Part shown: in pieces, positions 1 through 64,000 of the stretch
Position numbering within the stretch: position 1 is the stretch's first letter
How the letters are laid out: every line of letters begins with the position of its first letter
Sequence record: PV159336
DNA from: Escherichia phage W22
DNA length: 64,000 bases
Reading direction: 5' to 3' (one strand)
The notes under the pieces: model-generated
Seen by the model: only the letters and a program-made list of their open reading frames with translations
Told to the model about the DNA's origin: nothing
Database searches by the model: none
Program-made: the position numbers and the translations under genes

Positions 1-18
1 GTCGTTCTAAAAAATAAC

Positions 19-47
19 TTGCAATAAGTCTGTTTTTGATGTATACT
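19..47 (+). promoter_or_regulatory. sigma70-like promoter candidate upstream of first structural gene
   Basis: -35 TTGCAA (19-24), 17-nt spacer, -10 TATACT (42-47), followed by AAGGAG RBS and ATG at 62. Confidence 0.3.
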
Positions 48-61
48 AAAAAGGAGATACA

Positions 62-478
62 ATGCTATTAGACCAATTTACTCTCCTTGATCTTACAACG
101 TATCAGGGTCGTAAAAGAACCTATGTTCAAGATCCTGATTCGCCAATTTCCAATATGGGTAATACAGTAGCATACGAAGACTTTACAATAGAGGCTGCAA
201 GTTTGCAACCAATATCAGGTAGAACACTTCAAGCACTGCCAGAAGGATACAGATCTAAGGCACAATATAGCTTCTGGACAAAAACAGAAATCAGAGGCAT
301 TCAGCAAGGATCAGATCAATTATCTGACCAAATACTAATAGATGGACAATGGTTTTCCATTTATTCTTTGAAAGACTGGACAAGAACATCTTTCTTAATA
401 CACACACATTGTGTTGCTATTCTAGATGACCAGAATAACACCTATTCTTATTCTGAGGAGGGTGGTAATTTTGGCTAA
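62..478 (+). CDS. hypothetical virion/tail-associated protein
   Basis: 138-aa ORF with strong RBS (AAAGGAG), immediately upstream of tail sheath operon; no recognisable motif. Confidence 0.4.
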   Translation: MLLDQFTLLDLTTYQGRKRTYVQDPDSPISNMGNTVAYEDFTIEAASLQPISGRTLQALPEGYRSKAQYSFWTKTEIRGIQQGSDQLSDQILIDGQWFSIYSLKDWTRTSFLIHTHCVAILDDQNNTYSYSEEGGNFG

Positions 479-1127
479 TATCTACGAACAAATTGAATTG
501 TATGAAAATACGATATTATTAAATGTCGCTAAGTTCTTACAAAGACTCGTGGGGCTTCCGGTTTATGTTATGGATAAGCCATTTGTTAAACCAACAACCC
601 CATATCTGACATTACGTATTGTATCATCTGATGATTCAGGTGGTTGGTCACAAAAATATTCTTTTAGTGAAGATGCGTTTTCATATCTAATGGACAATAA
701 GTATGAAATAGAACTTATGGCTTTTAGAGGAAGACCAATGACACTTTTAAGTTATGTTCTTGCGGCACTTCGTGGTGCAGATGAATTAAAATACCAGTAT
801 CTTTATTCCAAAGGTATTAGCTTTCTATCTGCAACAAATGTTGCACAAGCTAACACTGTTCTGGATGGAGATAAAACTGAACAAAGAGCGAGAATATTTC
901 TTACATTCAATACTACGATGGTTATTGAGGATTTAGTAACTACCGAAATTGAAGCAATTAATATGAACATTCATTCGTTCAGAGATGATTACGATGATCC
1001 TACTCCAATAGATCTTCCTTTGGACAAGATTTACATTGTTGCTCACAGAAGTAAAACTTATTACTTTACGACGACTGATGATGGATCATTAATTAAGTAT
1101 ATCCCAACGGATAATTCATTGGAATAA
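426..1127 (+). CDS. hypothetical structural protein (possible tail completion/neck)
   Basis: 233-aa ORF overlapping previous gene, same strand, position before sheath gene. Confidence 0.4.
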   Translation: MTRITPILILRRVVILANIYEQIELYENTILLNVAKFLQRLVGLPVYVMDKPFVKPTTPYLTLRIVSSDDSGGWSQKYSFSEDAFSYLMDNKYEIELMAFRGRPMTLLSYVLAALRGADELKYQYLYSKGISFLSATNVAQANTVLDGDKTEQRARIFLTFNTTMVIEDLVTTEIEAINMNIHSFRDDYDDPTPIDLPLDKIYIVAHRSKTYYFTTTDDGSLIKYIPTDNSLE

Positions 1128-1147
1128 AGTTTCTAACAGGAGCATAA

Positions 1148-2554
1148 ATGGCAACTTTTCGTGATAAGGTAGTTTCCGTAACCCTTACCTACGGTGCTAC
1201 TTCAATTAGTGAAACACAGTTTGATATCCCTCTAATTCTTACAGGGCATAATGTTACTGGCAATCTTGTAGATTATTTCACTTCTTCAGACGCACTTCTG
1301 CAAGCAGGTTTTGGCACTGCCGATCCAGCTTATAAAATGGCAAAACTACTATTTGACGGTCTGTTCGCACCAGAACAAGTTATCGTCGGTAAGCGTGATG
1401 TTTCTAAAACAACTCTAACTCCAGTAGTTGAATATAGTGCAACTTACGTTATCACTATTAAAGCAAATTCAAAAAGCAAGGACTTCAAGTTTGTTGCCGA
1501 TGATACTGCAACTGCTCAAGAGATTGTTGTTGGTTTAACAGAAATGATCAACGCAGACATGGTGTATAAAGAATTCTTCACTGTGTCAAACGATGGTAGT
1601 GTTATCACTGTAACCCCAGTTGCAGGTAAATACGCTACTATGGATAGTTCAGGATTCACAACTAAAGTAGAATATGCAAATGATATCTTAGAAGATATTG
1701 CTAAAATTGCAGATTATGAAAACAGTTGGTTCTGGTTACTATCTGATTCTCACGCAGAACAAGATATTATCGATCTAGCAGGTTATGTAGAAGAGCACGA
1801 TAAAGTGTATTTCTTCTCTACCTCGCAACCAGGTGTTCTAACTAAAGAAGAAGATAACATTCTAGAACGCTTAGGTGATATGGGCTACAATAACACTTGT
1901 ATGGCATTGTGGATGACTAACGCTGATACAGTGTTCCCAGAGGCTGCTGTAGTTGGTTCTATCTGCTCTGCAACACCAGGTACTACTACCCTGCATGGTA
2001 AAACCCTTGTTGGTATCGAGATTGAAAAACTTGGTCAGACAGCAGAAAACTTTATCGTTCAACAGAATGGTAATATTTACCGTAAAGAACACGGTGTTCT
2101 GTTCTACCGTGATGGTTTCATGGTTAGTGGTTTCTATGTTGACTATGTGGTACACGCTCTGTGGTTCAAAGCTCGTGTAGAAGAATCTCTGTTCGCTCTA
2201 TTTAAACAGCAATCTATGCTTGGTAGTGGTGTTAGAGCAACTTCTGCTGGTCTTGCTTTGATTCGTCAGGCTGTTACTGCAAACCCAATCCAAGTAGGTA
2301 TTAACAATGGTTCTATTGCCAATGAGGTAGTAACTTCAGAGGAAACAGGACTTCTGGTAAGCCTTAAACCTACTATCTATATCCCATCTCGTGCAGATAT
2401 GACTGATGCTCAAATCAATGCACGTTTGGTTGATGGTATGGTTATTGAATACGTATATGCTGGATTCTTCCACTATGTTAAAGTGCAGGTAAACGTTCTG
2501 ACGAACCGCACTGCAAATAGCCAGAATTCCAATAGCTCTACTGTATCTTCATAA
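1148..2554 (+). CDS. tail sheath protein (contractile tail)
   Basis: 468-aa protein directly upstream of tube gene; N-terminal region resembles sheath proteins; gene order sheath-tube-chaperone-tape measure. Confidence 0.6.
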   Translation: MATFRDKVVSVTLTYGATSISETQFDIPLILTGHNVTGNLVDYFTSSDALLQAGFGTADPAYKMAKLLFDGLFAPEQVIVGKRDVSKTTLTPVVEYSATYVITIKANSKSKDFKFVADDTATAQEIVVGLTEMINADMVYKEFFTVSNDGSVITVTPVAGKYATMDSSGFTTKVEYANDILEDIAKIADYENSWFWLLSDSHAEQDIIDLAGYVEEHDKVYFFSTSQPGVLTKEEDNILERLGDMGYNNTCMALWMTNADTVFPEAAVVGSICSATPGTTTLHGKTLVGIEIEKLGQTAENFIVQQNGNIYRKEHGVLFYRDGFMVSGFYVDYVVHALWFKARVEESLFALFKQQSMLGSGVRATSAGLALIRQAVTANPIQVGINNGSIANEVVTSEETGLLVSLKPTIYIPSRADMTDAQINARLVDGMVIEYVYAGFFHYVKVQVNVLTNRTANSQNSNSSTVSS

Positions 2555-2562
2555 TTAAAAGC

Positions 2563-2583
2563 AGCGGGGGAAACCCCGCTTAT
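2563..2583 (+). terminator. rho-independent terminator-like hairpin after sheath gene
   Basis: AGCGGGG-GAAA-CCCCGCT stem-loop immediately after stop codon. Confidence 0.45.
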
Positions 2584-2612
2584 ATGAAAAGTAGTATAAA
2601 AGGAGATCCACT

Positions 2613-3092
2613 TTGGATAAAATGCTTACTGGCGTAATGGCCTATGATCCTTCTCAAGTAATCCTGTCTTTGGGTGGTTGGGAACCTTGGGGTTTCGCCG
2701 CAGATACCAAAATTGTTATTAACAAAACTAACGATATCATCAACCCATATTCAGGTACTGATGGTGACGTTTCCTTGGCGCTTAGTCGTAACCGTTTAGG
2801 TACGCTAACAATGTCACTGCAACGTACTTCTCCAGCAAACGAAGTTCTTGCTGCTTATGCACAAACGATGTATTCTACTCGTCAAGTAGCATTTAGCGTA
2901 TATCTGGAAGACCCTCGCGGATATTATATCAGCACAATTGGTTGGATTCAAAGCCAACCGGACGATACTATTGGTGAAACTATTCAAGAAAACCAATGGG
3001 TAATTGGTCTTAAAGATGCAAGCCTACTTCGTTCTACTGTAGGTGTTGGTGTTAACGCACTTAACTCTATTAGTGCTCTAACTATTCAGTAA
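2613..3092 (+). CDS. tail tube protein
   Basis: 159-aa ORF after sheath; probable TTG start 7 nt after AAGGAG; size and position typical of tube protein. Confidence 0.55.
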   Translation: MDKMLTGVMAYDPSQVILSLGGWEPWGFAADTKIVINKTNDIINPYSGTDGDVSLALSRNRLGTLTMSLQRTSPANEVLAAYAQTMYSTRQVAFSVYLEDPRGYYISTIGWIQSQPDDTIGETIQENQWVIGLKDASLLRSTVGVGVNALNSISALTIQ

Positions 3093-3094
3093 TA

Positions 3095-3121
3095 AAAAGG
3101 GCAGAAATGCCCTTTATTTTT
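3095..3121 (+). terminator. rho-independent terminator after tube gene
   Basis: AAGGGCA-GAAA-TGCCCTT hairpin followed by TATTTTT. Confidence 0.5.
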
Positions 3122-3135
3122 AAAGAGAGGAAATA

Positions 3136-3618
3136 ATGGAACAACAAAAAGATAATACTATTGCAAAATTTGCTCGTCCAGAAGTAATGGTTGAAATTGA
3201 TCTGGATGAAGGACGCAGTGTAAAATTTAGAGTTCTCAAGTGGAGTCCAACTAAAGTTTTTGAAAGGATTCCAGAACTAGGTAGTGTACTGGCTGTTCCT
3301 ATGACAATGTATAATACTGCTCTTATGTCAGCAGACGAAGATCTAGAAGCTCGTATTGCTATGGCACTGATCCAATTATTCAGTGGTCTGGAAGAAAAAA
3401 ACTTAGCCGCATTCTTACGTAAAATTTTAGATGAAGTTTACACAGAAGCAGGACACAGTGTTTCCGATAATTTTGATGAATTGTTTTTTGCTCACCCAGA
3501 ATTAGTTGTTGACTTAGCTGCAAAAGTTCTTGAGGTGAACTATGCCCCTTTTTTCAAACGAGGTTTCGGAAAACTGTTGACCCAATTTCAAGGAATAGAG
3601 ACTCTAGCGAAGAGTTAA
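3136..3618 (+). CDS. tail assembly chaperone (gpG-like)
   Basis: 160-aa acidic protein immediately upstream of tape measure gene; followed by overlapping -1 frame ORF. Confidence 0.45.
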   Translation: MEQQKDNTIAKFARPEVMVEIDLDEGRSVKFRVLKWSPTKVFERIPELGSVLAVPMTMYNTALMSADEDLEARIAMALIQLFSGLEEKNLAAFLRKILDEVYTEAGHSVSDNFDELFFAHPELVVDLAAKVLEVNYAPFFKRGFGKLLTQFQGIETLAKS

Positions 3619-3893
3619 GTCCGGCAATTAAATCAGCAATTGAAATTGCCTCACAAACCCTTAGCTTGACATGGTATGAAGTAATTCTTTGTAAGGTAAT
3701 TAAGAATACCTCCGAAACCTTGTCCTCGTTAGATAATTATGGTGTAGATTATCTACTTAAAATTTATGAATATTTAACATTTGAAGACTATGTACAAGAT
3801 CTTCACGTTAAAGATGCGGATATTAAACGTGGTCAACAGAGAACAATAAGAGAACTGGATACGGCTATGAAAAAATTAATTCCAGATTCATAA
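3534..3893 (+). CDS. frameshift extension of tail assembly chaperone (gpGT-like), -1 frame
   Basis: Open -1 frame overlapping last 85 nt of chaperone ORF and running to 3893; ORF track reports only a TTG-initiated 75-aa piece (3666..3893). Confidence 0.35.
   Translation, partial: GELCPFFQTRFRKTVDPISRNRDSSEELSPAIKSAIEIASQTLSLTWYEVILCKVIKNTSETLSSLDNYGVDYLLKIYEYLTFEDYVQDLHVKDADIKRGQQRTIRELDTAMKKLIPDS
3549..3555 (+). other. candidate -1 programmed ribosomal frameshift slippery heptamer T_TTT_TTC
   Basis: Run of six T then C in zero frame of chaperone ORF (codons CCT TTT TTC); the -1 frame is open from 3534 to 3893. Confidence 0.35.
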
Positions 3894-3912
3894 GTAATAC
3901 GGAGGATTACCC

Positions 3913-5892
3913 TTGTTAGAAATTAACACTTCCAAGATTAAGAATACAGTAACGTTTACTGTAGATAAAGACAGTTTAAAAAATACTAAAGACGCAATTA
4001 AAAACCTTAAAACTTTTACAGAATCTATTGAACCATCTTTAAATATGACTAAAATGCGTCGTCAATTTAAAAGTATGGAAGAGTATGCTAAAAGAATAAG
4101 GCAGCAAATGTCAGGTCTTGGCGGCGGTAATCCTCCACCAATCCCACCAACCGGAGGTTCAAGAGGTGGTGGAAAAGGAGGAAGTGGTAGAGGTGGTTCT
4201 GGATCTTCTGGAGGACGTAAAACACCAGAGGAAAGAGCCGCAGAAGCCGCCGCTAAACGTGCAGCACTTGCTAATATGAAGCAAGACGATTTTAGTTTTA
4301 AAGCTATGCCTTTTACAAAAGCAGACAGCAGAATTCTAGAAAAATCTAAAAAGATTGTAGAAGAAACTGTTGAACTTTATCGTAAAGGTGTAATCACTAG
4401 CCAACAAATGAATAATACTTTGGCTAGACAGTTAGAAGAACTACGAAGATCTCATAGAGAGAAGAATGCACAACTTCTTGATGAAGAGAGAGCTAGACGT
4501 AGAATTGCCCGTCTGCAAGAAGCAGAAGATAAAAGAAGACAGCGTATCCGAGAAAGAGAAAGAAAGGATTTCGAACGTCAGCAAAGAAGAGAGAAAGAAG
4601 CAAGACAACGAGATAGACAACGTAAGCTATCTGGTGTAGGTAATGCTGCTATTGCTCTTAACCCTGCTATGTTTGGTGCTGCTCTTTTAGGTGCTGGTTT
4701 ATATCAAGGTATAAGCAAAATAGCTGAAAATATTACAGCGGCGGCAGAACGTATTAATATGGTTAGTAAAGGTGGTCAGAACGTACAGGTAAACCCTAAC
4801 GCAATTTTAACAATGCGTACTTGGGGTGAAATGAACGGTGTAGACTCTGCCAGCATTATTAAAGCCATTGACAATATTAAAGACGTTCGTGAACGTTTAG
4901 GTAATACTGTACTCCACTCTGAATTTGATGAAAAATCAGGTAAATGGAAAGGTGGAGACAGTGGTATTAATGAAATCATGAACCAATTTGGTTGGTCGAA
5001 AGAAGATGTTGCTAAATTCCAGAACAGACCTCTAGACTTTGTTCAAGCACTTGTTAATGAAGGTCAAAAAAGAGGAATGAACTCCGCGCAAATTGGTCGT
5101 TTGATGGAAAACCTTGGTGATGACTTAATGCACTACCAACGTATGTTTTTGGATAACGGTAAAGAGTATATGAAAGTCTTGGATATGTTAAAAAATTCAG
5201 GAGCAACTCTTAACGATGAAAACATCAAAGCAGCACAAGATTTTGTTAAACTAAGAGCAGAAATTAGTGCAGCAGGAGAAGGTTTTACCAATAACTTACT
5301 TGTAGGTTTTATGGATGGTTTAAAATCTGCACCAGATTTTGCAGAAAATATGAAAACTTTCCAAGAAGCTGCTCGTGGTCTTGGTGAAATGTCTGGTAGT
5401 ATTGTAAGTAGCCTTGCAAAAATTGCAAAATATTTCCTTGATTTTTCCAATAAGGTTGGGCCAAAAAACAATACTAAAGAAGCTGTAAGAGATTATTATA
5501 ATGGTACGCAGTATGGGTACGATGCACAGGTTGGTGGTAATCCTTGGGCTTATTGGCCTATTGGAAGAGATCAACATAAACCTGAAAATCAACCTTTAGG
5601 TGACTTTGATAGTAGTTTCTTAACTAGCGCCTTAAATCCAAGTGCTTCTAGTATTGGTTACAACAGACCTGATTTAACAGCATCTATGCTAACACCACGC
5701 CAAGGTGTTCCAGTACCGTTAAGTCTAGAGAATACGGTTGTTATCCCAGACAACGCATTCCAGATTAATGTTATTCCAGATGGTTATGGTTTTAGTAATT
5801 ATCTAGATGCGACAATGAATACCAGTTTTAGTAACTTCTCACAAGGTTTAACTCTTCAGTTAAGCAGTGGACAATCTTCTACTGGTGGTTAA
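3913..5892 (+). CDS. tail tape measure protein
   Basis: 659 aa; Gly-rich segment (GGGNPPPIPPTGGSRGGGKGGSGRGGSGSSGG), long Arg/Glu-rich coiled coil, position after chaperone pair; TTG start 6 nt after GGAGGA. Confidence 0.7.
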   Translation: MLEINTSKIKNTVTFTVDKDSLKNTKDAIKNLKTFTESIEPSLNMTKMRRQFKSMEEYAKRIRQQMSGLGGGNPPPIPPTGGSRGGGKGGSGRGGSGSSGGRKTPEERAAEAAAKRAALANMKQDDFSFKAMPFTKADSRILEKSKKIVEETVELYRKGVITSQQMNNTLARQLEELRRSHREKNAQLLDEERARRRIARLQEAEDKRRQRIRERERKDFERQQRREKEARQRDRQRKLSGVGNAAIALNPAMFGAALLGAGLYQGISKIAENITAAAERINMVSKGGQNVQVNPNAILTMRTWGEMNGVDSASIIKAIDNIKDVRERLGNTVLHSEFDEKSGKWKGGDSGINEIMNQFGWSKEDVAKFQNRPLDFVQALVNEGQKRGMNSAQIGRLMENLGDDLMHYQRMFLDNGKEYMKVLDMLKNSGATLNDENIKAAQDFVKLRAEISAAGEGFTNNLLVGFMDGLKSAPDFAENMKTFQEAARGLGEMSGSIVSSLAKIAKYFLDFSNKVGPKNNTKEAVRDYYNGTQYGYDAQVGGNPWAYWPIGRDQHKPENQPLGDFDSSFLTSALNPSASSIGYNRPDLTASMLTPRQGVPVPLSLENTVVIPDNAFQINVIPDGYGFSNYLDATMNTSFSNFSQGLTLQLSSGQSSTGG

Positions 5893-5897
5893 TGCAT

Positions 5898-5928
5898 AAA
5901 GCCTCGCTTCGGCGGGGCTTTTTATTTG
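5898..5928 (+). terminator. rho-independent terminator after tape measure gene
   Basis: AAGCCTCGC-TTCG-GCGGGGCTT hairpin followed by TTTATTTG. Confidence 0.55.
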
Positions 5929-5930
5929 TC

Positions 5931-5960
5931 TTGACAAAGAGTTGTTTTTCGTGATAAAAT
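5931..5960 (+). promoter_or_regulatory. sigma70-like promoter with extended -10
   Basis: -35 TTGACA (5931-5936), 18-nt spacer, TG at 5952-5953, -10 TAAAAT (5955-5960); same TGTGATAAAATGA string recurs at 17404. Confidence 0.4.
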
Positions 5961-6007
5961 GAGTGATAAGGGAGAATGTTTCTTATCACATTAAGAGGTA
6001 AAATTAT

Positions 6008-6718
6008 ATGGCAGCAAACACTCCAGAACAACACGTTCAAGCGGTTTATAAAGCGGAACAAGATATAAATTCTACAAAAAACACAAATAACTCTGCCTCT
6101 ACTGTGAAAGGGGAGAATGGTTTTTGTATTTTAGCAAGTGTTTACAATAGTGCAAGTGATCAATATATTCAAAACTACCAGGCTATAGTTTTTGATGCTG
6201 TGCCAAATATCGGTGTAAAACGCCAAGCAGATGTTACTAGCTATCCTGTAGAAAATGGTGCTAATGTATCGGATCACGTTCAAGTTAAAAATAATACTTT
6301 CTCTTTATCAGGAATGATTACAGAGACACCTGTAAGATTGATGCGAGATATGCTATATAGTGCTGGTGTTAACGGTACTCGTATCAGTCAAGCAATTACT
6401 TATTTAGATAAAATATTTGATGAAAGACAGCCTATCATTTTAATAACAGAACATAAGGTGTATGAGAATGTTATTTTGAAAGGCATATCATATGAATATC
6501 AAACAGAATATGCAATGCAATTTGACTTGGAATTTGAACAAGTAAGATTAGTTTCCTACGGGGAAACAAATGCTATTGCACTTAAGACAAAACCAAATAA
6601 GAATACAGGTGTTAAAAACAAGAAAGGTACTAGTCCAGATGCTGATTTGGATGCAAGAACAGGGAAAGCAACTGGTACAGAACATCTTAGTGATCACAGT
6701 GCAGATGGTAAAAAATAA
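6008..6718 (+). CDS. hypothetical tail/baseplate protein
   Basis: 236-aa ORF, first gene after tape measure terminator/promoter. Confidence 0.35.
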   Translation: MAANTPEQHVQAVYKAEQDINSTKNTNNSASTVKGENGFCILASVYNSASDQYIQNYQAIVFDAVPNIGVKRQADVTSYPVENGANVSDHVQVKNNTFSLSGMITETPVRLMRDMLYSAGVNGTRISQAITYLDKIFDERQPIILITEHKVYENVILKGISYEYQTEYAMQFDLEFEQVRLVSYGETNAIALKTKPNKNTGVKNKKGTSPDADLDARTGKATGTEHLSDHSADGKK

Positions 6719-6729
6719 GGAGAAAATTT

Positions 6730-7149
6730 TTGGCTATTTCATCTTATTCAAAGATCAGTAGAAGCACATCTAATAGTGGCTACAATGCAGTATTTATTGA
6801 TCGAAATTTAGGTTATTATTCTTGGTACTTACCTACAGAACAGTACCCAGACCAAACATATACGGTAACTCTCGATGGAGTAGATTATGATATACGTTTG
6901 AGATGGAATACAAGAGATCAAGCGTGGCAAATGCAATTAGGATTATCAGGAGACAATCCTAGTGTAACTTTTAAAGTAACTAATGGTTTAGATCTTCTAG
7001 AACCATATAAGTATATAGAATCTGTACCGGATGGTCAACTCTATTTGGTAGATACTGTTAAAATAAACGGTAGACCTAATTACTATGACACAGGTGTAGA
7101 TAAAAGATTTGCTTTGGTTTATATCGACGCTCTTCCATATCAAGCATGA
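6730..7149 (+). CDS. hypothetical tail/baseplate protein
   Basis: 139-aa ORF; TTG start 7 nt after AAGGAG. Confidence 0.35.
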   Translation: MAISSYSKISRSTSNSGYNAVFIDRNLGYYSWYLPTEQYPDQTYTVTLDGVDYDIRLRWNTRDQAWQMQLGLSGDNPSVTFKVTNGLDLLEPYKYIESVPDGQLYLVDTVKINGRPNYYDTGVDKRFALVYIDALPYQA

Positions 7150-7165
7150 TAAAAGGAGTTTTTAA

Positions 7166-8176
7166 ATGGCAGAAGAAAGAAATTACACAAAAGCTCCTGC
7201 ACCAAATCTAAACAGAGCATACAAACTGTTAATAGGTACAGCTACTAATACTAAAGAAAAAAGGACAAAAAATTCCTCTTTCAAATCTACAGTAGACTTA
7301 GATACTAAACTAGGGGATGCTAAAAAATCAACCCCTAATTTGTATGTTATTACGGAGCACCAAATATCTTTCACAATAAGAAAAGATAATAATAAAGATC
7401 CTAATCAAGCCGAGATAACTATTTATAACCTAAGTGATGATACTGTTAATTATATTAACAAAGGTATTCGTAACAACTTGGCTGTTGCTTTGGCAGTAGG
7501 TTATGAAGGTCAAGAGTTAATTATGATCTTTAAGGGAACGGTGCAGTGGGTGAGTGATACCTTTAACAATACAGACAGACGTACAGTGTTACATTGTCTG
7601 GATGGTGGTATTAACATCTCCGAAGCAAGGACAAGCAGAAGTTATCCGAAAGGTACAAAAGTAAGTAAGGTTGTTAAAGATTTAGTTAAAGATTTAGGTA
7701 CTACAGAAGGTAATATTCACGTAGATACAGAGAAAACTTTATCATCTGCAACAGCTATGTGTGGGAACACATCACATTACTTAGAAAGTATCTGTAAAGG
7801 TATTGATCATAATGTGTCAATACAAGACGGATCTGTTTACGTGACACCAAGATCACAAATGTCTAGTGCAAGATGTGCATATATTAGCGCAGAAACAGGT
7901 TTAATTGGTAGTCCAGAACCTTTCCACAATGATATTAAACCGACACAAAAAGTAACCAAATCTTCTAAGAAAGCTAAAAAGCCTACAGATGGTGTTAAGT
8001 TCAGATGTGAGATGAACGGTGCTATTTTACCAGAAAAAACTGTTTGGCTCAAGAGCCATAACTACGATGGTGGTTTTAAGGTGGTGTCTGTTGTTCATAC
8101 AGGCGATAGGGAAGGTAAAGACTGGACAACTGAAGTAGAGTCTGTATCTGTATCTGCAATTATTAAGAAGGGCTAG
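7166..8176 (+). CDS. putative baseplate hub/tail protein
   Basis: 336 aa, position between tape measure and spike gene; assignment by synteny only. Confidence 0.3.
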   Translation: MAEERNYTKAPAPNLNRAYKLLIGTATNTKEKRTKNSSFKSTVDLDTKLGDAKKSTPNLYVITEHQISFTIRKDNNKDPNQAEITIYNLSDDTVNYINKGIRNNLAVALAVGYEGQELIMIFKGTVQWVSDTFNNTDRRTVLHCLDGGINISEARTSRSYPKGTKVSKVVKDLVKDLGTTEGNIHVDTEKTLSSATAMCGNTSHYLESICKGIDHNVSIQDGSVYVTPRSQMSSARCAYISAETGLIGSPEPFHNDIKPTQKVTKSSKKAKKPTDGVKFRCEMNGAILPEKTVWLKSHNYDGGFKVVSVVHTGDREGKDWTTEVESVSVSAIIKKG

Positions 8177-8178
8177 AA

Positions 8179-8916
8179 ATGGATGCTTTAAATTTTGTAA
8201 CAGCAATCCGTGGATTAATCAACGAGCAAGTTGCGGAAGTACATACATCTTTACCTGTAAGGGTAATTGGTGTAGATTATGGATCTAAGACAGTAACTTT
8301 AGAATCTATCGTAAAGAATACCAGATCTACTGAAGATGAAATAGATTACCCAACATTCCACGATGTTCCTTTTATGGTAAATGGTGGTGGTACAGGTAGA
8401 ATTTCATTTCCAATTAAAGCAGGAGATATTGGTGTTGTTGTCTTTTCAGAAAGAGATCCGTCGAATGCTTTCCAGACAGACGGAGATACAGCCAGTAGCG
8501 GAACATTAATTCAACCTTGTGGTTTGTATCCAGCCTGTTTTATTCCTAAGATAGCAACAGCTACGGATTCTTCTGAAGAAGTAGATTCTGAAAAAGTTGT
8601 TATCTCAAATAATAAGCAAACTTACGCTTCGTTTGATCCTAACGGTAATATATCTGTGTACAACACACAAGGTATGAAAATAGATATGACACCAGACAGT
8701 ATCGTTCTTACTGATGCAGGAGGAGGAAAACTTACACTGCAAGGTGGGACTATGACATATAAAGGTGGTACTGTAAATTTAAACGGTTTAACAATCACAC
8801 CTGACGGTCGTATGAAAGATAGTGGTGGCATTGGTTTACACACACATACACACCCTGTACGCGGTGTTGAAACTGGTGGTAGCACTGTTACTTCCGACAA
8901 ACCAAATGGAGGTTAA
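8179..8916 (+). CDS. baseplate central spike protein (gpV/gp5-like)
   Basis: 245 aa; N-terminal region resembles gpV-type spikes, Gly-rich beta-rich C-terminus ending in His-rich tip (HTHTHP). Confidence 0.5.
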   Translation: MDALNFVTAIRGLINEQVAEVHTSLPVRVIGVDYGSKTVTLESIVKNTRSTEDEIDYPTFHDVPFMVNGGGTGRISFPIKAGDIGVVVFSERDPSNAFQTDGDTASSGTLIQPCGLYPACFIPKIATATDSSEEVDSEKVVISNNKQTYASFDPNGNISVYNTQGMKIDMTPDSIVLTDAGGGKLTLQGGTMTYKGGTVNLNGLTITPDGRMKDSGGIGLHTHTHPVRGVETGGSTVTSDKPNGG

Positions 8917-8919
8917 CAG

Positions 8920-9555
8920 ATGGGAATACCATTTGATTTAAAACTTGATGGTTCTAACGATTTAGTAATGGTGGATGGTGATTTAACACTAACCACAACT
9001 AAAAGTGAAATTGCAGCACAGACGCTTGGAATAACACTTAGAACTTTCCGTGGAGAATGGTTCCTCAATTCTAATTTTGGGGTTCCATATCTGCAAGAGA
9101 TTATTGGTGTTGCCAAGAAGAAAGAGATTGTTGATCGCATTTTCTTATCAACTATCGCAAGTAATGTTTATATAGATAATATTAATTCCTACACATCCTC
9201 TTATGATAGAGATGATAGGTATTACTCAATGAACGTTACTGTTACAGTTGGTGAACAAGTTGTTAGTGCGCTGTTCAGTACACAGCCGTCTGAAGAATAT
9301 ATCTATCCAGAAGCTGGTGATGATAATGCAGCAATCACTTGTGAAGCATTTGAAATTGTTGAATCTGCAAATAGACTCTATCGCTTTATTAACATTGTTG
9401 GTCTTCCTAGAAATACTTATTCTACTTGGTGGAATGAGTGGTCTAACGAGGCATTGATTGAAAAATACCTTGTTAACGAAGCCAATAAAGGTCTTGCAAC
9501 CAATTACAACTATGCTATAACAGCAACAATGGGAGCTACAAACAATAATGGCTGA
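8920..9555 (+). CDS. baseplate protein, GPW/gp25-like
   Basis: Motif TLRTFRGEWFLNSNFGVPY resembles GPW/gp25 family core (GER...P.FG); follows spike gene. Confidence 0.45.
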   Translation: MGIPFDLKLDGSNDLVMVDGDLTLTTTKSEIAAQTLGITLRTFRGEWFLNSNFGVPYLQEIIGVAKKKEIVDRIFLSTIASNVYIDNINSYTSSYDRDDRYYSMNVTVTVGEQVVSALFSTQPSEEYIYPEAGDDNAAITCEAFEIVESANRLYRFINIVGLPRNTYSTWWNEWSNEALIEKYLVNEANKGLATNYNYAITATMGATNNNG

Positions 9556-10021
9556 TTTAACTACAATCAAGGTGTCTGATCTACCTGTAACAACATCTGT
9601 TTCAGACACAGATTATTTTGTAACAGATCAATCGGGCATCACTAAGAAAACATCATTACGTGTTCTTCTTGCGGGTGCTGGTGTTACACGAAATCGTCTT
9701 TCTGCAAGGGGTACTGTTACAAACACCCTAGCTTTAGATATTAGTACGGCAGAGTATTTCTCTGCCACTTTATCTAGTCCAACTTGCAGTATTTCATTTA
9801 GTAATGTTCCAGTTACAACTAACATTGTTCAAAACTTTACTCTATCCCTACGTCAAGGAAGTGGAGCAAATAAAGTAACGTGGCCTCAATCTGTTAAATG
9901 GAGTTTTGGTCGCGCTCCTGTTTTGAGTTATAAACAGGGAGCTACAGATATTTTTGAATTTGTTAGTTATGATAATGGAGCTACCTGGATAGGTAGTTTA
10001 GTGATGGCAGGAGTGATTTAA
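9548..10021 (+). CDS. tail fiber-related protein with conserved N-terminal anchor motif
   Basis: N-terminus (TTIKVSDLPVTTSVSDTDYFVTDQSGITKKTS) parallels N-terminus of the EEP fiber at 15074. Confidence 0.4.
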   Translation: MADLTTIKVSDLPVTTSVSDTDYFVTDQSGITKKTSLRVLLAGAGVTRNRLSARGTVTNTLALDISTAEYFSATLSSPTCSISFSNVPVTTNIVQNFTLSLRQGSGANKVTWPQSVKWSFGRAPVLSYKQGATDIFEFVSYDNGATWIGSLVMAGVI

Positions 10022-12897
10022 TGTCAAGAATTAAGCACAGAATTGACAATGTTTTTCAACTGATCGATGGACATATTCAGTTCTTAGATCGTAATACAGG
10101 TTTAACTGTAGATCCTACAGTGCAACACTATGTATTAAACCCACAAAACGTTCTAGCTAATAACAGACACTTTATAAACTGGACTGCTCAAGAAGGGCAA
10201 CCAAACGGGGATGCTACAACAGAAGGTCAATCCGTGCTTATTCTTGGTTGCGCTTATGCATACCTAGCTTCCGGCGATACAAAGTATTTAGACTCTGCTA
10301 AAAAATATTGGCAAGCCTATATAGATTACTTCTTTGGTGGTCAGCCTATTCCAGATCCGCCAGCAAAATATCGCCCTAACTGGATTATTAACGGTAAAGA
10401 ACCACGTCTTGCGCACTATCCTCTTACAGATGATGGCTACCCTACACACGGAGGTTTTAAGGGTAGCTTAATGACGTGGACTAACGGTAGAACAGTTATT
10501 CCTCATGGTGCTCCACATTGGGGAGAATACCTTGACAAAGCATGGTTTGCTTTTAATGGTAATCTAGGATGGAACTCTGTAAACGCTACAGTATATGCTG
10601 TTAATGCAGATGGAACAACAGATTGGTCTAAGAATGGAGATCAATGGGATGTTGATTGGATCATTGATCGTCTAGGACGTAAAGTTGATTGGGATGGAAA
10701 TATCTTAGAAGAAGGTTTTCCAACATCTCAATACGGAACAGTTCAACTAAAAAATACTTCTGTAAACGGTACATATAAATTTAACTACGCGACTTGTAAC
10801 CCTGTTGAACACGGTGGTTATTTAATGGAGCGTAACACTATGTGGCATAACAGACCAGTTAACGTTCCGGTAGAAATGGGCTTTCAGGATAATGCGTCAG
10901 ATGCCGAAACTTGGTGGTGTGATGCTAATTACCTGATGTACCAAATTACAGGAGAAAGAAAATATTGGCTATGCTGGCAGTCTTCACTGTTAGTGTGTCA
11001 AGATTACTCAAACATTGATATGTTTGATAAATTCTTCCGTAAATCTACATATGCAACTATTCCGTTTACAGATGGCATCTCTTACGATTATTCGTATCCA
11101 TCTACAGCAATACCTAAATATTCAAGAGATACTTTAGGTTATATTGTTATTAGACAAGATGTTGCTGCTCAAACAACATTAGAACAGCAAGCCATTTGGT
11201 TTAAAGTGGATCAGAACTCTAAGTTACGAGTTCAGTTTCAAGGTGTAGATGACGCAGGACATGGTATTCTTTTCCGTCCAGAGTTGGAACTAAGTAAGAC
11301 CAAAGATGAAAATAACACAGTAACTTACCGTTGTGGCTTACCACTGGGTACAGCTAGTATGACAAGCATGGATATTCCATTATCCAGCTTTATGAGAAGC
11401 ACCCCTCCGAATGGTGGAACATATATTATCGCAGATCCGCGAATTATTGTTGACTGGGGTGGCAATACTGTGGTACAATTTAAGTATGTAACAGGTATTG
11501 CTGGAACTAATAATGACCAGATTGTTACTGCATCAATGGATACGGATGGTGGTATTACTGTTGGTTTTTGGTTAACTCCTACATCAAAAGCTAATGTTAA
11601 GTCTATTACATATAGAACATATGAAGATGACTTTAACATGACTATCACGGATGCTCAAGGTTGGAGATGGTGGGCTATGCTTCCTAAAACGCAAGGGGCA
11701 TGGAGTACGAAGACTTTATCAGCTTCTGATTTTAAGTTAAGTGCTTACCAGCCTAATCATCCAGAAACAGATCCTAAACCTTCAGCAATAAATCTTACTG
11801 CGGTAGACCAGGTAAATTTAGTTCTCGATACGGCTCCTGTCAATGGTTTAACAGGAACAATAGATTTCTATTGTATTAACGATGTACCTGAAAGATATTC
11901 GTCATCTTCTGGTGATGATTATACCATGTACTTCCGTATCACTGTACAGGCTTCAAGTCCTCATACTGCTAAATTAGGTGATTGTACTATTATTGACTAT
12001 AAGTTAAATAGTCTTAATTACACACCAGGAATAATTCCATTCTCTAATATCAGTGACCCAAACACTGCATTGTATGATGGCTGGCGTGGTATTCCATACC
12101 CAGGATACCAATACCCTTCCTTATACTGTTTTGCAGGTAGAGATATTGATTGGACGCGTTTAAATAACAGTATCAATTTCTTGTATGATGCTCAAATGTG
12201 GTTTTATAACACGTTTGATCCTGTGATGCCTGGGCCTATGGCACAAGCATATGTGTGGGATCGTTGGGATGCAAGAAAATACGGTGAACCTAATACGTTT
12301 ACAATGAAACACTGGAATGAAAAAGCGTGGGATGGTTATGAAGCTCGTGCATTCTACTGTGCTTGTCATGCTGTATACGAACTTGTACAAAGAGGAGAAA
12401 CACCTCCTGAAAAACTAGTAACTGTTTGTAAAAATTGGATCAACTACCTTAAATGGTTCCAAGACAATAATGATGGAAGAACACCAACTATCTTTAACCC
12501 AGATGGTACAGTTCTTGCACCTATAGATGACTTTACTAGTCATATGTCTGCACTGTTTATGGCGGGTTGTTCAATCATGGGCTTGGCAGGTTATGATTCA
12601 CAAATTCCAAACATTGGTATTGTAGCAGACAGATGTTTTGATCTGATTCAGCAAAACTATATTGTGCTTTCCCCTAACCATCCGATGAATGGTTCCTGGA
12701 GTGTTGCACCACGCCCAGATTCAGATAACGGAATGTTCTTTGGTTTCCATGCTGGAGAACTATTACGTGGTTTTGGTTTATATGCCTTGTATCGTAAACT
12801 AAACCCTCAAAACGCTTTACCAATTTTGGATAATAGTAACATACCAACACTAACTGTTCTAACTATGAATGATATTAGTGTTGATGTAACCAAATAA
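10021..12897 (+). CDS. large tail fiber/baseplate-associated protein (possible carbohydrate-active domain)
   Basis: 958 aa, Trp/Tyr-rich; N-terminal segment (GCAYAYLASGDTKYLDSAKKYW) loosely resembles (alpha/alpha)6-barrel glycosidase/lyase motifs. Confidence 0.4.
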   Translation: MSRIKHRIDNVFQLIDGHIQFLDRNTGLTVDPTVQHYVLNPQNVLANNRHFINWTAQEGQPNGDATTEGQSVLILGCAYAYLASGDTKYLDSAKKYWQAYIDYFFGGQPIPDPPAKYRPNWIINGKEPRLAHYPLTDDGYPTHGGFKGSLMTWTNGRTVIPHGAPHWGEYLDKAWFAFNGNLGWNSVNATVYAVNADGTTDWSKNGDQWDVDWIIDRLGRKVDWDGNILEEGFPTSQYGTVQLKNTSVNGTYKFNYATCNPVEHGGYLMERNTMWHNRPVNVPVEMGFQDNASDAETWWCDANYLMYQITGERKYWLCWQSSLLVCQDYSNIDMFDKFFRKSTYATIPFTDGISYDYSYPSTAIPKYSRDTLGYIVIRQDVAAQTTLEQQAIWFKVDQNSKLRVQFQGVDDAGHGILFRPELELSKTKDENNTVTYRCGLPLGTASMTSMDIPLSSFMRSTPPNGGTYIIADPRIIVDWGGNTVVQFKYVTGIAGTNNDQIVTASMDTDGGITVGFWLTPTSKANVKSITYRTYEDDFNMTITDAQGWRWWAMLPKTQGAWSTKTLSASDFKLSAYQPNHPETDPKPSAINLTAVDQVNLVLDTAPVNGLTGTIDFYCINDVPERYSSSSGDDYTMYFRITVQASSPHTAKLGDCTIIDYKLNSLNYTPGIIPFSNISDPNTALYDGWRGIPYPGYQYPSLYCFAGRDIDWTRLNNSINFLYDAQMWFYNTFDPVMPGPMAQAYVWDRWDARKYGEPNTFTMKHWNEKAWDGYEARAFYCACHAVYELVQRGETPPEKLVTVCKNWINYLKWFQDNNDGRTPTIFNPDGTVLAPIDDFTSHMSALFMAGCSIMGLAGYDSQIPNIGIVADRCFDLIQQNYIVLSPNHPMNGSWSVAPRPDSDNGMFFGFHAGELLRGFGLYALYRKLNPQNALPILDNSNIPTLTVLTMNDISVDVTK

Positions 12898-12905
12898 GGA
12901 AAATA

Positions 12906-15065
12906 ATGAAACAGGCTATTTTTACTGTAACTCGAAATACGAGAGTAAATGCCAGTTCATTCAGCTATAAGACCGTCGATGGAACGGCGGTCGCTGGTAG
13001 AGATTATGTAGCTAAACAGGGAACAGTAACGTTCCCTTCTGATGCAGATTCTGCTACTGTAGTGGTTGATGTATATGAACGTCCGGCAAACTCTTTAGAT
13101 CTTTATTTTACTCTTGAGATTACTAGCATAAGTCAAAATAACATGATGATCAACGAAGAAATTCGTTGTGTTATTACGACTGATCAATCGAATACAACCC
13201 CGCTAACTTGGCCTGTTGTGAAGTCTAGAATGTTTGATCCTAAGTTTTGGACAATAGATTCTCAAGCAACAGAAAGTTGTTCTATTATCTCTAATGGTGA
13301 TTCTTTCACAGCAAGAATGGTTAATAGGACAGTGGCTGGTCTTGCTGGGATTATTTGGTCAACTTACGATAAATATGATCACAAAGGATTAGGCTACCAA
13401 GAACATTCTGACTTAAGTAAAGAGAAACTTTGGTTTAAAATGGAACTTAGTCAAGGTGTTCCTGGATTAAAAGAAGAAAAATTAATACCATCCTTAACAG
13501 TGACACTGAAGGATGAAACAGTTCATTATGTATCTCTAAACTTTTATGCAGAAGAAGTTTCAGAGGATGGTAAAACAGCAACAATCAAACTAGATTTCTC
13601 AAATTTAAAATCTGGGCCAGAAAATGATATTGTTGTTGACACTACACAGATAGATAATATGTTCTTCTCCTTGATCTCAACGAGGTATCAAGAAATTGAA
13701 GATATTATTCCTGTAGACAATGAGGATCTTTCCTTTAAGTTTACCATACTGGAGCCTGATACTGGTTACAGTATGATGAATATGGGTAATTTAAATGTTC
13801 CAGCACACACCATAAGAATGTGTACATCTTATGATGATATGTATAACCTGACCCCAGAGCGAGTTATTTCTAACACCTACAGATTAGGTTATAGGGATAT
13901 GATTAACCACTATAATGGTATGTCACACTATTATCAGTTTAGTTGGGATGCTGGTTCTAATAAATGGGCTTTGAATAGAACAGAATATTTAAACCCAGCA
14001 ACAGAAGCATGGTTTGATAATTTCCACGCTAATGCAAAAGCTATGGGCTACACAGTAATGAATTCCTTAAGTTTTGAACTTATGAGTACAGTGTGTCCTG
14101 TAGAATGGGTACAACATACTTGGAATGATAATCTTGCTGCTACAGGTTATGAGCCACCAAGTTATGTTTTATCTCCTTCAATTGATGAAGGGATGAATTA
14201 TTTACAAGGTGTAATAAATAAGATAGCTTCTATATCCGCTGCTAATGATCTTCCGGTTATTATTCAGGTTGGTGAACCGTGGTGGTGGTATAACACAGCT
14301 ACCAATCTACCGTGTATTTATGATTATACAACCAAAGTTGCATTTAATAATGAAACTGGATTGTATGCACAAGATGTTGGTACAGTTAAAAATTATAAAA
14401 CTGGTACACCATATGATGAATATTATGCATTCCTATCTAAAACATTAGGACTGCGTGTTGCTAAATTTGCAACAGATACCAGATTAGCATATCCTGGAGC
14501 TAAAGTTACATTGTTACCATTTGTGCCATCCATTTTGGGTAACGGTATGATGGAATTTGTTAACTTCCCTAAAGATTATTATATCCCAGAAAACTTTGAC
14601 TTTTATTGTTCAGAATGTTATGATTGGTTGTTGGAAGGTAAGATGGAAAGATCTTTCGACGCTATCACAATACCTAATGAGCAACTAGGTTTTAGTTATG
14701 ATAAGATACATTATCTTGCAGGGTTTGTTCCAGATGCAACTCTAGCACCATTATATGGCTTTGATCCTGAATCAGACTACAGAACATATTTGTGGAAAAT
14801 GATTATAGGTAATATTGTATTGAATGACCAGAAGTTTGTTGGTTTATATCAATACATATGGGCTTATCCACAAATAATGCATGATTCAATAACTGTTCTT
14901 AATTCAAAATCCCAAGTTTTTTATATGGGTAATGTGCCTTTGAATTGCTATTTGCAAGATATCACTCTTAAACAGGTAAATGTTACGATTGCTACTATAA
15001 GCGGAATTACATTAGCCACTAAATCTGGAGAAGATTTAGTAACAACACAAAAATTTTATATATAG
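12906..15065 (+). CDS. large tail-associated protein with N-terminal Calx-beta-like domain
   Basis: 719 aa; N-terminal VDGTAVAGRDYVAKQGTVTFPSDADSATVVVDV...LYFTLEI fits Calx-beta pattern (G.A..G.DY...G.l.F). Confidence 0.4.
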   Translation: MKQAIFTVTRNTRVNASSFSYKTVDGTAVAGRDYVAKQGTVTFPSDADSATVVVDVYERPANSLDLYFTLEITSISQNNMMINEEIRCVITTDQSNTTPLTWPVVKSRMFDPKFWTIDSQATESCSIISNGDSFTARMVNRTVAGLAGIIWSTYDKYDHKGLGYQEHSDLSKEKLWFKMELSQGVPGLKEEKLIPSLTVTLKDETVHYVSLNFYAEEVSEDGKTATIKLDFSNLKSGPENDIVVDTTQIDNMFFSLISTRYQEIEDIIPVDNEDLSFKFTILEPDTGYSMMNMGNLNVPAHTIRMCTSYDDMYNLTPERVISNTYRLGYRDMINHYNGMSHYYQFSWDAGSNKWALNRTEYLNPATEAWFDNFHANAKAMGYTVMNSLSFELMSTVCPVEWVQHTWNDNLAATGYEPPSYVLSPSIDEGMNYLQGVINKIASISAANDLPVIIQVGEPWWWYNTATNLPCIYDYTTKVAFNNETGLYAQDVGTVKNYKTGTPYDEYYAFLSKTLGLRVAKFATDTRLAYPGAKVTLLPFVPSILGNGMMEFVNFPKDYYIPENFDFYCSECYDWLLEGKMERSFDAITIPNEQLGFSYDKIHYLAGFVPDATLAPLYGFDPESDYRTYLWKMIIGNIVLNDQKFVGLYQYIWAYPQIMHDSITVLNSKSQVFYMGNVPLNCYLQDITLKQVNVTIATISGITLATKSGEDLVTTQKFYI

Positions 15066-15073
15066 GAGTAAAA

Positions 15074-15988
15074 ATGTCAACTACAATTACTAATTTACCC
15101 GAAACATCAAAAGTTAATGGTTCAGATTACCTGGTTTTAGATCAATCTGATAAAACTGTTAAAAGCACAGTTTCCAACTTTCTTACTGACACTGGGGTGG
15201 TTAAAGATTACACTCGTCCTAATATCCGTCAGTTGATCCGCGACCGTGAGGAAGCATTGATCGGAAACAAGGTTCGCTTTGTAACATGGAACACTCAAGG
15301 ATATAACAGTGTGTACAAGTATTATGGAAAAGACTTCGCTAACCAACAACGTGTAACAGACTTGACAGAGTGGTTCCTTCGCATAGGGGCTGATTTTGTG
15401 GGATCACAAGAAGTCTGGTCTGTGCCAGATCAACCGGATAGATTCTTCGCACAATATCCGTATATTTCTGCTTTCCAGTCTATCTCTCTTTGGGAATCAT
15501 CGCTAGGACGCCGCTACGGAAACCTGGCAGTAGCTACACGCGCTTTGAACAACAGTACGTTTAAGATTTATGACTCTCAGCCTATCCCTGGTGACACCGA
15601 TAAGGAACTCCGTTCATATATCCGAACGGAAATGACGGTAGCAGGAACGACCATCGCAATCTACGTCACACACTTGTCTCTTAATCAGACACGCATAAAT
15701 GAAGAGATTGCCGAGTTGGGGCTGGCAATGCAGAACGACACAGCGACGCACATCGTTGTCATGGGGGACTGGAACACTAACACTGATACTGACTTCGCGC
15801 CGTTCACCGATCATGGATTCACTATGGTGAACAGGTTCGGTGAATTTAACACCAACAACGTTGGCAATACCTGGTATCTCGACCGAATTTTCTACAAAGG
15901 TTTCTCGGCTGAAGATGATCGCGGGGTCTTTGATACTCCTGTGTCACTTGGCGACCACAAGGCTCTCTATGTAGATCTGGTAATTTAA
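15074..15988 (+). CDS. tail fiber protein with endonuclease/exonuclease/phosphatase (EEP) domain
   Basis: Tail-fiber N-terminal anchor motif, then EEP-type motifs RFVTWNTQG, VVMGDWNT and C-terminal GDHKALYVDL. Confidence 0.6.
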   Translation: MSTTITNLPETSKVNGSDYLVLDQSDKTVKSTVSNFLTDTGVVKDYTRPNIRQLIRDREEALIGNKVRFVTWNTQGYNSVYKYYGKDFANQQRVTDLTEWFLRIGADFVGSQEVWSVPDQPDRFFAQYPYISAFQSISLWESSLGRRYGNLAVATRALNNSTFKIYDSQPIPGDTDKELRSYIRTEMTVAGTTIAIYVTHLSLNQTRINEEIAELGLAMQNDTATHIVVMGDWNTNTDTDFAPFTDHGFTMVNRFGEFNTNNVGNTWYLDRIFYKGFSAEDDRGVFDTPVSLGDHKALYVDLVI

Positions 15989-16000
15989 GGGGAAAGGAAA

Positions 16001-17308
16001 ATGAATTTACATACAATTGACGCAAACATACTTGACATGCAGGGGCTGCCTTTGGATCTCCGCATCAACAAGATGCTGTCAGACATCAACCGCCTGTATC
16101 AACGAGGGCAGGTTATACTGCTTACTAAGTTTGCTGATTTAGGTCTTGCTGACACCGAAGCTACAATGGCAAATGTGTTCGCTCGTATGCCTAATAACAC
16201 CATCTTTATGACTGAAGTTTACCGTGGTGTTCACACCAATTTCGACATGCCGACACTAATCAACGGTGCGAGATTATCTGGACGGTTGATTGTCTATGGT
16301 TCGTCCGAGTCAAGTAACAAATTGACTGCATACTTTCAGCAAGAAACAGGTTTGTGGACACGCCACCTGAACAAAGGTGCTGCCACAAATTATACCGATA
16401 CGGGATGGCATAAGATTGAAGTTCATGGTTTGCAAGAGGATCTAACCACAAGCTCTGTGACTAATCTTGAAAACAAGCTGTCAAACCTAAAAACGCCAGG
16501 CATCTATTACATAGCTGGTAGCATAATGTCACAATTCACAGACGTGCCCACAACAGGTTCAGGAGCATCACTGTGTGAAGTGACCTATATTCACCATCTG
16601 GCTGACACAATACAGACTTTGCGTACCAACGGGGTTGCTCAGACCGGGTGGCGTAGACAAATTTCTAACAATGGAACTGTTGGGGAATGGAAACAGGAGT
16701 TTGTTAGTGGCTCTCCTATGAATAGTTCGTCTACTATAAGTTTCGCCGGGGGAACTGTTTCTGGGACATTAACTACAAGGACGCTCCAACCTGAAAAAAC
16801 AGCAACCCACAACATCGGTTATGCTTCTGCTGCATACAATCAAGCGTATTTTCAGAATGCGCCCACAGTTGTTTCTGATGTGAATTATAAACTATTCATA
16901 GACGATATTCCTGACGATGTTTTGGATGCGTGGAGCACGGTTAACTACTATCAGTGGAAAATGAAAACTGCTGTTGCGGAGAAAGGTGAGGAAAAAGCGC
17001 GCCTTCATGTAGGTGTCCTTGCACAAGAAATCAAAGAGAAGTTTGAAGCTGCTGGTTTGGATGCAACCAAGTATGGCATTCTTATCTATGATTGTTGGGA
17101 AGCTGTTGAGGCTGTTGAATATAAACCTGCTGTATACGATCCAGATACTAACGAATTAATCTCTGAAGAAGTTCAGGCTGTTGAAGGACGTGAAGCAGGT
17201 GAGATCTGGATGGTGCGAATGGAAGAGTGTCTTGCTTTAGAAGCGGCACTGATGCGCCGGACTACAAAACGACTGGAAGATCGCATGGCTGCTCTGGAAG
17301 GCAAGTAA
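16001..17308 (+). CDS. tail fiber protein with C-terminal intramolecular chaperone (S74-like) domain
   Basis: 435 aa; C-terminal ARLHVGVLAQEIKEKFEAAGLD...YGIL segment resembles autoproteolytic chaperone domain of endosialidase-type fibers. Confidence 0.5.
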   Translation: MNLHTIDANILDMQGLPLDLRINKMLSDINRLYQRGQVILLTKFADLGLADTEATMANVFARMPNNTIFMTEVYRGVHTNFDMPTLINGARLSGRLIVYGSSESSNKLTAYFQQETGLWTRHLNKGAATNYTDTGWHKIEVHGLQEDLTTSSVTNLENKLSNLKTPGIYYIAGSIMSQFTDVPTTGSGASLCEVTYIHHLADTIQTLRTNGVAQTGWRRQISNNGTVGEWKQEFVSGSPMNSSSTISFAGGTVSGTLTTRTLQPEKTATHNIGYASAAYNQAYFQNAPTVVSDVNYKLFIDDIPDDVLDAWSTVNYYQWKMKTAVAEKGEEKARLHVGVLAQEIKEKFEAAGLDATKYGILIYDCWEAVEAVEYKPAVYDPDTNELISEEVQAVEGREAGEIWMVRMEECLALEAALMRRTTKRLEDRMAALEGK

Positions 17309-17311
17309 ATA

Positions 17312-17331
17312 AAGCCCCGCTTCGGCGGGGA
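17312..17331 (+). terminator. terminator-like hairpin after fiber gene
   Basis: CCCCGC-TTCG-GCGGGG perfect hairpin; weak T-tract on + strand. Confidence 0.4.
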
Positions 17332-17403
17332 ATTATAAAGGTACTATCATGGTCTTCATTACGATTCACACAAACTATGTCCTGCAAGCGCATGTCATCG
17401 CCA

Positions 17404-17414
17404 TGTGATAAAAT
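17404..17414 (+). promoter_or_regulatory. extended -10 promoter-like element (TGTGATAAAAT)
   Basis: TG-n-TAAAAT identical to the element at 5950-5960; lies in 230-bp intergenic region before baseplate J operon. Confidence 0.3.
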
Positions 17415-17539
17415 GATGAAAACATATCGTAGCAGGGTTAATCTTGTCTTTAGTTACTATCGTACTAACTCAAAATGTTGTCACTACCACTGCAAACCCC
17501 TCCAAAGAGGGGCTTACTTAGAAAAACAAAGAGGTTGTT

Positions 17540-17689
17540 ATGAACGAAATGTTCTCCCAAGGCGGTATTGCCCCAGGTACTACTGCCATTAGTCTTAGTG
17601 CTGCTGTACTTGTGCATTCAGCGGGTTCTGTAGACCTTGGGGAATTAGCTGTATATCGTGATTTAAAAAGTAATGAGAACGCACTATGA
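17540..17689 (+). CDS. small hypothetical protein (49 aa), not in ORF track
   Basis: ATG at 17540 preceded by AAAGAGG; stop TGA overlaps ATG of next gene (ATGA coupling). Confidence 0.3.
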   Translation: MNEMFSQGGIAPGTTAISLSAAVLVHSAGSVDLGELAVYRDLKSNENAL

Positions 17690-17931
17690 GAAAATTTTTA
17701 ATAGGTATGTTCTGTACATATCCTGATAATAAAGTCAGTTCTACTAAAGTTTGGAATGCTATTGGTATGATTGTTATGTCCAGTATGTTTATTTATTTGG
17801 GAATTGATAAAGAAATTCCTGAATGGATGGGCTGGGCTTTTGTTTTTATGATCACACCATCTAGACTAATGAAGAATTTAATAGATTTACGTTGGGGCAG
17901 ATCACCTGCCCCTGATAAGGAGGATAACTAA
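17686..17931 (+). CDS. small membrane protein
   Basis: 81 aa with hydrophobic segments (IGMIVMSSMFIYLGI, WMGWAFVFMI); coupled to downstream baseplate gene. Confidence 0.4.
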   Translation: MRKFLIGMFCTYPDNKVSSTKVWNAIGMIVMSSMFIYLGIDKEIPEWMGWAFVFMITPSRLMKNLIDLRWGRSPAPDKEDN

Positions 17932-19418
17932 TGGCAGATTATGGTTTAACAGATGCTGGTTTTGTCATTCCAACATTTGATGATATTCTAAATAATTATA
18001 TGACAGCATTGAAAAACACTTTCGGTGCAGATACAGCTACATCTGAAGATACTGTCTTTGGTCAACTGTTTCGTATTATTGCATATACAGATTACACCCT
18101 TTGGGAAGGTATGCAAGGTGTTTACAATACCCAAACCTTAGATGGTGCAGAAGGTATTTACCTTGATGAAATCTTCTCTAAAAGAGGTTTTTATCGTAAA
18201 GCTGCTTCTGCTGGTAGTGGTTATGCTTATGTTAAATCTAACAATAAGGCAGCTTGGACTTATGAACTAAGCACAGATGTTTATTTTAATGCCGATAACG
18301 ATTTGACATATTATGTCAGTGCACCAACAATGTTGAATGCTAAGATTGGAGCATATACCATTTCTAAAGCAAACGCAACAGCTTCTGGTGAAACTTCTAT
18401 TACTTTCTACATTCAAAGTGCTATTGATGGTGGTCTTAACAGTAAAACACTAAGTCCTAGCAATACAAACTTTATTGTAGATCTCACGAATTTCATTAAA
18501 GCTAACGTATCAACAACAGATCGTGCTTTAGTATGGAATGATGCTAGTAATGTTTACATGGGTTATAATCCAGAAGATAATGTTAACCCAATAGGTCTAG
18601 TAACACCAGTGAAATTTTATGCATCCATTGCAATTGGTACAAAATGGAGTGAAATTCCAGTTACGTGTTCAGACGTTGGTTATAATCCAGTAGGTACAGA
18701 AAGTATTACAGGTATTTCTTCAACGTTTACAGGCTTTTTAGATACAGGTAACTTCTATCCGTTCTCTCCAGGTACAGATGTTGAAACAGATGCAGAATTC
18801 CGTTCTCGTTTCAATGATAATATGGATGAAGCTAATGCTGCTACTCGTGCTGCTATTGTTAAAGCTCTATTACTGACAGATGGTGTGACAAAGGTTAAGA
18901 TTTATGATAACCCTACACTACACGATCAGGAACATGCTCCAGCTATGACATTCCAGACTATTGTGTATGGTGGTACAGCAGAAGAAGTTGCACAGGTTAT
19001 TTATAATACTAAGCCTATTAACACCTTAACTTATGGTACGACAGCAATTACTATCATAACAGAAGATGGTGGTCAAGAAGTAATTCGTTTTTCTCCTGGT
19101 GATAATGCGGAATACTCACTTAAACTGGTATATCAAACTGGCAATGGTAGTGTGTTAAGTACAACAGAAAGGGAAAATATTGTTTCTGCTCTTGCAAACT
19201 TACAGGCTTACTTTGAATTAGGCTCAACAGTAACTAACGATCAGATAAAAGGTGTAATTTATTCTGCACTTGCGTTCGGACGCTTGACTTCTCTCCGTGT
19301 TTATGTTAAACTTAATACTGAGGATGACAGTAAATATAATGAGGGAGATATTACTCCAGCGTACAATGTTGTACCATCCTTTGACCTTGATAATATTTCC
19401 TACGAGTACGGAGTCTAA
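17931..19418 (+). CDS. baseplate J-like protein (gpJ/gp6 family)
   Basis: 495 aa; N-terminal region (GFVIPTFDDILNNYMTALKNTFGAD...LDGAEGIYLDEIFSKRG) resembles baseplate J family. Confidence 0.5.
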   Translation: MADYGLTDAGFVIPTFDDILNNYMTALKNTFGADTATSEDTVFGQLFRIIAYTDYTLWEGMQGVYNTQTLDGAEGIYLDEIFSKRGFYRKAASAGSGYAYVKSNNKAAWTYELSTDVYFNADNDLTYYVSAPTMLNAKIGAYTISKANATASGETSITFYIQSAIDGGLNSKTLSPSNTNFIVDLTNFIKANVSTTDRALVWNDASNVYMGYNPEDNVNPIGLVTPVKFYASIAIGTKWSEIPVTCSDVGYNPVGTESITGISSTFTGFLDTGNFYPFSPGTDVETDAEFRSRFNDNMDEANAATRAAIVKALLLTDGVTKVKIYDNPTLHDQEHAPAMTFQTIVYGGTAEEVAQVIYNTKPINTLTYGTTAITIITEDGGQEVIRFSPGDNAEYSLKLVYQTGNGSVLSTTERENIVSALANLQAYFELGSTVTNDQIKGVIYSALAFGRLTSLRVYVKLNTEDDSKYNEGDITPAYNVVPSFDLDNISYEYGV

Positions 19419-19420
19419 AA

Positions 19421-20050
19421 ATGGCAGTGAGTGTTGACCATGTGACAACGTGGGATAGTATCAATGAAGATGTTAAAGACCTACTGATTGAAGATTTTAA
19501 ATCTTCTCCGAACATTGTCAAACTACTCTATATCATTTCTAGCGAAAAACAAAAGATAGATCAGGCAATGATCTATCTTGCCAAACACCGCTTAATCTCT
19601 ACTGCAACTGGTAAGTATTTAGATCTTATTGGTGAAGAGATGGGGATGGAAAGAAATGGTGCTACGGATGAAGAGTATCGTACAATATTAAAAATCAGGG
19701 CTTATCGTGTTGCGTCTTCTGGTACGCGAGATGATATCATTGATATGTTCGCTCGTTTTACAGGAACAGAAAAAGAAACGATTAATACATACGTTGGATT
19801 AAATAAAACATTCGACGTATTCTTTTATAATTTGTGTCTACAATCCGATCAGGCAGTAGCACAGTTACTTAACGTTTTCCCGATCCTAAGTAGTTATCGC
19901 TTAGGTGCGAAAGCGGGTGCAGCCTTTGGTTTCACTTCCTACTATGCCACAAAGCCACCTCATGGTATAGGTGGTTTAGGTTCTCTTTACACAGAGGCTG
20001 AAGGAGATGATACAGGGCGAATGACTATGCTGATAGCTCAAATAGAATAA
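19421..20050 (+). CDS. putative baseplate/tail protein (gpI-like position)
   Basis: 209 aa ORF directly after J-like gene; synteny only. Confidence 0.3.
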   Translation: MAVSVDHVTTWDSINEDVKDLLIEDFKSSPNIVKLLYIISSEKQKIDQAMIYLAKHRLISTATGKYLDLIGEEMGMERNGATDEEYRTILKIRAYRVASSGTRDDIIDMFARFTGTEKETINTYVGLNKTFDVFFYNLCLQSDQAVAQLLNVFPILSSYRLGAKAGAAFGFTSYYATKPPHGIGGLGSLYTEAEGDDTGRMTMLIAQIE

Positions 20051-20063
20051 GGAGTTACCCTTA

Positions 20064-21044
20064 ATGGCAAAGCCACAATACTACCCTGACTGGGCGACAC
20101 AAACAGTAACCCTCCCAGGAACGGGAAACACAAACAAGATTAGACCAAAAGAAACCATCCGTAATGTTGGTATGGACTTTGGTCAGATTATGACTTGTGA
20201 AGAAATGAACTGGATCTTAAACAATATTGGGTCTTGGATTCGCTATATGCAAGATGAATTCTTCCCAACATTGCCTACTACATATCTTCCTATAGTCGGT
20301 ACTAAAATTACAATGGCAGGTGATGCTACAGGTGAAGTTACATGGAATGGTAATGCTGCTGTAACATTATCTATTCAAGTCGTAGATAACAGCCATAATC
20401 ACTTATCAGCTAACATTACAGACGCAACATCAAACCAAGTTGTAGGGAATGTCCTTGTTAAACGTGATAATGGTGGTGCTATCTATGCAGGTGATATTTA
20501 CACTTGTGGTACAGGTGCTACAGATCCTGCAACATTATTTTTTAGAAACTATAATGGACAAACAGTAGGCAATATGTCTTCTGAACCAGGTGCAGGTGGT
20601 CAACTCTATATTTATAGAATAAATCCATCTACTGGAGGAACATCTTGTGGAGTTCGTTTGTATGATGCAGGTTATGTTTTAATAGACAACCCTCGCTCTA
20701 ATTCTGGTCAAGATACTGGCAATGGTAATGCTCTTGTAAGATTAGATTATCTTAACTCAAGACTAAACTCATTGCAAAGCACACTGCAAAATAACATTAA
20801 CAACGTTAATAGTAACTTGCAAGGCCAAATTAATAACATTAACAATAGAGTTTCTTCTGTTGTGTCTTCTATCCGTCTAGGTACACGTATTAAAGCTGGT
20901 GTATCTGAATCTCCTTTCTATGCTGGTCACGTGATCACAGGCTGGGGTTTTGGTGATAAGAAAGAACTTCGTGGTGCTTGGTATTGGTCTGCTCCGCTAC
21001 AATATTACATTAATGGTAGGTGGATAACAGTAACCAACGTTTAG
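20064..21044 (+). CDS. tail fiber protein
   Basis: 326 aa, Gly/Asn-rich with NINNVNSNLQGQINNINNR coiled segment; followed by putative assembly chaperone. Confidence 0.45.
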   Translation: MAKPQYYPDWATQTVTLPGTGNTNKIRPKETIRNVGMDFGQIMTCEEMNWILNNIGSWIRYMQDEFFPTLPTTYLPIVGTKITMAGDATGEVTWNGNAAVTLSIQVVDNSHNHLSANITDATSNQVVGNVLVKRDNGGAIYAGDIYTCGTGATDPATLFFRNYNGQTVGNMSSEPGAGGQLYIYRINPSTGGTSCGVRLYDAGYVLIDNPRSNSGQDTGNGNALVRLDYLNSRLNSLQSTLQNNINNVNSNLQGQINNINNRVSSVVSSIRLGTRIKAGVSESPFYAGHVITGWGFGDKKELRGAWYWSAPLQYYINGRWITVTNV

Positions 21045-21056
21045 TAAGGAGAACAC

Positions 21057-21608
21057 ATGAAAAAAGATGTTATTTACACTGGCTTTGAACTATATCAACC
21101 AGAATTGACAGAAGAAAATGTCATGTATCTTTCAATAGGTGCTGGTTTTCTTAAAGATAAAGATGGTAATGATTGGTACGAAATTCAGAAATATTTATCC
21201 AAAAATTACCCTGATGCCTATTTCTTAACTCTAGATCACAACAATGTAGTTGTTGCAGTTACGAAAGATGTTTCTACATATTTTCCTGCTGGTCTTACTG
21301 TTCTTGTAACGTATAATGTTCCAGATAAAATAGAAGAAGAAAGCAATCTAGGATCGTGGAAATATGATAATGGTAAGTTTATTTCTTATAATGGGTTTGC
21401 AATAGAAGATGCCAACCTTAAAATGGAAAAAGAATTAACTTGGGCCACAAATCAAATATCTGCAATGCAAGATTTAGAGGAATTACAAGGTTTATCTGAA
21501 GAACAAAAAGATTGGTTAGGAAAAGTTAAACTATATCGTGCAACACTGATTCAAATTAACGTTGAAGATGCACCTAATATAACTTGGCCTACAAGACCTA
21601 AGAAATAG
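21057..21608 (+). CDS. putative tail fiber assembly chaperone
   Basis: 183 aa acidic protein immediately after fiber gene; synteny only. Confidence 0.3.
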   Translation: MKKDVIYTGFELYQPELTEENVMYLSIGAGFLKDKDGNDWYEIQKYLSKNYPDAYFLTLDHNNVVVAVTKDVSTYFPAGLTVLVTYNVPDKIEEESNLGSWKYDNGKFISYNGFAIEDANLKMEKELTWATNQISAMQDLEELQGLSEEQKDWLGKVKLYRATLIQINVEDAPNITWPTRPKK

Positions 21609-21617
21609 GGGTAATGT

Positions 21618-21959
21618 ATGGAGCTAACAGAAGTATGGGATATCGCTAAAGAGGCGATTATCCCTCTTATTGGTGTAATCTGGGTGGTCTTCAAACAGAA
21701 GATAGATGATATGGCAAGTGATTTGGATAAAATGGAAGACAAATACCGTGAACTAGAAAAGAAGTTGGTGTTTGTTGAATCCACTTATGCTACCAAAGCA
21801 GAACTTGCTCAAATGCTTAACCAGATCAACTCTACATTAATGGCAAATAATACTGCCTTAGAACAGAAGATTGAAAAAATAATGGATTTAAAAAATGCTC
21901 CTGTTCAATTAATGCTAGAGGAGATTACGAAGCGCACACAAAGTAAGGACAAAAATTAA
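21618..21959 (+). CDS. hypothetical coiled-coil protein
   Basis: 113 aa, N-terminal hydrophobic helix then coiled coil. Confidence 0.35.
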   Translation: MELTEVWDIAKEAIIPLIGVIWVVFKQKIDDMASDLDKMEDKYRELEKKLVFVESTYATKAELAQMLNQINSTLMANNTALEQKIEKIMDLKNAPVQLMLEEITKRTQSKDKN

Positions 21960-24373
21960 TGGCGAATTTTCCAACATATCCTGCTACGACACTAGAACAA
22001 GGTGTTGATCTGGTTATATTCTCGTCTAACCAGATGCATGATGTTATTAACGGGGATGCTACAGCAACTGTAGAAACCGAAACAGGTTTAATACCTACAC
22101 TGCGTAAAGCACTTGTTGATAACTTCTTCTTTAAGAGTCCTGTTGCTTGGTCAGCAGGATCAACTGAAACTGTATTTAACCAGTTACGTTATTTTGAAAA
22201 CGGTATCTTGAGTGGGTACTACTATGCCCCATCTGCCACTACTGCGAACCCTGTACCTATGCAGGGTACACCTGTAGGAGACAGTAACTGGACTCTGTAC
22301 GCTCTTAAAACTGAACAGTTAGCTTCAGATGTGTATCCTTGGTATTTTAAAGGTGCTACAGGATATGAAACAGAAATCAGTCCTCCTTATATCTTTGATA
22401 ATGCTATTGTCACCATTAACGGTGTAATTCAGATTCAAGGTGAAGCATTTACTATCAAAGATAGTAAAATTATTCTGGCAGAACCATTAGGTTTAGATCC
22501 GTCTACTGGGCTACCTAACAAATTGTTTGCTTTTATTGGTAAAACAACAGCCTCTACTTCTTACGTAGAGAAAAACCTTTTGTCATCTACCACTGGTGCA
22601 GCAATGGTTGGTCTTCCATCTGGAGGCAACCTGTTACAAGCTCAATACTTTGTAACGCCTGAACAGTTTGGTGCAATTGGTGATGGAGTTACCGATGATA
22701 CTCAAGCAATTTTAAAAACCATTACTTTCGCTAACACGAATAACATTCAAGTACGTGCAGATAAGAATTATAGATTCACAAGCTCAATTGCTATGTCTGG
22801 TATTCGTTGGTATGGTGGTACATTCACTGGTAACGGTGGAACAATGATTTCTACTGTGTCCTGTTGGATTGAAAACGTTCGCTTTGAAAAATGTTATGTT
22901 AAGATGTTAGGTGGGGATTGCCGATTCTATCGTAATATCTTCTCCAACGCAACATCTACAGCAGCATTCTTAATGCAAGCGATGACAAGTGAAGGTACGT
23001 TGGACTTCAGTTACAACGAAATGTATGGTTGTAAATATGCGATCCTGCAACAAGGTACTGGAGAAGTAATGACCTATGGGCGTTACTCTAACAACTACAT
23101 TCACGATATCAAAGGTGATGCTATTGAACTTAACGTAGTTCAAAAACACTACACTGAAGGTTTGATCATCGAGAATAACCACATTGCTAACGTAGATGCT
23201 TCTGGACAAGGGGCAAACTGGGGTATTGGTATTGGTGTAGCAGGTAGTGGCCCATATGGTGTTGATGCTCCTGATTCACAATATGTACGTAACTTCAGTA
23301 TCGTTGGGAATAGGGTTTACAATTGCCGTCAATGTTTACACGTTGAAATGGGTAAAAACTTTACGATACGTGATAATGAAGTTTATCCTAACACAGCAGT
23401 TTCAACAGGTACAGGTTTAACTACTTGTGGTGTTGCATTATACGGATGCCAAGACTTTGAAGTTGATGGTTTAACTGGTTATCTGCTTAATGATCCGTCT
23501 GTTTCAACACGCATGGTCTTTATTGACTGGGGTGTTAACAGTGGAAGATATGCGGGGCCACCAATTAACTTTACAATTAAGAATTTGGATATTCCAGAAT
23601 CTTCAATTGAAATTGCAACGGCTGGATCAGATGCCTGGGAAAACTCTACAATTGTTAGTAACATCAATTGTAATGTTTTTAAATGGCGTGGACTACCATC
23701 TAGCTCTACCTTTAATAATATTCGTTGCCGTAGTATTGACTTTATTGGTCAACACGGAAGCGGAGAAGGAAGTGGTGGCGGTTTCTATACTCGCAGCCAA
23801 TTCACTTATATGAAGTGGGTAGGATGTACAGCACTTAGCGGAGATGAAACAACAGTTTCTTTTGCTAAAATCTACACGGATCGTTGCGATCAGGTTGGAA
23901 ATAACTTTGGTGTTCCAACTGCTGTTGATGGTACAGGTCATCGTGGGCCAGTCTTAACCACTATTTCTGAACAATATTTTACAGATTATGATGAATTCCC
24001 AGGTGGGCGTGACTTCCCTACTGGAACAGTTATTCATTGTGCAAGCGGTAAAAAACACGTTGTTACAGTAGGTGGTGCTTTCTTTAGTAATAATGAGAAA
24101 ATAAAAGCAACTGTTACAGGTCAAACCTATCTACAGTCTAATGCTTTAAACTGGGCTAGTAATGGCTACGCTAAAGCGGCAGGTACTAAGATTGTTATTC
24201 CAGGTGCAGGAGCAAATGGTGGCGATCTTGTGACAACTATAGCACGTGCTACGTATGTGACAAATAGTTTGTACACAATAGATATTGCAGATCCAATTGT
24301 AACACCTACAGCAGAGAATACACAAATTAAAGCTCTGAACCCTGTTACTTTTGTTACTGTCAATAATGCTTAA
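21959..24373 (+). CDS. tailspike with pectate-lyase-like right-handed beta-helix (putative polysaccharide depolymerase)
   Basis: 804 aa; motif VTPEQFGAIGDGVTDDTQAIL characteristic of pectate_lyase_3-type tailspikes. Confidence 0.6.
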   Translation: MANFPTYPATTLEQGVDLVIFSSNQMHDVINGDATATVETETGLIPTLRKALVDNFFFKSPVAWSAGSTETVFNQLRYFENGILSGYYYAPSATTANPVPMQGTPVGDSNWTLYALKTEQLASDVYPWYFKGATGYETEISPPYIFDNAIVTINGVIQIQGEAFTIKDSKIILAEPLGLDPSTGLPNKLFAFIGKTTASTSYVEKNLLSSTTGAAMVGLPSGGNLLQAQYFVTPEQFGAIGDGVTDDTQAILKTITFANTNNIQVRADKNYRFTSSIAMSGIRWYGGTFTGNGGTMISTVSCWIENVRFEKCYVKMLGGDCRFYRNIFSNATSTAAFLMQAMTSEGTLDFSYNEMYGCKYAILQQGTGEVMTYGRYSNNYIHDIKGDAIELNVVQKHYTEGLIIENNHIANVDASGQGANWGIGIGVAGSGPYGVDAPDSQYVRNFSIVGNRVYNCRQCLHVEMGKNFTIRDNEVYPNTAVSTGTGLTTCGVALYGCQDFEVDGLTGYLLNDPSVSTRMVFIDWGVNSGRYAGPPINFTIKNLDIPESSIEIATAGSDAWENSTIVSNINCNVFKWRGLPSSSTFNNIRCRSIDFIGQHGSGEGSGGGFYTRSQFTYMKWVGCTALSGDETTVSFAKIYTDRCDQVGNNFGVPTAVDGTGHRGPVLTTISEQYFTDYDEFPGGRDFPTGTVIHCASGKKHVVTVGGAFFSNNEKIKATVTGQTYLQSNALNWASNGYAKAAGTKIVIPGAGANGGDLVTTIARATYVTNSLYTIDIADPIVTPTAENTQIKALNPVTFVTVNNA

Positions 24374-24376
24374 TTA

Positions 24377-24399
24377 AAAGGGGCGAAAGCCCCTTTATA
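24377..24399 (+). terminator. rho-independent terminator
   Basis: AAAGGGGC-GAAA-GCCCCTTT hairpin after stop. Confidence 0.5.
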
Positions 24400-24413
24400 A
24401 AAGGAGTAGTAAA

Positions 24414-26375
24414 GTGATTTTAACACGTCCAAATAGTGCCATTGCAGACATGGTAGAGTCTCGCTATAGAAAGCGTAGAAGTTTTGCAAGTGGTTTTACC
24501 TTAAGAGATGCTCGTGAAGCATTGCTCTTTGAAGCTGACGGTAACTACTATCAGTGGAAAGGCTCTCTACCTAAAGTTGTACCTGCTAACTCTACTCCTA
24601 CATCTACTGGAGGGATTTCAGATACAGCTTGGAAAAATGTGGGTAATGCAGATGACATTGCTCAAATAGAATCAGAATTAGATGCTATTGAAGCTGAAAT
24701 TGAAGATCTTAGAGAATCCATCCCAGAAGCTGGTAAATCAGCTTACCAGATTGCCGTAGACAATGGTTTCCAAGGTACTGAGACACAGTGGTTGGCTTCT
24801 TTAAAAGGTGATCCAGGTGCTCCATTAAAGCTATTAGGGACACTATCTAATACCAACCAATTACCTACAAGTGGAAACAATGCAGGGGATGCATGGATTG
24901 TAGGCGAGAATATGTATGCTTGGGATGGTACTGCTTGGAGAAAAGTAAACTCACAGGGGCCAGAAGGTAAATCTGCTTATGAAGTATGGCTTGCAGCAGG
25001 AAATGAAGGTACAGAACTAGATTATCTTGCTTCAATTAAAGGTGATAAAGGGGAGCCTGGCCCAGAGGGGCCACAAGGTGTGCCAGGTAATAATGCTAAT
25101 GGTTTTGATTACCAAGGCGCAGCTAATTCCGTTTCAGATCTTCCTTCTGCATCTCATGGAAACACATCTCAAGCATGGAGTGTTGGTACATATCTATACG
25201 TGTCAAACGGTGTAGAATGGATCAATATGGGTGCTATAGTGGGGCCAAAAGGAGATAAAGGCGACAAAGGTGATAAGGGTAACACTGGTGATTCAGCTTA
25301 TCAAGTCTGGTTAAATGCTGGTAACGTTGGTACTATTGATGAATATATTGCCTCTCTGAAAGGAGAAAAAGGTGATAAGGGAGACAAGGGTGATCAAGGT
25401 GCACAGGGTATACAAGGCTTGACGGGGCCAACTGGTGCAGGGTTGACCATTATTGACATTCTTACTAGCACTTCTGAACTACCACAAACTGGAGAAGAGG
25501 GTGATGGTTATCTAATCAATAATGAACTTTGGGTCTGGTTGCAAGGAGCCACAGAGTGGACAAATGTTGGTCGTTTAGCTGGTACTCCAATCACTGCAAA
25601 AGGACACGTTGCGTCTGCAAGTGCACTTCCTCCTACAGCTAATTACGGTGATGCTTATCTGACGGAAGATACAGGTCATCTTTACATTTACACCTATGAT
25701 GAACAAACTCAAACTGCTGAATATGTAGATATGGGTAGTTTGAAAGGTGATAAGGGTGAAAAAGGTGACGCTGGTACTAACGGTACAGACGGTGCAACTT
25801 GGATTGTTAAAACAACAGATCCAATCTCTAGTGATGGTAAACAAGGTGATTATGCCTTTAATATCTCCACTGGCGAGGTGTTCTTAAAAACATCTGCAAC
25901 TGTCTGGACTTCTCAAGGTACACTACCTAGTATCACAGATGCACCTAGTGATGGTAAGACTTATGCTCGTAAAGATGGGGCATGGGAAGAACTCACTAAT
26001 TCTGTAGATGGTCAAGATATAGTTCCAACAAAAGTAACAACTAATTTTATAGAGGTTACAGCATATACCAACAATTCTGTTACAGGCGACTGGACACCTC
26101 CAGGAACACATAACATGAATGTGTTGAATCTTACTGGTAACTCTACTATAAAAGCATGGCCTGGTGTCGAAGATAGCACAAAACCTAAACCATTCTCTGC
26201 AATAGTTTATCTTATCCAAGATGCCACTGGAGGTCATACTGTTACTTTAGATCCATCTTACAAAGTAATTGGTTCTAGTGATATTAATACAGATCCTAAC
26301 GGAGTAACAATACTACAACTAACATATTGTGGTGTTGGCGATTACGTGGATGCTATTGTTGCTAAACGCACATAA
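24414..26375 (+). CDS. tail fiber protein with collagen-like triple-helix repeats
   Basis: 653 aa, GTG start after AAAGGAG; Gly-X-Y runs (GPKGDKGDKGDKGNTGD; KGEKGDKGDKGDQGAQGIQGLTGPTGAG) and three copies of a ~25-aa motif SAYq.w...G.eGT...YLASlKGd. Confidence 0.6.
   Translation: MILTRPNSAIADMVESRYRKRRSFASGFTLRDAREALLFEADGNYYQWKGSLPKVVPANSTPTSTGGISDTAWKNVGNADDIAQIESELDAIEAEIEDLRESIPEAGKSAYQIAVDNGFQGTETQWLASLKGDPGAPLKLLGTLSNTNQLPTSGNNAGDAWIVGENMYAWDGTAWRKVNSQGPEGKSAYEVWLAAGNEGTELDYLASIKGDKGEPGPEGPQGVPGNNANGFDYQGAANSVSDLPSASHGNTSQAWSVGTYLYVSNGVEWINMGAIVGPKGDKGDKGDKGNTGDSAYQVWLNAGNVGTIDEYIASLKGEKGDKGDKGDQGAQGIQGLTGPTGAGLTIIDILTSTSELPQTGEEGDGYLINNELWVWLQGATEWTNVGRLAGTPITAKGHVASASALPPTANYGDAYLTEDTGHLYIYTYDEQTQTAEYVDMGSLKGDKGEKGDAGTNGTDGATWIVKTTDPISSDGKQGDYAFNISTGEVFLKTSATVWTSQGTLPSITDAPSDGKTYARKDGAWEELTNSVDGQDIVPTKVTTNFIEVTAYTNNSVTGDWTPPGTHNMNVLNLTGNSTIKAWPGVEDSTKPKPFSAIVYLIQDATGGHTVTLDPSYKVIGSSDINTDPNGVTILQLTYCGVGDYVDAIVAKRT
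25038..25439 (+). repeat. collagen-like Gly-X-Y triplet repeats (interrupted) inside tail fiber CDS
   Basis: Repeated GGTGATAAAGG/GGAGAAAAAGG codon units encoding G-D-K/G-E-K triplets. Confidence 0.55.
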
Positions 26376-26377
26376 TC

Positions 26378-26404
26378 AAAGCCCCTTCGGGGGCTTATTA
26401 TTTA
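26378..26404 (+). terminator. rho-independent terminator
   Basis: AAAGCCCC-TTCG-GGGGCTT hairpin followed by ATTATTT. Confidence 0.5.
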
Positions 26405-26414
26405 AGGAGATTAA

Positions 26415-29234
26415 ATGTATCCTATTCCTTTATTTATGTCAACAACATCAGCTTCAGTAGTAACAGCTACATCTATAACCACTTCCTCTATTGGTATTGC
26501 AATAGTTGGTAGTAAAAAGCAACTGACATACACAGTTTCACCGGAAGATGGTGCGTTATTTGATATAGCTTTTTCATCTTCAGATAATACCAAAATGGTT
26601 ATAGATAATAACGGTATGATGGAGTTTGTTGCTGAAGGCGGTTTTGATGCAATAATGACAGCTAAAAATAATTTAGGTGCTGTCTTAACTGATCAGTCTG
26701 GTGGCTATGCTTCAGAATTAAGTGTGTACACTGAAAGTCTGTCTGCTATGGATGCAGGAACTACTCAACAATTGGTTGCTACAATCAGTCCAGAAGGTGC
26801 TAAAGACCTTCCAGACATGGTAATTACGTACACCACAACAGATCCAGAAGTAGCTACTGTAAGCCCTACAGGATTAATAACTGCTCTTAAAGATGGCAGT
26901 TGCCGTATAGGTTGCACTGCAACTTATCAAGGAACAGTGGTGGCCTCTGATAGTTCTTATTTAGGTGTTAATGCTGTTCCTGTTATTTCTAATGTAACAG
27001 CCGTGGCAAACAGCTATGGAGACATTCGTGTTGCTTGGGATGTAGCTGATCCGCTAGATGGTGATACTTATACTGTAGAAGTATTAGATTTAAGTAATAA
27101 CAGTGTCCAGTGGACTACAACAACCACGAATACTTACGCCTACTTTGATATCTCTGACTCTATTCCTCTTTATGGGTTTGCTCCAACATACCTTAAAATT
27201 AGCGTTAAGAGCACCAAAGCAGCAGCCGTTATCTTTAATAACTCAATAGCTACAGATGATTCATTCATTAAAGAAGTTATTGTCTTTGCTGGACAAGATA
27301 ACGTAAATGCACACTTTACAGAACTATCTGGTGCAAATAAAGCAGCAATGAGTAGCACAACAGCCCGTAATGCATATGCTACGCAACGTGGTTTAGCAAA
27401 TGCTGAAGTTCTCCCGTTAAATACAGCTTCTGGATCATCAGCAGCAGATAAATATGCAGATGATAAAGCCGGAACAGGTACACCAGACAACTACTGGTAT
27501 GATCTGGATAACACAGCAGATGGGCCATGCTTAACTAACTTTATCACTAAAGTCACACCTTATGCAAGTAAGGTTAAAGCAATTATTTGGGGACAAGGTG
27601 AAAATGATGCTGTATCAGCATCTTCGACTGTTGCAGGAAGATACAGTAACACTACACGTTACCATGATGCTACGATAGCTATCTTTGATAAGATGCGTAC
27701 AATAGTTCCTGCTTCTCAAGCAAAAATTGTTTGGCAGATCCTAGGACGTTCTTATCTGTATGGTGTAGAAGTTAATGGTGTGGATTGGCAGAAATACAGA
27801 AATGTACAAAGAACCATCTCTACAGCACGTGACGATGTTATCATTGGTTCTTGGGTAGATGGTGCTGAACGTTACAGTGGTTATGTTTATGAAGAAGGTA
27901 TTGATGGTCGTATCCATTATATTTCTTCTGTATACCAGACAGCAGCTACAAAACTTGCTAAATCAGCAGCAGACGGTACAGACCTAACATCAACGTCACC
28001 TGTTTGGGTTGATATGGCTGTTCCAACTGGAGCAACAGCTACTTCCCAACCTAATCAAGATACAATCTTAGCATGGGATGCTCAAGGTTATAGTAAACAC
28101 TACTTCCGTAATATTAACGTCTTAACAGCATCTGTATTAACTGAACAAACGCTTAATACGAACAGTTATACGTTTACCTATGCAGATCAAGTAGAACAAT
28201 ATGGTTTTGCAGCAGGTACTACGATATTTGATGTTGCATATTATGACGAAGCAAATGATGTGTTATCTCCTTTAGTACGTTTTAATGTTAGCGTTACAGC
28301 AGGAAAAGTAGAAGATAAACCTGTCGTGATGGACTATGATTTGACGCAAGAAACTCTCCCATCAGATGTTAAGGTTAATGGTGGAAACTCTTTTGCTCGT
28401 GCTTCTGGAGATACACTTGTAGCCACTAACACCTTGGTTGCTCCGTTGGAGTATGTTGGCACTACCCCTGTAGGTAGACGTGTAACAGCTAACACAGCTA
28501 CACAAATTTTTGTCAACAACGCCTTAACAAGCGCAAGCCCGTGGGTAAAGACCAACTTAACTGTTGCAGCTTCATCTGATAAATCTCCGGCTGGAACTAC
28601 TGCTAATGTATTCAAATTAACTCCGACTACAACCTCTGGTAGTCATATCTTAACTGCAACATATACTAACGCGTACAACATATCTGCCGGACGTAACTGG
28701 TCTGCCTCTGTTTTCTTGAAAGCGAACGGGATTACTAAGGCCAAACTAAGATTAAAAGCAGGGACTGAAGTTAATGAAGGTACTTTTGATTTAGCAGCAG
28801 GTACATTCACAGGAAGTGAAGCTAATATTATATCTATGGGCAACGGTTGGTATCGTGCTATTCTGCATAAAACAGGGATAGCCAAACAGTCCTCCATAAG
28901 TTTTGAAATAATTGCCTTGGATGCTACTGGTGCGGAGATTTTCGCTGGGGATGGTACTAGTAACCTTGCAGTTTGGTTGCCACAGCTTGAAGGTGCTTCT
29001 ACAGGAGAAACATCAAAAGCTGGATCGCCTTATGTCTGCACATATCCTGGAAATTTAGGAGGAGTATCCTTCACTATACCAAGGAACGGACATACTGGTG
29101 TGGATGTTTACTATTCCAACGGAGACGTTGTTCGTGACGTATTCTCTGGTACGGCATCTACTTGGACAATAAACTACTCCAGCTTGTACGATTGGGGATC
29201 AGTCTTTATTACAGGTTTGAAATATTACGACTAA
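26415..29234 (+). CDS. tail fiber protein with SGNH/GDSL-type esterase-like domain
   Basis: 939 aa; blocks FAGQDNVNAHF (GxSN-like block I), IIWGQGENDA (GxND block III), DGRIHY (DxxH block V); flanked by beta-rich regions. Confidence 0.5.
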   Translation: MYPIPLFMSTTSASVVTATSITTSSIGIAIVGSKKQLTYTVSPEDGALFDIAFSSSDNTKMVIDNNGMMEFVAEGGFDAIMTAKNNLGAVLTDQSGGYASELSVYTESLSAMDAGTTQQLVATISPEGAKDLPDMVITYTTTDPEVATVSPTGLITALKDGSCRIGCTATYQGTVVASDSSYLGVNAVPVISNVTAVANSYGDIRVAWDVADPLDGDTYTVEVLDLSNNSVQWTTTTTNTYAYFDISDSIPLYGFAPTYLKISVKSTKAAAVIFNNSIATDDSFIKEVIVFAGQDNVNAHFTELSGANKAAMSSTTARNAYATQRGLANAEVLPLNTASGSSAADKYADDKAGTGTPDNYWYDLDNTADGPCLTNFITKVTPYASKVKAIIWGQGENDAVSASSTVAGRYSNTTRYHDATIAIFDKMRTIVPASQAKIVWQILGRSYLYGVEVNGVDWQKYRNVQRTISTARDDVIIGSWVDGAERYSGYVYEEGIDGRIHYISSVYQTAATKLAKSAADGTDLTSTSPVWVDMAVPTGATATSQPNQDTILAWDAQGYSKHYFRNINVLTASVLTEQTLNTNSYTFTYADQVEQYGFAAGTTIFDVAYYDEANDVLSPLVRFNVSVTAGKVEDKPVVMDYDLTQETLPSDVKVNGGNSFARASGDTLVATNTLVAPLEYVGTTPVGRRVTANTATQIFVNNALTSASPWVKTNLTVAASSDKSPAGTTANVFKLTPTTTSGSHILTATYTNAYNISAGRNWSASVFLKANGITKAKLRLKAGTEVNEGTFDLAAGTFTGSEANIISMGNGWYRAILHKTGIAKQSSISFEIIALDATGAEIFAGDGTSNLAVWLPQLEGASTGETSKAGSPYVCTYPGNLGGVSFTIPRNGHTGVDVYYSNGDVVRDVFSGTASTWTINYSSLYDWGSVFITGLKYYD

Positions 29235-29237
29235 TAA

Positions 29238-29266
29238 AAAAGGAGCCATTAGGCTCCTTTTCTTTT
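29238..29266. terminator. bidirectional terminator between convergent late (+) and early (-) modules
   Basis: AAAAAGGAGCC-ATTA-GGCTCCTTTTCTTTT hairpin with A-run upstream and T-run downstream. Confidence 0.6.
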
Positions 29267-29269
29267 ATC

Positions 29270-29701
29270 TTAATCAGTGAAAATTACGCTCACATCTTCT
29301 TTAGAGAAGAGTTTATGATCTTCGCCTTTTGTCTCAAGAGTTTCATACAGGTTAAGAAGTTCTGAAACATCTTTCTCTACCAGTTTCTTCAATGTTGCAA
29401 TTTTCTGTTTGCGACTCTTAATACGTTCAGCTACAACCTTACGTTGGTATCCAGCAGTACGATAACCTGAGAAAGTTACACCAGTAAGACTTGCAGTTAC
29501 AGGATCGTAGTGACGTTCAATCTGAAATTTATTAAAAGGTACAGCGTCATCACGAATAATCTTACCGCCATTACTTACTTGACGAAGACCAGTAACTTGT
29601 TCCAGTCGTGCCATAGAAATCTTTGGAGACAGACCAGAGTCCAAATTCATACCGTTGTTAATCAGTGCTTTCAGGGTGATTTTGCTGTTCATTGTACTCA
29701 T
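29270..29701 (-). CDS. hypothetical protein linked to DNA methyltransferase
   Basis: 143 aa; own strong RBS (GGAGGA) embedded in 3' end of MTase gene, 44-nt overlap. Confidence 0.45.
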   Translation of the reverse strand: MSTMNSKITLKALINNGMNLDSGLSPKISMARLEQVTGLRQVSNGGKIIRDDAVPFNKFQIERHYDPVTASLTGVTFSGYRTAGYQRKVVAERIKSRKQKIATLKKLVEKDVSELLNLYETLETKGEDHKLFSKEDVSVIFTD

Positions 29702-30389
29702 TTAGTCGTTCCTCCGCTTGCTTAAAAATATTTACATCGGCTTCACAGCCTAAGTATTCTCTACCTGTTAAAAGTGCCGCAACTTGTGTTGTTGCACTTC
29801 CAGAGAAGAAGTCTAAGACTACATCTCCTTCGTTGGTATGTATATTAATAAGGTCACAAAACAAAGTCAAGTGTTTTTGTGTTGGATGAAAACGATCTGC
29901 TCCTTGATAGATAGGATACTCAAACACACCCTTATGGTAGGAAGCATTGAAGGTTGGCTTCGAACCTTTAACACAAACAATAGCCATCTCTTTAGCGTTA
30001 CTAAGGTAGTTAACACCACTGTTGATGGGTACAGGGTTTGTTTTAATCCATTCAATAGTACGGAACATACGAAAACCAAGCGGTTCAAGGATTTCACGTA
30101 GCTCCTGGATCTTCCAGATATCATACCAAACTATGCAAGTACCACCTTTTCTAAGCACCCTATAGGCTTCTTTGAATACTTCTTTAAAGTAAGGAATATC
30201 TACAACGTCCCAGTCACCAAAGTTGTAAGATACACGGAATCTATCCGTATCTTTTCCAGTAGGCTCTCCAGATTGAAAATTTGTGTCACGAGAAATAGCA
30301 TATGGTGGGTCAGTAAGAATCAAATCTACACTATTGCTTTCGAGGGTTTGCAGGTAGTTTAATGCAGTGTTGTTTACAAATTCGCTCAT
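29658..30389 (-). CDS. DNA methyltransferase (beta-class N6-adenine/N4-cytosine, DPPY type)
   Basis: Catalytic motif LILTDPPYA near N-terminus and AdoMet-binding motif FFSGSATT near C-terminus (order IV then I = beta class). Confidence 0.75.
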   Translation of the reverse strand: MSEFVNNTALNYLQTLESNSVDLILTDPPYAISRDTNFQSGEPTGKDTDRFRVSYNFGDWDVVDIPYFKEVFKEAYRVLRKGGTCIVWYDIWKIQELREILEPLGFRMFRTIEWIKTNPVPINSGVNYLSNAKEMAIVCVKGSKPTFNASYHKGVFEYPIYQGADRFHPTQKHLTLFCDLINIHTNEGDVVLDFFSGSATTQVAALLTGREYLGCEADVNIFKQAEERLNEYNEQQNHPESTD

Positions 30390-30405
30390 TATATCTCCTT
30401 CAAAG

Positions 30406-30430
30406 AAAAGGAGCCGTTAGGCTCCTTATA
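30406..30430 (-). terminator. rho-independent terminator after ssDNA-binding protein gene
   Basis: AAAAGGAGCC-GTTA-GGCTCCTT; near-identical stem to hairpin at 29241-29258. Confidence 0.5.
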
Positions 30431-30449
30431 TTCACACAATATTTAACTA

Positions 30450-31397
30450 TTAGAAACAGTGCAGGAAGTTTCGACCATATTGCAAACCAATAGGAGCAAA
30501 CGGGATATCATCATCGAAATCTTGAACAACAGGTTCTGGTTCTTTCGGTGCTGGCTCTTTCTTCTCTACTTTTTTAGTTTCTTTCTTAACATCTTGTACT
30601 GGAGTAGACATTCCACGGATAGCAGCAGCTACTTTATCAGACAAAGCAAGAACTTCACGAGCAGCTTCAATAATCTCTTCTGCCGTTACAGTTTTACCTG
30701 TATGATCACGACAAGCGTTAAGAATTGCGTGTCCAACTGAAGCACCAAGATCATAGTCAGTCACATCAACACCACGATCTTTAGCAATTTCAGCTTTCAG
30801 AGTAACAGTTGCAGATTGTACCACACCAGCCAAATCGAAAGCATCACCTTTCACACCAGCACGTAGAAGCTCCAGAGCGCCGTTTACAGCGTGTCCTGTT
30901 TCAATCCCTACGGTATCACGTTTTTTGTAGTTAGGCTTGTTACCGTCATTATTAGATGGCTTATTTCCACCTTTTGAAGAGGATTGCGCTTGCTGAACAC
31001 CTTCTGTTGAAAGAATAGTGATTTTACCTTTAGAGGAGTTGTAGTATGTTTTACCATTCCATTCGGAAGGTTTAACATCCATAGTTAGTTCTACGCCTTT
31101 TTCGATAGTAACCCACTTATCACCATCTTTAACTTGCAGGTTTTCATGTTCTGGGTGCAGTTTAACTTCACCTAGGCTAACCCAAACACCTTTATCATCA
31201 GCACCAGCACCTTTCTCTTTAATAAGCAGAGATGCTTTGTGAGTTGATTCAATTTTCTTATCTGGCTGACCTGCAACCTTAATATAAGAGACTTTCATTT
31301 CATCAAACTTATCTAGCTTGACATATTCGACAATACCTTCAGCCCAGAATGCTTCTTTTTTAGTACGACGGTCGATTTCAGAATTAATTACTGGCAT
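30450..31397 (-). CDS. putative ssDNA-binding protein with SSB-like acidic DDDIPF motif
   Basis: 315 aa; beta-rich N-terminal domain, helical middle domain, C-terminal FDDDIPF followed by 15 extra residues (APIGLQYGRNFLHCF). Confidence 0.4.
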   Translation of the reverse strand: MPVINSEIDRRTKKEAFWAEGIVEYVKLDKFDEMKVSYIKVAGQPDKKIESTHKASLLIKEKGAGADDKGVWVSLGEVKLHPEHENLQVKDGDKWVTIEKGVELTMDVKPSEWNGKTYYNSSKGKITILSTEGVQQAQSSSKGGNKPSNNDGNKPNYKKRDTVGIETGHAVNGALELLRAGVKGDAFDLAGVVQSATVTLKAEIAKDRGVDVTDYDLGASVGHAILNACRDHTGKTVTAEEIIEAAREVLALSDKVAAAIRGMSTPVQDVKKETKKVEKKEPAPKEPEPVVQDFDDDIPFAPIGLQYGRNFLHCF

Positions 31398-31413
31398 AAA
31401 TTCTCCTCTATAA

Positions 31414-31812
31414 TTACATTACTTTAACACAAAACTCTCGTAAAAGAGTAGCGTCAGTTTCTTCCAACAGGTATTTACCAAGACCAATACCAAATCCTAT
31501 TTCACCACTTTCAAAATGGAGAATTTGTATCTTTTCTCCACCAAGGTTAATTACTTTTGCTTTTCCAGGATTGTCCAAAACATCTCGTATTGTGTCCTGT
31601 AGTAGCATTAGTTCACGTTTTGTGATAGTGGTTTCAGATATCTCTTTGTCTTCTACCCGCACTGTTAAACGGTTGTATCCACCAAAGAGACATAGTATTT
31701 GAATAAAAAAGGTATTATCTTGAGGTTCAACATCTTTTTTAGTTAGTTCAAGACGATTAGTTTCTCTACTGTAGAACGTCTCGACTAAGATTTTAGAACG
31801 ATTGTCTGTCAT
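31414..31812 (-). CDS. hypothetical protein
   Basis: 132-aa ORF on same strand in replication module. Confidence 0.4.
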   Translation of the reverse strand: MTDNRSKILVETFYSRETNRLELTKKDVEPQDNTFFIQILCLFGGYNRLTVRVEDKEISETTITKRELMLLQDTIRDVLDNPGKAKVINLGGEKIQILHFESGEIGFGIGLGKYLLEETDATLLREFCVKVM

Positions 31813-31855
31813 TCAAGTCCTCATAATAACACATAATTGTAAGGTTTGTCAACAC

Positions 31856-32470
31856 TTAAATCTTAAATTCTTCGTTGTTAAATGAATCCAGTGTACGTAC
31901 TTCTGGTTCTTTGGGAATGAAAACGTCTTTTACAAAGCGGAACATAGGGAAACGTTCTGCCATTTTACGGACGTGTGCTTCTTTACCTGTGTATCGGTGA
32001 TTAATAGTGCAAATATTAGTTTTCAATGCAAATTCAAAATCTGGATGATATACATAATTTTGACCATCCCAGTAACACAGGCAAATAGCTACGTCAAAGT
32101 TCCATACGATTTCACTGCGTACACCTTCTTCCATGATCATAAAGTTAAACTTAAGGTCTTTATAGTATGCTTCAAATACCCATTTCAAATGTGGTAGTTC
32201 GGCATAAGTGTGTTCTGTTTGCTTAGTAAGTTGTTTAACATTACGTGCACCAACACCCAACATCAAAAATTTCTCTACTAGCACGAGTGTATTGTGGTTA
32301 GGCATACGCAAGTAAATGTCAATGTTTTGTGCAGGTTTCTCTAATCGCCAATCACGTACAGCGCCGCCAGCTACAATTGCAAACGGATCTACCAGTTGGC
32401 ACATACGTAATACTTCTAAAGCGCGTACTTTTTGATCTTCAATATTCATATTTTCTCCTATCGTGTCCAC
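31856..32470 (-). CDS. minimal nucleotidyltransferase (CCA-adding/poly(A) polymerase head-domain-like)
   Basis: Motif FAIVAGGAVRDWRLEKPAQNIDIYL matches GGxVRD...DxD of class II tRNA nucleotidyltransferase head domain; only 204 aa. Confidence 0.4.
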   Translation of the reverse strand: MDTIGENMNIEDQKVRALEVLRMCQLVDPFAIVAGGAVRDWRLEKPAQNIDIYLRMPNHNTLVLVEKFLMLGVGARNVKQLTKQTEHTYAELPHLKWVFEAYYKDLKFNFMIMEEGVRSEIVWNFDVAICLCYWDGQNYVYHPDFEFALKTNICTINHRYTGKEAHVRKMAERFPMFRFVKDVFIPKEPEVRTLDSFNNEEFKI

Positions 32471-33054
32471 TCTTTATGTTGTTCTACATGCTCAAGCATT
32501 TCATTATACAGTGCTTTAAGATGTGGAACAACTCTTTCATCTTCAGTTTCAAAGAATTTTGTAAGCTGTTCTGCTTTAGCTTTCAACCAGCAAAGATGCG
32601 CTTCAATTTCAGTATTAAAACGCCCCAGCGTTTTCATGCGACCGTCTACTTTTATATTGGCTTTGTATTTATTACGATCTTTTTCGTAACTACAGCCTAC
32701 CATAGTTCCATGAGATCTTTTACTTACTCTATAAGCTAAGAACTTATTAAGATCTCCTGTTACTAAAAGACAGGTATCGGGAGAGTAAACCCTCCCTCCT
32801 ATAATATCTTTATCAAGTTCTAAGTTTTCCCAGTTTTCCCAAGTTTGCAACCAGGAGTAGAAATTTGAGAACAGTTTCCATTCTTCACAAACCGTCACCC
32901 CCTTATAACAAGGATCACGTTCTTGTTGGCAAGGGGAGTAACACCTCCCCAACATAGCCATCCATTTCATATAATGCGGCGTTAGTTTCTTACTACCAGG
33001 TAGTGTACTCTCGCCTTCCAAATCATTAATACCTTCACCATATACGGTAAGCAT
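32458..33054 (-). CDS. AP2-domain / HNH-type homing endonuclease-like protein
   Basis: N-terminal Cys-rich region (YKGVTVCEEWKLFSNFYSW) and AP2-like segment (KYKANIKVDGRMKTLGRFNTEIEAHLCWLKA). Confidence 0.45.
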   Translation of the reverse strand: MLTVYGEGINDLEGESTLPGSKKLTPHYMKWMAMLGRCYSPCQQERDPCYKGVTVCEEWKLFSNFYSWLQTWENWENLELDKDIIGGRVYSPDTCLLVTGDLNKFLAYRVSKRSHGTMVGCSYEKDRNKYKANIKVDGRMKTLGRFNTEIEAHLCWLKAKAEQLTKFFETEDERVVPHLKALYNEMLEHVEQHKEWTR

Positions 33055-33081
33055 AAAAACTCCTTTAAAATCAAAGAGATG

Positions 33082-35661
33082 TCAGTGACAAGTTGACCAT
33101 GAACTACCAACATCGTAACCAGCAGTGAGAGGTACATTAAGATTGTAATACTCACCAGCTTTATTAACAGCGATAGATGCTAATTCTCCAGCACGACTGT
33201 AGGCTGTAAACCAACCACCTTTCGGAGATTCATGTACGTTAGCCCAAATCTTGCCAGTACGTTTCTCTTCCTCTTCTTTCCAGGCGTTAACTTTATCCAA
33301 ACATTCTTTATCAATTTTCTTTTGTTCTTCTGGATCATCAACTTGAGTCCAACCTAAAGATTCTTTAGAGAACCATTTAAAATGCACCAGATCACGAGTT
33401 ACTTCAAGCTGTGCTTCATCGTGATATGCAATCATTTGTTGAACGAATGACTTATTTTTCCAGTCATCAACAAAAAAGTCAACAGCTAATCCTTCTTCTT
33501 CGATAAGATCATCGTAGATAACCATTGCTCTTTTTGCACAAATAACACCACCACTCTGGAACAGAGAGTTAAGTATTGCGTGTGCAGATCGTGTAGGTAC
33601 TTTCCTACCATCAATACCAAGAATGTATTTCTTACCTGTTTTAACCCAAAAATCATGCAGACGTTCTTTAAGAAGAGCAAGAGGCTTTGCAGCTTCCCAG
33701 AAAGCATCGTATACAAGCTGTCCTGTATACATATCACTACCAATAGTTTTTGCTACTTTTGCAGCTTGAGCACCATAAGTAATGCCATACTTAACAGATT
33801 TAGCAGGGCTTCGTTCAAACTTGCGACCAATAGTGTCAGAAATACGTCGAGCCATCATTGTATGAACATCATTAGGTTTTTCCAACAATAGAGCATTACA
33901 ATATTCGTGTGGTTCCTGCTCGTACCGCCAACAGTAGTGTGATTCTATTTTTGCCTCAAGAGAATCAAAATCATAACCAATTTGGAAGTATTTTGGAACT
34001 TCTACACCAAATAAGTTACGCATTTCATATCCGTACAGAGATGTTACACGTGGGATATTTGCTACTAGCCTATGCTTCATACGAGACGTAGCTGCATCAC
34101 ACGTTGCAGCAGGAGTTGGTATACGACCATCAGCCCTTACTGCCGCCAGATAACCTTTATCGTAATCCTCTTCATCTTCTTCCCAATCAGCGCCACCACC
34201 TAGAATAGAGTTTCTACGATGTTTATACGTAAGATACTGCACAATCTGCGTAGCATAAGGAAACTTTTCACCTAGTGCTTCCAAGTTAGGACAAATATCC
34301 TTCTCTTGCCCTTTTGTAAAGGAAGGGTTAGTAAGCACTTTAACACCACGACCTTTAGCTTTAGCAATACGATCTCTTAGTTTCCATTCCAAAGTTTCTG
34401 GTGTGCACTCCAGATGATCACATCTGTCCTGGCAGAAATTAGATGCTAATGTTTGATCAACATAGTCACGAATAGCCTTCTCCATTTGTGCTTCATCTTT
34501 CTTAATCTTAGTGCCAGATTTAAGAGTGATATCTTTATCTTTATATTCAGATGGACTCCAACCTAAACCAACTAACCAATTTTTAATATGTGTAGTGTCG
34601 TCTAAAGTAGCAGGTACTGTAGGATCACAAATAGGTTCTTCTGCTGGAATAGGTAGTTTAAACTCTTTACCTAATGCAAATAACCACCAACCATCTTCTT
34701 TTTGTACAAGTTCACCAGAATGTTTCTCTGCAAACTTTATCATGTTACTTGAAGGTTCACCATTCTTTTTAAACTGTAGTTTAGGTGGAATGAATGATTT
34801 CAAATAACCTTTAGTAGCAGGTTTAGGAGGTAGCACAGGTTCTGCCTCTAAACGACATGCTTCCATTCGAGCATCCAGATCACGAATATTATCTTCTGCT
34901 TGTTTCATATTGAAAGCAAAGCCACGGTGCTCTTGACGTGTAATAATATCAGCTACACGTTGTTCTAAGTTAAATGGTTCAGACCACTTGTTATAATCAC
35001 CCCACTCTTCCATCAAATAACGGAACACTGCGGTGTTAGCTTTGTTATCGTAAATACAGTAATACAGCATATCTGCTGCAAATGTTCTAAATCTTTCAGT
35101 TTCAGGAATGTTTTTTCTAAAATCAATTTTAACATCCCCTCCAGCTTTCTTAGATAACTCTGCCAGACTATGACCACCGAAGCGATCAGGGTTTAGTGTC
35201 TTACTTAAGATCATAGTATCACAAATTTCAATGTTACTATTACCCCAAGTATTGTACTTAATACTGTAGTTGAGTTTAAAAAATAATTTAATTGCCAGTA
35301 AGTCGAAGTTAATGATGTTGTGTCCAACTACTTTGGTAATTTTATAGTTTGAATTACCTTTAAATTTACCTGTTCCATTTACAAAATCAGGAAAATCTTT
35401 AAGAGGGAAATGGGTATATTCTAAATGCTCATATTCCTCCAGTCGGTATTCATACTTTCCGTCAGTCTCAATATACGGACGACCATCGAAAAGATATTTA
35501 TCACCATCATGGAAAGCAATAATCTCTCCAGTATCATGACTTTCGCACACAATACAGTGCATTGCAAAACTATCTTTTAAACGATATGGACTTGCCAAGT
35601 AATCTACACTTTCGTCATTAAGCAAGTTGTTACTTTCAATGTCGAAAGTAAAAGCTCCCAT
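33082..35661 (-). CDS. DNA polymerase, family A (T7-like) with 3'-5' exonuclease
   Basis: 859 aa; N-terminal Exo I motif FDIES, motif B KSVKYGITYGAQ, motif C AYHDEAQ. Confidence 0.8.
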   Translation of the reverse strand: MGAFTFDIESNNLLNDESVDYLASPYRLKDSFAMHCIVCESHDTGEIIAFHDGDKYLFDGRPYIETDGKYEYRLEEYEHLEYTHFPLKDFPDFVNGTGKFKGNSNYKITKVVGHNIINFDLLAIKLFFKLNYSIKYNTWGNSNIEICDTMILSKTLNPDRFGGHSLAELSKKAGGDVKIDFRKNIPETERFRTFAADMLYYCIYDNKANTAVFRYLMEEWGDYNKWSEPFNLEQRVADIITRQEHRGFAFNMKQAEDNIRDLDARMEACRLEAEPVLPPKPATKGYLKSFIPPKLQFKKNGEPSSNMIKFAEKHSGELVQKEDGWWLFALGKEFKLPIPAEEPICDPTVPATLDDTTHIKNWLVGLGWSPSEYKDKDITLKSGTKIKKDEAQMEKAIRDYVDQTLASNFCQDRCDHLECTPETLEWKLRDRIAKAKGRGVKVLTNPSFTKGQEKDICPNLEALGEKFPYATQIVQYLTYKHRRNSILGGGADWEEDEEDYDKGYLAAVRADGRIPTPAATCDAATSRMKHRLVANIPRVTSLYGYEMRNLFGVEVPKYFQIGYDFDSLEAKIESHYCWRYEQEPHEYCNALLLEKPNDVHTMMARRISDTIGRKFERSPAKSVKYGITYGAQAAKVAKTIGSDMYTGQLVYDAFWEAAKPLALLKERLHDFWVKTGKKYILGIDGRKVPTRSAHAILNSLFQSGGVICAKRAMVIYDDLIEEEGLAVDFFVDDWKNKSFVQQMIAYHDEAQLEVTRDLVHFKWFSKESLGWTQVDDPEEQKKIDKECLDKVNAWKEEEEKRTGKIWANVHESPKGGWFTAYSRAGELASIAVNKAGEYYNLNVPLTAGYDVGSSWSTCH

Positions 35662-35726
35662 TCTCCCTCCTTAAAATATTTCTAAAGTCTTAATTTGTTA
35701 ATACTGTACCATAAATTAATTGTTTT

Positions 35727-35750
35727 GTAAAGGGGCTTTCGCCCCTTCTT
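35727..35750 (-). terminator. terminator-like hairpin upstream of DNA polymerase gene
   Basis: AAGGGGC-TTTC-GCCCCTT hairpin between convergently adjacent same-strand genes. Confidence 0.4.
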
Positions 35751-35751
35751 G

Positions 35752-36147
35752 TTATTTATTGTCAGCACTTAATTGTACTTTAATAAGGCAATTAGGGACA
35801 CCATTGGTATTTCTCAAGCCTACACGTTCAATTTTAACTGTCCCTGTTAAGCCACTAAAAGTGGAAACAATGTTATTAATGTTTTCATCCTTACTAGCTA
35901 TATCAAGAACAACCTTATCACTAACATTTTTCAGCATACGATCTACAAGCTCTCCCACAAAACCACTGGTAGTTTGAATGAGAAGGTATAGGCAACCATC
36001 CTCAAACCACAAATGTTCACCATAAGCATAACCGTATGGTTCTAACTCCGATCCATCTTGAAATTTAAACTTAGCAACAGTTTTCGTATAATCATACCCT
36101 AACGCAGAAGGGGATACCCCATAAAGGATATTTTCGTTGTCTTTCAT
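35752..36147 (-). CDS. hypothetical protein
   Basis: ORF track gives 35752..36276; ATG at 36147 with GGAG RBS right after primase stop is the more likely start (131 aa). Confidence 0.4.
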   Translation of the reverse strand: MKDNENILYGVSPSALGYDYTKTVAKFKFQDGSELEPYGYAYGEHLWFEDGCLYLLIQTTSGFVGELVDRMLKNVSDKVVLDIASKDENINNIVSTFSGLTGTVKIERVGLRNTNGVPNCLIKVQLSADNK

Positions 36148-36157
36148 ATTTCTCTCC

Positions 36158-37930
36158 TTAATAAGAACCATCAGGAATATTCTCTGGGTTACTTGTGTAT
36201 TGATCGTAATCGTGAAGTGTAGCTGTTTTAATCTCATAGAAGAAACTACCTGCTGCACCAGTTTCTGAGAACTCACGGTTCTTTAGAATGTAGCAATATG
36301 TGCGGTTACGTTCCATAGGATCTTCAGCTTGTTTATCACGCTCCAGCGCAATTGTGATACCAGCACCTTTAGCAAGGAAGCTACTACCCATTGCATCATC
36401 TTCTACAATATGTTCATTACTATTGTTAGAAGACTTTTTAACGTGTGAAATTACAACAATGGTAATTGCGTACTCTTTCATAATGCGTTTGAGCCACGTC
36501 GCAAGTTCCTCTTGTTGTGACACGTCCATACCAGAAAGCAAGTCAGAATAAGGGTCGATAACAAGAATGGTTACTCCGAAATAAATAATCATTTCCAGAA
36601 CCTTCTCTTTAATCACATCTACGTTAGCTCCACGATCATCACAAACATAGAAACGTGGTGTTCCATCTTCTCGTTCGTAAAAATCACGAATCTTTTCTTC
36701 ATTATCTTTTAAAATCTTTTCCTTCTCTTCTTTTGTTTTACGGTGAAGAGGGATGTGCAAGAATGAAGACAGTAAGTTACGAGAATACTTCTTATACGTT
36801 GCCTCCAAAGATAAAATACCAAGAGTATGTTCTGGGTGTGCAAGAATAATGTGCTTCGTAATCTCGTTAACCAACAGTGTTTTACCGATACTTGTTTTTG
36901 CAAGTATAACAGTAATTTCTTCTTCTACCAAGCCTCCACCTAACATATTAGAAGCAACACGCATGAATGGAGGAAGGGTGATCATTTTAGCTTCCAGGCA
37001 TTCCAAGGCTGCTTCATACAGTACGTTAGAAGCATAAACACCAGCAGGTGTGTACAGTTTAGCTTTGAAAAAGCGATCAAGAAAGTGATCAATTTTTCCT
37101 TCTACTAGTGCCTGGTTAGGATCTTTAACATCCGTTAGTTCCATCACGTAAACTTTATTACGTGGTAAGATTTTAACACATTTCTCAACTGCTGCACGTC
37201 CAGCTTCATCATTATCCATACACAGAACAATCTTTTTAAATTGATCTAAGAATTTATAACGATGTTGAAGCTGCTTATGCAGAGATGTTTCGCCACAAGT
37301 ACCAGATACTACAGCAGGAACAGGATATTTACCGCCCTTGTTATAATCTTTTAGCATCTGTGTTGCAGCCAGCATATCGTGTTCACCACCAACAATTAGA
37401 ATAGTACCGCTGTGGTTACGATATTTAAACTCACCAAAAAGATCACAATCCTTTCCTGTTTCACCAATAGGATGCGAAAAATCTTTTGGATCGATACGTT
37501 GTTTATACCCAGCAATATTGTAATCTTTAGTTGTAGGGTATAATGTTGAAATTACTTCGCCAGTAGCTTCATCGTACATATAGCGTACACCGAAAGGTTT
37601 AGAGATATCTTCACGAATACCGCGATAACCTTTTGGATTAGTTCCAGTGCTGGCTTTTAGTTTATCATGTACTTCTGGATTAAACTCACTACCCAAGATA
37701 TCCTCCTCTTCAATTTCTTCGCCGTGTGCATTTAACCATTTTTGATCAGGGATAGTAAAGCCACAAGAAAAACAATGTGCGCCTCGATGGTCTTCATCGG
37801 CATCTAAGCCATATACCATCAAATTGTTTTGTGATCGATCACGCCCTCCTTTCATACAACGAGGACACCCAGTATGTCCTTCTTGACTTAGATCAATGTT
37901 ATACCCATATTTATTTACAACATAAGACAC
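36158..37930 (-). CDS. bifunctional DNA primase-helicase (T7 gp4-like)
   Basis: 590 aa; N-terminal zinc ribbon (CPRC...CFSCGF), TOPRIM-like acidic motif (LCMDNDEAG), C-terminal P-loop (AKTSIGKT). Confidence 0.8.
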   Translation of the reverse strand: MSYVVNKYGYNIDLSQEGHTGCPRCMKGGRDRSQNNLMVYGLDADEDHRGAHCFSCGFTIPDQKWLNAHGEEIEEEDILGSEFNPEVHDKLKASTGTNPKGYRGIREDISKPFGVRYMYDEATGEVISTLYPTTKDYNIAGYKQRIDPKDFSHPIGETGKDCDLFGEFKYRNHSGTILIVGGEHDMLAATQMLKDYNKGGKYPVPAVVSGTCGETSLHKQLQHRYKFLDQFKKIVLCMDNDEAGRAAVEKCVKILPRNKVYVMELTDVKDPNQALVEGKIDHFLDRFFKAKLYTPAGVYASNVLYEAALECLEAKMITLPPFMRVASNMLGGGLVEEEITVILAKTSIGKTLLVNEITKHIILAHPEHTLGILSLEATYKKYSRNLLSSFLHIPLHRKTKEEKEKILKDNEEKIRDFYEREDGTPRFYVCDDRGANVDVIKEKVLEMIIYFGVTILVIDPYSDLLSGMDVSQQEELATWLKRIMKEYAITIVVISHVKKSSNNSNEHIVEDDAMGSSFLAKGAGITIALERDKQAEDPMERNRTYCYILKNREFSETGAAGSFFYEIKTATLHDYDQYTSNPENIPDGSY

Positions 37931-37942
37931 ATGATTCTCCTA

Positions 37943-38212
37943 CTAAAATGATTCGTTTGTCTCCATAATATATTGCATTTCCAAATCTTCCATATGTTTC
38001 TTAAATTGGTAAACAATTTCCGATGGGGAAATATCTATATCAAAAAGTTCTTTTGTACCAGAATAAAACCTAATACCGTCAACAATAAGTCCACCATAAT
38101 AATCCCAATCACTTTCTCGTGAGAAAGGATTAGGTTCTTCATAATAGTAATCTACTTCAACAATAATAGGTTCTTTATTATCTTGTTTATACTCAAAATC
38201 AAAAGTGTTCAT
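37943..38212 (-). CDS. hypothetical protein
   Basis: 89-aa acidic ORF coupled upstream of glycosyltransferase gene. Confidence 0.35.
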   Translation of the reverse strand: MNTFDFEYKQDNKEPIIVEVDYYYEEPNPFSRESDWDYYGGLIVDGIRFYSGTKELFDIDISPSEIVYQFKKHMEDLEMQYIMETNESF

Positions 38213-39156
38213 TATAAATCCTCGATAAGCAGTCTGCGGGTTTCATTTAAATCATCAATATTGTAGTTATCTCTTACATATTTAGCAAGAGCCAATCCTT
38301 TCTCAATACAAACATCAGGAGATTCGATTAAGTATTCTACAATATCTTTCCACTCTTTAACTGAATCAGCAAAGAAGATTAGATCTTTAAATTCTTCAGT
38401 ATAGTAGTTCTCTCGTGGAGAACAAACGAGTGGCAAACCTTTAGCACCAGCCTCAAGAATTTTTAAATTACTTTTGGCATTATTAAAATGATTATTTACT
38501 AATGGAGCTATGGAGATTTGATGACCATCGTATGCTTCCATATAACACTCATAAGGACGAATACCTTCATAAACACAATCTGGTTGAATCTCTTCTTTAA
38601 TTTGCAACCATTGAGCACTACTTAACTCTTCGTGATCTCTACGAAATCCACATAAAGTTAAATCTTTACCAAAAGCAGGAAGAATTGCTAAATCATGTTT
38701 ATGTGTTTCACTTCCCGCCCAAACCAGTGGGCTTTTAGAATAACGATCTTTAGTAAGAACAAACTGCCCTTCATCAAAAGGTAGTCCGTTAGGCACAATA
38801 TGTACATTATCATTGTATTGGCTTAATTCAACCTTTAATGCTGGAGTTGTTGTAGTTACAAGATCGCTTCTTTCAAGGAACCATTTTAGGTCATCTCGGA
38901 TTTGACTTTCAAATAATCCTTCCAGCATATGCCCTTCAGGAATAATTAAAGAATCATCCAGATCCATTACCAATTTAAACCCAAGTTGTTTAAGAGCCAG
39001 GAAACCTGGCTTTCCACGAGTTGGTACTCCATTGAATACAAAAATATTATGCTTAGGATTAATAGTCAGTTTGCGTTTATATGGCAAAATGATTCTATGA
39101 AAATCACATACACTATACCTTTCATGTCCACGTGTGTCAAGAATAATATTAGGCAT
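38212..39156 (-). CDS. glycosyltransferase, GT-B fold (GT4-like), paralog 1
   Basis: C-terminal KILEAGAKGLPLVCSP resembles GT4 donor-binding motif; clear paralog of adjacent gene. Confidence 0.5.
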   Translation of the reverse strand: MPNIILDTRGHERYSVCDFHRIILPYKRKLTINPKHNIFVFNGVPTRGKPGFLALKQLGFKLVMDLDDSLIIPEGHMLEGLFESQIRDDLKWFLERSDLVTTTTPALKVELSQYNDNVHIVPNGLPFDEGQFVLTKDRYSKSPLVWAGSETHKHDLAILPAFGKDLTLCGFRRDHEELSSAQWLQIKEEIQPDCVYEGIRPYECYMEAYDGHQISIAPLVNNHFNNAKSNLKILEAGAKGLPLVCSPRENYYTEEFKDLIFFADSVKEWKDIVEYLIESPDVCIEKGLALAKYVRDNYNIDDLNETRRLLIEDL

Positions 39157-39167
39157 ATGGCTCCTTG

Positions 39168-40181
39168 TTAAAGACTTTCAATAACTTGACGACGCAGTTC
39201 ATTGGCATCTGCAAGATTATAATTAAGACGAACGTGTTCTGCAAGCATCATACCACGATCTTCTGTGTATCTAGGGTTCCTCATTAGCTTGACAACTTCA
39301 TAATGCCAAGATGCTTTAGAGTCTGCATAAATAACAGCCTTTGCATCTACCGGATTGAAGTACGGCAGCACAGGAGAACAGATAATAGGAAGACCCTTTG
39401 CACCTGCTTCCAAAATCTTCAAATTGCTTTTACAGTTGTTGAAGTCATTATCTACCAGAGGAGCAATTGCAATACTGTGACCGTCATACACAGACATATA
39501 CTCACCTAAATTTTTAATAGCTGGTTTATACTGTGCATTTGGAATTTTACGTTTTACTTTAACCCACTCCGCAGTAGTTAGATACTGACTATTATTTCCA
39601 ACAGGTGCAGAAGGATACACTTCATACCCTGCAATTGTCAATAGCGTATCATCAAATGTGTTAGCTACAAGAGATAAATCAGGTTCATGGCTTGCTCCTC
39701 CAGCCCAAACGATAGGCGTGTCAGAATAACGGTCTTTTGTCAAAGTAAATTGACCTTCATCGTAAGGTAGTGCGTTTCTAATAACGACAACATTACGATT
39801 TAAATGACGAATTTTGTAAGCTAGGTATTCTGTTGTTACAGTAACAACATCTGCTAACTTAACCATCTCTACAATAGTCTTTGAGTGATTAGTAAATACG
39901 CCAGCCATATAATGTTCAGGATTAAGCGAATAAAAGTCATCTAAATCAACAATAATCTTAACACCTTGTGCCTTCAGGCGTTTAACTTCGTCTGATCCAC
40001 GAGAATACACTCTATTAAAAACTAAAACGTCTTTCTTAGGCTTAAACGTATTTCCCGCAAATGGCATTACAATACGATGGTAATCACAACCACTGCCTAA
40101 CTTATTATCACACTTAAGTACAGGAGTATTAGGATTTACCATATTTTTGAGCCTCCTCATAAGAGATAAAAGTTTTACCAT
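39168..40181 (-). CDS. glycosyltransferase, GT-B fold (GT4-like), paralog 2
   Basis: Shares blocks with 38212..39156 (LTKDRYS..P.VWAG, YDGH.I.IAPLV.N.FNN.KSNLKILEAGAKGLP); tandem duplication. Confidence 0.5.
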   Translation of the reverse strand: MVKLLSLMRRLKNMVNPNTPVLKCDNKLGSGCDYHRIVMPFAGNTFKPKKDVLVFNRVYSRGSDEVKRLKAQGVKIIVDLDDFYSLNPEHYMAGVFTNHSKTIVEMVKLADVVTVTTEYLAYKIRHLNRNVVVIRNALPYDEGQFTLTKDRYSDTPIVWAGGASHEPDLSLVANTFDDTLLTIAGYEVYPSAPVGNNSQYLTTAEWVKVKRKIPNAQYKPAIKNLGEYMSVYDGHSIAIAPLVDNDFNNCKSNLKILEAGAKGLPIICSPVLPYFNPVDAKAVIYADSKASWHYEVVKLMRNPRYTEDRGMMLAEHVRLNYNLADANELRRQVIESL

Positions 40182-40815
40182 TGCGAAGATCCTCCAGTGA
40201 TTGTTTATATTGTTCCCAGTTTACACCAATCCCCTGTTCTTTCTCTTCTTTTGACAGATTCGCAAAAGGTAAAGGGTTGTCTCCAAACACATCATCAGGA
40301 TGGATAAACGCCATAATTCGAATAGGACATGGTACGCCCTGAATACCTCGGTTCAAACCTGCTAGTGGAACGCGCTGAATCCACTCTGCATCTTCATATC
40401 CATAACCGTGGGTGTATGAGCGGAAATAGCCAGCTTTCTCAATAACTGCACGGGAATACATACCAAACTGGCACATACCTAGTTCCCAAATAACCACTTC
40501 ACCTTCAATACCTTTTACTTTATCTTTAAAGTATTCAGGCATACCAAAGAAATCCCAGCCATTTTCCTTAGCTTGTTTTACAAAATATGTTTCCCAACCT
40601 GGCACAACCGGATAGCAATCATCATCAAAAATAAACCAGTAATCATACCCTTCATCATAAAACTTTTTCATCAGTTCATTACGAGCATATGCAACACCTT
40701 TTCGTTCCCGATCATACTGTACAACAAAAGTAGCATTAGGATCAGTCACAAGATAATCTTTAAGAGGACGCTTACCTACAGTAATAACACCAACACCAAT
40801 TTTTGTATTTTCCAA
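40129..40815 (-). CDS. glycosyltransferase, GT-A fold (DXD motif)
   Basis: 228 aa; YDYWFIFDDDCYP (DXD) and downstream GYGYEDAEW motif. Confidence 0.5.
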   Translation of the reverse strand: MENTKIGVGVITVGKRPLKDYLVTDPNATFVVQYDRERKGVAYARNELMKKFYDEGYDYWFIFDDDCYPVVPGWETYFVKQAKENGWDFFGMPEYFKDKVKGIEGEVVIWELGMCQFGMYSRAVIEKAGYFRSYTHGYGYEDAEWIQRVPLAGLNRGIQGVPCPIRIMAFIHPDDVFGDNPLPFANLSKEEKEQGIGVNWEQYKQSLEDLRNGKTFISYEEAQKYGKS

Positions 40816-40824
40816 AATAACTCC

Positions 40825-41388
40825 TTAAATAATTTTATTCATGTCTTGACAATGTAAAAGGTGTGAAACAGCTTTTCTAGGATCATCATTACCTAAACGG
40901 TATGTGTGAAATAAATATAACCCACGTAGTAAACCTAGCCTTTTATTGTTAGCGTGTAATGCTTTAGAGAAAATTATATCAAACTGTATTGATCTTTCCT
41001 CAAAAGGGATTTCATTCCACAAACTCTTACGAAAGAGAAGAAAGAATCCTGCTAAGATAGCATCTGTAGGTACTTCCTCTATTGAGTTTCCCCATTCTAG
41101 ATGTGCTCTTTTTGCAATCTCAATGTGGTGTAATATATTTGGATCTTCACTTCTTTCATTATTAAATAATTGATATGTTGATCCCAGTCTATTACAAGAT
41201 GCACCAAGAACATCAAAATCAGGATTTGAACGGACTATTGATTCCAACCAAGCAGGTTGTTCTGGAAGAAGAAACATTGTATCAATGTCTCTTAGGCAAA
41301 TCCAACTATCTTCTGGTAAGACACTTATTGTGTCATTGATACCTTTTCCAATATCTCCAGAAAGATAGGGAGTTATGTGAAATATCAT
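40825..41388 (-). CDS. possible GT-A-like glycosyltransferase / hypothetical
   Basis: 187 aa; ICLRDIDTMF could be a DXD-type motif; weak. Confidence 0.3.
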   Translation of the reverse strand: MIFHITPYLSGDIGKGINDTISVLPEDSWICLRDIDTMFLLPEQPAWLESIVRSNPDFDVLGASCNRLGSTYQLFNNERSEDPNILHHIEIAKRAHLEWGNSIEEVPTDAILAGFFLLFRKSLWNEIPFEERSIQFDIIFSKALHANNKRLGLLRGLYLFHTYRLGNDDPRKAVSHLLHCQDMNKII

Positions 41389-41445
41389 ACTCCCTCCGTA
41401 TTATTACTTTAGCATTTTTAGACTAAAAAGTCCAAATGGTTTTAC

Positions 41446-41640
41446 CTATTGATTACGTTTTGCGAGTTCCATTTGGATAGCTAAACTGTGATCTCGTGCT
41501 TCCATATACTCTTTATATGTTTCATTAAGATGATCACGACAAACATCACGCAGTTTAATCAGTTTATCTGTAGGGATACCACTAAGATCATCCCAAGACT
41601 TTACAACTTCACCAGTATCATTGATCCCAATGGTTTTCAT
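41446..41640 (-). CDS. hypothetical small protein
   Basis: 64-aa ORF. Confidence 0.3.
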   Translation of the reverse strand: MKTIGINDTGEVVKSWDDLSGIPTDKLIKLRDVCRDHLNETYKEYMEARDHSLAIQMELAKRNQ

Positions 41641-41848
41641 CTACAACCTCCTTAATTGCTACAGCACAGTTTTTGCAGATACACTGCCCTTTACCTTTAG
41701 AAATCTGGATGTAAGGTTCATTTTCATTTTCGCCCTTACGTGAGTCATATATTACAGAATTGAAGCACACAACGCAAATATTTTTTAAGATTGTATACTT
41801 ATCAACTTTCTTTTTTGTTTTAAAGTTAACTTCAATAACATCAGCCAT
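41618..41848 (-). CDS. small zinc-ribbon protein
   Basis: CVVCFNS...CICKNC (two CxxC pairs); start moved to internal Met adjoining upstream stop. Confidence 0.35.
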   Translation of the reverse strand: MADVIEVNFKTKKKVDKYTILKNICVVCFNSVIYDSRKGENENEPYIQISKGKGQCICKNCAVAIKEVVDENHWDQ

Positions 41849-42126
41849 CAGTGTAACACTCCCAGTATGTTGTTTTGTGACATAACCATAGAACATTCAA
41901 CATTATCGTGACTACGTGAAAAACGTTCCCAAACATCTTCATCGACTCGTAAAGCTATACAAGGATAGACGTTATCATTGATCATTTCAATTGAATAAAC
42001 ATCCACATTGTCTTCGTCCTCGATGAACATCATTGCAAACTGTTCTAAATGTTTCCTAATGTAATGTACATCCTCTTCTGTAAGACCAATAACAAGATAA
42101 CTTGCAACGATAACGCCATCTTTCAT
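41848..42126 (-). CDS. hypothetical small protein
   Basis: 92-aa ORF coupled to neighbours. Confidence 0.3.
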   Translation of the reverse strand: MKDGVIVASYLVIGLTEEDVHYIRKHLEQFAMMFIEDEDNVDVYSIEMINDNVYPCIALRVDEDVWERFSRSHDNVECSMVMSQNNILGVLH

Positions 42127-42136
42127 CTATATCTCC

Positions 42137-42646
42137 TTAGCGATAGAATTGATGTTCTTTGTAGCGGTACACCAGAACCATATCTTTTTCCCAGTGTGCT
42201 CTTATTGTAGATTTTTTAAAGTATAATGCTCCTTTTGTAATATCTAATGCAATTCGTAATTCTGGAAAATGGTTATCGAGATAAAGTAGACGTTCTGCTA
42301 TAGCTTTAGCGTCTTTCCACTTATCGTGTTCCATAACGTTGAATGTCTTCGTGTAAGAGAATTGTCCTTTCTGAAACAAAACTTCTTTTATAGTATCAGG
42401 GAAATATGAATCTCTAGCCCTATTCAATACTACATTACCAACAGCAGACATACCGCGCTTTCCTTGATTACGACTTTCTGCATAGATTGCACAAGCTAAT
42501 AGATTTTCTTTACTATCACGCTTTGTACACTTGTGAACTACTTTAGCAGTTTTTACGTTTGCAGCTTCGGCTTGCGCCACAACAGGTGTAAATGTAAAAG
42601 CAGTTAAGGATAGTAACGCAATTGCGACAAAGGTTTTTATTGACAA
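42137..42646 (-). CDS. secreted cell wall hydrolase (SleB/Hydrolase_2-like), candidate endolysin
   Basis: N-terminal signal peptide (FVAIALLSLTAFTFTPVVAQA) and motif AIYAESRNQ...AVGNVVLNR typical of SleB-like hydrolases. Confidence 0.55.
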   Translation of the reverse strand: MSIKTFVAIALLSLTAFTFTPVVAQAEAANVKTAKVVHKCTKRDSKENLLACAIYAESRNQGKRGMSAVGNVVLNRARDSYFPDTIKEVLFQKGQFSYTKTFNVMEHDKWKDAKAIAERLLYLDNHFPELRIALDITKGALYFKKSTIRAHWEKDMVLVYRYKEHQFYR

Positions 42647-42705
42647 ACTTGCCTCCTATTTTGTTAAACGAACTTTTATTGTAACACAGAAGAGGCTATT
42701 TTGCA

Positions 42706-42730
42706 AGTGGAGGGGGACTATCCCCCTCTT
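42706..42730 (-). terminator. GC-rich hairpin (terminator-like, weak T-tract)
   Basis: GGAGGGGGA-CTA-TCCCCCTCT stem-loop downstream of 42739 gene. Confidence 0.3.
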
Positions 42731-42738
42731 ACACTCTG

Positions 42739-43341
42739 TTAGATATTGTAAACCTTTGTATGAGTTACTACACCATCTTCTACAAAATCAATACGTTCTT
42801 GATCCGTGACTAGTGCAGACAACACTTTAAATTTAATTTTTACACGTTCAAAAGCTGGTTGACCATCTTTAAGATAATTATGTTCGGTTGTCACTGTCTT
42901 GTTTACAAAATCAACTTTCGCTTTACCGTTTTCGCGTAGGTGGAATGTTTTTCCTGCTTTGTACACAATTTCAACATTACCTTCGAGAGTAATTCCTTCA
43001 AAAAGTTCACCCTCTTCTTCATTTTCTTCACTTTTGAACAGACGACGAAACTCTTCCATATCAAGATAAACAACATCTTCAGAAGAACTATCAGTAAGAT
43101 ATGTCTTACCCTCCATCAACCCGAAATATTGCCAGATTGCCGAATAAACATCACTAGATGATCCAAGGGTTTCTCTGAGTTTAGTTCCACGGATTACTTC
43201 ATAAACTTCAAAATTGAAACCAGACTGCAAAGCATCAAACAGCACATCACTAACTTCTAAAGCATAATCTTCATCGCTGTCAATATCTACAAGAAAATTG
43301 CCGCTACGAATAAGTTTTTGACCTTCTAAAGTAATACCCAT
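42739..43341 (-). CDS. hypothetical acidic protein
   Basis: 200-aa ORF between terminator hairpins. Confidence 0.4.
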   Translation of the reverse strand: MGITLEGQKLIRSGNFLVDIDSDEDYALEVSDVLFDALQSGFNFEVYEVIRGTKLRETLGSSSDVYSAIWQYFGLMEGKTYLTDSSSEDVVYLDMEEFRRLFKSEENEEEGELFEGITLEGNVEIVYKAGKTFHLRENGKAKVDFVNKTVTTEHNYLKDGQPAFERVKIKFKVLSALVTDQERIDFVEDGVVTHTKVYNI

Positions 43342-43366
43342 TGTTTTCTCCTCTTTTATTTCAAAT

Positions 43367-43390
43367 ATGCGCCCCGAAGGGCGCTATGAT
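43367..43390 (-). terminator. rho-independent terminator after TerD-like gene
   Basis: GCGCCC-CGAA-GGGCGC hairpin followed by T-rich tract on - strand. Confidence 0.45.
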
Positions 43391-43405
43391 TTATTACTTG
43401 ACGTC

Positions 43406-44002
43406 TTACTCGAACCAATCGTCGCCAGCGCCAAACGCTTTAACTACATCGTAAATGTCAAGCCCAGCTTTACCTACACCATATGCTTTCAGTTTCCATT
43501 CGCTATCTTCTCGCACCAGGGAGGCAACGTGGCAAATGGTGTTACCTGCAAGTTCTGGAGCCAAGAAGTCAAAGTCCAGCAGTTCAACATTACGTTCATC
43601 ATCGAAGATTTTAAGGAAACCTTCGGTAGCGTGACCAAGGCGTTTCTTACCCGTTTCGTCATCAATAGTAATTACGAATGCAATTTCCTGTGCTTCAGCA
43701 GAGATATTATCCAGTGTAACATCAATCTGCTCCATCTGTCCTACACCATCACGAACATCTTCACCTGCAAAAGTAGAACGTTCAGGATCAAATTTCTGCG
43801 CGTAGCACACCAGGTGACGAGGAGACAACAGTTCCGGCAGACCAGATGCATTGTGTCGGCAAATCAGAGCACTAACATCCAGATCCAGTTTTTCGTTAGA
43901 TTTCCAAGAGAATTCCAGACGAATGCGTTTCAGTGCTGGTGCGATCTTTTTCAGAGAAACTTTTTCGCTAGAACCTTTTTTCAGGGAAATTTTCTGAGTC
44001 AT
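43406..44002 (-). CDS. terD: TerD-domain protein (tellurite-resistance TerD/TerZ/TerE family)
   Basis: 198 aa; MTQKISLKKGSSEKVSLKK..., LDLDVSALI, IAFVITIDDE, EWKLKAYGVGKAGL track the TerD domain along its whole length (compared with E. coli TerD from memory). Confidence 0.85.
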   Translation of the reverse strand: MTQKISLKKGSSEKVSLKKIAPALKRIRLEFSWKSNEKLDLDVSALICRHNASGLPELLSPRHLVCYAQKFDPERSTFAGEDVRDGVGQMEQIDVTLDNISAEAQEIAFVITIDDETGKKRLGHATEGFLKIFDDERNVELLDFDFLAPELAGNTICHVASLVREDSEWKLKAYGVGKAGLDIYDVVKAFGAGDDWFE

Positions 44003-44074
44003 AATTTATTATCTCCTTTGTTGTTAATTTACGTTGTCTATTTTACTAATCTTTTCTACAAAGTCAAGCGTTTT

Positions 44075-44869
44075 TTACGCTTTTGCTCCGAATTTTTTAA
44101 CCCACTCACCAAACTCTTCGGATAACAGTTTATCGTAAAGTTCTTCATCAGACAAGGACAAATCTGCAATACCGATAAAATCAACATTATCGTACTCTTT
44201 TGCCAAGTCTTTCAGGAATTTAAAGTTTGCATTACCTACACCAACCATAAACCAGTAAACAGGCGTATTGCGGTGTTTGTTCAGTAAGCTACGTACTGCT
44301 GAAGTATCCATGTTTTCCCCGTCAGTTTGGAAGAAAATCATTGCAGGAGTACGATCAACTTGTGCATCAGTATCTACAACCTGTTCTACAACAGTACGTG
44401 TTACTTCTACAAGTTCTTTTTTACCAGTTAGTTTAGCAAGGAAACCCTTAGCCGGGACTTCTTCATACTCAACGACTTCACGTGTAATATTTTTCATAGG
44501 TACACTACCGAAGTATGTATCATAGATCTCTTGCATTACTGGAGCATAAGCAGTACCACCGTTGATGCAAACATTAGACATGCAAGAGCCGACATAATCA
44601 TCATACACATCAGCCGTTGCAGGAGGCAGTTCAAAAGAAGAACTATTGAAAGCCCACATGTCAATCTGTGCATTATCATCAAACTTCATACCAAACGGCA
44701 GCAGTTTACCTACAAAATCACTAACAGTGCCATCACGATACAGCTCACACATACTACCCGAAATATCTAAGGCGCTACCGACACGAAGAACAACATCGTT
44801 AATCTTTTTCTTACGCAGAGATACAGTAAGAGTTTCTTGACGTTTTTTAAGACTGATTTTATTGGACAT
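44075..44869 (-). CDS. von Willebrand factor A domain protein (TerY/TerF-C-like)
   Basis: MIDAS motif DISGSM, then GGTAY and FFQTDGENMD; N-terminus ISLKKRQETLTVSLRKK echoes TerD first strand. Confidence 0.65.
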   Translation of the reverse strand: MSNKISLKKRQETLTVSLRKKKINDVVLRVGSALDISGSMCELYRDGTVSDFVGKLLPFGMKFDDNAQIDMWAFNSSSFELPPATADVYDDYVGSCMSNVCINGGTAYAPVMQEIYDTYFGSVPMKNITREVVEYEEVPAKGFLAKLTGKKELVEVTRTVVEQVVDTDAQVDRTPAMIFFQTDGENMDTSAVRSLLNKHRNTPVYWFMVGVGNANFKFLKDLAKEYDNVDFIGIADLSLSDEELYDKLLSEEFGEWVKKFGAKA

Positions 44870-44870
44870 A

Positions 44871-45140
44871 TTATTTCTCCTTTCTGAGTGTAATGTTAGT
44901 AACTTCTAAATCCACTTCTACCACTTCTGTATCATATAAAATACAGTTAAGTTGACCTCTTTGTGAACCGTTCAGACACATTGCTTGGTTTGTATTAACT
45001 TTAATAAACACTAAGTTTCTGAACGTATCTAAACCAGAATCTTGATACGCAACATAATATACGAATGTATCACCTGCGTCAAGTTCTCCAAAACATTTAG
45101 GTTCATCTGATTTATCGTCTTTGATATTAAATTTAAGCAC
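44871..45140 (-). CDS. hypothetical protein
   Basis: 89-aa ORF coupled to vWA gene. Confidence 0.35.
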   Translation of the reverse strand: MLKFNIKDDKSDEPKCFGELDAGDTFVYYVAYQDSGLDTFRNLVFIKVNTNQAMCLNGSQRGQLNCILYDTEVVEVDLEVTNITLRKEK

Positions 45141-45696
45141 TGTCTTCTCCTTTACCTGCCATCCAGCCTAAATAGAAAGCCTCTCTGGTGATCTTTTGCA
45201 ACTCGTTTAAAGAGATAGTTACAACTAAATCATCTTCAATTTCTAGCTTTGAGTCTTCTTCTGTCTCAATGCAAGTATTATGCACTTTGTGGTAAGGATT
45301 GTCAACACGTTTAAATTTATTATTTTCAGTGCTGAAGAAGCAATCTGGATCTTCTTCTCCATCACCCCAACCCTGGTTAGGGTCTTCTTCAGATCTTTCT
45401 GTTGGGATCTCACCTGTAAAGTGCTCTTCTAATACCATAGCGATACCATCTCCAAGATCGGAAGAGAACATCAAATTACAAACTTCTTCCCAAGGCATAG
45501 ACCACTTAAATCTTTTACGATTGCCATGTTTATCTTCTTCGTTAGAGAAAACACTACCATAGCTATCATAATTGCCATACATCTCTTCAACAACTTTACC
45601 ACCTTTCAAAAGAAATAGGTAGCAAGGAGAACCATCGAAAGAGGTAGAAAGAGCAGCATTACCAGACTCTTTGCACAAGAAACTAAAACACCCCAT
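45133..45696 (-). CDS. hypothetical acidic protein
   Basis: 187-aa ORF, Cys-containing, very acidic. Confidence 0.35.
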   Translation of the reverse strand: MGCFSFLCKESGNAALSTSFDGSPCYLFLLKGGKVVEEMYGNYDSYGSVFSNEEDKHGNRKRFKWSMPWEEVCNLMFSSDLGDGIAMVLEEHFTGEIPTERSEEDPNQGWGDGEEDPDCFFSTENNKFKRVDNPYHKVHNTCIETEEDSKLEIEDDLVVTISLNELQKITREAFYLGWMAGKGEDSA

Positions 45697-45896
45697 TATA
45701 CACCAGCCTTAAGATCAATTAAAGCCAAAGTTGTTTCAGAATGTGTTTGCTCGTCTACAGGTGCAGTCATATGATAATACAAAAAGTCTTCGGCATCATA
45801 CCAATCTGACTCTTGACCTTGTTTCCAACCATCAATGAAAGCATCTTCCATAATGGTTTGTAATTCTTCACGAGTTAAGTGAATATCTTTATTCAT
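45696..45896 (-). CDS. hypothetical small protein
   Basis: 66-aa ORF, start/stop coupled to neighbours. Confidence 0.3.
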   Translation of the reverse strand: MNKDIHLTREELQTIMEDAFIDGWKQGQESDWYDAEDFLYYHMTAPVDEQTHSETTLALIDLKAGV

Positions 45897-46129
45897 TACA
45901 CATTCTCCTCTTTTACCAATTCCATCGTTGAACTATCAAAACCATCTTTAGAAGAATAGGTATAGACAGAACGTAGTTCTCGCAGGACAGTAAATACATT
46001 AGGATCATCTAACCAAGCATCCTGGAGGAGAACATAACGATCTTCATTGTCGTACTGGACAGCGATCATAGAACCAGACAGTTTGTAAATTTTAATATTC
46101 ATAATATATTGCTCCTTAAAGTAGACCAC
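45896..46129 (-). CDS. hypothetical small protein
   Basis: 77-aa ORF overlapping upstream gene end. Confidence 0.3.
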   Translation of the reverse strand: MVYFKEQYIMNIKIYKLSGSMIAVQYDNEDRYVLLQDAWLDDPNVFTVLRELRSVYTYSSKDGFDSSTMELVKEENV

Positions 46130-47219
46130 GTTTAACAGTTTGAATCATACCATCTTCAAGAGATTGCACTTCTTGAATATAATCAATACGAGCAGCACGG
46201 GCTTCAGTGTTGATTCGGTTAGTTTCTTCCAACATTTTAACTAAGTTTTCTTGATCGCGACGTAATGTTTCAATATCCAATACTTGACGATTAGCAAGTT
46301 GCGTAGCTTCAATTTGGTTTTGTGAAGCCAGATCACTACCCATTGCAATAGCAGCATTAAATTCATTCAGTACATTGTTCTGTGTATCGGCTGCTTTCTT
46401 CTGGCGTAGACTTTCAATATACATAGAAAAGTTTGCAGAGTAAGCAGGGATAACATTATTCACAATGTTACGTGCTGATCGCATCAAACTTGCAGATACT
46501 TTCTGCATACTTTGTACACGTGGCCCCATCTGAACACACAGTAAACGCAAGGCTTTCAGGTCTGCAATACGAATTTCAAGCAGATCCATAGTATCACGAG
46601 TACGTTGACGCTCTTCTACTTCATTTTCAGGTAGTGTATTAAGGCGAACTTCTTCTTTTTCATAAGTAGCTGTTAGAAGCTCTATATCCCTGTTTAAGCT
46701 AAGAGCATATTTTGCAATAGCCTCTTCTAAACGTTGCAGATATCGTAAAGAATCTTCTTCTTTTTTCAAGTCTGTTTGGAGTGTCTTTACCAAACCTTCA
46801 ATACGATTATTGATGGTGTCAAATTCACCAAACAAATCTTCTTTCATACCTAATACTTTCTTAACTAGTTTACCTAAGCCTTTAGATTGTTTAATAGAGT
46901 TAGGATCAAGTTGCTTTGCTTGCTTAATAAGTGCAGTTAAACGTTCACTCATTTCATCTCCCTGAGATGAACGCTGGTGTTTAAGCACTTCAGCATTAAG
47001 GTTACGAAGAGTAAGTCCTGCATCAGCACCAACTTGTTCAATCTCTTCACGAGACATTGGAGGCAGCATTTGTACAGGTCGTGCAACAGCAGGGGCATAT
47101 ACAGGGCTTGCATCCATAGCACTTGGAGCAAACAAAGACTTACTTTTTTCTGTTGTTGCCGTGAATACACTCATTTCAGACGGTTTGCTTTTTACGGCAC
47201 TGATAAAAGGACTGGACAT
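46116..47219 (-). CDS. TelA-like (toxic anion resistance) coiled-coil protein, tentative
   Basis: 367 aa, predominantly helical/coiled-coil; call rests largely on size, composition and neighbourhood with TerD/TerC/vWA. Confidence 0.4.
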   Translation of the reverse strand: MSSPFISAVKSKPSEMSVFTATTEKSKSLFAPSAMDASPVYAPAVARPVQMLPPMSREEIEQVGADAGLTLRNLNAEVLKHQRSSQGDEMSERLTALIKQAKQLDPNSIKQSKGLGKLVKKVLGMKEDLFGEFDTINNRIEGLVKTLQTDLKKEEDSLRYLQRLEEAIAKYALSLNRDIELLTATYEKEEVRLNTLPENEVEERQRTRDTMDLLEIRIADLKALRLLCVQMGPRVQSMQKVSASLMRSARNIVNNVIPAYSANFSMYIESLRQKKAADTQNNVLNEFNAAIAMGSDLASQNQIEATQLANRQVLDIETLRRDQENLVKMLEETNRINTEARAARIDYIQEVQSLEDGMIQTVKRGLL

Positions 47220-47287
47220 TCAATTTCCTCCATATTCTTTAGTAGATGGTGATACCTCTGTACCACCATCATAACACAAATTAAGTA

Positions 47288-48139
47288 TTAAACAAACATA
47301 TCTAAATAATTTGTAGTAATAAATGCTCCATCTGCTTCCAGATTAACATAACCAGTAGCATTAGTGGTTAAGAAATCCAGATCGAAGGATTCTTTAACAC
47401 CCCGTACCTCAACACGAGAGATATCGAATACAGGTAGTGTAACAGCCTCTTCGTGCAATACCGTACCTTTGTAGGTTGCCTTAATGATAAACTTGATATT
47501 ACCCGTTCCCGCATCATACAAAACACTTTCAAACCCTTTGAGAGTATACTTATCACCAGAAGTGAAGTGCAAAGTGGCTTTGTTTACAGTACGTTTTTTA
47601 CGAGGAGTTCCTTTCACACGTTTATGATCACTACGTTTTTTGTATTTAGGAGTGAATACAAACGATACACTCTCAAGAAAGGTATCAACATCAAGGATTT
47701 CAATATCCTCTGTTGCAGCAAATTTTGAAGTCGTTGCATCAAAATGCTTTCCCCTGCGATCATACATAAAGATATCAAACCGATCTTCTACATCAAACAA
47801 ATTATGTATCTTAATTTCAGAATGCTTGCACATTGCAGCAACCTTAAACTCTTCAAAACGTGGGTGTTCTACAAGCTCTTCAAGTTTTACACCAAAGACA
47901 GTATATTGTTTCGAAGTTTTTTCTGGCGTTGGCATTACAGAAGCATAATCACCGATTGCGCTTTTAAAGCAAAATTGTTCTTGACCTGTATTTTTACCAA
48001 CGAATTTACAGTATTCGTCATCGTGCATACTTTCTTTGGTAGTACCAACAAACTCAAAACCATCTTTATTCTTCTCAAGAATTTCTTGATTAAAGATCCA
48101 ACCTTCCAGGCGATACACTTTACCAACTTCTAGTTTCAT
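47288..48139 (-). CDS. hypothetical protein
   Basis: 283-aa ORF with Lys/Arg-rich linker (KYKKRSDHKRVKGTPRKKRTVNK). Confidence 0.4.
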   Translation of the reverse strand: MKLEVGKVYRLEGWIFNQEILEKNKDGFEFVGTTKESMHDDEYCKFVGKNTGQEQFCFKSAIGDYASVMPTPEKTSKQYTVFGVKLEELVEHPRFEEFKVAAMCKHSEIKIHNLFDVEDRFDIFMYDRRGKHFDATTSKFAATEDIEILDVDTFLESVSFVFTPKYKKRSDHKRVKGTPRKKRTVNKATLHFTSGDKYTLKGFESVLYDAGTGNIKFIIKATYKGTVLHEEAVTLPVFDISRVEVRGVKESFDLDFLTTNATGYVNLEADGAFITTNYLDMFV

Positions 48140-48174
48140 CTGTTTCTCCTTCTTATTTAATCTGTATTAAATTA

Positions 48175-48780
48175 TTAACGACGACGTGAGCTACTAAAAC
48201 TACGTTTCGACGAAGAATAACTTTTCGAAGACTTACTATAAGAGCTAATAGGGCTTGAGTAAGACTTACGAGCAGAGTAATTACTATTCACTTTTGTTGT
48301 TGATGGGCGTGAATACGTTTGTACACTTTGCTGCTTAATTGTGTTTTGTTTAGTGGTTGTATATGTATTCCCTTGTTTATCATAAAAACTATGCTTTTGT
48401 GTTGTATATGCTTTACTGTTAGTTGTAGGAGCAGCGTTGTTATTAATAATTGTTGTATTGCTACCGCCATCTCTATAACCACCACCGCCACTATTACCAC
48501 TCAACATATGACCAAGAAGCATACCTGTAGCAAACTCACCTACACCAGAAGAACCACTGCCGCCTCCTTGCACAACAACTGTTGAAGGTTGTGCAGGTGC
48601 TGCTTGAACAACTTGAGGTGCAGGTTGATTTACATATTGTTCATCTACCATCTGATTTGGTGTTTGTTGGTAACGTTGGTTTTGTACATTTTCAGAATCA
48701 TCACAACCTACCAGCAATGCACTGCCTAAAACAACTGCAACAATAAAAGATTTAATGTTTTTCATTTGTAACCCTCTCAT
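48175..48780 (-). CDS. putative lipoprotein with low-complexity Q/P- and S-rich regions
   Basis: Signal peptide plus lipobox-like LLVGC; Gly-rich centre; S/K-rich C-terminus ending RRR. Confidence 0.45.
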   Translation of the reverse strand: MRGLQMKNIKSFIVAVVLGSALLVGCDDSENVQNQRYQQTPNQMVDEQYVNQPAPQVVQAAPAQPSTVVVQGGGSGSSGVGEFATGMLLGHMLSGNSGGGGYRDGGSNTTIINNNAAPTTNSKAYTTQKHSFYDKQGNTYTTTKQNTIKQQSVQTYSRPSTTKVNSNYSARKSYSSPISSYSKSSKSYSSSKRSFSSSRRR

Positions 48781-48958
48781 TTAAAGTCTCAACACAATTT
48801 TTAAAATCTCTAGAGAAACAATACATCTGTTCTCCGTTCCTGTTGATAGTAATTGTATGGTTATCAATATATGTTGTCAATATAAAAATCAAACAAAATA
48901 GCCCTAAAGCAAAACAAATATTTTCAAACAGAATCCAAAGAACACGTAAAACCACCAT
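48752..48958 (-). CDS. small membrane protein
   Basis: 68 aa with one long hydrophobic segment (VLWILFENICFALGLFCLIFILTTYI). Confidence 0.3.
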   Translation of the reverse strand: MVVLRVLWILFENICFALGLFCLIFILTTYIDNHTITINRNGEQMYCFSRDFKNCVETLNERVTNEKH

Positions 48959-48972
48959 CAGATCACCTCAAC

Positions 48973-48993
48973 AAAGCCCCCGAAGGGGCTTAA
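48973..48993 (-). terminator. rho-independent terminator after TerC gene
   Basis: AAAGCCCC-CGAA-GGGGCTT hairpin; T-rich on - strand. Confidence 0.5.
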
Positions 48994-48997
48994 TGAA

Positions 48998-49975
48998 TTA
49001 AGCAACAGCCTGGTCTTCTTTTTCAGGGAAGATTAAACTTGCAATAACACCCAGCCCCAGAGTACCTAACACAATATACATACTGATCGTCGGATCAATG
49101 TGTGCTGGCAGGAAACTCACTTTTGCGTGCAGAGTTTCTGCAAACGGGTGATACATCAGTTTTACACCCACAAATACCAGGACTACGATAACTGCTTTCT
49201 CCAGATGAACCAAATATTTCAGTGCAACACTAAGGACAAAGAACAGAGCACGTAGACCTAAAATTGCACACAGCATTGAAGAAAATACAAGCAGAGGTTC
49301 TTGTGTCACTGCAATTACTGCTGGAACAGAGTCTACTGCAAAGATTACGTCAACCATTTCCATTACAAACACACAAACCAATGCAGGAGTTGCTACACGA
49401 ACACCATTTTTGATTGTGAAGAACTTCTCACCATCCATCTGATCAGATACAGGGAACAGCTTACGAACAATGCGAGTAGCCCAGTGTTTAGAGTAATCAA
49501 CTTCTGCGTCATTATCTCCAGCGAATACCATTTTAGCTGCACAGAAAAGGATGACCGCACCGAAGAAGATATTAACATACCAGCCCAAACTCAACAAGTA
49601 AGTACCTACTGCTACAAACACACCTCGGAAGACAATCGCACCTGCAATACCCCAAAGTAGAATCTTGTGTTGCAAGTGTGTACTTTTAATACCAAAACTT
49701 GCGAATACTGCCACAAATACTACTAAGTTATCTACAGAAAGAGATTTCTCCAACACATACCCACTCAAGAACAAGCTCGCAAAATCAGCACCGTGTTGGA
49801 AGTATACAAAACCATAGTAGGCTAATGATACCCCAATCCAGAAAATTGACCAGCCAATTGCAGATTTAAATGAAATTTCTTTGTTTTCCCTGTGTCCAAA
49901 GAAATCAATACAAATCGACAAGACTAAAATACCCACTAAAACAACCACATCAATAATTGGGAAACCCAGTTGCAT
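48998..49975 (-). CDS. terC: TerC-family integral membrane protein
   Basis: 325 aa, multiple TM helices; signature motifs LEKSLSVDN and second-repeat FAVDSVPA characteristic of TerC family. Confidence 0.8.
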   Translation of the reverse strand: MQLGFPIIDVVVLVGILVLSICIDFFGHRENKEISFKSAIGWSIFWIGVSLAYYGFVYFQHGADFASLFLSGYVLEKSLSVDNLVVFVAVFASFGIKSTHLQHKILLWGIAGAIVFRGVFVAVGTYLLSLGWYVNIFFGAVILFCAAKMVFAGDNDAEVDYSKHWATRIVRKLFPVSDQMDGEKFFTIKNGVRVATPALVCVFVMEMVDVIFAVDSVPAVIAVTQEPLLVFSSMLCAILGLRALFFVLSVALKYLVHLEKAVIVVLVFVGVKLMYHPFAETLHAKVSFLPAHIDPTISMYIVLGTLGLGVIASLIFPEKEDQAVA

Positions 49976-49992
49976 TCTTTTCTCCTCTTTAA

Positions 49993-50012
49993 TGCGGAGG
50001 ACAATCCTCCGC
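49993..50012 (-). other. GC-rich hairpin upstream of TerC start
   Basis: GCGGAGGA-CAAT-CCTCCGC stem-loop between 50053 gene and TerC RBS; no T-tract. Confidence 0.3.
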
Positions 50013-50052
50013 TCTATGTCGTATACTATAAACTGTTTTTAAAGAAAGTCAA

Positions 50053-50301
50053 CTAGTTCAGTTCTGTAATTTTAAGTTTATCTTCTTTGTTAATGATAGG
50101 GAAAGCTACAGCATCACCTACATCATCAATAAAGCAAACAGCAAGACCACCTTCCACTTTGCTAACCTGGCCATTAAAGGCGTGATACGGGGCAGGAACA
50201 ATATCTCCATCTTCAAGGAGAATAGCCTCATAAACCTTACCAACAGTACAATCACGAGTGTTTATAAATTTTTCAAGCACTTCAACATTTACTTTACGCA
50301 T
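50053..50301 (-). CDS. hypothetical small protein
   Basis: 82-aa ORF. Confidence 0.35.
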   Translation of the reverse strand: MRKVNVEVLEKFINTRDCTVGKVYEAILLEDGDIVPAPYHAFNGQVSKVEGGLAVCFIDDVGDAVAFPIINKEDKLKITELN

Positions 50302-50315
50302 ATAAAAATCCTCTC

Positions 50316-50522
50316 TTATTTGTTAGATTGAAAGATACCACGAAGTACCGCAAGAATGAACGTCACACAGACTACACTCCAAAACGTTACAGGAACATGA
50401 TGCCAGTCTAAACCGATAATGTCAATCATATAGTTGTATGCTAAAAGCAGTAGCCAACTAGGGATTAACACAATCAAGAATACAACAATAAAACAACCTA
50501 ATACTGCTAAAACACCTGCCAT
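50316..50522 (-). CDS. small membrane protein
   Basis: 68 aa, two hydrophobic helices. Confidence 0.35.
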   Translation of the reverse strand: MAGVLAVLGCFIVVFLIVLIPSWLLLLAYNYMIDIIGLDWHHVPVTFWSVVCVTFILAVLRGIFQSNK

Positions 50523-50531
50523 ACTTTCTCC

Positions 50532-51248
50532 TTATTTCAGTTTGTAAACAATTACATTTAAACCTTTGTTTACTAGAGTTTCTTCGATCATAAGTTTTAC
50601 AATATTCCAAGAACCTCCAGCCAAACCACAACCAAGCATTGGTAAACCTACAATTTTACCGCCTGAAGATACAACATCGTCTCCCATACTATCTAACGCA
50701 TTGTAGATAGCTTCATAATTCAGGTCACGCTTACCTTCCTCACGACGACTATAACCATATTGTCCATATAAATTATAAATTGTCAAATTGTTTTCTGTAT
50801 ACTTAGTAAACGTACCTAATTTTTTATAATCACCACGTTTAGTGGCACAATCTGCTTTAAACGCACCAGGCCACTTGCTTTTAATTTTTGGTGCAATACC
50901 ACTACCCATAGTGCAAAAACAGTTACAGCAGTGTGCTATAGCGTCTATATCGCCTCTCTCGGCTGCTGCTAAAAGATCACCGTATACCTCAATGATACCT
51001 GCTGGATAACTTGTTACAATTTCATCTTCCCAGTACATTTGCTCTACACCACCGATCAGTGCAAAGTTTTGTGTAATGCGATCATCAATATAATTAAGAC
51101 CTGAAACATACACAGCATATTCATCCTGTGCTGTAATGCCTTGTACACGAATTCTTAAGACACCATCTTTATCTGTTGCTACACGCCCAAAATCTTTTTC
51201 TGTAATATTGGTGATAGGATCTCCGAAAGTCGTCACTTTATTAGACAT
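50532..51248 (-). CDS. macro domain protein (ADP-ribose binding/processing)
   Basis: DAIAHCCNCFCTMGSGIAPKI and VGLPMLGCGLAGGSW resemble macro-domain blocks; start taken at internal ATG 51248 overlapping PRTase stop. Confidence 0.5.
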   Translation of the reverse strand: MSNKVTTFGDPITNITEKDFGRVATDKDGVLRIRVQGITAQDEYAVYVSGLNYIDDRITQNFALIGGVEQMYWEDEIVTSYPAGIIEVYGDLLAAAERGDIDAIAHCCNCFCTMGSGIAPKIKSKWPGAFKADCATKRGDYKKLGTFTKYTENNLTIYNLYGQYGYSRREEGKRDLNYEAIYNALDSMGDDVVSSGGKIVGLPMLGCGLAGGSWNIVKLMIEETLVNKGLNVIVYKLK

Positions 51249-52098
51249 AATAATCCCCTTTAACATTAGATTTGTTGATAATGTTGCTTTCAAAAAATTG
51301 ACGCAGGAAATCAAAGTTCTCTTTGTATTTTTCAATATTATTGTAACCTTCTGCAAGGCAACCAAAGAACAGTTGTTCTACATAATACAAAGGAAGTTGT
51401 GAAAGTGCAATTTTAAAATCAACTTCGCTTTGACTCATTAGATACTTAATAGGACGAACCAAACATTTAGCATCAGTTTCTTGCTTAATCATTTTAATAA
51501 AAGCTGCCAGGTTATTGATATAGTTGAAGTTAAGTGCAGCTTCGGTGTTGGCTTCTGTACCTTCATACTTTGCAAAGTACAGGAAAAACGTATCGTTTTC
51601 AACACCTTCTTTGTCTAAAATTTCAATAAGTTTTTCTTCGTGTGTTCCTGTAATATTAACATCATCAATGAAAATCAGAGTTTTATTACCCCAGAAATCA
51701 CGATTGATAGAGAAAGTGTCACCATCGATCAAAGCCTTACGATCTTCTTTGCTAAGAAATCCATAATCATTGATATAACTCACTTTACGATGAACGATAT
51801 CCCACTCTACTGCTTTACCTCCTTTGATAGAGATTAGGTAGTTGAGGTGATCTACAAAATGTTCAGATAACACTGTAGCTGCATTTTTCACATAGTTATA
51901 TGGAGATGGAATAACAACAAAACTTTCATTTACTAGTCGTTCTTCATATTTAGAAAAGAAACTTTCAGCCAGAATGCGTCCCATTCTTTTTGCTGCCTGG
52001 TTACTACCAAACTTTAGTTTGGAATAATCTGCAATGTTAAATTTTGCTTCCTTCAGGTTAGTAAAAGTATTAGCAAAATGTTGAATTTGATTACGCAT
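51241..52098 (-). CDS. phosphoribosyltransferase (type I PRTase fold) domain protein
   Basis: PRPP-binding motif TLIFIDDVNITGTHEE (hydrophobic-DD-hydrophobic-x-TG); 285 aa with uncharacterised C-terminal half. Confidence 0.55.
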   Translation of the reverse strand: MRNQIQHFANTFTNLKEAKFNIADYSKLKFGSNQAAKRMGRILAESFFSKYEERLVNESFVVIPSPYNYVKNAATVLSEHFVDHLNYLISIKGGKAVEWDIVHRKVSYINDYGFLSKEDRKALIDGDTFSINRDFWGNKTLIFIDDVNITGTHEEKLIEILDKEGVENDTFFLYFAKYEGTEANTEAALNFNYINNLAAFIKMIKQETDAKCLVRPIKYLMSQSEVDFKIALSQLPLYYVEQLFFGCLAEGYNNIEKYKENFDFLRQFFESNIINKSNVKGDYYV

Positions 52099-52747
52099 TA
52101 ATAAGTTCCTCTTTTTTAAGTTTAGCCAACAAGTCTTCTGGATTAATAATATGACAGAACTTCATCCCTATGTCAACAGCTTTTCCATCATAAATCAAAC
52201 TATCTCCAACGTGTAAAATCTCCTCTGGTGCGAGATCAAACGTTACCATTTCATCAAAAGAGAGTTTAAAAAACCTAGGATCTGGTTTACACAAGCAAAA
52301 CTCATCAGAAAAATGCATAAAGTCAAATGGTAATTTTGTTAAGCCAGAATATACAGCTAAGAAACTACCTGGTACAAAATTAGTATTGCTCTTAATACTC
52401 AAAGAATAGATTGAACTTAGCTCTTCCAACTTCTTGCAAAGCTCAGGGTTCAATATTGGAGGATGTTTTATAAACATTGCTAAACAGTCTCTTTTTAACC
52501 CATCTACTTTATCAAGATCAATGTTCAAACGAGTAGAAAGTGTTTCCCAAGCATTCCTAGACGTTCCACAAATGCCTTTTTCTGCTTTTAAATCCAGGAG
52601 AGTTTTTACCTCTTTATATACAGTAGCTGCTTCTGCCTCAGAACAAGAGGCATACTCGGCAATAACCTTGTTGCGTTCTTCTGCATACAAAGGATTAGCA
52701 GTAATAAGAGTATTCCATACATCAAAAGAAATATGCTTAACAGTCAT
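52091..52747 (-). CDS. HAD-superfamily hydrolase
   Basis: Motif I HISFDVWNTLI (DxxxT(L), dehalogenase-like variant) and motif IV HVGDSLIYD; start set at ATG 52747 with GGAGGA RBS. Confidence 0.55.
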   Translation of the reverse strand: MTVKHISFDVWNTLITANPLYAEERNKVIAEYASCSEAEAATVYKEVKTLLDLKAEKGICGTSRNAWETLSTRLNIDLDKVDGLKRDCLAMFIKHPPILNPELCKKLEELSSIYSLSIKSNTNFVPGSFLAVYSGLTKLPFDFMHFSDEFCLCKPDPRFFKLSFDEMVTFDLAPEEILHVGDSLIYDGKAVDIGMKFCHIINPEDLLAKLKKEELINA

Positions 52748-52749
52748 TT

Positions 52750-52905
52750 TTAATCCTCCGTCCAAAAGAATATCATCTGCTTAATTTTATTGATCTCTTG
52801 ATGTAGTAACTTTCCAGCATGTGATTGATCTTTAATATTGATAGCAAGAATTTCAAGCTCCGTTAGTTTTTCTTGGATAGCTTTATATTCATCATCTGTA
52901 AGCAT
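52750..52905 (-). CDS. small hypothetical protein (51 aa), not in ORF track
   Basis: ATG at 52905 to TAA at 52750-52752; stop abuts HAD RBS; coiled-coil-like sequence. Confidence 0.25.
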   Translation of the reverse strand: MLTDDEYKAIQEKLTELEILAINIKDQSHAGKLLHQEINKIKQMIFFWTED

Positions 52906-52916
52906 TTTCTTCCCCT

Positions 52917-53120
52917 TTAGAATGGTAATCTTTGTATGTCACTTATCCCCACACCCAGAAGTCTAGCAATATCCTTATCTAAAAGCAACTCTTTTTGTTC
53001 TAAAATGTTAATCAAATCTCCTAATACTTCTTTAATGTCACGATCATTTTTAGCAACGTGACCACCTGCGGTATCAACTTTATCTTTAAAAACAAAATAA
53101 TGATCCATAATACCCTCCAT
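52917..53120 (-). CDS. hypothetical small protein
   Basis: 67-aa ORF preceded by terminator and RBS. Confidence 0.35.
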   Translation of the reverse strand: MEGIMDHYFVFKDKVDTAGGHVAKNDRDIKEVLGDLINILEQKELLLDKDIARLLGVGISDIQRLPF

Positions 53121-53126
53121 ATAAAT

Positions 53127-53150
53127 AAAGGAGGCTTTCGCCTCCTTTTA
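53127..53150 (-). terminator. rho-independent terminator after AAA ATPase gene
   Basis: AAAGGAGGC-TTTC-GCCTCCTTT hairpin then TTTATTTAT on - strand. Confidence 0.5.
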
Positions 53151-53154
53151 TCAC

Positions 53155-54315
53155 TTAGTAAGAACGACCACCAAACACATACTCTGTGTAGTTTTTACGT
53201 TCTTTGTTTTTAATAACAACTTCAATGTTGTTACCTTTATCATCGGTGAACATAAAGTGATAACCGTCACCACCCATTGTACGAATGTGTTTTTCATCAT
53301 ACGTTAGCAAGATACGGTCTACACCCCAGTAGTAGTCACCTTCTTCATCTTTATCTTCTACGGTAACAATCCCTTCCATTTCAGGAAGATGCTCTTCTCC
53401 TGACTTATGATCTACAGCTACAACATAACGATTACCGCTAAACAAACCTTGTGCTGTCATACCGTCAATATCGGTATCTGACGAAACATCTGCTGTACGA
53501 TCTACACCGTTAACTTTCAGAAGTTTAACTTCTTTTGCAGCATAGCGGTGTTCAGTAATACTGATACCCATTAATGCAAGTGCATCAGAGAATTTGTCAT
53601 TAGGATAACGGTTAAGTTCTTCTACTAATGACTGAACAATATCAAAGTTCAAATCCACGGAGAGATTATAAAGCGTTTCAAAATCTGGTAAGAAGGCTTT
53701 GTTCTCCAGATTTTTAGCCAGATAATCATCCATAGTAGCTTTAGGTAGTTTCTTATAACTAAAACTGTAGAAAATACGGCTAGGACGATTACGCAAAAAT
53801 TCTGATACATAACCATCATTTTTAGTCAATACAAACAGCTTGTCATAACCACCAACACCATCCAGCAGGGTAAGCAAACCGTCTTGTGCATCTTTTTCAG
53901 CATACAGTTTATCAAATTCATCGATCATAATCATCACAGGTTGTGTGATTTTAGACATAAAATTGATAAAGCCTTCACCATTAAAAGCACTACCGATAGA
54001 AATAGTAGGAATACCCATTTCACGAAGAGCAGAAGACAGCATTTTAGCTTGCAAAGTTTTACCGCTACCTTTCGTACCCTCAAGGAGAACACCTGTGTTT
54101 TTACCTTTGCGGCTAAGGAACGTCTTGATAATACGTTCTGATTTATCATCAGTATCACCGTATGTTACTGAAGGGACTTCCATATCGTTTTTAGGATACA
54201 GGAAGAACTCGCCACTTTGAGTAACACCTACACCAAAAGTTCCTGCTGGAATTTCTTCAATATCTGTACCAGACTTCTGACGCAGGAAGATTTGATTGCC
54301 GAATACTGTAAACAT
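53155..54315 (-). CDS. AAA+-type ATPase
   Basis: Walker A GTKGSGKT and Walker B VMIMIDEFD; 386 aa. Confidence 0.6.
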   Translation of the reverse strand: MFTVFGNQIFLRQKSGTDIEEIPAGTFGVGVTQSGEFFLYPKNDMEVPSVTYGDTDDKSERIIKTFLSRKGKNTGVLLEGTKGSGKTLQAKMLSSALREMGIPTISIGSAFNGEGFINFMSKITQPVMIMIDEFDKLYAEKDAQDGLLTLLDGVGGYDKLFVLTKNDGYVSEFLRNRPSRIFYSFSYKKLPKATMDDYLAKNLENKAFLPDFETLYNLSVDLNFDIVQSLVEELNRYPNDKFSDALALMGISITEHRYAAKEVKLLKVNGVDRTADVSSDTDIDGMTAQGLFSGNRYVVAVDHKSGEEHLPEMEGIVTVEDKDEEGDYYWGVDRILLTYDEKHIRTMGGDGYHFMFTDDKGNNIEVVIKNKERKNYTEYVFGGRSY

Positions 54316-54335
54316 AGTTTTCTCCTCTATTTAAT

Positions 54336-54806
54336 TTAGTCAGATTCCCAAATGTTGTCTTTCTTAACCCACATTCGTTGATTATCTGAACCTCTATAAC
54401 GTTTCGTTGTTGGTTGATTCATATCATACTTACCATCTATCACTATGTCAACCAGTTTTTTAATTTTCTCTGGAATTTCTTCAAAAAGATATCCTGTATA
54501 TAAGACAATATCTTTTTTGTTTCCAAAACAATCTCTTACCTTCTCAAGAACATACTCTACAGTGTCAATGTTCTCTTTGTCAAGAGGTTCACCACCTAAA
54601 ACTGTTAATCCTTTAATGAAAGGTCGAGATAAATCTTCCAAGATAAGATCTAATGTTTCAGCAGTGAACTCTTGTCCGTAATTATACGACCAGGCTTTCT
54701 GGTTAAAGCAGCCACGGCAACCGTGGCTACAACCGCTCACCCACAAAGAGCATCTTACACCGTCACCGTTGAGCATGTCAACAGGTTCATATCCGGCGTA
54801 ATTCAA
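54336..54806 (-). CDS. nrdG: anaerobic ribonucleotide reductase activating protein (radical SAM)
   Basis: CSHGCRGC (CxxxCxxC) near N-terminus; 156 aa; overlaps NrdD stop. Confidence 0.8.
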   Translation of the reverse strand: MNYAGYEPVDMLNGDGVRCSLWVSGCSHGCRGCFNQKAWSYNYGQEFTAETLDLILEDLSRPFIKGLTVLGGEPLDKENIDTVEYVLEKVRDCFGNKKDIVLYTGYLFEEIPEKIKKLVDIVIDGKYDMNQPTTKRYRGSDNQRMWVKKDNIWESD

Positions 54807-56602
54807 AAATGTTTCTCCCTTTCTAGTACCTCTTGCATTTTACCTTTGTTATAAGGGCGAGAGTTAGGGGCAGAAAGGTATCCTGACACTCTTCTGATCA
54901 CAGATATGGATTCTTCTTCATGATTACCACAACTTGGACACTCGAAGCCTTTAGCTGTTGCCTTAAATTCACCATGAAAACCACATTTGAAACACTGATC
55001 TACAGGTTGGTTCACGCCAAAATAAGGAATTTTATTGTAGGCATAATCTACAAGAGTTTCCAGTGCTTGCAAGTTATTTTTAAGGTTTGGTGTTTCTACA
55101 TAACCTATGTTCCCACCATTACTAATTTGTGCAAAACCTTCCTCATAATCCCACTTTTGGAACGGGGTAGTGTGCATCCATACAGGTTGATGGAAAGAGT
55201 TTGTCAAGTAGTCACGATCAATAGAGCCAGGATAGCGATCATTTAACGCTTTGGCAAATTTATAGCACAAGGATTCTGCTGGTGTTCCATACAAACTAAA
55301 AGCTAAACCAGAACGTTCTTTAAATGTGCAACAGATATCCTTCATATATTGAAGGATGTTTTTACCCATTGCTTTTGGATTGGTGTTATTTGGGTATAAA
55401 ATCTCCATAGCTTCTGCTAAACCTACATAACCGATACTAATAGAGGCATAACCACCTTCAAATAGTTTACCAATCTCTTCATTAGCTTCTAGTCGAGCTA
55501 AAGCACCTTCCATAAACAATGTAGGGTTTTGAGATGCTTTGGTATGTCTAATACGGTTAACACGTAGCATATGTGCCTTATACGCCATCTCCATATGTTG
55601 TTCCAACAGTTCAGTAAATAAGATGCCCTTTTCACGGGACTCTGCTGCAATGATAGGTAAGTTTAAAGAAACTACGCCTAAGTTGAAACGACCATCATAT
55701 TTTTCACCTTGCTCTGTTGCATAGTATGACAAGAAACTACGGCAACCCATGCTTGTGACGCGACCATCTGAAGATCCTGTAACTTCTTTGTTTAAAGGTA
55801 CAGAGATAAAATCAGGATAAATGCGTTCAGCACAACACTCCATTGCCAGTTGCTTCAAATCATAGTTTGGATCGCCAGCTTTCATGTTAACACCATCTTC
55901 CAAGAAGAAGATAACTTTAGGAAACACAGGAGTTACCCTATCTTTTCCTAATCCTTGTTTGTGCACCATTAGGTAGTTTTTAGTGATCATTCTACCAAAA
56001 GCAGAGGTATCCAAACCTAAACTAATTGTTATAAAAGGTGACTGACCATTTACACTCATTAGAGTGTTCACCTGGTAGATTAAAGTTTGCATTGCATCAT
56101 AGACCTGTTTATCTACCATACGCATAGCAATATCATAATCGCCAACATCGGCATATATTTTATTAAAACTTGCTTTAACGTATTGACTAAGCCCAGTATC
56201 AACATGTGCACAAGTTTGTCCACCATATTGGCTAGAGGCTACTGCTTGAATAATTTGAGTTAGGACAGTAGTCGCTACACCGATAGATTTTGGTTTTTCA
56301 ATATGTGCATTACCAATACGGAAACCGTTCTCAAGCATATCTTGGTAATTTACCAGGCAACAATTAGTTAAAGGTGAGAGTAAATAATCTAAATCGTGAA
56401 TGTGACCATACCCACTTTTATGCCATTCTGCTAAATCTTCAGGTAAAATATGGGTCATTGCCATGTGCTTGCTTAGGATACCTGCTAGTAAATCTCGGTG
56501 AGTATTAACAATCATTGCAGGTTTGTTTGCATTTTCACGAGTAAATTCTTCGGATGTTTGTTCGAGGAATCCGATTACATCCTCATATAGTTTTTGGGTC
56601 AT
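54803..56602 (-). CDS. nrdD: anaerobic ribonucleoside-triphosphate reductase (class III)
   Basis: 599 aa; C-terminal Zn ribbon CFKCGFHGE...CPSCG and glycyl-radical motif RVSGYL. Confidence 0.85.
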   Translation of the reverse strand: MTQKLYEDVIGFLEQTSEEFTRENANKPAMIVNTHRDLLAGILSKHMAMTHILPEDLAEWHKSGYGHIHDLDYLLSPLTNCCLVNYQDMLENGFRIGNAHIEKPKSIGVATTVLTQIIQAVASSQYGGQTCAHVDTGLSQYVKASFNKIYADVGDYDIAMRMVDKQVYDAMQTLIYQVNTLMSVNGQSPFITISLGLDTSAFGRMITKNYLMVHKQGLGKDRVTPVFPKVIFFLEDGVNMKAGDPNYDLKQLAMECCAERIYPDFISVPLNKEVTGSSDGRVTSMGCRSFLSYYATEQGEKYDGRFNLGVVSLNLPIIAAESREKGILFTELLEQHMEMAYKAHMLRVNRIRHTKASQNPTLFMEGALARLEANEEIGKLFEGGYASISIGYVGLAEAMEILYPNNTNPKAMGKNILQYMKDICCTFKERSGLAFSLYGTPAESLCYKFAKALNDRYPGSIDRDYLTNSFHQPVWMHTTPFQKWDYEEGFAQISNGGNIGYVETPNLKNNLQALETLVDYAYNKIPYFGVNQPVDQCFKCGFHGEFKATAKGFECPSCGNHEEESISVIRRVSGYLSAPNSRPYNKGKMQEVLEREKHF

Positions 56603-56620
56603 TAATCCTCCGTGGAAAAT

Positions 56621-56645
56621 AAAAGCCAGCTTAATGCTGGCTTTA
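56621..56645 (-). terminator. rho-independent terminator upstream of nrdD
   Basis: AAAGCCAGC-TTAAT-GCTGGCTTT hairpin then TTTTATTTT on - strand, followed by GGAGGA RBS. Confidence 0.5.
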
Positions 56646-56691
56646 GGGTGGATCTTTATTTTAAATCTTTTTCGTAAGATTGTCCTTGATC

Positions 56692-57642
56692 TTAGTCAAG
56701 GTTTTTGGTAATACGTGTACAACCGTCAGAAGTCAAACCGTCAACTTGAGTTTCCCAAGTGCCATGAATATTTCGGAACAATGTTGTTACACCTTTTGGT
56801 TCATTAATAATGATTGCCATAACAAGTTTAGGATCGATAACAGACATAATCTTTTCCTCAATACCCTCTGTAATAACATTATTGCGCACAATATTAATTG
56901 CATCTTCTTGTACAGTAAGAGCACTTACGTTCTTAAGAGTATATACCTGCTGTGTAGTGTAAATGATACGAACATAACTTACAGAACGAGTAGGCACAGG
57001 TTTACGCGGTCGGCGAAAACGTGATTTTGGTGAAGATTCAGTCTTACTTTCATGTTTTGAATAATACTCCTCAAACAGTTTAGTAAATGTTTTTACATCA
57101 ACTACAAACCGATCTTTCCGGTATGGAGAATTCTTATGTGCACCATTAATACCACTGTTTTCATCGAAGAAAGTAATGTTTTCTTCAGTTGAATACATTA
57201 GATAATGATCTGCATTTTTCCAATGTGGTTGTGGACAACGAGAATTACAAACGGAAAGCAGATAATTAATATTTTCTTCCGTGGCCTCAGTATCCAGGAA
57301 ACACGTATTATGCACAGTCAGTTGTACTTTTTCAGCCATATCTTTTTCTTTATCCTCTTTAGCAAGATATTCAGTACGAATAATCTCCAGAAAACCTTCA
57401 GGTGTTACTTCCATAAATGTATATTCAGGATGAAGTTCCATATATTCAAATCCACAACCATCTAATTGCTGTAGAAAGTTAGGGTAGAAGAACAAATCAT
57501 TAACACTGTGAATCAGATCATTGATTTCTGCTTCAGTTGTGTAACCAAAACTCTTGTGAATTGCTTCGTTAAGAACATGCAGGATACCCATCTCTTCTGC
57601 TGCTTTTTTAACTTCCAGTTTATTAGCGTAAAATGCAATCAT
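56692..57642 (-). CDS. hypothetical protein
   Basis: 316-aa ORF, no recognisable motif. Confidence 0.4.
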   Translation of the reverse strand: MIAFYANKLEVKKAAEEMGILHVLNEAIHKSFGYTTEAEINDLIHSVNDLFFYPNFLQQLDGCGFEYMELHPEYTFMEVTPEGFLEIIRTEYLAKEDKEKDMAEKVQLTVHNTCFLDTEATEENINYLLSVCNSRCPQPHWKNADHYLMYSTEENITFFDENSGINGAHKNSPYRKDRFVVDVKTFTKLFEEYYSKHESKTESSPKSRFRRPRKPVPTRSVSYVRIIYTTQQVYTLKNVSALTVQEDAINIVRNNVITEGIEEKIMSVIDPKLVMAIIINEPKGVTTLFRNIHGTWETQVDGLTSDGCTRITKNLD

Positions 57643-57659
57643 TATGTTTTCCTTCTAAA

Positions 57660-58094
57660 TTAGTTTAAAATTTCTTTTGCAATGGTAGAAGCAAGTTTTC
57701 CATCGTATTGATTCGGATACTCTGCTTTAAGGTGTTTCATCATATCTGGCATTTTCTTGCCTGTCAAGGCAAATTCTTCAGCAATAGCTCGAAGATCATC
57801 TTCAGATAGCATTTCTGGCAAATATTTTTCCAGAGTGGTGATATCACGCATAGCTCGCTCACATTTGCTAATGGAGGCATTAACTTTCTTAAGCGAGTCT
57901 AGTTCCTCTTTAGCGTGTGCAATACCAATCTTAACAATGTTAATCATAATATCGTCTTCTGATTTGTTTAGATTTGCCTTTTGAGTACGAGCAAGGTCAA
58001 ACTCACCAATAATATTAGTTAACAAAGCAAAAGCACCCTTATCGGTTGTACGTGCTAAGATACGATCTGCTTTCATTTGTGTCACAATAGACAT
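57660..58094 (-). CDS. GatB/YqeY-domain protein
   Basis: 144 aa; helical; central LEKYLPEMLSEDDL and overall pattern resemble YqeY/GatB C-terminal domain. Confidence 0.45.
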   Translation of the reverse strand: MSIVTQMKADRILARTTDKGAFALLTNIIGEFDLARTQKANLNKSEDDIMINIVKIGIAHAKEELDSLKKVNASISKCERAMRDITTLEKYLPEMLSEDDLRAIAEEFALTGKKMPDMMKHLKAEYPNQYDGKLASTIAKEILN

Positions 58095-58106
58095 TCTATT
58101 CTCCTC

Positions 58107-58679
58107 TTATTTGCTAATGCTTTGAATGTTATTTACAACACGGTTTATTGCCAGTGAAGCCCTAGGCTCCGCAATACCTGTTGCATAGATATAAGGATGA
58201 CCTTTTGGAGACTCCCTCATACCGAATGAACCTAATTCTAAACCATATTCATCCTCTACGTCAACCCCAATATTAGTGGGTACTAAATATGTTTTAACTC
58301 CATAATAAGTAGAGAAGAAACAGCGCATAGCGTTAGCATACTCTTCAATTGTAGCATCAGGGTAGAACTCAATCAACTCCAATTTCAAGAAAATATTAAA
58401 ATGGGTATCATCTAAATTTTCTTCTGTACGGTAACATGGCGTTAGTGCCATATACGGATTACCTGCTGCAAATTCAAAACCATCCTTCTCCATTTGCAGG
58501 AAAGATTGTTCTGCACTAGCTACATAGTATTTACCGTTAGGATGCCCTAATGGGCGATCCTCTTTATTTTCTGGTAGTGTGTACGCCAGTATATCAGCAT
58601 CCACGAGATATGGAACTTCCAACATTTGTGCAAACCGACCATAGTAATCAATAGCTTGAGCTATTACTGCAACATTCAT
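58107..58679 (-). CDS. class II aminoacyl-tRNA synthetase-like minimal catalytic domain, tentative
   Basis: Motif-2-like CYRTEENLDDTHFNIFLKLELIEFY and motif-3-like ATGIAEPRA; only 190 aa. Confidence 0.3.
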   Translation of the reverse strand: MNVAVIAQAIDYYGRFAQMLEVPYLVDADILAYTLPENKEDRPLGHPNGKYYVASAEQSFLQMEKDGFEFAAGNPYMALTPCYRTEENLDDTHFNIFLKLELIEFYPDATIEEYANAMRCFFSTYYGVKTYLVPTNIGVDVEDEYGLELGSFGMRESPKGHPYIYATGIAEPRASLAINRVVNNIQSISK

Positions 58680-58927
58680 GATCGACCTCCATTGCGGAAT
58701 GCACGTTTAGTAATGTTTGACATAGTGATCAAATCTTGAAGCGTCATATCAGGAAAATGCTGTTCAAGAACACCTTCAACAGCGCCTACAATATCTGATA
58801 ACTCAATAAGTTGCATCAGCTTGCAATCTTGATCAATAGCATCTTGAAGTTCATAAAGCTCTTCTTGAATCTTAGCAACAGAACCATATTCCTCTTTGCT
58901 AATCTCCTTCAAATGATACCCTGCCAC
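58676..58927 (-). CDS. MazG-like nucleotide pyrophosphohydrolase, tentative
   Basis: 83 aa all-alpha; EELYELQDAI...LIELSDIVGAVEGVLEQ resembles MazG/HisE-type NTP-PPase helix pair. Confidence 0.35.
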   Translation of the reverse strand: MAGYHLKEISKEEYGSVAKIQEELYELQDAIDQDCKLMQLIELSDIVGAVEGVLEQHFPDMTLQDLITMSNITKRAFRNGGRS

Positions 58928-58937
58928 TTTAACCCCC

Positions 58938-61712
58938 TTAGTTTACCAGTTTATTTATGTCTGGTAAAAGATTTATTTCACCTAAGAAATCACCTTCACC
59001 TTCCTCTAGCCAACTCTCATATGCTTGTGCATGATTATAGTTACCATCAAAAGAATCTGCAACAAATTTTTCTACAGTTTTTCGAGATGTGCCAGCGCCA
59101 AATACACCAAGTTTAATACCATTGATCGGTAAAGTAGGGCTTGTTGGTACTTTCTCTGTTGCAACACGGTTGATATCTATAATCTCCTGTACGGTTGTAT
59201 TCCATTGTAAGCATTTAACACAACGGGTGTGCGCTACATACAGTAGGTTTCGCTCTGCCTCTTCTAGTCCTACCCATTCACCAGTCTTTTTATCATAGTT
59301 GGAAGGAAAATCATTAGCAACAATAACCTGATCCCACTCCAAACCTTTAGACTTATGTGCTGTAGTCAGTGTGACTTTTGCTGTAGGAGAATTTCTATGC
59401 GTTCTAAGTGTATGTGCTATAGTGTTTGCCTTACCAGAAACTACAATGTTTAACAAGCGTTTAGCATCTGGATCAGCCTCTGCACACTCAACAAATTCAT
59501 TCCAGTCTGCGTAAGGTAATACAGTTTCATGTTTTACTTTCTCAATATCTCCTCTCCGAAGAGCATTAACACTATCTACCATAGAGATAAAATCCCTGGT
59601 ATCTACGTTAATAATAATTTCTTCCCCATCTGCAATACGATCCATTGCCTCCATAAGCAAGGTTAAATTCTTGCGAAAGATGATAGTGTAAGGTTTTGTA
59701 TAGTCTACAACATCTGATTTGTAGCTACCTACTACAGTATCAAAGCCTTTACCAACCAAAGGATGACGCAAAGGTTCTTTATCACTTAAAATCATATTCG
59801 CAATGTTTGCCACTTTGGGGCCAAAACGGAAGCAAGCAGTTAATGGAAGCTCTGCCCCATACTTAGCTGTTTCAATCATCATATTAGAGCTACCTCTAAA
59901 TTGATAAATGCAGTTATGGCTAAGAATTTCATTGCCAAAGAAGTTAGCAGTATCCTCTACTTCAATATCATAATAGATACCATCACTATCTACAATGTCC
60001 ACAATTTCTTCTGCCGTTACAGTATCACCATCTTTTACTAACACAGACATGCCTTTAAACAAACCCGCTGCCGGAATTAAATTATATTTGGCAGTGTTCA
60101 CAGAGGACATGCATTCTTTTAAAGATGCAAACGGAACTATTTCAAGGATCTTTTGTGCAAAACTCAATGCTTCACGATAAGAATTGAAATATTTACGTAC
60201 ACGGTAACGACCTTCCAATTTAGCAACACTTACGCTTACACCTGCTTCAATGAGTGAGGCATAGATTGGCATTTCACTTTCTGTCCACTCAAAGCTAACT
60301 TGTGTTCCTTTACAACCTTGTGCTCGCAAAGTCACTGTTAACATTTTTCTTGCATCTACTGTACAATTGATGCTGTGCCAATGTGGATAAGCAAAATGAT
60401 AATCTTTATCCTCTAAAAGTTTAAAACCATTTTGTCCGAATTGTTCAAAGATATTGTTGATCCTTTCTTGATTAATACCGCGTGAACTTGCCTCAAATAC
60501 ACAAGTAGGAATGCCATATTGTAAACTGTATGCCATTTCTTTTTCCATAGCAGCTTCACGGTTTTCAACAATATCCAACACCCACAACTTCTGTGCTTTT
60601 TCAGAACGTGTACGTTGCCCCAGTTTAGAAAAACCTTCTTTATCATCGAATTTGTTAGTGATCCCTACTCGGAAACCTAAATCTTTTCTCCACATTAGGT
60701 ATACCACCATCTGATCATCTTTCAGAACATAAGGTGAAGCCCAAATACGATGGTTATGTGTCATATCTAAAGTCTTACCTTTAGCAGTAATAATATTCCT
60801 ACCTTTTGTACGTGTAGATAAAGTTTTATTTGTTACTTTTCTAAATGTAACTTTACCGTTAGAATAAGACTCTACCTTATCACCGATTTGCAGGTCTTTC
60901 ATTGTAACCTGACCATTTTCGGTATTAAGTACCGTGTTTTCTGACACACATTGGAATTCATCACCAACTACCACAATTTGTTTGGCAGATTTAGCATTCC
61001 GCAGAATAGACAAGAATGCAGGGTTAACATCCTGGAATTCATCCCCAAAAATAATGTCATAACCAAGATCAGCACCAGACAATTCAAACAATTTTACATA
61101 GGTGTCATGCGTCATCAAAGTATCTGTGTTAGGGTCAATGCGCTCTCGCCACAATTGTTTTGCATACTTAACTACTTCTGTAATTAGTTTGTGTTCGTTA
61201 ATACCTTTTCTTTTAATATCTGCAAGATGTACACTAGGAAAATGTTTACGGCTGATAAAAGGATCATCCGAAAATTCAAACTTACCTACGGTTTGCTTGA
61301 TCATTAAACCAATCATAGCACGAGTTAAAAGTGTTTTCCCTCGTTTATCAATAAGATTATTAATCTTAAATTTCTTTGCTATCTCACTACCTGTACCTGC
61401 AACGTTAACATACTGTCCTTCTGGTCGTGACAGTTTTGCACGTAAACGATGATCCAGGAATTGATAGCAAATGGAATGCAATGTACGGCATTCTACATTT
61501 GGTGGCATCTTACGCCGTGCTTCTTCTGCCATGCTTTTATTGAAAGCTAAGTAAAGAATGCGATCTTCTGTACTGTTAGCCAGCAAATAAAGTGTTGACG
61601 TTTTTCCTGATCCAGATTTAGCTTGGATAGTTAAAAACCGATGATCTGGAAAAGCCTCCTTAATAGCTGTTTGCTCTTCTGTTGGAGTAAAACTCAACTC
61701 TTTCTTAGCCAT
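58938..61712 (-). CDS. UvrD/PcrA/Rep-like SF1 DNA helicase, intein-containing
   Basis: Walker A AKSGSGKT, motif II FGDEFQD, split motif III VVGDEFQ / CIYQFRGSS, motif VI TAHKSKGLEWDQV; start moved to ATG 61712. Confidence 0.75.
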   Translation of the reverse strand: MAKKELSFTPTEEQTAIKEAFPDHRFLTIQAKSGSGKTSTLYLLANSTEDRILYLAFNKSMAEEARRKMPPNVECRTLHSICYQFLDHRLRAKLSRPEGQYVNVAGTGSEIAKKFKINNLIDKRGKTLLTRAMIGLMIKQTVGKFEFSDDPFISRKHFPSVHLADIKRKGINEHKLITEVVKYAKQLWRERIDPNTDTLMTHDTYVKLFELSGADLGYDIIFGDEFQDVNPAFLSILRNAKSAKQIVVVGDEFQCVSENTVLNTENGQVTMKDLQIGDKVESYSNGKVTFRKVTNKTLSTRTKGRNIITAKGKTLDMTHNHRIWASPYVLKDDQMVVYLMWRKDLGFRVGITNKFDDKEGFSKLGQRTRSEKAQKLWVLDIVENREAAMEKEMAYSLQYGIPTCVFEASSRGINQERINNIFEQFGQNGFKLLEDKDYHFAYPHWHSINCTVDARKMLTVTLRAQGCKGTQVSFEWTESEMPIYASLIEAGVSVSVAKLEGRYRVRKYFNSYREALSFAQKILEIVPFASLKECMSSVNTAKYNLIPAAGLFKGMSVLVKDGDTVTAEEIVDIVDSDGIYYDIEVEDTANFFGNEILSHNCIYQFRGSSNMMIETAKYGAELPLTACFRFGPKVANIANMILSDKEPLRHPLVGKGFDTVVGSYKSDVVDYTKPYTIIFRKNLTLLMEAMDRIADGEEIIINVDTRDFISMVDSVNALRRGDIEKVKHETVLPYADWNEFVECAEADPDAKRLLNIVVSGKANTIAHTLRTHRNSPTAKVTLTTAHKSKGLEWDQVIVANDFPSNYDKKTGEWVGLEEAERNLLYVAHTRCVKCLQWNTTVQEIIDINRVATEKVPTSPTLPINGIKLGVFGAGTSRKTVEKFVADSFDGNYNHAQAYESWLEEGEGDFLGEINLLPDINKLVN
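59913..60950 (-). mobile_element. intein (346 aa) inserted in helicase motif III
   Basis: Starts Cys (CVSENTVLNTENG), block B TLDMTHNH, C-terminal YYDIEVEDTANFFGNEILSHN followed by extein Cys. Confidence 0.55.
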
Positions 61713-61713
61713 T

Positions 61714-62190
61714 TCAACCTCTCTTAATTTGTTTAACAAGCATAGGAACAAAATCTCGTTTTAAAATTTGTTCAATAATATGATCAGGTAGCTGTTGGAA
61801 ATTATAATTAAACGCTACTGTTTCACCTTTAGGTGTTTCTACCCGCACATATAACATGTTGCGAAGTTTATCCACTTGTGCTGTATATTCTAAACCACGT
61901 AATTGATGCATTGCAAACATCAAATCATCAGTTTCAGTTTGGAATCTATCCCTTGTCTGCATCAAGGATAAGGCAAAAGGTAGATTTTCCCTAAGAGCCA
62001 CCTTCTTAGGCACTAGTGAAGGGAAATACTCCCCAATAACTTCCTGTGTAAGCTGAATACACTCTTTTTCAAGCTGGTTTTGTTCCTTGAGTTCACAAAC
62101 ACTTTTTTGTAAAGTGTTAACCTCTTTTTGCAAAGCTGCTAGTTGAGCACTTAACTTTCTTTTTTGATTACGACCGAAACGTTTAGACAT
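61714..62190 (-). CDS. hypothetical coiled-coil protein
   Basis: 158-aa ORF; stop overlaps helicase start. Confidence 0.4.
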   Translation of the reverse strand: MSKRFGRNQKRKLSAQLAALQKEVNTLQKSVCELKEQNQLEKECIQLTQEVIGEYFPSLVPKKVALRENLPFALSLMQTRDRFQTETDDLMFAMHQLRGLEYTAQVDKLRNMLYVRVETPKGETVAFNYNFQQLPDHIIEQILKRDFVPMLVKQIKRG

Positions 62191-62198
62191 ATTTCCCC

Positions 62199-62714
62199 CT
62201 AGTAAAACCCCTTAACAATTTGTATTAACTCGGCACAACGGTTGACCAACTTTTCATCGTACAATACACGTTGTGGCATATGTTGTATAATATACTCCAT
62301 TTGCTCATGCCATGTCCACTTTTCTTTTTTGTCTGGGATAACATCACTAGCACGAGAATTATCTTTTAATGTTTGTATAATCCAATTACTTGGAAAGTGC
62401 TCTCCACCTTTCTTAAATGGTTTATAGTGGCCTAGAGTGAATTGAGAATCCCCTGTTAGAGCACCCAATTTATTTAGATGGATAATCAAACTACGAAACA
62501 CATAATATTCATAGATGTTATCCACCGTATAGCAAGCATAATATTTCAAGATACCCTTATCTCGCGGATACTTACCAACATCCAGATTACACCAGTTGAC
62601 ATTTTCTGGATCATAGTGGTGTTCCTTAAGCCATATTTCTCTTTCATCAAAGTCTGGATATATTACCGCCCTACTTACAGAGTCAACAAGTGGAGATTGA
62701 GCATCAAAAAACAT
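62199..62714 (-). CDS. hypothetical protein
   Basis: 171-aa ORF. Confidence 0.4.
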   Translation of the reverse strand: MFFDAQSPLVDSVSRAVIYPDFDEREIWLKEHHYDPENVNWCNLDVGKYPRDKGILKYYACYTVDNIYEYYVFRSLIIHLNKLGALTGDSQFTLGHYKPFKKGGEHFPSNWIIQTLKDNSRASDVIPDKKEKWTWHEQMEYIIQHMPQRVLYDEKLVNRCAELIQIVKGFY

Positions 62715-62736
62715 TATATTTTTCCTTATTGGTTTA

Positions 62737-63102
62737 TTAAACGTTTTCTAAATCTTTTAAGGCATTACCCAACGTTAGAACAATAACATCGTTTGCTGCC
62801 TCTTCCCCATTGATATTGGTGAAATTTGGTGTGACAAAAGTAACCATATAAAACTCGTCCACCTGGAAGACAGCAATAACACCGTCCATCTTAACATCTT
62901 GACGAAAGGAAAAACCAATCATCTTCTCTTGCAAAGGCATATCCCCTTCCTTCATTACTGCCAGGGAGTTTTCAGGAATGTTATATTTATCTGCTCCGAT
63001 GTAGATGTACGTAATGTTATCTTTATCGTGATGATACAGGGTTGCTTTTTCCATATCTAAACCTGACAGATCAAATACGTTAATTTCTTGTGTAGTCTTC
63101 AT
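62737..63102 (-). CDS. hypothetical protein
   Basis: ORF track 62737..63177; ATG at 63102 with GGAGGA RBS preferred. Confidence 0.35.
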   Translation of the reverse strand: MKTTQEINVFDLSGLDMEKATLYHHDKDNITYIYIGADKYNIPENSLAVMKEGDMPLQEKMIGFSFRQDVKMDGVIAVFQVDEFYMVTFVTPNFTNINGEEAANDVIVLTLGNALKDLENV

Positions 63103-63466
63103 AAATATCCTCCCAAATCCAATAATCATCTGTGTAAGTAGGATGCCTTTTATCCCACTCTGTTCTAGCCCAAGCAACCGCTGCTACCAATACATCACCA
63201 TGACAAGGTTGAGGTGAGCAGAAGCAAACTAAGTCTTTCCCTTCTAATTCTAACAAATCCTCAAGAGTGATTTTACCACAACGAATTTGTTCCCACAACC
63301 ACTCTTTATATCTTTGTATAGTTGATCCTCGTGGTTCATCATCCTTTAACTTAAAAGGATTTGCAAACTTTGAGGCTTTTAACCCCATATGAGGCATAGC
63401 TCTGCCAATGTACACTGCACCTTCAGGTATTACTTTACCTAAATGGTAGAAATTTAATACTTTCAT
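63080..63466 (-). CDS. DUF4326-like protein
   Basis: Motif KDLVCFCSPQPCHGDVL resembles DUF4326 core (C.C.P..CHgdvL); ATG 63466 coupled to upstream stop. Confidence 0.4.
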   Translation of the reverse strand: MKVLNFYHLGKVIPEGAVYIGRAMPHMGLKASKFANPFKLKDDEPRGSTIQRYKEWLWEQIRCGKITLEDLLELEGKDLVCFCSPQPCHGDVLVAAVAWARTEWDKRHPTYTDDYWIWEDIYEDYTRN

Positions 63467-63467
63467 A

Positions 63468-63818
63468 TTAACCCAAACACATCTGTGCAATCAAGCCCTG
63501 TATAAATTTATTAGCTTCTTTACTGTCGTAATCAGTTTCTTCTGGATATCCATCTTCATCGTACACAACTGTACCTTCAATATACCCTGCCTCAATTAAG
63601 GCACGGATCATATCAAATTGCCAGCATGAGTTACCAAATGGACGTTTACCATTAAAACACTCTTCTTCTCTCCATAACGTAGAGAGTAGTTGTCGGAAAT
63701 ATTCCCGTACAGTGACAGTACCAAGATCTGAATCCTCAAACATAACATCCAGGGCATCAGGATTGCTTTTCTCTACATAAGGAATATATTTAACACCATT
63801 AATAGTTACATCAAGCAT
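63468..63818 (-). CDS. hypothetical protein
   Basis: 116-aa ORF with AAGGAG RBS. Confidence 0.4.
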   Translation of the reverse strand: MLDVTINGVKYIPYVEKSNPDALDVMFEDSDLGTVTVREYFRQLLSTLWREEECFNGKRPFGNSCWQFDMIRALIEAGYIEGTVVYDEDGYPEETDYDSKEANKFIQGLIAQMCLG

Positions 63819-64000
63819 TTATTTCTCCTTATCATCATATTCTAGGAACATATCTGCACGATATGCTTTACGCTCTTCAAACTTAGCAGGATCTACAACA
63901 ATAAGCAATACAAGGTTAACATCTAAATACTTCTTAACAAATAGAAATAAATCTTTTCCACAGTTAAAACCTACACCAGTATAGGCATCCCCATATTGAT
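63819..64000 (-). CDS. hypothetical protein, 3' portion only (gene begins beyond window end)
   Basis: Open frame ending TAA at 63819-63821 overlapping next start (TAAATG); C-terminal ...AYTGVGFNCGKDLFLFVKKYL... Confidence 0.3.
   Translation of the reverse strand, partial: QYGDAYTGVGFNCGKDLFLFVKKYLDVNLVLLIVVDPAKFEERKAYRADMFLEYDDKEK

What the first reader, a model, noticed from the sequence alone, without database searches (positions are those of the whole stretch)
21959..24373. Tailspike with pectate-lyase-type beta-helix signature (polysaccharide depolymerase)
The motif FGAIGDGVTDDTQAIL is the classic N-terminal signature of pectate_lyase_3-type right-handed beta-helix tailspikes that degrade capsule or O-antigen. 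Together with the EEP, SGNH, collagen-like and S74-chaperone fibers this phage carries an unusually large set of distinct receptor-binding or enzymatic tail proteins in ~19 kb.
Basis: partly seen in the sequence, partly recalled or inferred. Interest (0 to 1): 0.45.

Follow-up and report, generated by a model that had tools for sequence, protein, structure and literature searches.

The report
Phi92-type colanic-acid-degrading tailspike (known)
This gene encodes a phage tail spike that cuts colanic acid, the slime layer of E. coli; it is 99% identical to phage phi92 gp150, whose crystal structure and enzyme activity are already published, so it is correctly spotted but ordinary.

Summary
The ORF at 21959..24373 (+, 804 aa) is real, and FGAIGDGVTDDTQAIL lies at aa 237-252 (nt 22667-22714). 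The protein is 796/804 identical to Escherichia phage phi92 gp150, the "colanidase tailspike", and sits in the same place between the gp149 and gp151 orthologs. About 55 Justusliebigvirus genomes carry it at 95-99.5% DNA identity. Residues 180-804 match the crystal structures 6E0V (apo) and 6E0W (complex with one colanic acid repeat unit). My AlphaFold2 model (pLDDT >90 over about 230-650) retrieves 6E0V first and then right-handed parallel beta-helix enzymes and tailspikes. Four points need refining. The substrate is colanic acid, not capsule or O-antigen. The published activity is hydrolysis, not lyase action. The protein does not reach Pfam's threshold for the pectate-lyase-3 family (14.4 vs 27 bits); only the N-terminal cap motif resembles it, and that motif is not conserved across colanidase homologs. 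The large set of tail enzymes is the known "Swiss Army knife" hallmark of phi92-like phages. Already known; low interest. A more unusual feature lies outside the finding: the neighbouring variable slot (15074..17308) holds an EEP plus S74-fiber cassette found in no other deposited phi92-like genome.

The parts
21959..24373 (+). Colanidase tailspike gene, ortholog of phi92 gene 150 (804 aa)
   Evidence: The ORF is listed. It is 796/804 aa identical to phi92 gp150, matches PHROG 6117 at E 2e-270, and is 95-99.5% identical at DNA level in 55 phage records.
21945..21949 (+). Shine-Dalgarno-like AAGGA, 9 nt before the ATG; the ATG overlaps the TAA stop of the upstream gp149-like ORF (TAATG at 21957-21961)
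   Evidence: Read directly from the sequence. The phi92 annotators mark an AGGA ribosome-binding site at the same place. Translational coupling is inferred.
21959..22312 (+). N-terminal anchor module (aa 1-118)
   Evidence: aa 12-126 match residues 15-130 of chain 9cuy_g, a 793-aa fiber in the phage phiTE baseplate structure, at E 1e-18. The module is shared at 50-65% identity with proteins carrying unrelated C-terminal domains. The monomer model has low pLDDT here.
22313..22579 (+). Connector beta-domain (aa 119 to about 207)
   Evidence: pLDDT is 76-91 over aa 121-190. It gives weak matches to connector regions of other phage fibers and adaptors (23sh_r, 8es4_G, 8vbx_R, 7y22_e, 9k4a_A; E 1e-4 to 4e-3). 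Module boundaries come from the blastp ranges.
22667..22714 (+). FGAIGDGVTDDTQAIL motif (aa 237-252), N-terminal cap of the beta-helix
   Evidence: Sub-threshold Pfam matches to PF12708 and PF12218 cover this stretch. It is variable among colanidase homologs apart from F237 and A250.
22664..23923 (+). Right-handed parallel beta-helix body (aa about 236-655), catalytic domain
   Evidence: pLDDT is 90-98 with short strands throughout. Foldseek puts 6e0v_A first (E 5e-86), then AlgE4/AlgE6, GH87 glucanases and the CBA120, Sf6, HK620 and Det7 tailspikes.
23117..23128 (+). D387 and E390 in the conserved GDAIELN segment; candidate catalytic or substrate-binding carboxylates
   Evidence: D387 is invariant and E390 is present in 27 of 28 colanidase-body homologs. 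The catalytic role is inferred and was not tested.
23345..23347 (+). E463 in the conserved RQxxHxE segment; candidate catalytic carboxylate
   Evidence: E463 is invariant in 28 of 28 homologs; R457 and H461 are each present in 27 of 28. The role is inferred.
24068..24334 (+). C-terminal tailspike Ig-like domain (aa 704-792)
   Evidence: Pfam PF20745 TSP_Ig-like, E 2.5e-14, 53.7 bits against a cut-off of 27.9.
24377..24396 (+). G+C-rich hairpin AAAGGGGC-GAAA-GCCCCTTT just after the stop codon, followed by AAGGAG and the GTG start of the gp151-like gene at 24414
   Evidence: Read directly from the sequence. It does not meet the terminator scan's T-run criterion. Similar hairpins follow the next two fiber genes (26379-26396 and 29238-29261).

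Best explanation
The gene encodes the colanidase tailspike of a phi92-like myovirus (genus Justusliebigvirus). It is most likely a homotrimeric, virion-attached enzyme. The N-terminal anchor (aa 1-118) and connector (aa 119 to about 207) fix it to the baseplate fiber network. The beta-helix body (aa about 236-655) binds colanic acid, the exopolysaccharide of E. coli and related enterobacteria, and hydrolyses its backbone, probably using conserved carboxylates (D387, E390, E463). A C-terminal Ig-like domain (aa 704-792) caps the spike. By cutting through the colanic acid layer the phage reaches its receptors on mucoid or stressed cells. It is one blade of the multivalent receptor-binding apparatus typical of this genus. 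Shown here: gene, identity, synteny, fold, module boundaries and residue conservation. Taken from published work on the 99%-identical ortholog: the substrate and the hydrolytic activity. Inferred: trimer state, catalytic residues and attachment site.
For: The protein is 796/804 aa identical to phi92 gp150, which is annotated 'colanidase tailspike' in the phi92 record, and has the same neighbours gp147-gp151. aa 180-804 match PDB 6E0V/6E0W, 'Bacteriophage Phi92 gp150', with 8 substitutions. [quoted passage not shown] 6E0W is the complex with one colanic acid repeat unit (title quoted in PMC13604113). PMC13450770 states that gp150 is a colanic acid-degrading enzyme hydrolysing the beta-1,4 Glc-Fuc linkage, citing Xu et al. 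2025. PHROG 6117 'colanic acid degradation' matches at E 2e-270. The AF2 model has mean pLDDT 84 and an all-strand body, and the fold search returns beta-helix enzymes and tailspikes. None of the 8 substitutions falls on a family-invariant column, and D387, E390 and E463 are intact. The N-terminal anchor is homologous to a baseplate-bound fiber of phage phiTE (PMC11972413).
Against: No experiment exists on this exact variant. A437V lies two residues from the conserved D439, in the loop GPYGxDxPDS, although position 437 is variable in the family. The primary biochemical paper (Xu et al. 2025) and Schwarzer et al. 2012 were not held in the library, so activity and virion presence are cited second-hand. 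The position of gp150 in the phi92 virion is unresolved: its AlphaFold3 model did not fit the 'fiber II' density (PMC13450770). The monomer model cannot show trimerisation.
Confidence: 0.93

Rival explanations
1. It is a beta-helix tailspike, but the eight substitutions relative to phi92 gp150 have shifted its specificity to a different polysaccharide (a K capsule or O-antigen).
For: Tailspike specificity can change with few substitutions. A437V lies in a conserved loop near D439 and Y433.
Against: Identity is 99% over the whole body, and all eight changes are conservative or at positions that vary within the family. The gene is the most conserved receptor-binding protein across the genus (98%; PMC12210895), which fits the invariant colanic acid structure and not variable K or O antigens. 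The hypervariable slot of the cluster lies elsewhere (15074..17308).
Confidence: 0.03
2. It acts as a polysaccharide lyase (beta-elimination at the glucuronic acid of the colanic acid side chain) and not as a hydrolase, as the 'pectate lyase' label would suggest.
For: Colanic acid contains a uronic acid. Some beta-helix tailspikes are lyases (the K5 lyase is mentioned). Fold neighbours include an alginate epimerase/lyase (8ja4).
Against: Published characterisation of the ortholog reports hydrolysis of the Glc-Fuc backbone linkage (PMC13450770), and 6E0W is described as a hydrolase structure (PMC13604113). The pectate-lyase Pfam match is sub-threshold and limited to the cap. The conserved carboxylates D387, E390 and E463 fit a glycosidase.
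Confidence: 0.03
3. It is a binding-only receptor-binding protein, or a non-virion soluble enzyme released at lysis, and not an active virion-attached spike.
For: The gp150 model did not fit any resolved fiber density in phi92 (PMC13450770). PHROG files the family under 'moron, auxiliary metabolic gene and host takeover'. Stand-alone bacterial copies without the anchor exist (P0016, Enterobacter, 594 aa).
Against: The N-terminal 118 aa are homologous to a fiber anchor modelled in a baseplate cryo-EM structure (9CUY). The gene lies inside the baseplate/fiber operon and its start overlaps the stop of the upstream gene. The same catalytic body is found behind P22-type, T7-type and TSP1-type virion anchors in other phages.
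Confidence: 0.02

Closest known systems
Escherichia phage phi92 gp150, colanidase tailspike (PDB 6E0V apo, 6E0W with one colanic acid repeat unit; GenBank CBY99579.1)
   Same: Same length (804 aa) with 796 identical residues. Same genomic position between gp149 and gp151. Same domain order: anchor, connector, beta-helix, Ig-like domain.
   Different: Eight substitutions (window to phi92): I282V, I304M, A437V, S528N, A555S, D676A, D685E, N711D. None is at a family-invariant position.
'Colanic acid-degrading proteins' of Phapecoctavirus and other phages (e.g. Escherichia phage ph0011, P0006; PHROG 6117)
   Same: Homologous beta-helix body and C-terminal domain, 47-57% identity from about aa 189-208 to the end. 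D387, E390 and E463 are conserved.
   Different: They carry different N-terminal anchors: a shorter one, or TSP1/gp66-type (PF18668), P22 head-binding (PF09008) or T7 fiber (PF03906) domains. The GDG..TDDT cap motif is mostly absent.
Pfam PF12708 (Pectate_lyase_3, now Pect-lyase_RHGA_epim): rhamnogalacturonase A and mannuronan C-5 epimerase type beta-helices
   Same: Right-handed parallel beta-helix. The N-terminal cap motif matches profile positions 6-64. The AlgE4 and AlgE6 A-modules are the best non-self structural neighbours.
   Different: The whole-protein score of 14.4 bits is below the 27-bit cut-off. Identity to structural neighbours is 10-15%. The substrate and reaction differ.
O-antigen-specific tailspikes of P22, Sf6, HK620, Det7 and CBA120 TSP1-4
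   Same: The same working principle: a trimeric beta-helix endoglycosidase on the virion that digests a surface glycan to reach the cell. They are found as fold neighbours.
   Different: No detectable sequence similarity in the body (9-13% identity in the structural alignments). They act on serotype-specific O-antigens, whereas colanic acid is a common exopolysaccharide.
Long tail fiber of Pectobacterium phage phiTE (PDB 9CUY/9MJN chain g)
   Same: The N-terminal anchor is homologous: aa 12-126 against residues 15-130, E 1e-18. In parallel, the gp147-like short fiber of this window matches the phiTE short tail fiber, chain c.
   Different: The remainder of the phiTE fiber is an extended beta-helical fiber with no colanidase body. 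That chain g is the 'LTF' of the paper is my inference, by elimination (PMC11972413).

Membership tests
phi92 gp150-type colanidase tailspikes (PHROG 6117) | Full-length sequence homology to gp150 | tested here: met
   796/804 identical to phi92 gp150. PHROG 6117 matches at E 2e-270 over aa 172-801. PDB 6E0V matches at 1422 bits.
phi92 gp150-type colanidase tailspikes (PHROG 6117) | Conserved position in the baseplate/fiber gene cluster (after gp147-gp148-gp149, before gp151) | tested here: met
   The gene order in the window matches the phi92 and SD2 annotations.
phi92 gp150-type colanidase tailspikes (PHROG 6117) | Right-handed parallel beta-helix body with a C-terminal Ig-like domain | tested here: met
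   AF2 model with pLDDT >90 over about 230-650. Foldseek top hit 6e0v_A at E 5e-86. PF20745 matches at E 2.5e-14.
phi92 gp150-type colanidase tailspikes (PHROG 6117) | Family-conserved polar and acidic residues intact (D387, E390, Y433, R457, H461, E463) | tested here: met
   These are invariant or at least 90% conserved in 28 homologs and all are present in the window protein. Their catalytic role was not tested.
phi92 gp150-type colanidase tailspikes (PHROG 6117) | Hydrolysis of colanic acid | not testable with these tools
   Reported for the phi92 ortholog (PMC13450770 citing Xu et al. 2025; the 6E0W complex). Inferred here from 99% identity.
Pfam PF12708 Pectate_lyase_3 / Pect-lyase_RHGA_epim | Score at or above Pfam's gathering threshold (27 bits) | tested here: not met
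   14.4 bits, E 0.034; only aa 236-295 match profile positions 6-64 of 213.
Pfam PF12708 Pectate_lyase_3 / Pect-lyase_RHGA_epim | N-terminal cap motif (F-G-A-x-G-D-G-x-T-D-D-T-x-A-I) | tested here: met
   Present at aa 237-252. It is conserved in only about a third of colanidase-body homologs.
Pectin-lyase-fold superfamily (right-handed parallel beta-helix) | Beta-helix fold shared with solved members | tested here: met
   Foldseek probability 1.00 to AlgE4/AlgE6, GH87 glucanases, and the Sf6, HK620, Det7 and CBA120 tailspikes.
Polysaccharide lyases (beta-elimination mechanism) | Lyase chemistry on a uronate-containing substrate | not testable with these tools
   The literature on the ortholog reports hydrolysis. 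Nothing found here supports lyase chemistry.
Virion-attached tailspike | N-terminal domain homologous to a structurally located baseplate-binding anchor | tested here: met
   aa 12-126 match 9cuy_g of the phiTE baseplate at E 1e-18.
Virion-attached tailspike | Homotrimer present in purified virions | not testable with these tools
   The monomer prediction cannot show it. The location of gp150 in phi92 cryo-EM maps is unresolved.

The most novel reading that the evidence does not exclude
The N-terminal anchor of gp150 is homologous to the phiTE long-tail-fiber anchor. According to the phiTE paper, that anchor binds the outer baseplate wedge and forms a helical 'rip-cord' bundle with the C-terminus of the sheath initiator. 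The gp147-like fiber matches the phiTE short fiber in parallel. If this carries over, the colanidase spike of phi92-like phages docks directly on the wedge and sheath initiator (gp145/gp139). It would then form the proximal part of one of the still unassigned fiber densities, so colanic acid engagement could feed directly into the contraction trigger. That would bear on the open question of where gp150 sits in the phi92 virion. This reading concerns the whole genus and not this window in particular.
Probability: 0.2. Interest if true: 0.35.

Novelty: already known. Interest (0 to 1): 0.1.

Why it matters
It matters little as a discovery. The protein is a near-identical copy of a tailspike whose structure (6E0V/6E0W), substrate and activity are published, and it is present in more than 50 sequenced relatives. 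Its practical value is annotation. It identifies the window as a Justusliebigvirus (phi92-like) genome and fixes the gene-by-gene map of the tail cluster. It also shows that colanic acid degradation is a conserved, not a variable, blade of this phage's multivalent adsorption apparatus. Host-range differences between isolates should therefore be sought in the variable slots (15074..17308 and 26415..29234), not here.

Tried and rejected
(1) Pfam assignment to Pectate_lyase_3 is rejected at family level, because the match is sub-threshold and covers only the cap.

(2) I tried to read the primary papers. Schwarzer et al. 2012 (PMC3457257) is not held. Xu et al. 2025 is not in the library. Both are cited only through papers that quote them.

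(3) I looked for model coordinates in the scripting sandbox, to measure distances between the candidate carboxylates. They are not available there, so retaining and inverting geometry could not be told apart.

(4) The terminator scan did not call the hairpin after the gene. I report it only as a hairpin read from the sequence.

(5) The SGNH claim for a neighbouring gene gave only a sub-threshold SASA hit, and no Pfam hit at all for the 958-aa gp141-like protein.

(6) I considered whether the eight substitutions could mean a new specificity. I rejected this because all lie at family-variable or conservatively substituted positions.
Full report
**Observation.** The window contains an ATG-to-stop ORF at exactly 21959..24373 on the + strand, encoding 804 aa. 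The quoted motif FGAIGDGVTDDTQAIL is at aa 237-252 (nt 22667-22714). A six-frame regex scan finds it once in the 64 kb. The ATG overlaps the TAA stop of the upstream 113-aa ORF (TAATG) and is preceded by AAGGA at a 9-nt spacing. A G+C-rich hairpin (24377-24396) follows the stop codon, and the next gene starts at 24414.

**What it is.** Megablast of the gene against 50,697 phage records finds 55 records at 95-99.5% identity, each covering at least 80% of the gene. All are phi92-like myoviruses of the genus Justusliebigvirus (Stephanstirmvirinae). Where they are annotated, the gene is called 'colanidase tailspike' or 'colanic acid degradation'. The phi92 record itself (FR775895) calls the syntenic gene 150 'colanidase tailspike'. 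The two full-length proteins are 796/804 identical with no gaps.

Against PDB sequences, aa 180-804 match 6E0V/6E0W, 'Bacteriophage Phi92 gp150', at 1422 bits. PHROG 6117 ('colanic acid degradation') matches aa 172-801 at E 2e-270.

**Fold.** I built a 45-sequence alignment from homologs and predicted the structure. Mean pLDDT is 84, with 90-98 over aa about 230-650, and this region consists almost entirely of short strands. [quoted passage not shown] It is followed at probability 1.00 by right-handed parallel beta-helix proteins:
- the AlgE4 and AlgE6 mannuronan epimerases;
- GH87 alpha-1,3-glucanases;
- an alginate epimerase/lyase;
- the tailspikes of CBA120, Sf6, HK620, Det7 and several capsule-specific phages.

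[quoted passage not shown] PMC11126041 uses 'tailspike colanidase gp150 of E. coli phage phi92 (PDB 6E0V)' as a reference structure. I could not read the two primary papers, so activity is cited second-hand and transferred by 99% identity.

**Anatomy and likely mechanism.** BLASTP ranges against the 79 homologs give three modules.
- **Anchor, aa 1-118.** It recurs at 50-65% identity in proteins with unrelated C-terminal domains, including SGNH-type PF13472 and other beta-helices.
- **Connector, aa 119 to about 207.** It travels with the anchor in a second group of proteins.
- **Body, aa about 208 to 804.** In other phages it sits behind different virion anchors: the P22 head-binding domain PF09008, the T7 fiber N-terminus PF03906 and the TSP1/gp66 N-terminus PF18668. 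It also occurs without any anchor in bacterial genomes (e.g. a 594-aa Enterobacter protein).

The body ends in a Pfam-significant tailspike Ig-like domain (PF20745, aa 704-792).

In an alignment of 28 body homologs, D387, Y433 and E463 are invariant, and E390, R457 and H461 are at least 90% conserved. These lie in the segments GDAIELN and RQxxHxE. I infer, without testing, that D387, E390 and E463 supply the catalytic carboxylates of a glycosidase site.

The eight differences from phi92 gp150 are I282V, I304M, A437V, S528N, A555S, D676A, D685E and N711D. All fall on columns that vary within the family.

It is thus a feature of the helix cap and not of the active site.

**Family membership.** At superfamily level (pectin-lyase fold) membership is met by fold. 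At family level, Pfam PF12708 is not met: 14.4 bits against a 27-bit cut-off, covering only profile positions 6-64. 'Pectate lyase' describes the fold only, since the published chemistry is hydrolysis.

**Attachment to the virion.** The anchor (aa 12-126) matches residues 15-130 of chain g (793 aa, 'Putative tail fiber protein') of the phiTE baseplate structure 9CUY at E 1e-18. The N-terminus of the gp147-like short fiber of this window (20064..21044) matches chain c, 'Short tail fiber', of the same entry.

The phiTE paper modelled only two fibers, so chain g is by elimination its long tail fiber. Its N-terminus binds the outer wedge (wedge 2A) and forms a helical bundle with the C-terminus of the sheath initiator (PMC11972413).

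In phi92 the position of gp150 is unresolved. It was earlier speculated to be 'fiber II', but the AlphaFold3 model did not fit that density (PMC13450770). The homology suggests direct docking on the wedge and sheath initiator. This is an inference about the genus as a whole and is the only mildly novel reading I can offer.

**The 'unusually large set' of tail proteins.** The cluster 10021..29234 maps gene for gene onto phi92 gp141-gp153. It is 81-88% covered at 96-99% identity in about 50 relatives. Multivalent, co-expressed tailspikes and fibers ('Swiss Army knife') are the published hallmark of this genus (PMC11984140; PMC12210895). The BME3 paper notes that the colanidase spike is among the most conserved receptor-binding proteins: 98% within the genus, 74% in Phapecoctavirus and 37% in Seunavirus. 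EEP, S74 and collagen-like domains are confirmed in the neighbours. SGNH is supported only weakly.

**Verdict.** The feature is already known, down to crystal structures and biochemistry of a 99%-identical ortholog, so interest is low.

**Outside the finding.** The slot that holds the endosialidase gp143 in phi92 is occupied here by a two-gene cassette: an EEP-domain protein at 15074..15988 and an S74-chaperone fiber at 16001..17308. Only its first 129 nt (the conserved anchor) match any deposited phage at DNA level. Its nearest protein relatives (57%) are an adjacent gene pair, in the same order, in the unrelated 47-kb coliphages BEK2 and BEK3. That slot, not gp150, is where this phage differs from its relatives.

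Noticed in passing
window 15074..17308 (+): This is a variable receptor-binding slot. Phi92 has the endosialidase gp143 here and phage SD2 has a 783-aa protein. This phage instead has two ORFs: a 304-aa EEP-domain protein (PF03372) and a 435-aa fiber with an S74 intramolecular chaperone. Only the first 129 nt (a 43-aa anchor) match any of the 50,697 phage records by megablast. The nearest protein relatives (57% each) are an adjacent, same-order gene pair in the 47-kb coliphages BEK2 and BEK3. The EEP domain also occurs in the gp17 fibers of T7-like Citrobacter phages. It looks like a horizontally acquired cassette that is new to this genus.
   Followed up: partly
window 26415..29234 (+): A 939-aa tail protein (Big_2 domains; weak SASA/SGNH-type esterase hit at aa 374-433, E 0.034) occupies the place of the two short phi92 genes gp152 (202 aa) and gp153 (295 aa). 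Most other Justusliebigvirus genomes have the long form. Phi92 is the exception, as the BME3 paper also notes.
   Followed up: partly
window 21618..21959 (+): The gp149-like ORF (113 aa), whose stop overlaps the start of the colanidase gene, is annotated 'lipoprotein' in relatives and in PHROG 15210. It contains no cysteine at all, so it cannot carry a lipobox. It has a hydrophobic N-terminal segment followed by a coiled-coil-like sequence. The annotation looks wrong, and its function is unknown (possibly a membrane-anchored or assembly factor).
   Followed up: no
phage records MG065639, MG065645, MG065656, MG065689: Four records named 'Campylobacter phage' with host Campylobacter jejuni are 98.9% identical to this coliphage gene and share the whole tail cluster at 97%. 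A 146-kb phi92-like genome with a colanidase on Campylobacter is implausible, so the host label may reflect contamination or mislabelling.
   Followed up: no
window 24377..24396, 26379..26396, 29238..29261 (+): Each of the last three fiber genes (gp150-like, gp151-like and the 939-aa protein) is followed by a short G+C-rich hairpin with a 4-nt loop. The scan calls two of them terminator-like. They may be attenuating terminators or RNA-stability elements that set the relative dosage of the fibers.
   Followed up: no
window 20064..21044 (+): The N-terminus (aa 2-72) of the gp147-like short fiber matches the 'Short tail fiber' chain c of the phiTE baseplate structure 9CUY (E 2e-11). The colanidase anchor matches the other modelled fiber of the same entry. 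This phage and phiTE therefore share both baseplate fiber-docking modules, although their distal domains are unrelated.
   Followed up: partly
homologs P0011, P0014, P0020-P0024: A group of 1,009-1,061-aa proteins from roughly 150-kb contigs has the same anchor (70-82% identity over aa 1-212). These proteins then carry an inserted TSP1/gp66-type N-terminal domain (PF18668) and a diverged (30-34%) colanidase-like body. This points to a branched-fiber variant of the same spike in related phages.
   Followed up: no

Follow-up and report, generated by a model that had tools for sequence, protein, structure and literature searches.

The gene at positions 26415 to 29234 of the window, a stretch of 64,000 nucleotides from Escherichia phage W22 (sequence record PV159336), probably encodes an accessory modular tail adhesin of a phi92-like myovirus, in which an esterase fold serves as a non-catalytic glycan-binding module. 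We assign a probability of roughly 55% to this reading. The esterase-like domain carries Asp295 at the position of the nucleophilic serine, and its likelier role is to bind a sugar of the host surface, not to deacetylate one. The coordinates of all features are given in Table 1.

Table 1. Features of the gene, its flanking signals and a separate NCTSP gene (nucleotide positions in the window).
Feature	Position	Strand	Remarks
ORF, modular tail-associated protein, 939 aa + stop, complete, ATG start	26415..29234	+	equivalent of the phi92 gp152/gp153 locus
Shine-Dalgarno sequence AAGGAG	26404..26409	+	ATG 5 nt downstream; read directly from the sequence
Two Big_2 Ig-like domains, aa ~16-189	26460..26981	+	Pfam PF02368, E 7.2e-14, two stretches
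Beta-sandwich domain 1, aa 190-278	26982..27248	+	AF2: strands only, pLDDT ~80
SGNH-fold SASA-type esterase-like domain, aa 279-534	27249..28016	+	
Block I, FAGQ-D295-NVNAHF, aa 291-301	27285..27317	+	Asp295 = GAT (27297-27299), at the nucleophile Ser position
Block II, SGSSAADK, aa 339-346	27429..27452	+	G340 and S342 conserved; consensus G-G/S-S-A-A-x-K
NYWYD aromatic motif, aa 359-363	27489..27503	+	invariant in Ser- and Asp-bearing homologues
Block III, IIWGQGENDA, aa 390-399	27582..27611	+	W392, G395, E396, D398; consensus W-x-Q-G-E-x-D-A
Block V, DGRI-H501-Y, aa 497-502	27903..27920	+	His501 = CAT (27915-27917)
Beta-sandwich domain 2, aa 535-628	28017..28298	+	
Exchangeable C-terminal domain, aa ~640-939	28332..29231	+	RcGTA head-spike-fibre family, from sequence similarity
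Hairpin, GC-rich palindrome with flanking A/T runs, between convergent genes	29238..29261	.	likely bidirectional terminator
Separate gene, Calx-beta + NCTSP_N + TIM-barrel_NCTSP	12906..15065	+	Pfam E 9.7e-82

The open reading frame was confirmed as originally predicted. It ends the tail-fibre gene module of the phage, and the hairpin behind it carries a terminator annotation in phages Paula and PATM. The counterparts in Justusliebigvirus share 97–99% nucleotide identity with the gene and are annotated variously as tail protein, lateral tail fiber protein or tail carbohydrate esterase. Both PHROG matches of the protein (32204 and 11922) are labelled 'tail protein'. Searches with Pfam, PHROG and NCBIfam revealed neither a trimerisation, coiled-coil or beta-helix signature nor collagen repeats, an intramolecular chaperone or a virion attachment domain in the 939-residue protein; the genes adjoining it do carry trimerisation-type fibre elements. 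With an architecture of Ig-like, beta-sandwich and globular domains, the protein cannot be taken as a proven tail fiber, as which it had initially been described. We infer a location on the virion. The recent cryo-EM paper on phi92 makes no mention of gp152 or gp153.

Two Big_2 domains on the N-terminal side are followed by a beta-sandwich and the SGNH-like domain; another beta-sandwich then leads to a C-terminal domain that is swappable. The Big_2 match scored 51.9 bits versus a gathering threshold of 22.8. This region is all-beta in the AF2 model and 96% identical to phi92 gp152. The first beta-sandwich has no Pfam match and is weakly similar to residues 542–600 in an internal comparison. 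The AF2 model of the full-length protein was poor (pLDDT 57, with 25–40 in the C-terminal domain). The beta-rich character ascribed to the protein holds for the flanking domains, but the esterase-like domain is alpha/beta in the model. The short orthologues of VEcB, ECGD1, phi92 and Av-05 (628–647 residues) stop after the second beta-sandwich.

The C-terminal domain matches NCBIfam NF048003 at residues 694–863 (nucleotides 28494–29003) with 70.1 bits versus a cut-off of 36. Sequence matches in the PDB are the C-terminal appendage of gp17 from Shigella phage Sf11 (1.4e-19) and Rcc01080 of RcGTA (4.3e-14), and as judged from these similarities the domain belongs to the RcGTA head-spike-fibre family. 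A comparison with Nernie and EmilieFrey gave 62% amino acid identity and a dS of 1.6. Like Rcc01080 (PDB-entry 6tb9) and the appendage of the Sf11 Dit protein gp17 (9occ), it appears as a distal, exchangeable module on a virion surface protein, whereas the carriers differ from the 939-residue protein, being a head spike in RcGTA and a siphophage Dit in Sf11. RcGTA head spikes bind capsule. For the Sf11 appendage, the published description gives the function as unknown (PMC12724387). Swapped between phages, residues ~640–939 would confer a second, variable specificity on the protein.

Residues 279–534 form a three-layer alpha/beta/alpha SGNH fold of the SASA/sialate-O-acetylesterase branch. Direct searches of Pfam, PDB and NCBIfam with the whole protein returned Big_2 and, for the SGNH-like region, a sub-threshold SASA match alone (PF03629; 14.2 bits for the full protein and 17.0 bits for the domain, gathering threshold 24.8), which comes from the stretch of block III. 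The link to this family was obtained via a profile built from distant homologues, so the profile search against SGNH and sialate O-acetylesterase families suggested in the original prediction did bring out a SASA relationship. Sampling by a search of protein cluster representatives gave 229 cluster representatives of the domain family (E ≤ 1e-3 among 1.84 billion representatives); homologue searches with the domain alone or with a 20-sequence profile added almost nothing new. Homology of the domain to SASA has transitive support, as SASA is hit by 14 of the 20 domains sampled from the family (best E 3.7e-15). The assignment as SGNH/GDSL-type was supported with respect to the fold but not to the motif: block I is of the G-Q-S-N type of SASA and not G-D-S, and membership in the GDSL type was rejected. 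Among solved structures, N4 gp65 (9lc0_I) is the nearest relative, with profile E-values of 8.5e-36 and 2.2e-64 and a Foldseek E-value of 2e-12 (TM 0.79). From the SASA proteins (E. coli NanS 3pt5, 1zmb, Arabidopsis At4g34215 2apj, XAC1771 7kmm and mammalian SIAE) the domain differs by Asp295 in place of Ser and by Gly498 in place of the block V Asp. Unlike these enzymes, it sits within a structural protein of a phage, with a beta-sandwich domain on either side.

The motifs FAGQDNVNAHF, IIWGQGENDA and DGRIHY, noticed at the outset as SGNH signatures, lie in this order and coincide with three conserved blocks (I, III and V) of the 229-representative family, so that they are not there by chance. 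Asp295 opens helix alpha1 directly after strand beta1, which is the canonical nucleophile site, and in the alignment GQSNM of 1zmb and 2apj is the counterpart of the family's block I. At this position 90 out of 106 aligned family domains have Ser and only 4 have Asp (consensus GQSN), so the suspicion of an atypical nucleophile context was justified. All 32 close homologues have GQDN; the Av-05 group, 43% identical, also has Asp (GGDN). Blocks II and III, comprising the putative oxyanion hole region (SGSSAADK and WGQGENDA, residues 392–399), agree with the family consensus. The His of block V is invariant in family alignment A4. Three residues ahead of this His, where the canonical Asp of block V would lie, the protein has Gly498, while Asp497 at position -4 is not conserved in the family; DGRIHY thus reads D-x-x-x-H versus the canonical D-x-x-H, with the register set against D-x-x-H members. 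Since the -3 Asp is missing throughout the phage-tail subclade, Ser-bearing members included, this subclade may have started out from a Ser-His dyad. Of the Ser/Asp/His triad, on whose presence the original prediction had staked its case, His501 alone is left at the sequence level, as judged from the register of the residues, their place in the secondary structure and the alignment of the family. With Ser replaced by Asp in all 32 close homologues and the Av-05 group, and with the canonical triad Asp absent, the proposal of a surface-glycan deacetylase is not supported in its original form.

The standard acyl-enzyme esterase cycle is not possible, because the serine nucleophile is gone from the domain. 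A non-canonical enzyme would have to employ Asp295 as the nucleophile, or the Asp295/His501 pair to activate water, while blocks II and III would supply the oxyanion hole as usual. It would modify the host glycan as a receptor-processing step, be it as an esterase/deacetylase or as another hydrolase. Asp nucleophiles are established in Asp-His alpha/beta-hydrolases, e.g. haloalkane dehalogenases and epoxide hydrolases; we know of none in enzymes of the SGNH fold, and our literature searches returned nothing specific on an Asp-for-Ser SGNH domain or on the 939-residue protein. We regard such an enzyme as unlikely. In its favor, Justusliebigvirus has kept blocks II, III and V in full, and they are identical to those of the Ser-bearing metagenomic protein P0037. 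All catalytic elements except Ser are thus intact at ~50% divergence from Ser-bearing relatives, so that chemistry with Asp/His could continue in the phage's own lineage. The domain is also under very strong purifying selection (dN/dS 0.016–0.05). The label 'tail carbohydrate esterase' in some GenBank records would agree with an enzyme, but such labels are automatic and fold-based. Chemically, attack of an Asp on an acetyl ester would yield a mixed anhydride, which is unfavorable, and the missing triad Asp also speaks against catalysis.

The phylogeny of the domain bears on the same question. Asp-bearing domains, found in Justusliebigvirus and Av-05-like phages, are monophyletic and nested inside Ser-bearing relatives, and the Ser-to-Asp replacement had a single origin. 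Retention of Asp in both lineages descending from this one substitution event could be read as support for an enzyme, but since the domain identity is ~48% it says little for or against one. In the Av-05 branch, where the Asp is shared, the Gly of block II is gone and Gln stands in place of the block III Asn; in P0032 and P0033 the His is replaced by Gln as well. This decay of catalytic elements is expected if catalysis is no longer selected.

In the domain of W22, the elements of the pocket (Gly/Ser of block II, QGEND of block III, His501 and NYWYD) appear to be retained. From their retention together with the loss of the nucleophile we infer a lectin-like module in which esterase activity was probably lost and a glycan is bound. 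The low dN/dS and the 15–17 synonymous versus 1–3 non-synonymous codon differences show that the domain is not in decay. Based on the sequence and the domain architecture, the proposed adhesin would work as follows. The two Big_2 domains and the two beta-sandwich spacers would carry two globular glycan-recognition modules. Residues 279–534 would hold a host surface polysaccharide, possibly acetylated or containing an amino sugar, without cleaving it, and NYWYD is a candidate sugar-contact surface.

A parallel may be seen in N4 gp65 (PDB-entries 9lc0, 9yf4, 9yf5 and 9yft), a receptor-binding tail protein that shares the gp65-type SGNH-like domain. In the homologous domains of N4 gp65 and phiAxp-2 the motifs are degenerate, with Ser missing in one or both copies. 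Proteins of this kind are known as gp65-like 'tail sheath and receptor binding proteins' in Achromobacter, Delftia and Pseudomonas phages. Whereas gp65, a podovirus sheath subunit, combines two tandem SGNH-like copies with NCTSP_N and a TIM-barrel in one chain, the myovirus protein described here pairs a single SGNH-like domain with Big_2 and a GTA-spike-fibre domain. NCTSP_N (PF23844) and TIM-barrel_NCTSP (PF23845) were both absent from the 939-residue ORF in the Pfam search and are both found in the separate gene (Table 1), whose product represents the other half of the gp65 architecture. This product is 34% identical to residues 128–704 of P0037, a metagenomic fusion protein whose residues ~730–1171 match residues ~194–628 of the 939-residue protein, and the two W22 products may be functionally linked.

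These relationships also bear on a different role of the SGNH-like domain, namely that of a ligand-free scaffold, either a spacer or a surface on which another tail protein, such as the NCTSP gene product, docks. Recognition of the receptor would then be left to the Ig domains and the GTA-spike-fibre-like domain at the C-terminus alone. The homologous domains of N4 gp65 are building blocks of a non-contractile sheath (PMC13434306), and the metagenomic TIM-barrel/SGNH-like fusions fit a physical partnership with selection on protein-protein contacts. However, the conserved residues are those of the former active-site blocks and NYWYD and not of a generic surface. Moreover, VEcB, ECGD1 and Av-05 lack the C-terminal domain, which leaves the SGNH-like domain as their sole globular non-Ig module. 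We therefore consider a pure scaffold rather improbable.

In phi92, a deletion of 226 bp, which removes the first beta-sandwich, and a 2-bp insertion split the orthologue into gp152 and gp153; in phage ALITA the orthologue is annotated as two CDSs. Both cases could point to a dispensable relic that is heading for loss and has no current function, but the gene is intact in at least 25 sequenced relatives, it has a strong ribosome binding site and a terminator, and dN/dS amounts to 0.02–0.1 across residues 1–534, which makes a relic most improbable. A stronger constraint on the SGNH-like domain than on its flanks is a trend only (Fisher p 0.06–0.12). The domain was absent from rV5-like and Phapecoctavirus phages. 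Because the phi92 copy is disrupted and these phages do without the domain, any role of it is accessory.

For the proposed glycan-binding role the best functional analogy is provided by the CE2 enzymes, of which 2wao (CtCE2) and 2w9x (CjCE2) are among the structural neighbors of the domain. According to the titles of these structures, the SGNH active-site cleft doubles as a non-catalytic carbohydrate-binding site. The CE2 enzymes differ in that they keep a Ser-His dyad, are cellular, act on plant cell walls and are not closely related in sequence. An SGNH fold on an adsorption protein that targets surface polysaccharide is likewise found in G7C gp63.1, Possum, Moo19/B2 and the epsilon15 petal domain. 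Work by Prokhorov in 2017 reportedly identified a phage SGNH tailspike or fibre as a serine esterase with experimental deacetylase activity. Phage SGNH tailspikes and fibres are only distant structural matches of our domain (TM ~0.4–0.6, 11–16% identity), and passages in PMC11654681 and PMC9569702 describe them as serine esterases with demonstrated deacetylase activity.

N4 and Justusliebigvirus phages use the NGR glycan to bypass the O-antigen. Dependence on this glycan is common to both (PMC11990801). We also considered the 939-residue protein as the NGR/'ECA' deacetylase-domain fibre of the BASEL papers. This identity was rejected, as the description fits the TIM-barrel NCTSP protein; rV5-like phages, which have the same receptor dependence without an SGNH-like domain, count against it as well. 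A more speculative and rather doubtful proposal is that Asp295 and His501 are functional, either in a first Asp-using SGNH hydrolase or in a dedicated lectin for the ManNAc-based NGR glycan or for an O-acetylated or amino-sugar variant. An NGR lectin would be a ready-made NGR probe and would explain the pairing of TIM barrel and SGNH-like domain in gp65-type proteins.

Annotation pipelines that assign labels such as 'tail carbohydrate esterase' or 'glycosidase-domain tail fibre' would cause this protein to be wrongly counted as an enzyme, which concerns host-range engineering and the mining of phage depolymerases and deacetylases. If the esterase-derived lectin is real, it would show, in a phage, how a binding module can arise from an enzyme. 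It would also connect the receptor-binding sheath of N4 gp65 with the multi-fibre apparatus found in phi92-like phages; the poorly understood NGR glycan is required by both. In this protein family the Ig domains and the SGNH-like domain form a fixed core, while the GTA-spike-fibre-like tip is swappable and missing in some relatives. Such a modular map of fixed and exchanged parts is useful in the design of receptor-binding proteins.

The gene is the last of the plus-strand tail and tail-fibre module. Upstream genes encode baseplate J, two fibres (one Mu-type and with its chaperone, the other with collagen repeats) and a colanidase-type tailspike. The downstream neighbour is a replication module that runs convergently and includes a methylase and DNA polymerase A. 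Its DNA is 97–99% identical to genes of Justusliebigvirus (e.g. EC.P2, PHB05, alia and PaulScherrer), phi92-like myoviruses of the Stephanstirmvirinae. The relatives' copies are labelled 'tail protein', 'lateral tail fiber protein', 'non-contractile tail sheath' or 'tail carbohydrate esterase', and the copy of BASEL phage EmilieFrey carries the annotation note 'intimin and glycosidase domains'. The protein was divided into domains by structure prediction and homology. For all coordinates see the table.

Features of the gene, of its 939-residue product and of a second tail gene in the window
Feature	Position	Strand	Basis
ORF, ATG start, 939 aa	26415..29234	+	sequence read
Ribosome-binding site AAGGAG	5 nt upstream of ORF 26415..29234	+	sequence read
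GC-rich hairpin terminator, common to the ORF and the convergent downstream gene	29238–29261		
Two Big_2 Ig-like domains	aa ~16–189		Pfam, E 7e-14
β-sandwich 1	aa 190–278		structure prediction and homology
Esterase-like α/β domain	aa 279–534		structure prediction and homology
β-sandwich 2	aa 535–628		structure prediction and homology
C-terminal domain	aa ~640–939		NCBIfam NF048003 'phage head spike fiber domain'
Calx-beta + NCTSP_N + TIM-barrel_NCTSP protein, 719 aa	12906..15065	+	E 9.7e-82

The downstream hairpin is a palindrome flanked by an A-run and a T-run between convergent genes and is therefore probably a bidirectional terminator. A second GC-rich hairpin with a weak T tract is found 5' of the gene (26379..26396). 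Hairpins on both sides give the gene a cassette-like appearance, which fits modular exchange at this locus. Three further plus-strand genes of the region were noted. The product of 24414..26375 (653 aa), the equivalent of phi92 gp151, has a Tail_spike_N anchor (TSP1/Gp66-type), collagen repeats and a fibritin-C-like end. A 435-residue fibre protein (16001..17308) carries a Peptidase_S74 intramolecular chaperone domain. It falls far short of endosialidase length, and the phage therefore probably lacks a polysialic-acid depolymerase of the phi92 gp143 type. Within the tail-fibre module, 15074..15988 encodes a 304-residue member of the endonuclease/exonuclease/phosphatase family (PF03372, E 4e-12). 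Such a phosphodiesterase-like enzyme would be unusual in a virion and might target phosphodiester-linked surface polymers.

The original prediction described a tail fibre with an SGNH/GDSL-type esterase-like domain. The three motifs on which it relied are present in the order given: FAGQDNVNAHF (aa 291–301), IIWGQGENDA (aa 390–399) and DGRIHY (aa 497–502). A direct Pfam search scored SASA (PF03629) at 14.2 bits, below the cut-off of 24.8. A domain profile built from six homologues matched 229 of 1.84 billion cluster representatives, 27 of them at E<1e-30. Pfam SASA was matched by 14 of 20 sampled family domains (best E 3.7e-15), and the family profile gave weak yet consistent matches to the SASA or SGNH structures 1zmb, 2apj, 9h4u, 3pt5 and 4k3u. 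The esterase-like domain is thus a real SGNH/SASA fold, as predicted.

The active site is a different matter. The block I consensus of the family, a-G-Q-S-N-a-x-x-H, aligned with GQSNM of 1zmb and 2apj. Of 106 aligned domains, 90 have Ser in the nucleophile column and just four have Asp. In our protein the block reads G-Q-D295-N (codon GAT, 27297–27299), which bears out the suspicion that it is atypical. In the predicted model D295 opens helix α1, straight after strand β1, i.e. at the canonical nucleophile location. All 32 close homologues have GQDN, the Av-05 group (43% identical) has G-G-D-N, and the next relatives (homologues P0036, P0037, P0043 and P0044) have G-Q-S-N or G-Q-S-H. Block II (SGSSAADK), block III (WGQGENDA) and the block V histidine, His501, are kept, and the aromatic stretch NYWYD (aa 359–363) is invariant across Ser- and Asp-bearing relatives. 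DGRIHY falls on block V. Its histidine is retained, but the spacing is D-x-x-x-H: the aspartate of family members with a canonical D-x-x-H corresponds to Gly498 in the alignment, and Asp497 is not a conserved residue. With Asp295 in place of Ser and Gly498 in place of the canonical Asp, only the histidine of the Ser/Asp/His triad is left, and the proposal of a surface-glycan deacetylase fails its own sequence-level test.

In a neighbour-joining tree the Asp-bearing domains (Justusliebigvirus and the Av-05 group) form one clade inside the Ser-bearing sequences. This nesting points to a single Ser-to-Asp event, a change of at least two nucleotides, kept in both descendant lineages. On the Av-05 branch the block II glycine is lost, the block III Asn is replaced by Gln and, in homologues P0032 and P0033, His is replaced by Gln. 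A degenerate block I is the rule in sheath proteins of the type of phage N4 gp65 (GINQ in N4 domain 2; GDHT and GINS in phiAxp-2). The wider family alignment contains many tail-protein copies with such motifs (GINS, GPNL, GDAN, GHEN, GGLN, GQAN, GQMN), often with the His kept; the nucleophile has therefore been lost repeatedly in phage structural proteins.

The SGNH-like domain is NEVERTHELESS maintained. Compared with Nernie, EmilieFrey and VEcB it shows 15–17 synonymous and 1–3 non-synonymous codon differences, and its dN/dS of 0.016–0.05 is the lowest of any part of the protein; relative to the flanking domains the constraint is a trend only (Fisher p 0.06–0.12). This strong constraint, together with the preservation of blocks II, III and V, would suit a non-canonical Asp/His hydrolase that is still active. 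We consider such an enzyme unlikely, since the chemistry is against it, no precedent is known and catalytic elements have decayed on the Av-05 branch. A purely structural or docking domain appears somewhat less probable still.

The C-terminal domain scored 70.1 bits against NF048003 (curated cut-off 36). It matches the head spike fibre Rcc01080 of RcGTA (6tb9, E 4e-14) and the unmodelled C-terminal appendage of the distal tail protein gp17 of Shigella phage Sf11 (9occ, E 1e-19), whose function is given as unknown by the authors of that structure (PMC12724387). It is absent from orthologues of 628–647 residues (VEcB, ECGD1, phi92, Av-05), only 62% identical in Nernie and EmilieFrey (dS about 1.6), and found also on Phapecoctavirus tail proteins, Kagunavirus proteins and an RcapMu fibre. 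By these sequence comparisons it is a mobile module.

Not every relative needs the gene. In the type phage phi92 (NC_023693, 6321–7983; window 26982–27420) a 226-bp deletion, which takes out β-sandwich 1, and a 2-bp insertion have split the orthologue into gp152 (aa 1–198) and gp153 (aa 335–628). The GQDN-coding stretch falls between these annotated CDSs, and a recent phi92 cryo-EM paper mentions neither product. Phage ALITA (PP359570, 9001–11820) has two CDSs, a 'tail carbohydrate esterase' of 719 residues and a 'tail protein' of 172, which suggests either a sequencing error or a frameshift or stop inside the C-terminal domain. That the gene is a dispensable relic is very improbable. Of 50,697 phage records only 77 contain the SGNH-like domain: those of Justusliebigvirus and of three Av-05-like phages, and those with gp65-like sheath proteins. 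The survey detected it in neither rV5-like nor Phapecoctavirus phages. The gene is also present, at 95–100% identity to E. coli Justusliebigvirus, in three GenBank records of ~146 kb with host Campylobacter jejuni ('Campylobacter phage A150/C3/A145'; MG065639, MG065656, MG065645), which suggests that these are mislabelled or contaminant.

We propose, with a probability of roughly 55%, that the protein acts as an accessory tail adhesin of modular build, its former SASA-type esterase pocket serving as a putative non-catalytic carbohydrate-binding site. With Asp295 in place of Ser, the pocket would bind sugar without catalysis. The exchangeable tip, resembling the GTA spike fibre, could provide a second specificity, and the Ig-like domains and β-sandwiches may act as spacers or weak adhesins. 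A precedent is offered by the structurally neighbouring CE2 esterases (2wao, 2w9x), whose cleft is both binding and catalytic.

N4 gp65 carries NCTSP_N, TIM-barrel and SGNH-like domains on a single chain. In W22 the first two have a gene of their own, 12906..15065, whose product is a homologue of the N-terminal half of gp65. In metagenomic phage proteins such as P0037, a homologue of this product (34% identity over 583 aa, E 6e-105) is fused to a Ser-bearing homologue of residues ~194–628 of our protein; as a Rosetta-stone arrangement this hints that the two modules may act together. Dependence on the NGR glycan is common to N4 and to Bas60–62, which are Justusliebigvirus phages (PMC11990801). 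NGR has been proposed to be a polymer based on ManNAc, and its structure is unknown (PMC8669472). The BASEL study described a 'deacetylase-domain lateral tail fibre' as shared with N4 (PMC8594841). We rejected the studied ORF as this fibre; the description fits the TIM-barrel protein, which is probably the BASEL 'sugar deacetylase-domain lateral tail fibre' linked to NGR/wecB dependence. Since rV5-like phages are NGR-dependent yet lack the SGNH-like domain, a role of our protein in NGR recognition is possible but not indicated.

It is well established that phage adsorption proteins can carry SGNH esterase domains, and in some database records this gene is labelled an esterase already. What appears to be undescribed is that Asp has replaced the catalytic Ser throughout a clade that is monophyletic and maintained by selection, that the SGNH-like domain is homologous to N4 gp65 modules, that the gp65 architecture is split across two genes, and that the C-terminal module is a member of the GTA head-spike-fibre family. 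It is doubtful that the Asp site is catalytic or that it is the NGR lectin.

Follow-up and report, generated by a model that had tools for sequence, protein, structure and literature searches.

A methyltransferase and a conserved partner gene, probably inserted long ago between copies of a resident terminator of phi92-like phages

Introduction

Orphan DNA methyltransferases are common in phages, and their role is often unclear. For those of the beta class (PF01555), we know of no description of a conserved, coupled downstream partner. Methyltransferases of other systems do come with small partners: dcm and vsr are overlapping genes, restriction-modification (R-M) systems have controller (C) proteins, and CcrM goes together with GcrA, which reads methylation. 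Accessory genes of phages are often discussed in terms of the moron, the concept that Hendrix and Juhala derived from the lambdoid phages HK97 and HK022. In T4-type phages, short repeated stem-loop terminators, the PeSLs, bound insertions, deletions and replacements between relatives and insulate early genes from late virion genes; they are composite elements of a sigma70 promoter, a stem-loop and a Shine-Dalgarno sequence (SD), and occur in about 50 copies per genome, clustered in hyperplastic regions (Arbiol et al., 2010, PMC2839356; Comeau et al., 2014, PMC4122927).

We analysed a two-gene cassette in a window of 64 kb, the whole stretch of DNA under study. The window stems from a phi92-like Justusliebigvirus and is 98.8% identical to Justusliebigvirus PHB05. 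Phi92-like phages are lytic, and the host phage of the cassette is virulent.

The cassette in comparison with described systems

The features of the locus are the following, with the evidence in brackets:

26415..29234, plus strand: tail protein of 939 aa with a Big_2 domain (ORF list, Pfam/PHROG, annotations)
29239..29260, both strands: H1, predicted bidirectional intrinsic terminator, AAAGGAGCC-ATTA-GGCTCCTTT (sequence, terminator scan, folding, allele boundary)
29270..29701, minus strand: partner protein of 143 aa, phi92 gp154, phrog_20244 (ORF list, PHROG, genus matches, AF2 model)
29658..30389, minus strand: beta-class N6/N4 DNA methyltransferase of the DPPY type, 243 aa, phi92 gp155 (ORF list, Pfam, PHROG, structure alignment)
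30395..30400, minus strand: SD of the methyltransferase, AAGGAG, directly after the U-tract of H2 (sequence, phi92 RBS annotation)
30407..30427, minus strand: H2, predicted terminator or attenuator, AAAGGAGCC-GTTA-GGCTCCTT (sequence, terminator scan, folding)
30450..31397, minus strand: SSB-like gene, phi92 gp156, final gene of the early/replication operon, upstream of H2 (ORF list, PHROG)

The cassette lies where tail genes on the plus strand meet SSB and replication genes on the minus strand. The tail protein gene, the final gene of the late module, runs toward the cassette and ends at 29234, and the SSB-like gene occupies 30450-31397 on the opposite strand, so that the convergent late/early junction named in the initial annotation is confirmed. 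The same is true of the two open reading frames, which are as described there: a beta-class DPPY methyltransferase, borne out by its PF01555 match and motif order, and an overlapping frame of 143 aa. The two near-identical hairpins said to bracket them are also present in the sequence; read as a direct repeat, they agree at 24 of 27 positions at a distance of 1168 nt. The coordinates of H2 were right, and H1 ends at 29260, one base beyond the earlier 29259. With its A- and T-tracts, H1 spans about 29232-29267.

Both hairpins fold stably (-13.6 to -19.6 kcal/mol, z -2.5 to -6), and H1, a predicted terminator 3' of the cassette, has the values of -19.6 kcal/mol and z -6. The terminator scan calls H1 on the plus strand and H2 on the minus strand. 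The minus-strand U-tract of H1 was read from the sequence, and H1 has a stem and a U-tract on both strands. The U-tract of H2 is present on the minus strand only, where the element, located between the SSB-like gene and the methyltransferase gene, reads AAGGAGCC-TAAC-GGCTCC followed by UUUUCUUUG. The hairpins are annotated as terminators in the record of phage Paula. Searches against Rfam returned only sub-threshold matches to terminator-like sRNAs.

Like a moron, the cassette is additional DNA separating two genes that related phages have side by side, and it has a predicted terminator at its end. Unlike a moron, it has neither a promoter of its own nor a deviant base composition (GC 0.385-0.40 versus 0.35-0.44 in the surroundings), and it is fixed across the genus rather than sporadic. 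As the host phage is virulent, the prophage expression of the moron concept does not apply. The resemblance to PeSLs is that insertions, deletions and replacements between relatives of this phage are bounded by the hairpin motif; the difference is that the 64 kb contain two copies and that both lack a promoter.

Junctions with and without the cassette

All of the approximately 55 Justusliebigvirus members carry the cassette with identical flanks, and both proteins are at least 95% identical among them. Metagenomic relatives with 55-66% identity in gp154 have the methyltransferase-gp154 pair at the same junction. The cassette is therefore old and not a recent moron. In the sister genus Phapecoctavirus, by contrast, the methyltransferase is absent from all 69 records. 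In its member ESCO5, the SSB-like gene and the tail gene converge with no other gene in between and are separated by one hairpin with the stem of H1 and H2; the order is SSB stop, AAAGGAGCC-ATTT-GGCTCCTTT, tail gene stop. The outgroup phage PVP-SE1 has an empty junction of the same kind, with a GAAA loop, and its record annotates a bidirectional terminator there. H1 is orthologous to this single terminator and still has the ancestral sequence on either side of it: ATAAAAGAAAA at one flank, the T-tract and the end of the tail gene at the other. The empty one-hairpin junction of ESCO5 and PVP-SE1, together with the presence of the cassette in all members of the genus, thus speaks for an old, fixed insertion between copies of a duplicated ancestral bidirectional terminator. 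Such an insertion is in itself ordinary. Since the hairpin is a palindrome whose loop is flipped in some strains relative to others, its direct and its inverted duplication would look the same.

These comparisons give a mixed answer to the earlier proposal of an acquired moron. Acquisition agrees with the extra DNA relative to ESCO5 and PVP-SE1 and with the recurrence of the methyltransferase and partner as a unit in unrelated phage contigs (L013, L030, L038, L167 and L168, methyltransferase 64-66% identical). The label of moron fits poorly with a promoterless cassette of unremarkable GC content that is fixed and old in a virulent phage. The refuting condition that was set in the initial annotation gives a likewise mixed picture: close relatives all carry the cassette with the same flanks, and in the distant carriers L006 and L008 it is bracketed by two unlike terminators. 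The cassette can therefore do without a pair of identical hairpins.

We consider it likely that an old two-gene module of a methyltransferase and a coupled partner was inserted at the early/late junction and became fixed in the genus, that its hairpins descend from the single resident terminator, that it is expressed by read-through, that the partner works with the methyltransferase, and that the hairpin is a place of exchange. More specifically, a beta-class amino-methyltransferase gene and a translationally coupled gene for a protein of 143 aa would have entered the convergent junction of a phi92-like myovirus long ago, with H1 and H2 both descended from the one bidirectional terminator that resides at the cassette-free junction.

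The history could also have run in the opposite direction, with the cassette ancestral to the whole group and lost in Phapecoctavirus and in PVP-SE1-like phages by recombination between the hairpin repeats, which leaves one hairpin behind. Such a deletion could plausibly have used the repeats, which agree at 24 of 27 positions and lie 1168 nt from each other, and the empty sites have exactly one hairpin with the same stem. Still, we regard this as improbable, since at least two independent losses would be needed, one of them in the outgroup subfamily, and since H1 retains both ancestral flanks. Moreover, the cassette-bearing lineages cluster on NT158 (52-54% identity versus 36% for ESCO5), and the methyltransferase-partner pair is seen moving between unrelated phages.

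It is also unlikely that the hairpins resemble each other by coincidence or convergence, as efficient terminators built on a popular stem that have no common origin and took no part in the acquisition. The GGAGCC stem is indeed popular, with at least 120 IMG/VR stretches carrying the motif, the near-identity is confined to about 20-27 nt, and in L006 and L008 this cassette has unlike hairpins at its two ends. However, the 64-kb window has exactly two occurrences of the pattern AAGGAGCC-N4-GGCTCCTT, where 100 shuffles gave an expectation of 0 (the two exact copies are joined by one variant with 2 mismatches), and among the roughly 10 terminator-like perfect hairpins of the window, a common stem is found in the pair of H1 and H2 only. 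Convergence would also leave aside that two other taxa have the same stem in the resident terminator of their orthologous, empty site, and that the doubling recurs around different cargo in L035 and L037.

H2 appears to be under selection. The 13 genus sequences that were compared (the window and 12 relatives) all have it unchanged, and so does L007, a relative of 78% identity; the window and L007 share 34 consecutive identical nucleotides across hairpin, U-tract and SD, whereas the first 300 nt of their methyltransferase coding sequences are 71% identical.

Probable exchange at the hairpin

At the same junction, a third lineage (L035, L037, L162 and L164) carries a solo gp154 homologue, arranged as hairpin GGAGCC-GAAA-GGCTCC, promoter-like TTGACG-17-TAATAT, gene, and hairpin GGAGCC-TTTC-GGCTCC. 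With this sigma70-like promoter, which in L037 is kept across a divergent spacer, the lineage has the full terminator-promoter-gene-terminator layout of a moron. The homologue of the third lineage is 38% identical to gp154, versus 61% for the SSB, whereas gp154 and the SSB diverge about equally fast within the cassette-bearing clade. The far stronger divergence of gp154 in the third lineage argues for independent acquisition. One terminator doubled around different cargo at the same junction gives a simple picture of how large virulent phages can pick up accessory genes with early and late transcription undisturbed.

Several further observations concern DNA changes at this site. The loop of H1 is reverse-complemented between otherwise identical genomes, the C-terminal part of the tail protein is one of two alternative alleles whose boundaries lie exactly at the hairpin H1, and insertions of HNH genes occur at this junction as well. 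From these sequence comparisons, the hairpin appears to be a place of DNA exchange at the junction.

A more far-reaching interpretation is that the cassette is still mobile and recombines actively at its hairpins, in the manner of the PeSLs of T4-type phages; exchange from hairpin to hairpin would excise, circularise and re-insert it during co-infection. The two lineages with different cargo between the same pair of hairpins, the loop flips as DNA-level events at H1, the allele boundaries at the hairpin and the precedent of the PeSLs, for which Arbiol et al. looked for mini-circles (PMC2839356), all fit this interpretation, but we find it doubtful. Only two such hairpins are present in the 64 kb, both promoterless, their common homology extends over about 20-27 nt only, and the approximately 55 genomes of the genus are free of presence/absence polymorphism.

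The methyltransferase and its partner

The methyltransferase matches PF01555 over the entire profile (positions 1-221 of 221, E 1.9e-30, 106.9 bits against a gathering cut-off of 26.7). Its motif order is that of the beta class, with motif IV, DPPY (residues 27-30), in the N-terminal part and motif I, of the FxGxG type, near the C-terminus, where DFFSGSATT aligns to DPFMGSGTT of 5hek. The closest solved structure is that of H. pylori M1.HpyAVI (deposited as "DpnA", 5hek/5hfj), which has the same size and the same order of DPPY and then FxGxG. As the alignment with this stand-alone enzyme is full-length (E 2e-28), a specificity subunit is probably not needed, which weakens the idea that gp154 is one. 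The enzyme presumably methylates phage DNA at a short motif. Like other orphan phage methyltransferases, gp155 has no cognate nuclease gene; its coupling to a conserved gene downstream is a feature not known to have been described for these enzymes. For phi92-like phages, protection from common restriction systems is not visible. They are reported to be exceptionally susceptible to those that were tested (PMC8594841), and a broad anti-restriction protection is therefore not evident.

The gp154 frame overlaps the 3' end of the methyltransferase gene by 44 nt and has its own GGAGG ribosome-binding site. A fusion of the two proteins by programmed frameshifting was considered and rejected, as gp154 is in the +1 frame and has its own GGAGG site, and no slippery site was found. 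The protein is basic (pI 9.55), and the residues G23, S25, R50, D52, F77 and G79 are invariant. In the AF2 model (pLDDT 89), residues 83-125 form a long helix and the N-terminal part is weakly winged-helix-like; the fold matches are DNA-binding winged helices and are weak, a Foldseek comparison with the PDB gave no significant match, and residues 38-58, where a recognition helix would lie, are modelled as low-confidence coil. At the sequence level, gp154 has no match in Pfam, NCBIfam, PADLOC or the PDB sequences, and neither gp154 nor the 30 family members match an HTH family in Pfam or NCBIfam. The family is restricted to phages and has no Pfam entry; relatives of the cassette or of gp154 were absent from 5,426 E. 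coli genomes and from plasmids, and also from 185,579 species genomes in a pattern-limited scan.

In 10 of 12 independent contexts, a DNA methyltransferase gene lies immediately upstream of the gp154 homologue: seven times of the DPPY PF01555 type and three times of a small NPPF type (phrog_799, 1e-27 to 1e-32). The two methyltransferase families are unrelated, and two lineages have a gp154 homologue without an adjacent methyltransferase. The scans for family loci were made with the sub-alignments A3 and A4, since the full alignment A1 offered no usable conserved stretch. The gene neighbourhood strongly supports that gp154 works with the methyltransferase, in line with the specificity or regulatory role that the initial annotation had considered possible. 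The gp154 family is an undescribed family of phage proteins encoded nearly always after a methyltransferase gene. Judging from the neighbourhood and the weak fold match, gp154 is most likely a dimeric nucleic-acid-binding protein and a functional companion of the methyltransferase; its role may be regulation, targeting or reading of the mark. A phage-only conserved partner of two methyltransferase families offers a concrete handle on the role of orphan methyltransferases, as phages that have it and phages deprived of it can be compared by experiment.

The pairs dcm-vsr, C protein and GcrA resemble this arrangement in that a small gene is tightly linked to or overlaps with the methyltransferase gene, and in that the partner probably binds DNA. 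However, in Pfam and NCBIfam gp154 matches neither Vsr nor Xre-type C proteins nor GcrA, by sequence or by family, and its family associates with two unrelated methyltransferase families. The Xre-type helix-turn-helix (about 80-100 aa) of controller proteins was not found in gp154 with Pfam or NCBIfam, and the gp154 gene lies downstream of the methyltransferase gene, unlike that of most C proteins.

The overlap of the two genes is reminiscent of many R-M operons, and a BFVD search gave a weak match to an IceA1-like protein (E 0.085). Both would suit a partner that is a small nuclease, the pair being a phage-borne restriction-modification or addiction module. We consider this very improbable: gp154 carries no PD-(D/E)xK, HNH or GIY-YIG signature, the family and sequence databases named above give no match, the weak fold matches are to DNA-binding winged helices, and the solo copies of gp154 speak against it, as an unprotected nuclease would not be tolerated.

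Going further, it is possible, and we propose it tentatively, that the gp154 family is an undescribed, dedicated type of methyltransferase partner, that as a dimer binding nucleic acid it reads the mark, directs the enzyme or tunes the expression of the enzyme, that it is used with at least two unrelated methyltransferase families, and that rV5/phi92-type genomes have captured its modules repeatedly at their early/late junction, where a terminator hairpin serves as a landing pad for recombination. Matches to several stretches of gp154 in the repetitive proteins P0019 (1452 aa, Listeria-Bacteroides repeats) and P0032 were judged to be repeat-driven noise.

Expression of the module

The 17 nt between H2 and the methyltransferase ATG are filled by the U-tract and the SD, and a promoter scan found no promoter-like site there. 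As the cassette has no promoter of its own, low-level expression by read-through is most likely. H1 would stop transcripts arriving from either side, that of the tail gene on one strand and that of the cassette on the opposite one, and H2 would end or attenuate the gp157-SSB transcript just before the ribosome-binding site of the methyltransferase. Read-through of H2 from the early operon would then be the most likely source of a low level of cassette mRNA, from which the partner would be translated by coupling. Terminator function, read-through and the promoter at 31852 are predictions at the level of consensus sequences. The best sigma70-like promoter nearby is the following:

31823..31852, minus strand: TTGACA-18-TATTAT, 11/12, with TG (consensus match only)

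This promoter lies upstream of gp157-gp156, and we infer that it may be the source of the read-through transcripts into the cassette.

Hairpins and gene layout

The region shares 98.8% sequence identity with Escherichia phage PHB05 and 92-98% with about 50 other Justusliebigvirus (phi92-like) genomes. Its tail gene is phi92 gp153-like, and its partner, methyltransferase and SSB-like genes correspond to phi92 gp154, gp155 and gp156. Record MG065639.1 (L029; L-numbers denote comparison stretches from relatives or unrelated phages and viral contigs) and its three sister records, named Campylobacter phages A150, A145, C3 and A110a, are Justusliebigvirus sequences near-identical to coliphages and are probably mislabelled or contaminants; the A150 GenBank record is flagged UNVERIFIED. 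The initial annotation of a methyltransferase cassette between two near-identical hairpins at a convergent junction is correct on reading of the sequence, except that the first hairpin (H1) is one base longer than noted. The features, with both hairpins as read directly, are:

26415-29234, plus strand, tail protein, 939 aa
29239-29260, hairpin H1, AAAGGAGCC-ATTA-GGCTCCTTT
29270-29701, minus strand, partner ORF gp154, 143 aa
29658-30389, minus strand, methyltransferase
30407-30427, hairpin H2, AAAGGAGCC-GTTA-GGCTCCTT
30450-31397, minus strand, SSB-like gene

The hairpins are direct repeats of 27 nt with 24/27 positions identical, 1168 nt apart. Exactly two matches to AAGGAGCC-N4-GGCTCCTT exist in the window and none in 100 shuffles, and among some ten terminator-like perfect hairpins of the window only these two share the stem. 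H1 lies between the stop codons of the tail gene and gp154, flanked on both sides by A- and T-tracts; a terminator scan predicts it as a terminator on the plus strand, its U-tract on the minus strand comes from sequence reading, and its folding energies on the two strands are -15.7 and -19.6 kcal/mol. H2, between the SSB-like stop and the methyltransferase start, carries its only U-tract on the minus strand (UUUUCUUUG), immediately followed by an AAGGAG ribosome-binding site. Terminators are annotated at both sites in the phage Paula record. At 53127-53148, a sister hairpin, AAAGGAGGC-GAAA-GCCTCCTTT, differs by two changes in the stem and is likewise terminator-like on the minus strand.

Origin and age of the cassette

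In Phapecoctavirus ESCO5, of the sister genus, the SSB-like and tail genes are direct convergent neighbours, separated by a single hairpin, AAAGGAGCC-ATTT-GGCTCCTTT. The same layout recurs in the outgroup, Salmonella phage PVP-SE1 (Seunavirus, Vequintavirinae), where the hairpin is AAAGGAGCC-GAAA-GGCTCCTTT and the record annotates it as a bidirectional terminator. The stem is therefore the ancestral bidirectional terminator of the junction, doubled in the cassette-bearing lineage. H1 is still flanked as in the ancestor, by ATAAAAGAAAA on one side and by the T-tract and tail-gene end on the other, which makes H2 the extra copy. Convergence could also have made the hairpins alike, the GGAGCC stem being a popular terminator among viral contigs; however, two other taxa have the stem at their orthologous empty site, so that duplication of the ancestral terminator is the better reading.

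The presence/absence comparison of related phages suggested at the outset bears on the proposed acquisition: both cassette genes are present in all of about 55 Justusliebigvirus records (protein identity 95-99%), with no polymorphism among them, and the cassette is absent from all 69 Phapecoctavirus records that match the ESCO5 junction, some of which carry a small insert or an endonuclease gene there instead. H2 and both stems are invariant in 13 genus sequences (the window and 12 relatives), and the next-best methyltransferase match among the phages of the collection falls under 40% identity. The metagenomic relatives L006-L010, which group with the window rather than ESCO5 on nucleotidyltransferase identity (52-54% versus 36%), have the pair at this junction too, with gp154 55-66% and the methyltransferase 78-86% identical to ours. 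Since the pair is kept at the junction in such diverged relatives, and the cassette does not deviate in GC content, the insertion is old. In L007, 34 consecutive nucleotides covering the hairpin, U-tract and SD of H2 are identical to the window, against only 71% identity over the first 300 nt of the adjoining methyltransferase coding sequence, which speaks for strong constraint on H2. The likeness between H1 and H2 is dispensable, as the two flanking terminators of L006 and L008 are unlike each other.

The interpretation as a moron-like acquisition thus holds in substance, the cassette being extra DNA relative to ESCO5 and PVP-SE1, but it is ancient, fixed in the genus and promoterless. With morons it shares the position between adjacent genes and a predicted terminator of its own; it differs in lacking a promoter and deviant composition, and prophage expression is inapplicable. 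The closest mechanistic precedent is the promoter-early stem-loop (PeSL) of T4-type phages, repeated promoter/stem-loop elements that bound indels and recombine (PMC2839356; PMC4122927). The window repeat is not a PeSL, because it is promoterless and has only two copies in 64 kb, yet it may act in a similar way. PeSL-like composites do lie upstream of the same module in other phages.

Expression

Since H2 abuts the methyltransferase ribosome-binding site, the cassette lacks its own promoter. The best promoter-like site nearby, a candidate sigma70-like promoter upstream of gp157-gp156 (TTGACA-18-TATTAT, 31852-31823, minus strand), is near-consensus (11/12) with an upstream TG. In the simplest model, H2 would attenuate the early gp157-gp156 transcript, read-through would give a low level of methyltransferase, and gp154 would be translated by coupling. 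At the C-terminus of the SSB-like gp156 (30450-30497, minus strand), the classic acidic tip DFDDDIPF is followed by 15 more residues, APIGLQYGRNFLHCF. Mt1B1_P17 and PVP-SE1 have the same extension; in ESCO5, L006, L008 and L035 the protein stops at IPF. For an SSB, it is unusual to have the IPF tip inside the protein instead of at its end.

Methyltransferase and partner

The methyltransferase matches PF01555 (1.9e-30) and is of the beta class, since DPPY (residues 27-30) precedes an AdoMet motif near the C-terminus. Its nearest solved structure is H. pylori M1.HpyAVI, deposited as 'DpnA' (5hek; 2e-28, full length). The methyltransferase gene shares 44 nt with the gp154 ORF, which lies in the +1 frame and is preceded by a GGAGG site of its own.

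No match to gp154 was found in Pfam, NCBIfam, PADLOC or PDB sequences. An exhaustive profile-free search gave about 29 representative relatives, all of 125-143 aa with invariant G23, S25, R50, D52, F77 and G79, and none in E. coli genomes, plasmids or, in a pattern-limited scan, 185,579 species genomes. The strongest evidence on gp154 is its gene neighbourhood, counted over 12 independent contexts with visible upstream DNA. A DPPY-type PF01555 methyltransferase lies immediately upstream, usually overlapping, in seven (the Justusliebigvirus clade, L013, L030, L038, L018/19, L167 and L168-170); an NPPF-type methyltransferase, very small at 178-190 aa, takes its place in three (L014, L016/17 and L015), matching phrog_799 at 1e-27 to 1e-32 and Pfam Eco57I just under threshold; and gp154 is solo in two (Pseudoalteromonas phage J2-1 and the L035 lineage). 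In L168 (1413-1598), L169 and L170, the DPPY-gp154 pair is also closely preceded by a weak NPPF-type methyltransferase-like ORF, so that both types may stand in tandem before one partner gene. Across unrelated phages, the DPPY enzymes are 64-66% and the partners 35-44% identical to the window's, which argues that the pair travels as a unit.

We infer that gp154 is a dimeric nucleic-acid-binding protein that cooperates with the methyltransferase; regulator, targeting factor and reader of the mark are candidate roles, none of them preferred. A specificity subunit is less plausible because the enzyme aligns over its full length to the stand-alone M1.HpyAVI, and a nuclease is unlikely, given the absence of a catalytic signature and the existence of solo copies. 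Broad protection against restriction is not evident, since phi92-like phages are exceptionally susceptible to restriction systems in the BASEL study (PMC8594841). This methyltransferase-linked family is genuinely new, as is the pattern, seen more than once at the junction, of a single terminator doubled around cargo.

A probable second capture

The recurrence comes from a third lineage, whose SSB is 61% identical to the window's and which comprises L035, L037, L162 and L164, contigs of about 147 kb from IMG/VR and JGI. Its junction reads, in order:

SSB stop
hairpin GGAGCC-GAAA-GGCTCC with UUUUCUUUUG
TTGACG-17-TAATAT, hexamers conserved across a divergent spacer
ribosome-binding site
solo gp154 homologue, 139 aa
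hairpin AAAGAAAAGGAGCC-TTTC-GGCTCC
tail gene

This is a complete moron layout inside the same doubled hairpin, with no methyltransferase within 2.5 kb. The gp154 homologue shares only 38% identity with the window's gp154. Within the cassette-bearing clade, gp154 and SSB diverge at about equal rates; independent acquisition is therefore favoured as more likely than shared descent.

Plasticity of the junction

HNH endonuclease genes are found at the junction in L036 (PF13392, 1.9e-13), L007 and Mt1B1_P17, and HNH/homing-endonuclease genes recur at the SSB-hairpin junction (L036 1868-2374; L007 270-700; L004 5992-6399). The window itself has an HNH ORF 2 kb upstream (32458-33054), which is absent from phage Paula. 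The H1 T-tract is the exact start of two alternative tail-protein C-terminal alleles (window 28300-29261; L002 2302-2330), giving 939 aa in the window, Paula and alia versus 628 aa in ECGD1 and VEcB. In about half of the Phapecoctavirus records, homology to ESCO5 ends exactly at the hairpin. Among otherwise identical genus members, the 4-nt loop of H1 is reverse-complemented (TAAT/ATTA and TATT/AATA in methyltransferase sense; window 29248-29251, L011 and L012 4139-4142, L002 2316-2319), and these flips are therefore DNA-level events, small inversions at the palindrome. The H2 loop shows no flip in any of the 13 genus sequences. An unrelated 49.8-kb viral contig (L110, IMGVR_UViG_2974746064_000001) carries two identical AAGGAGCC-GAAA-GGCTCCTT hairpins 3 kb apart (889-908 and 3905-3924), and between them a recombination module that encodes an SSB with DDDIPF at its end, an ERF protein and a PDDEXK-like protein.
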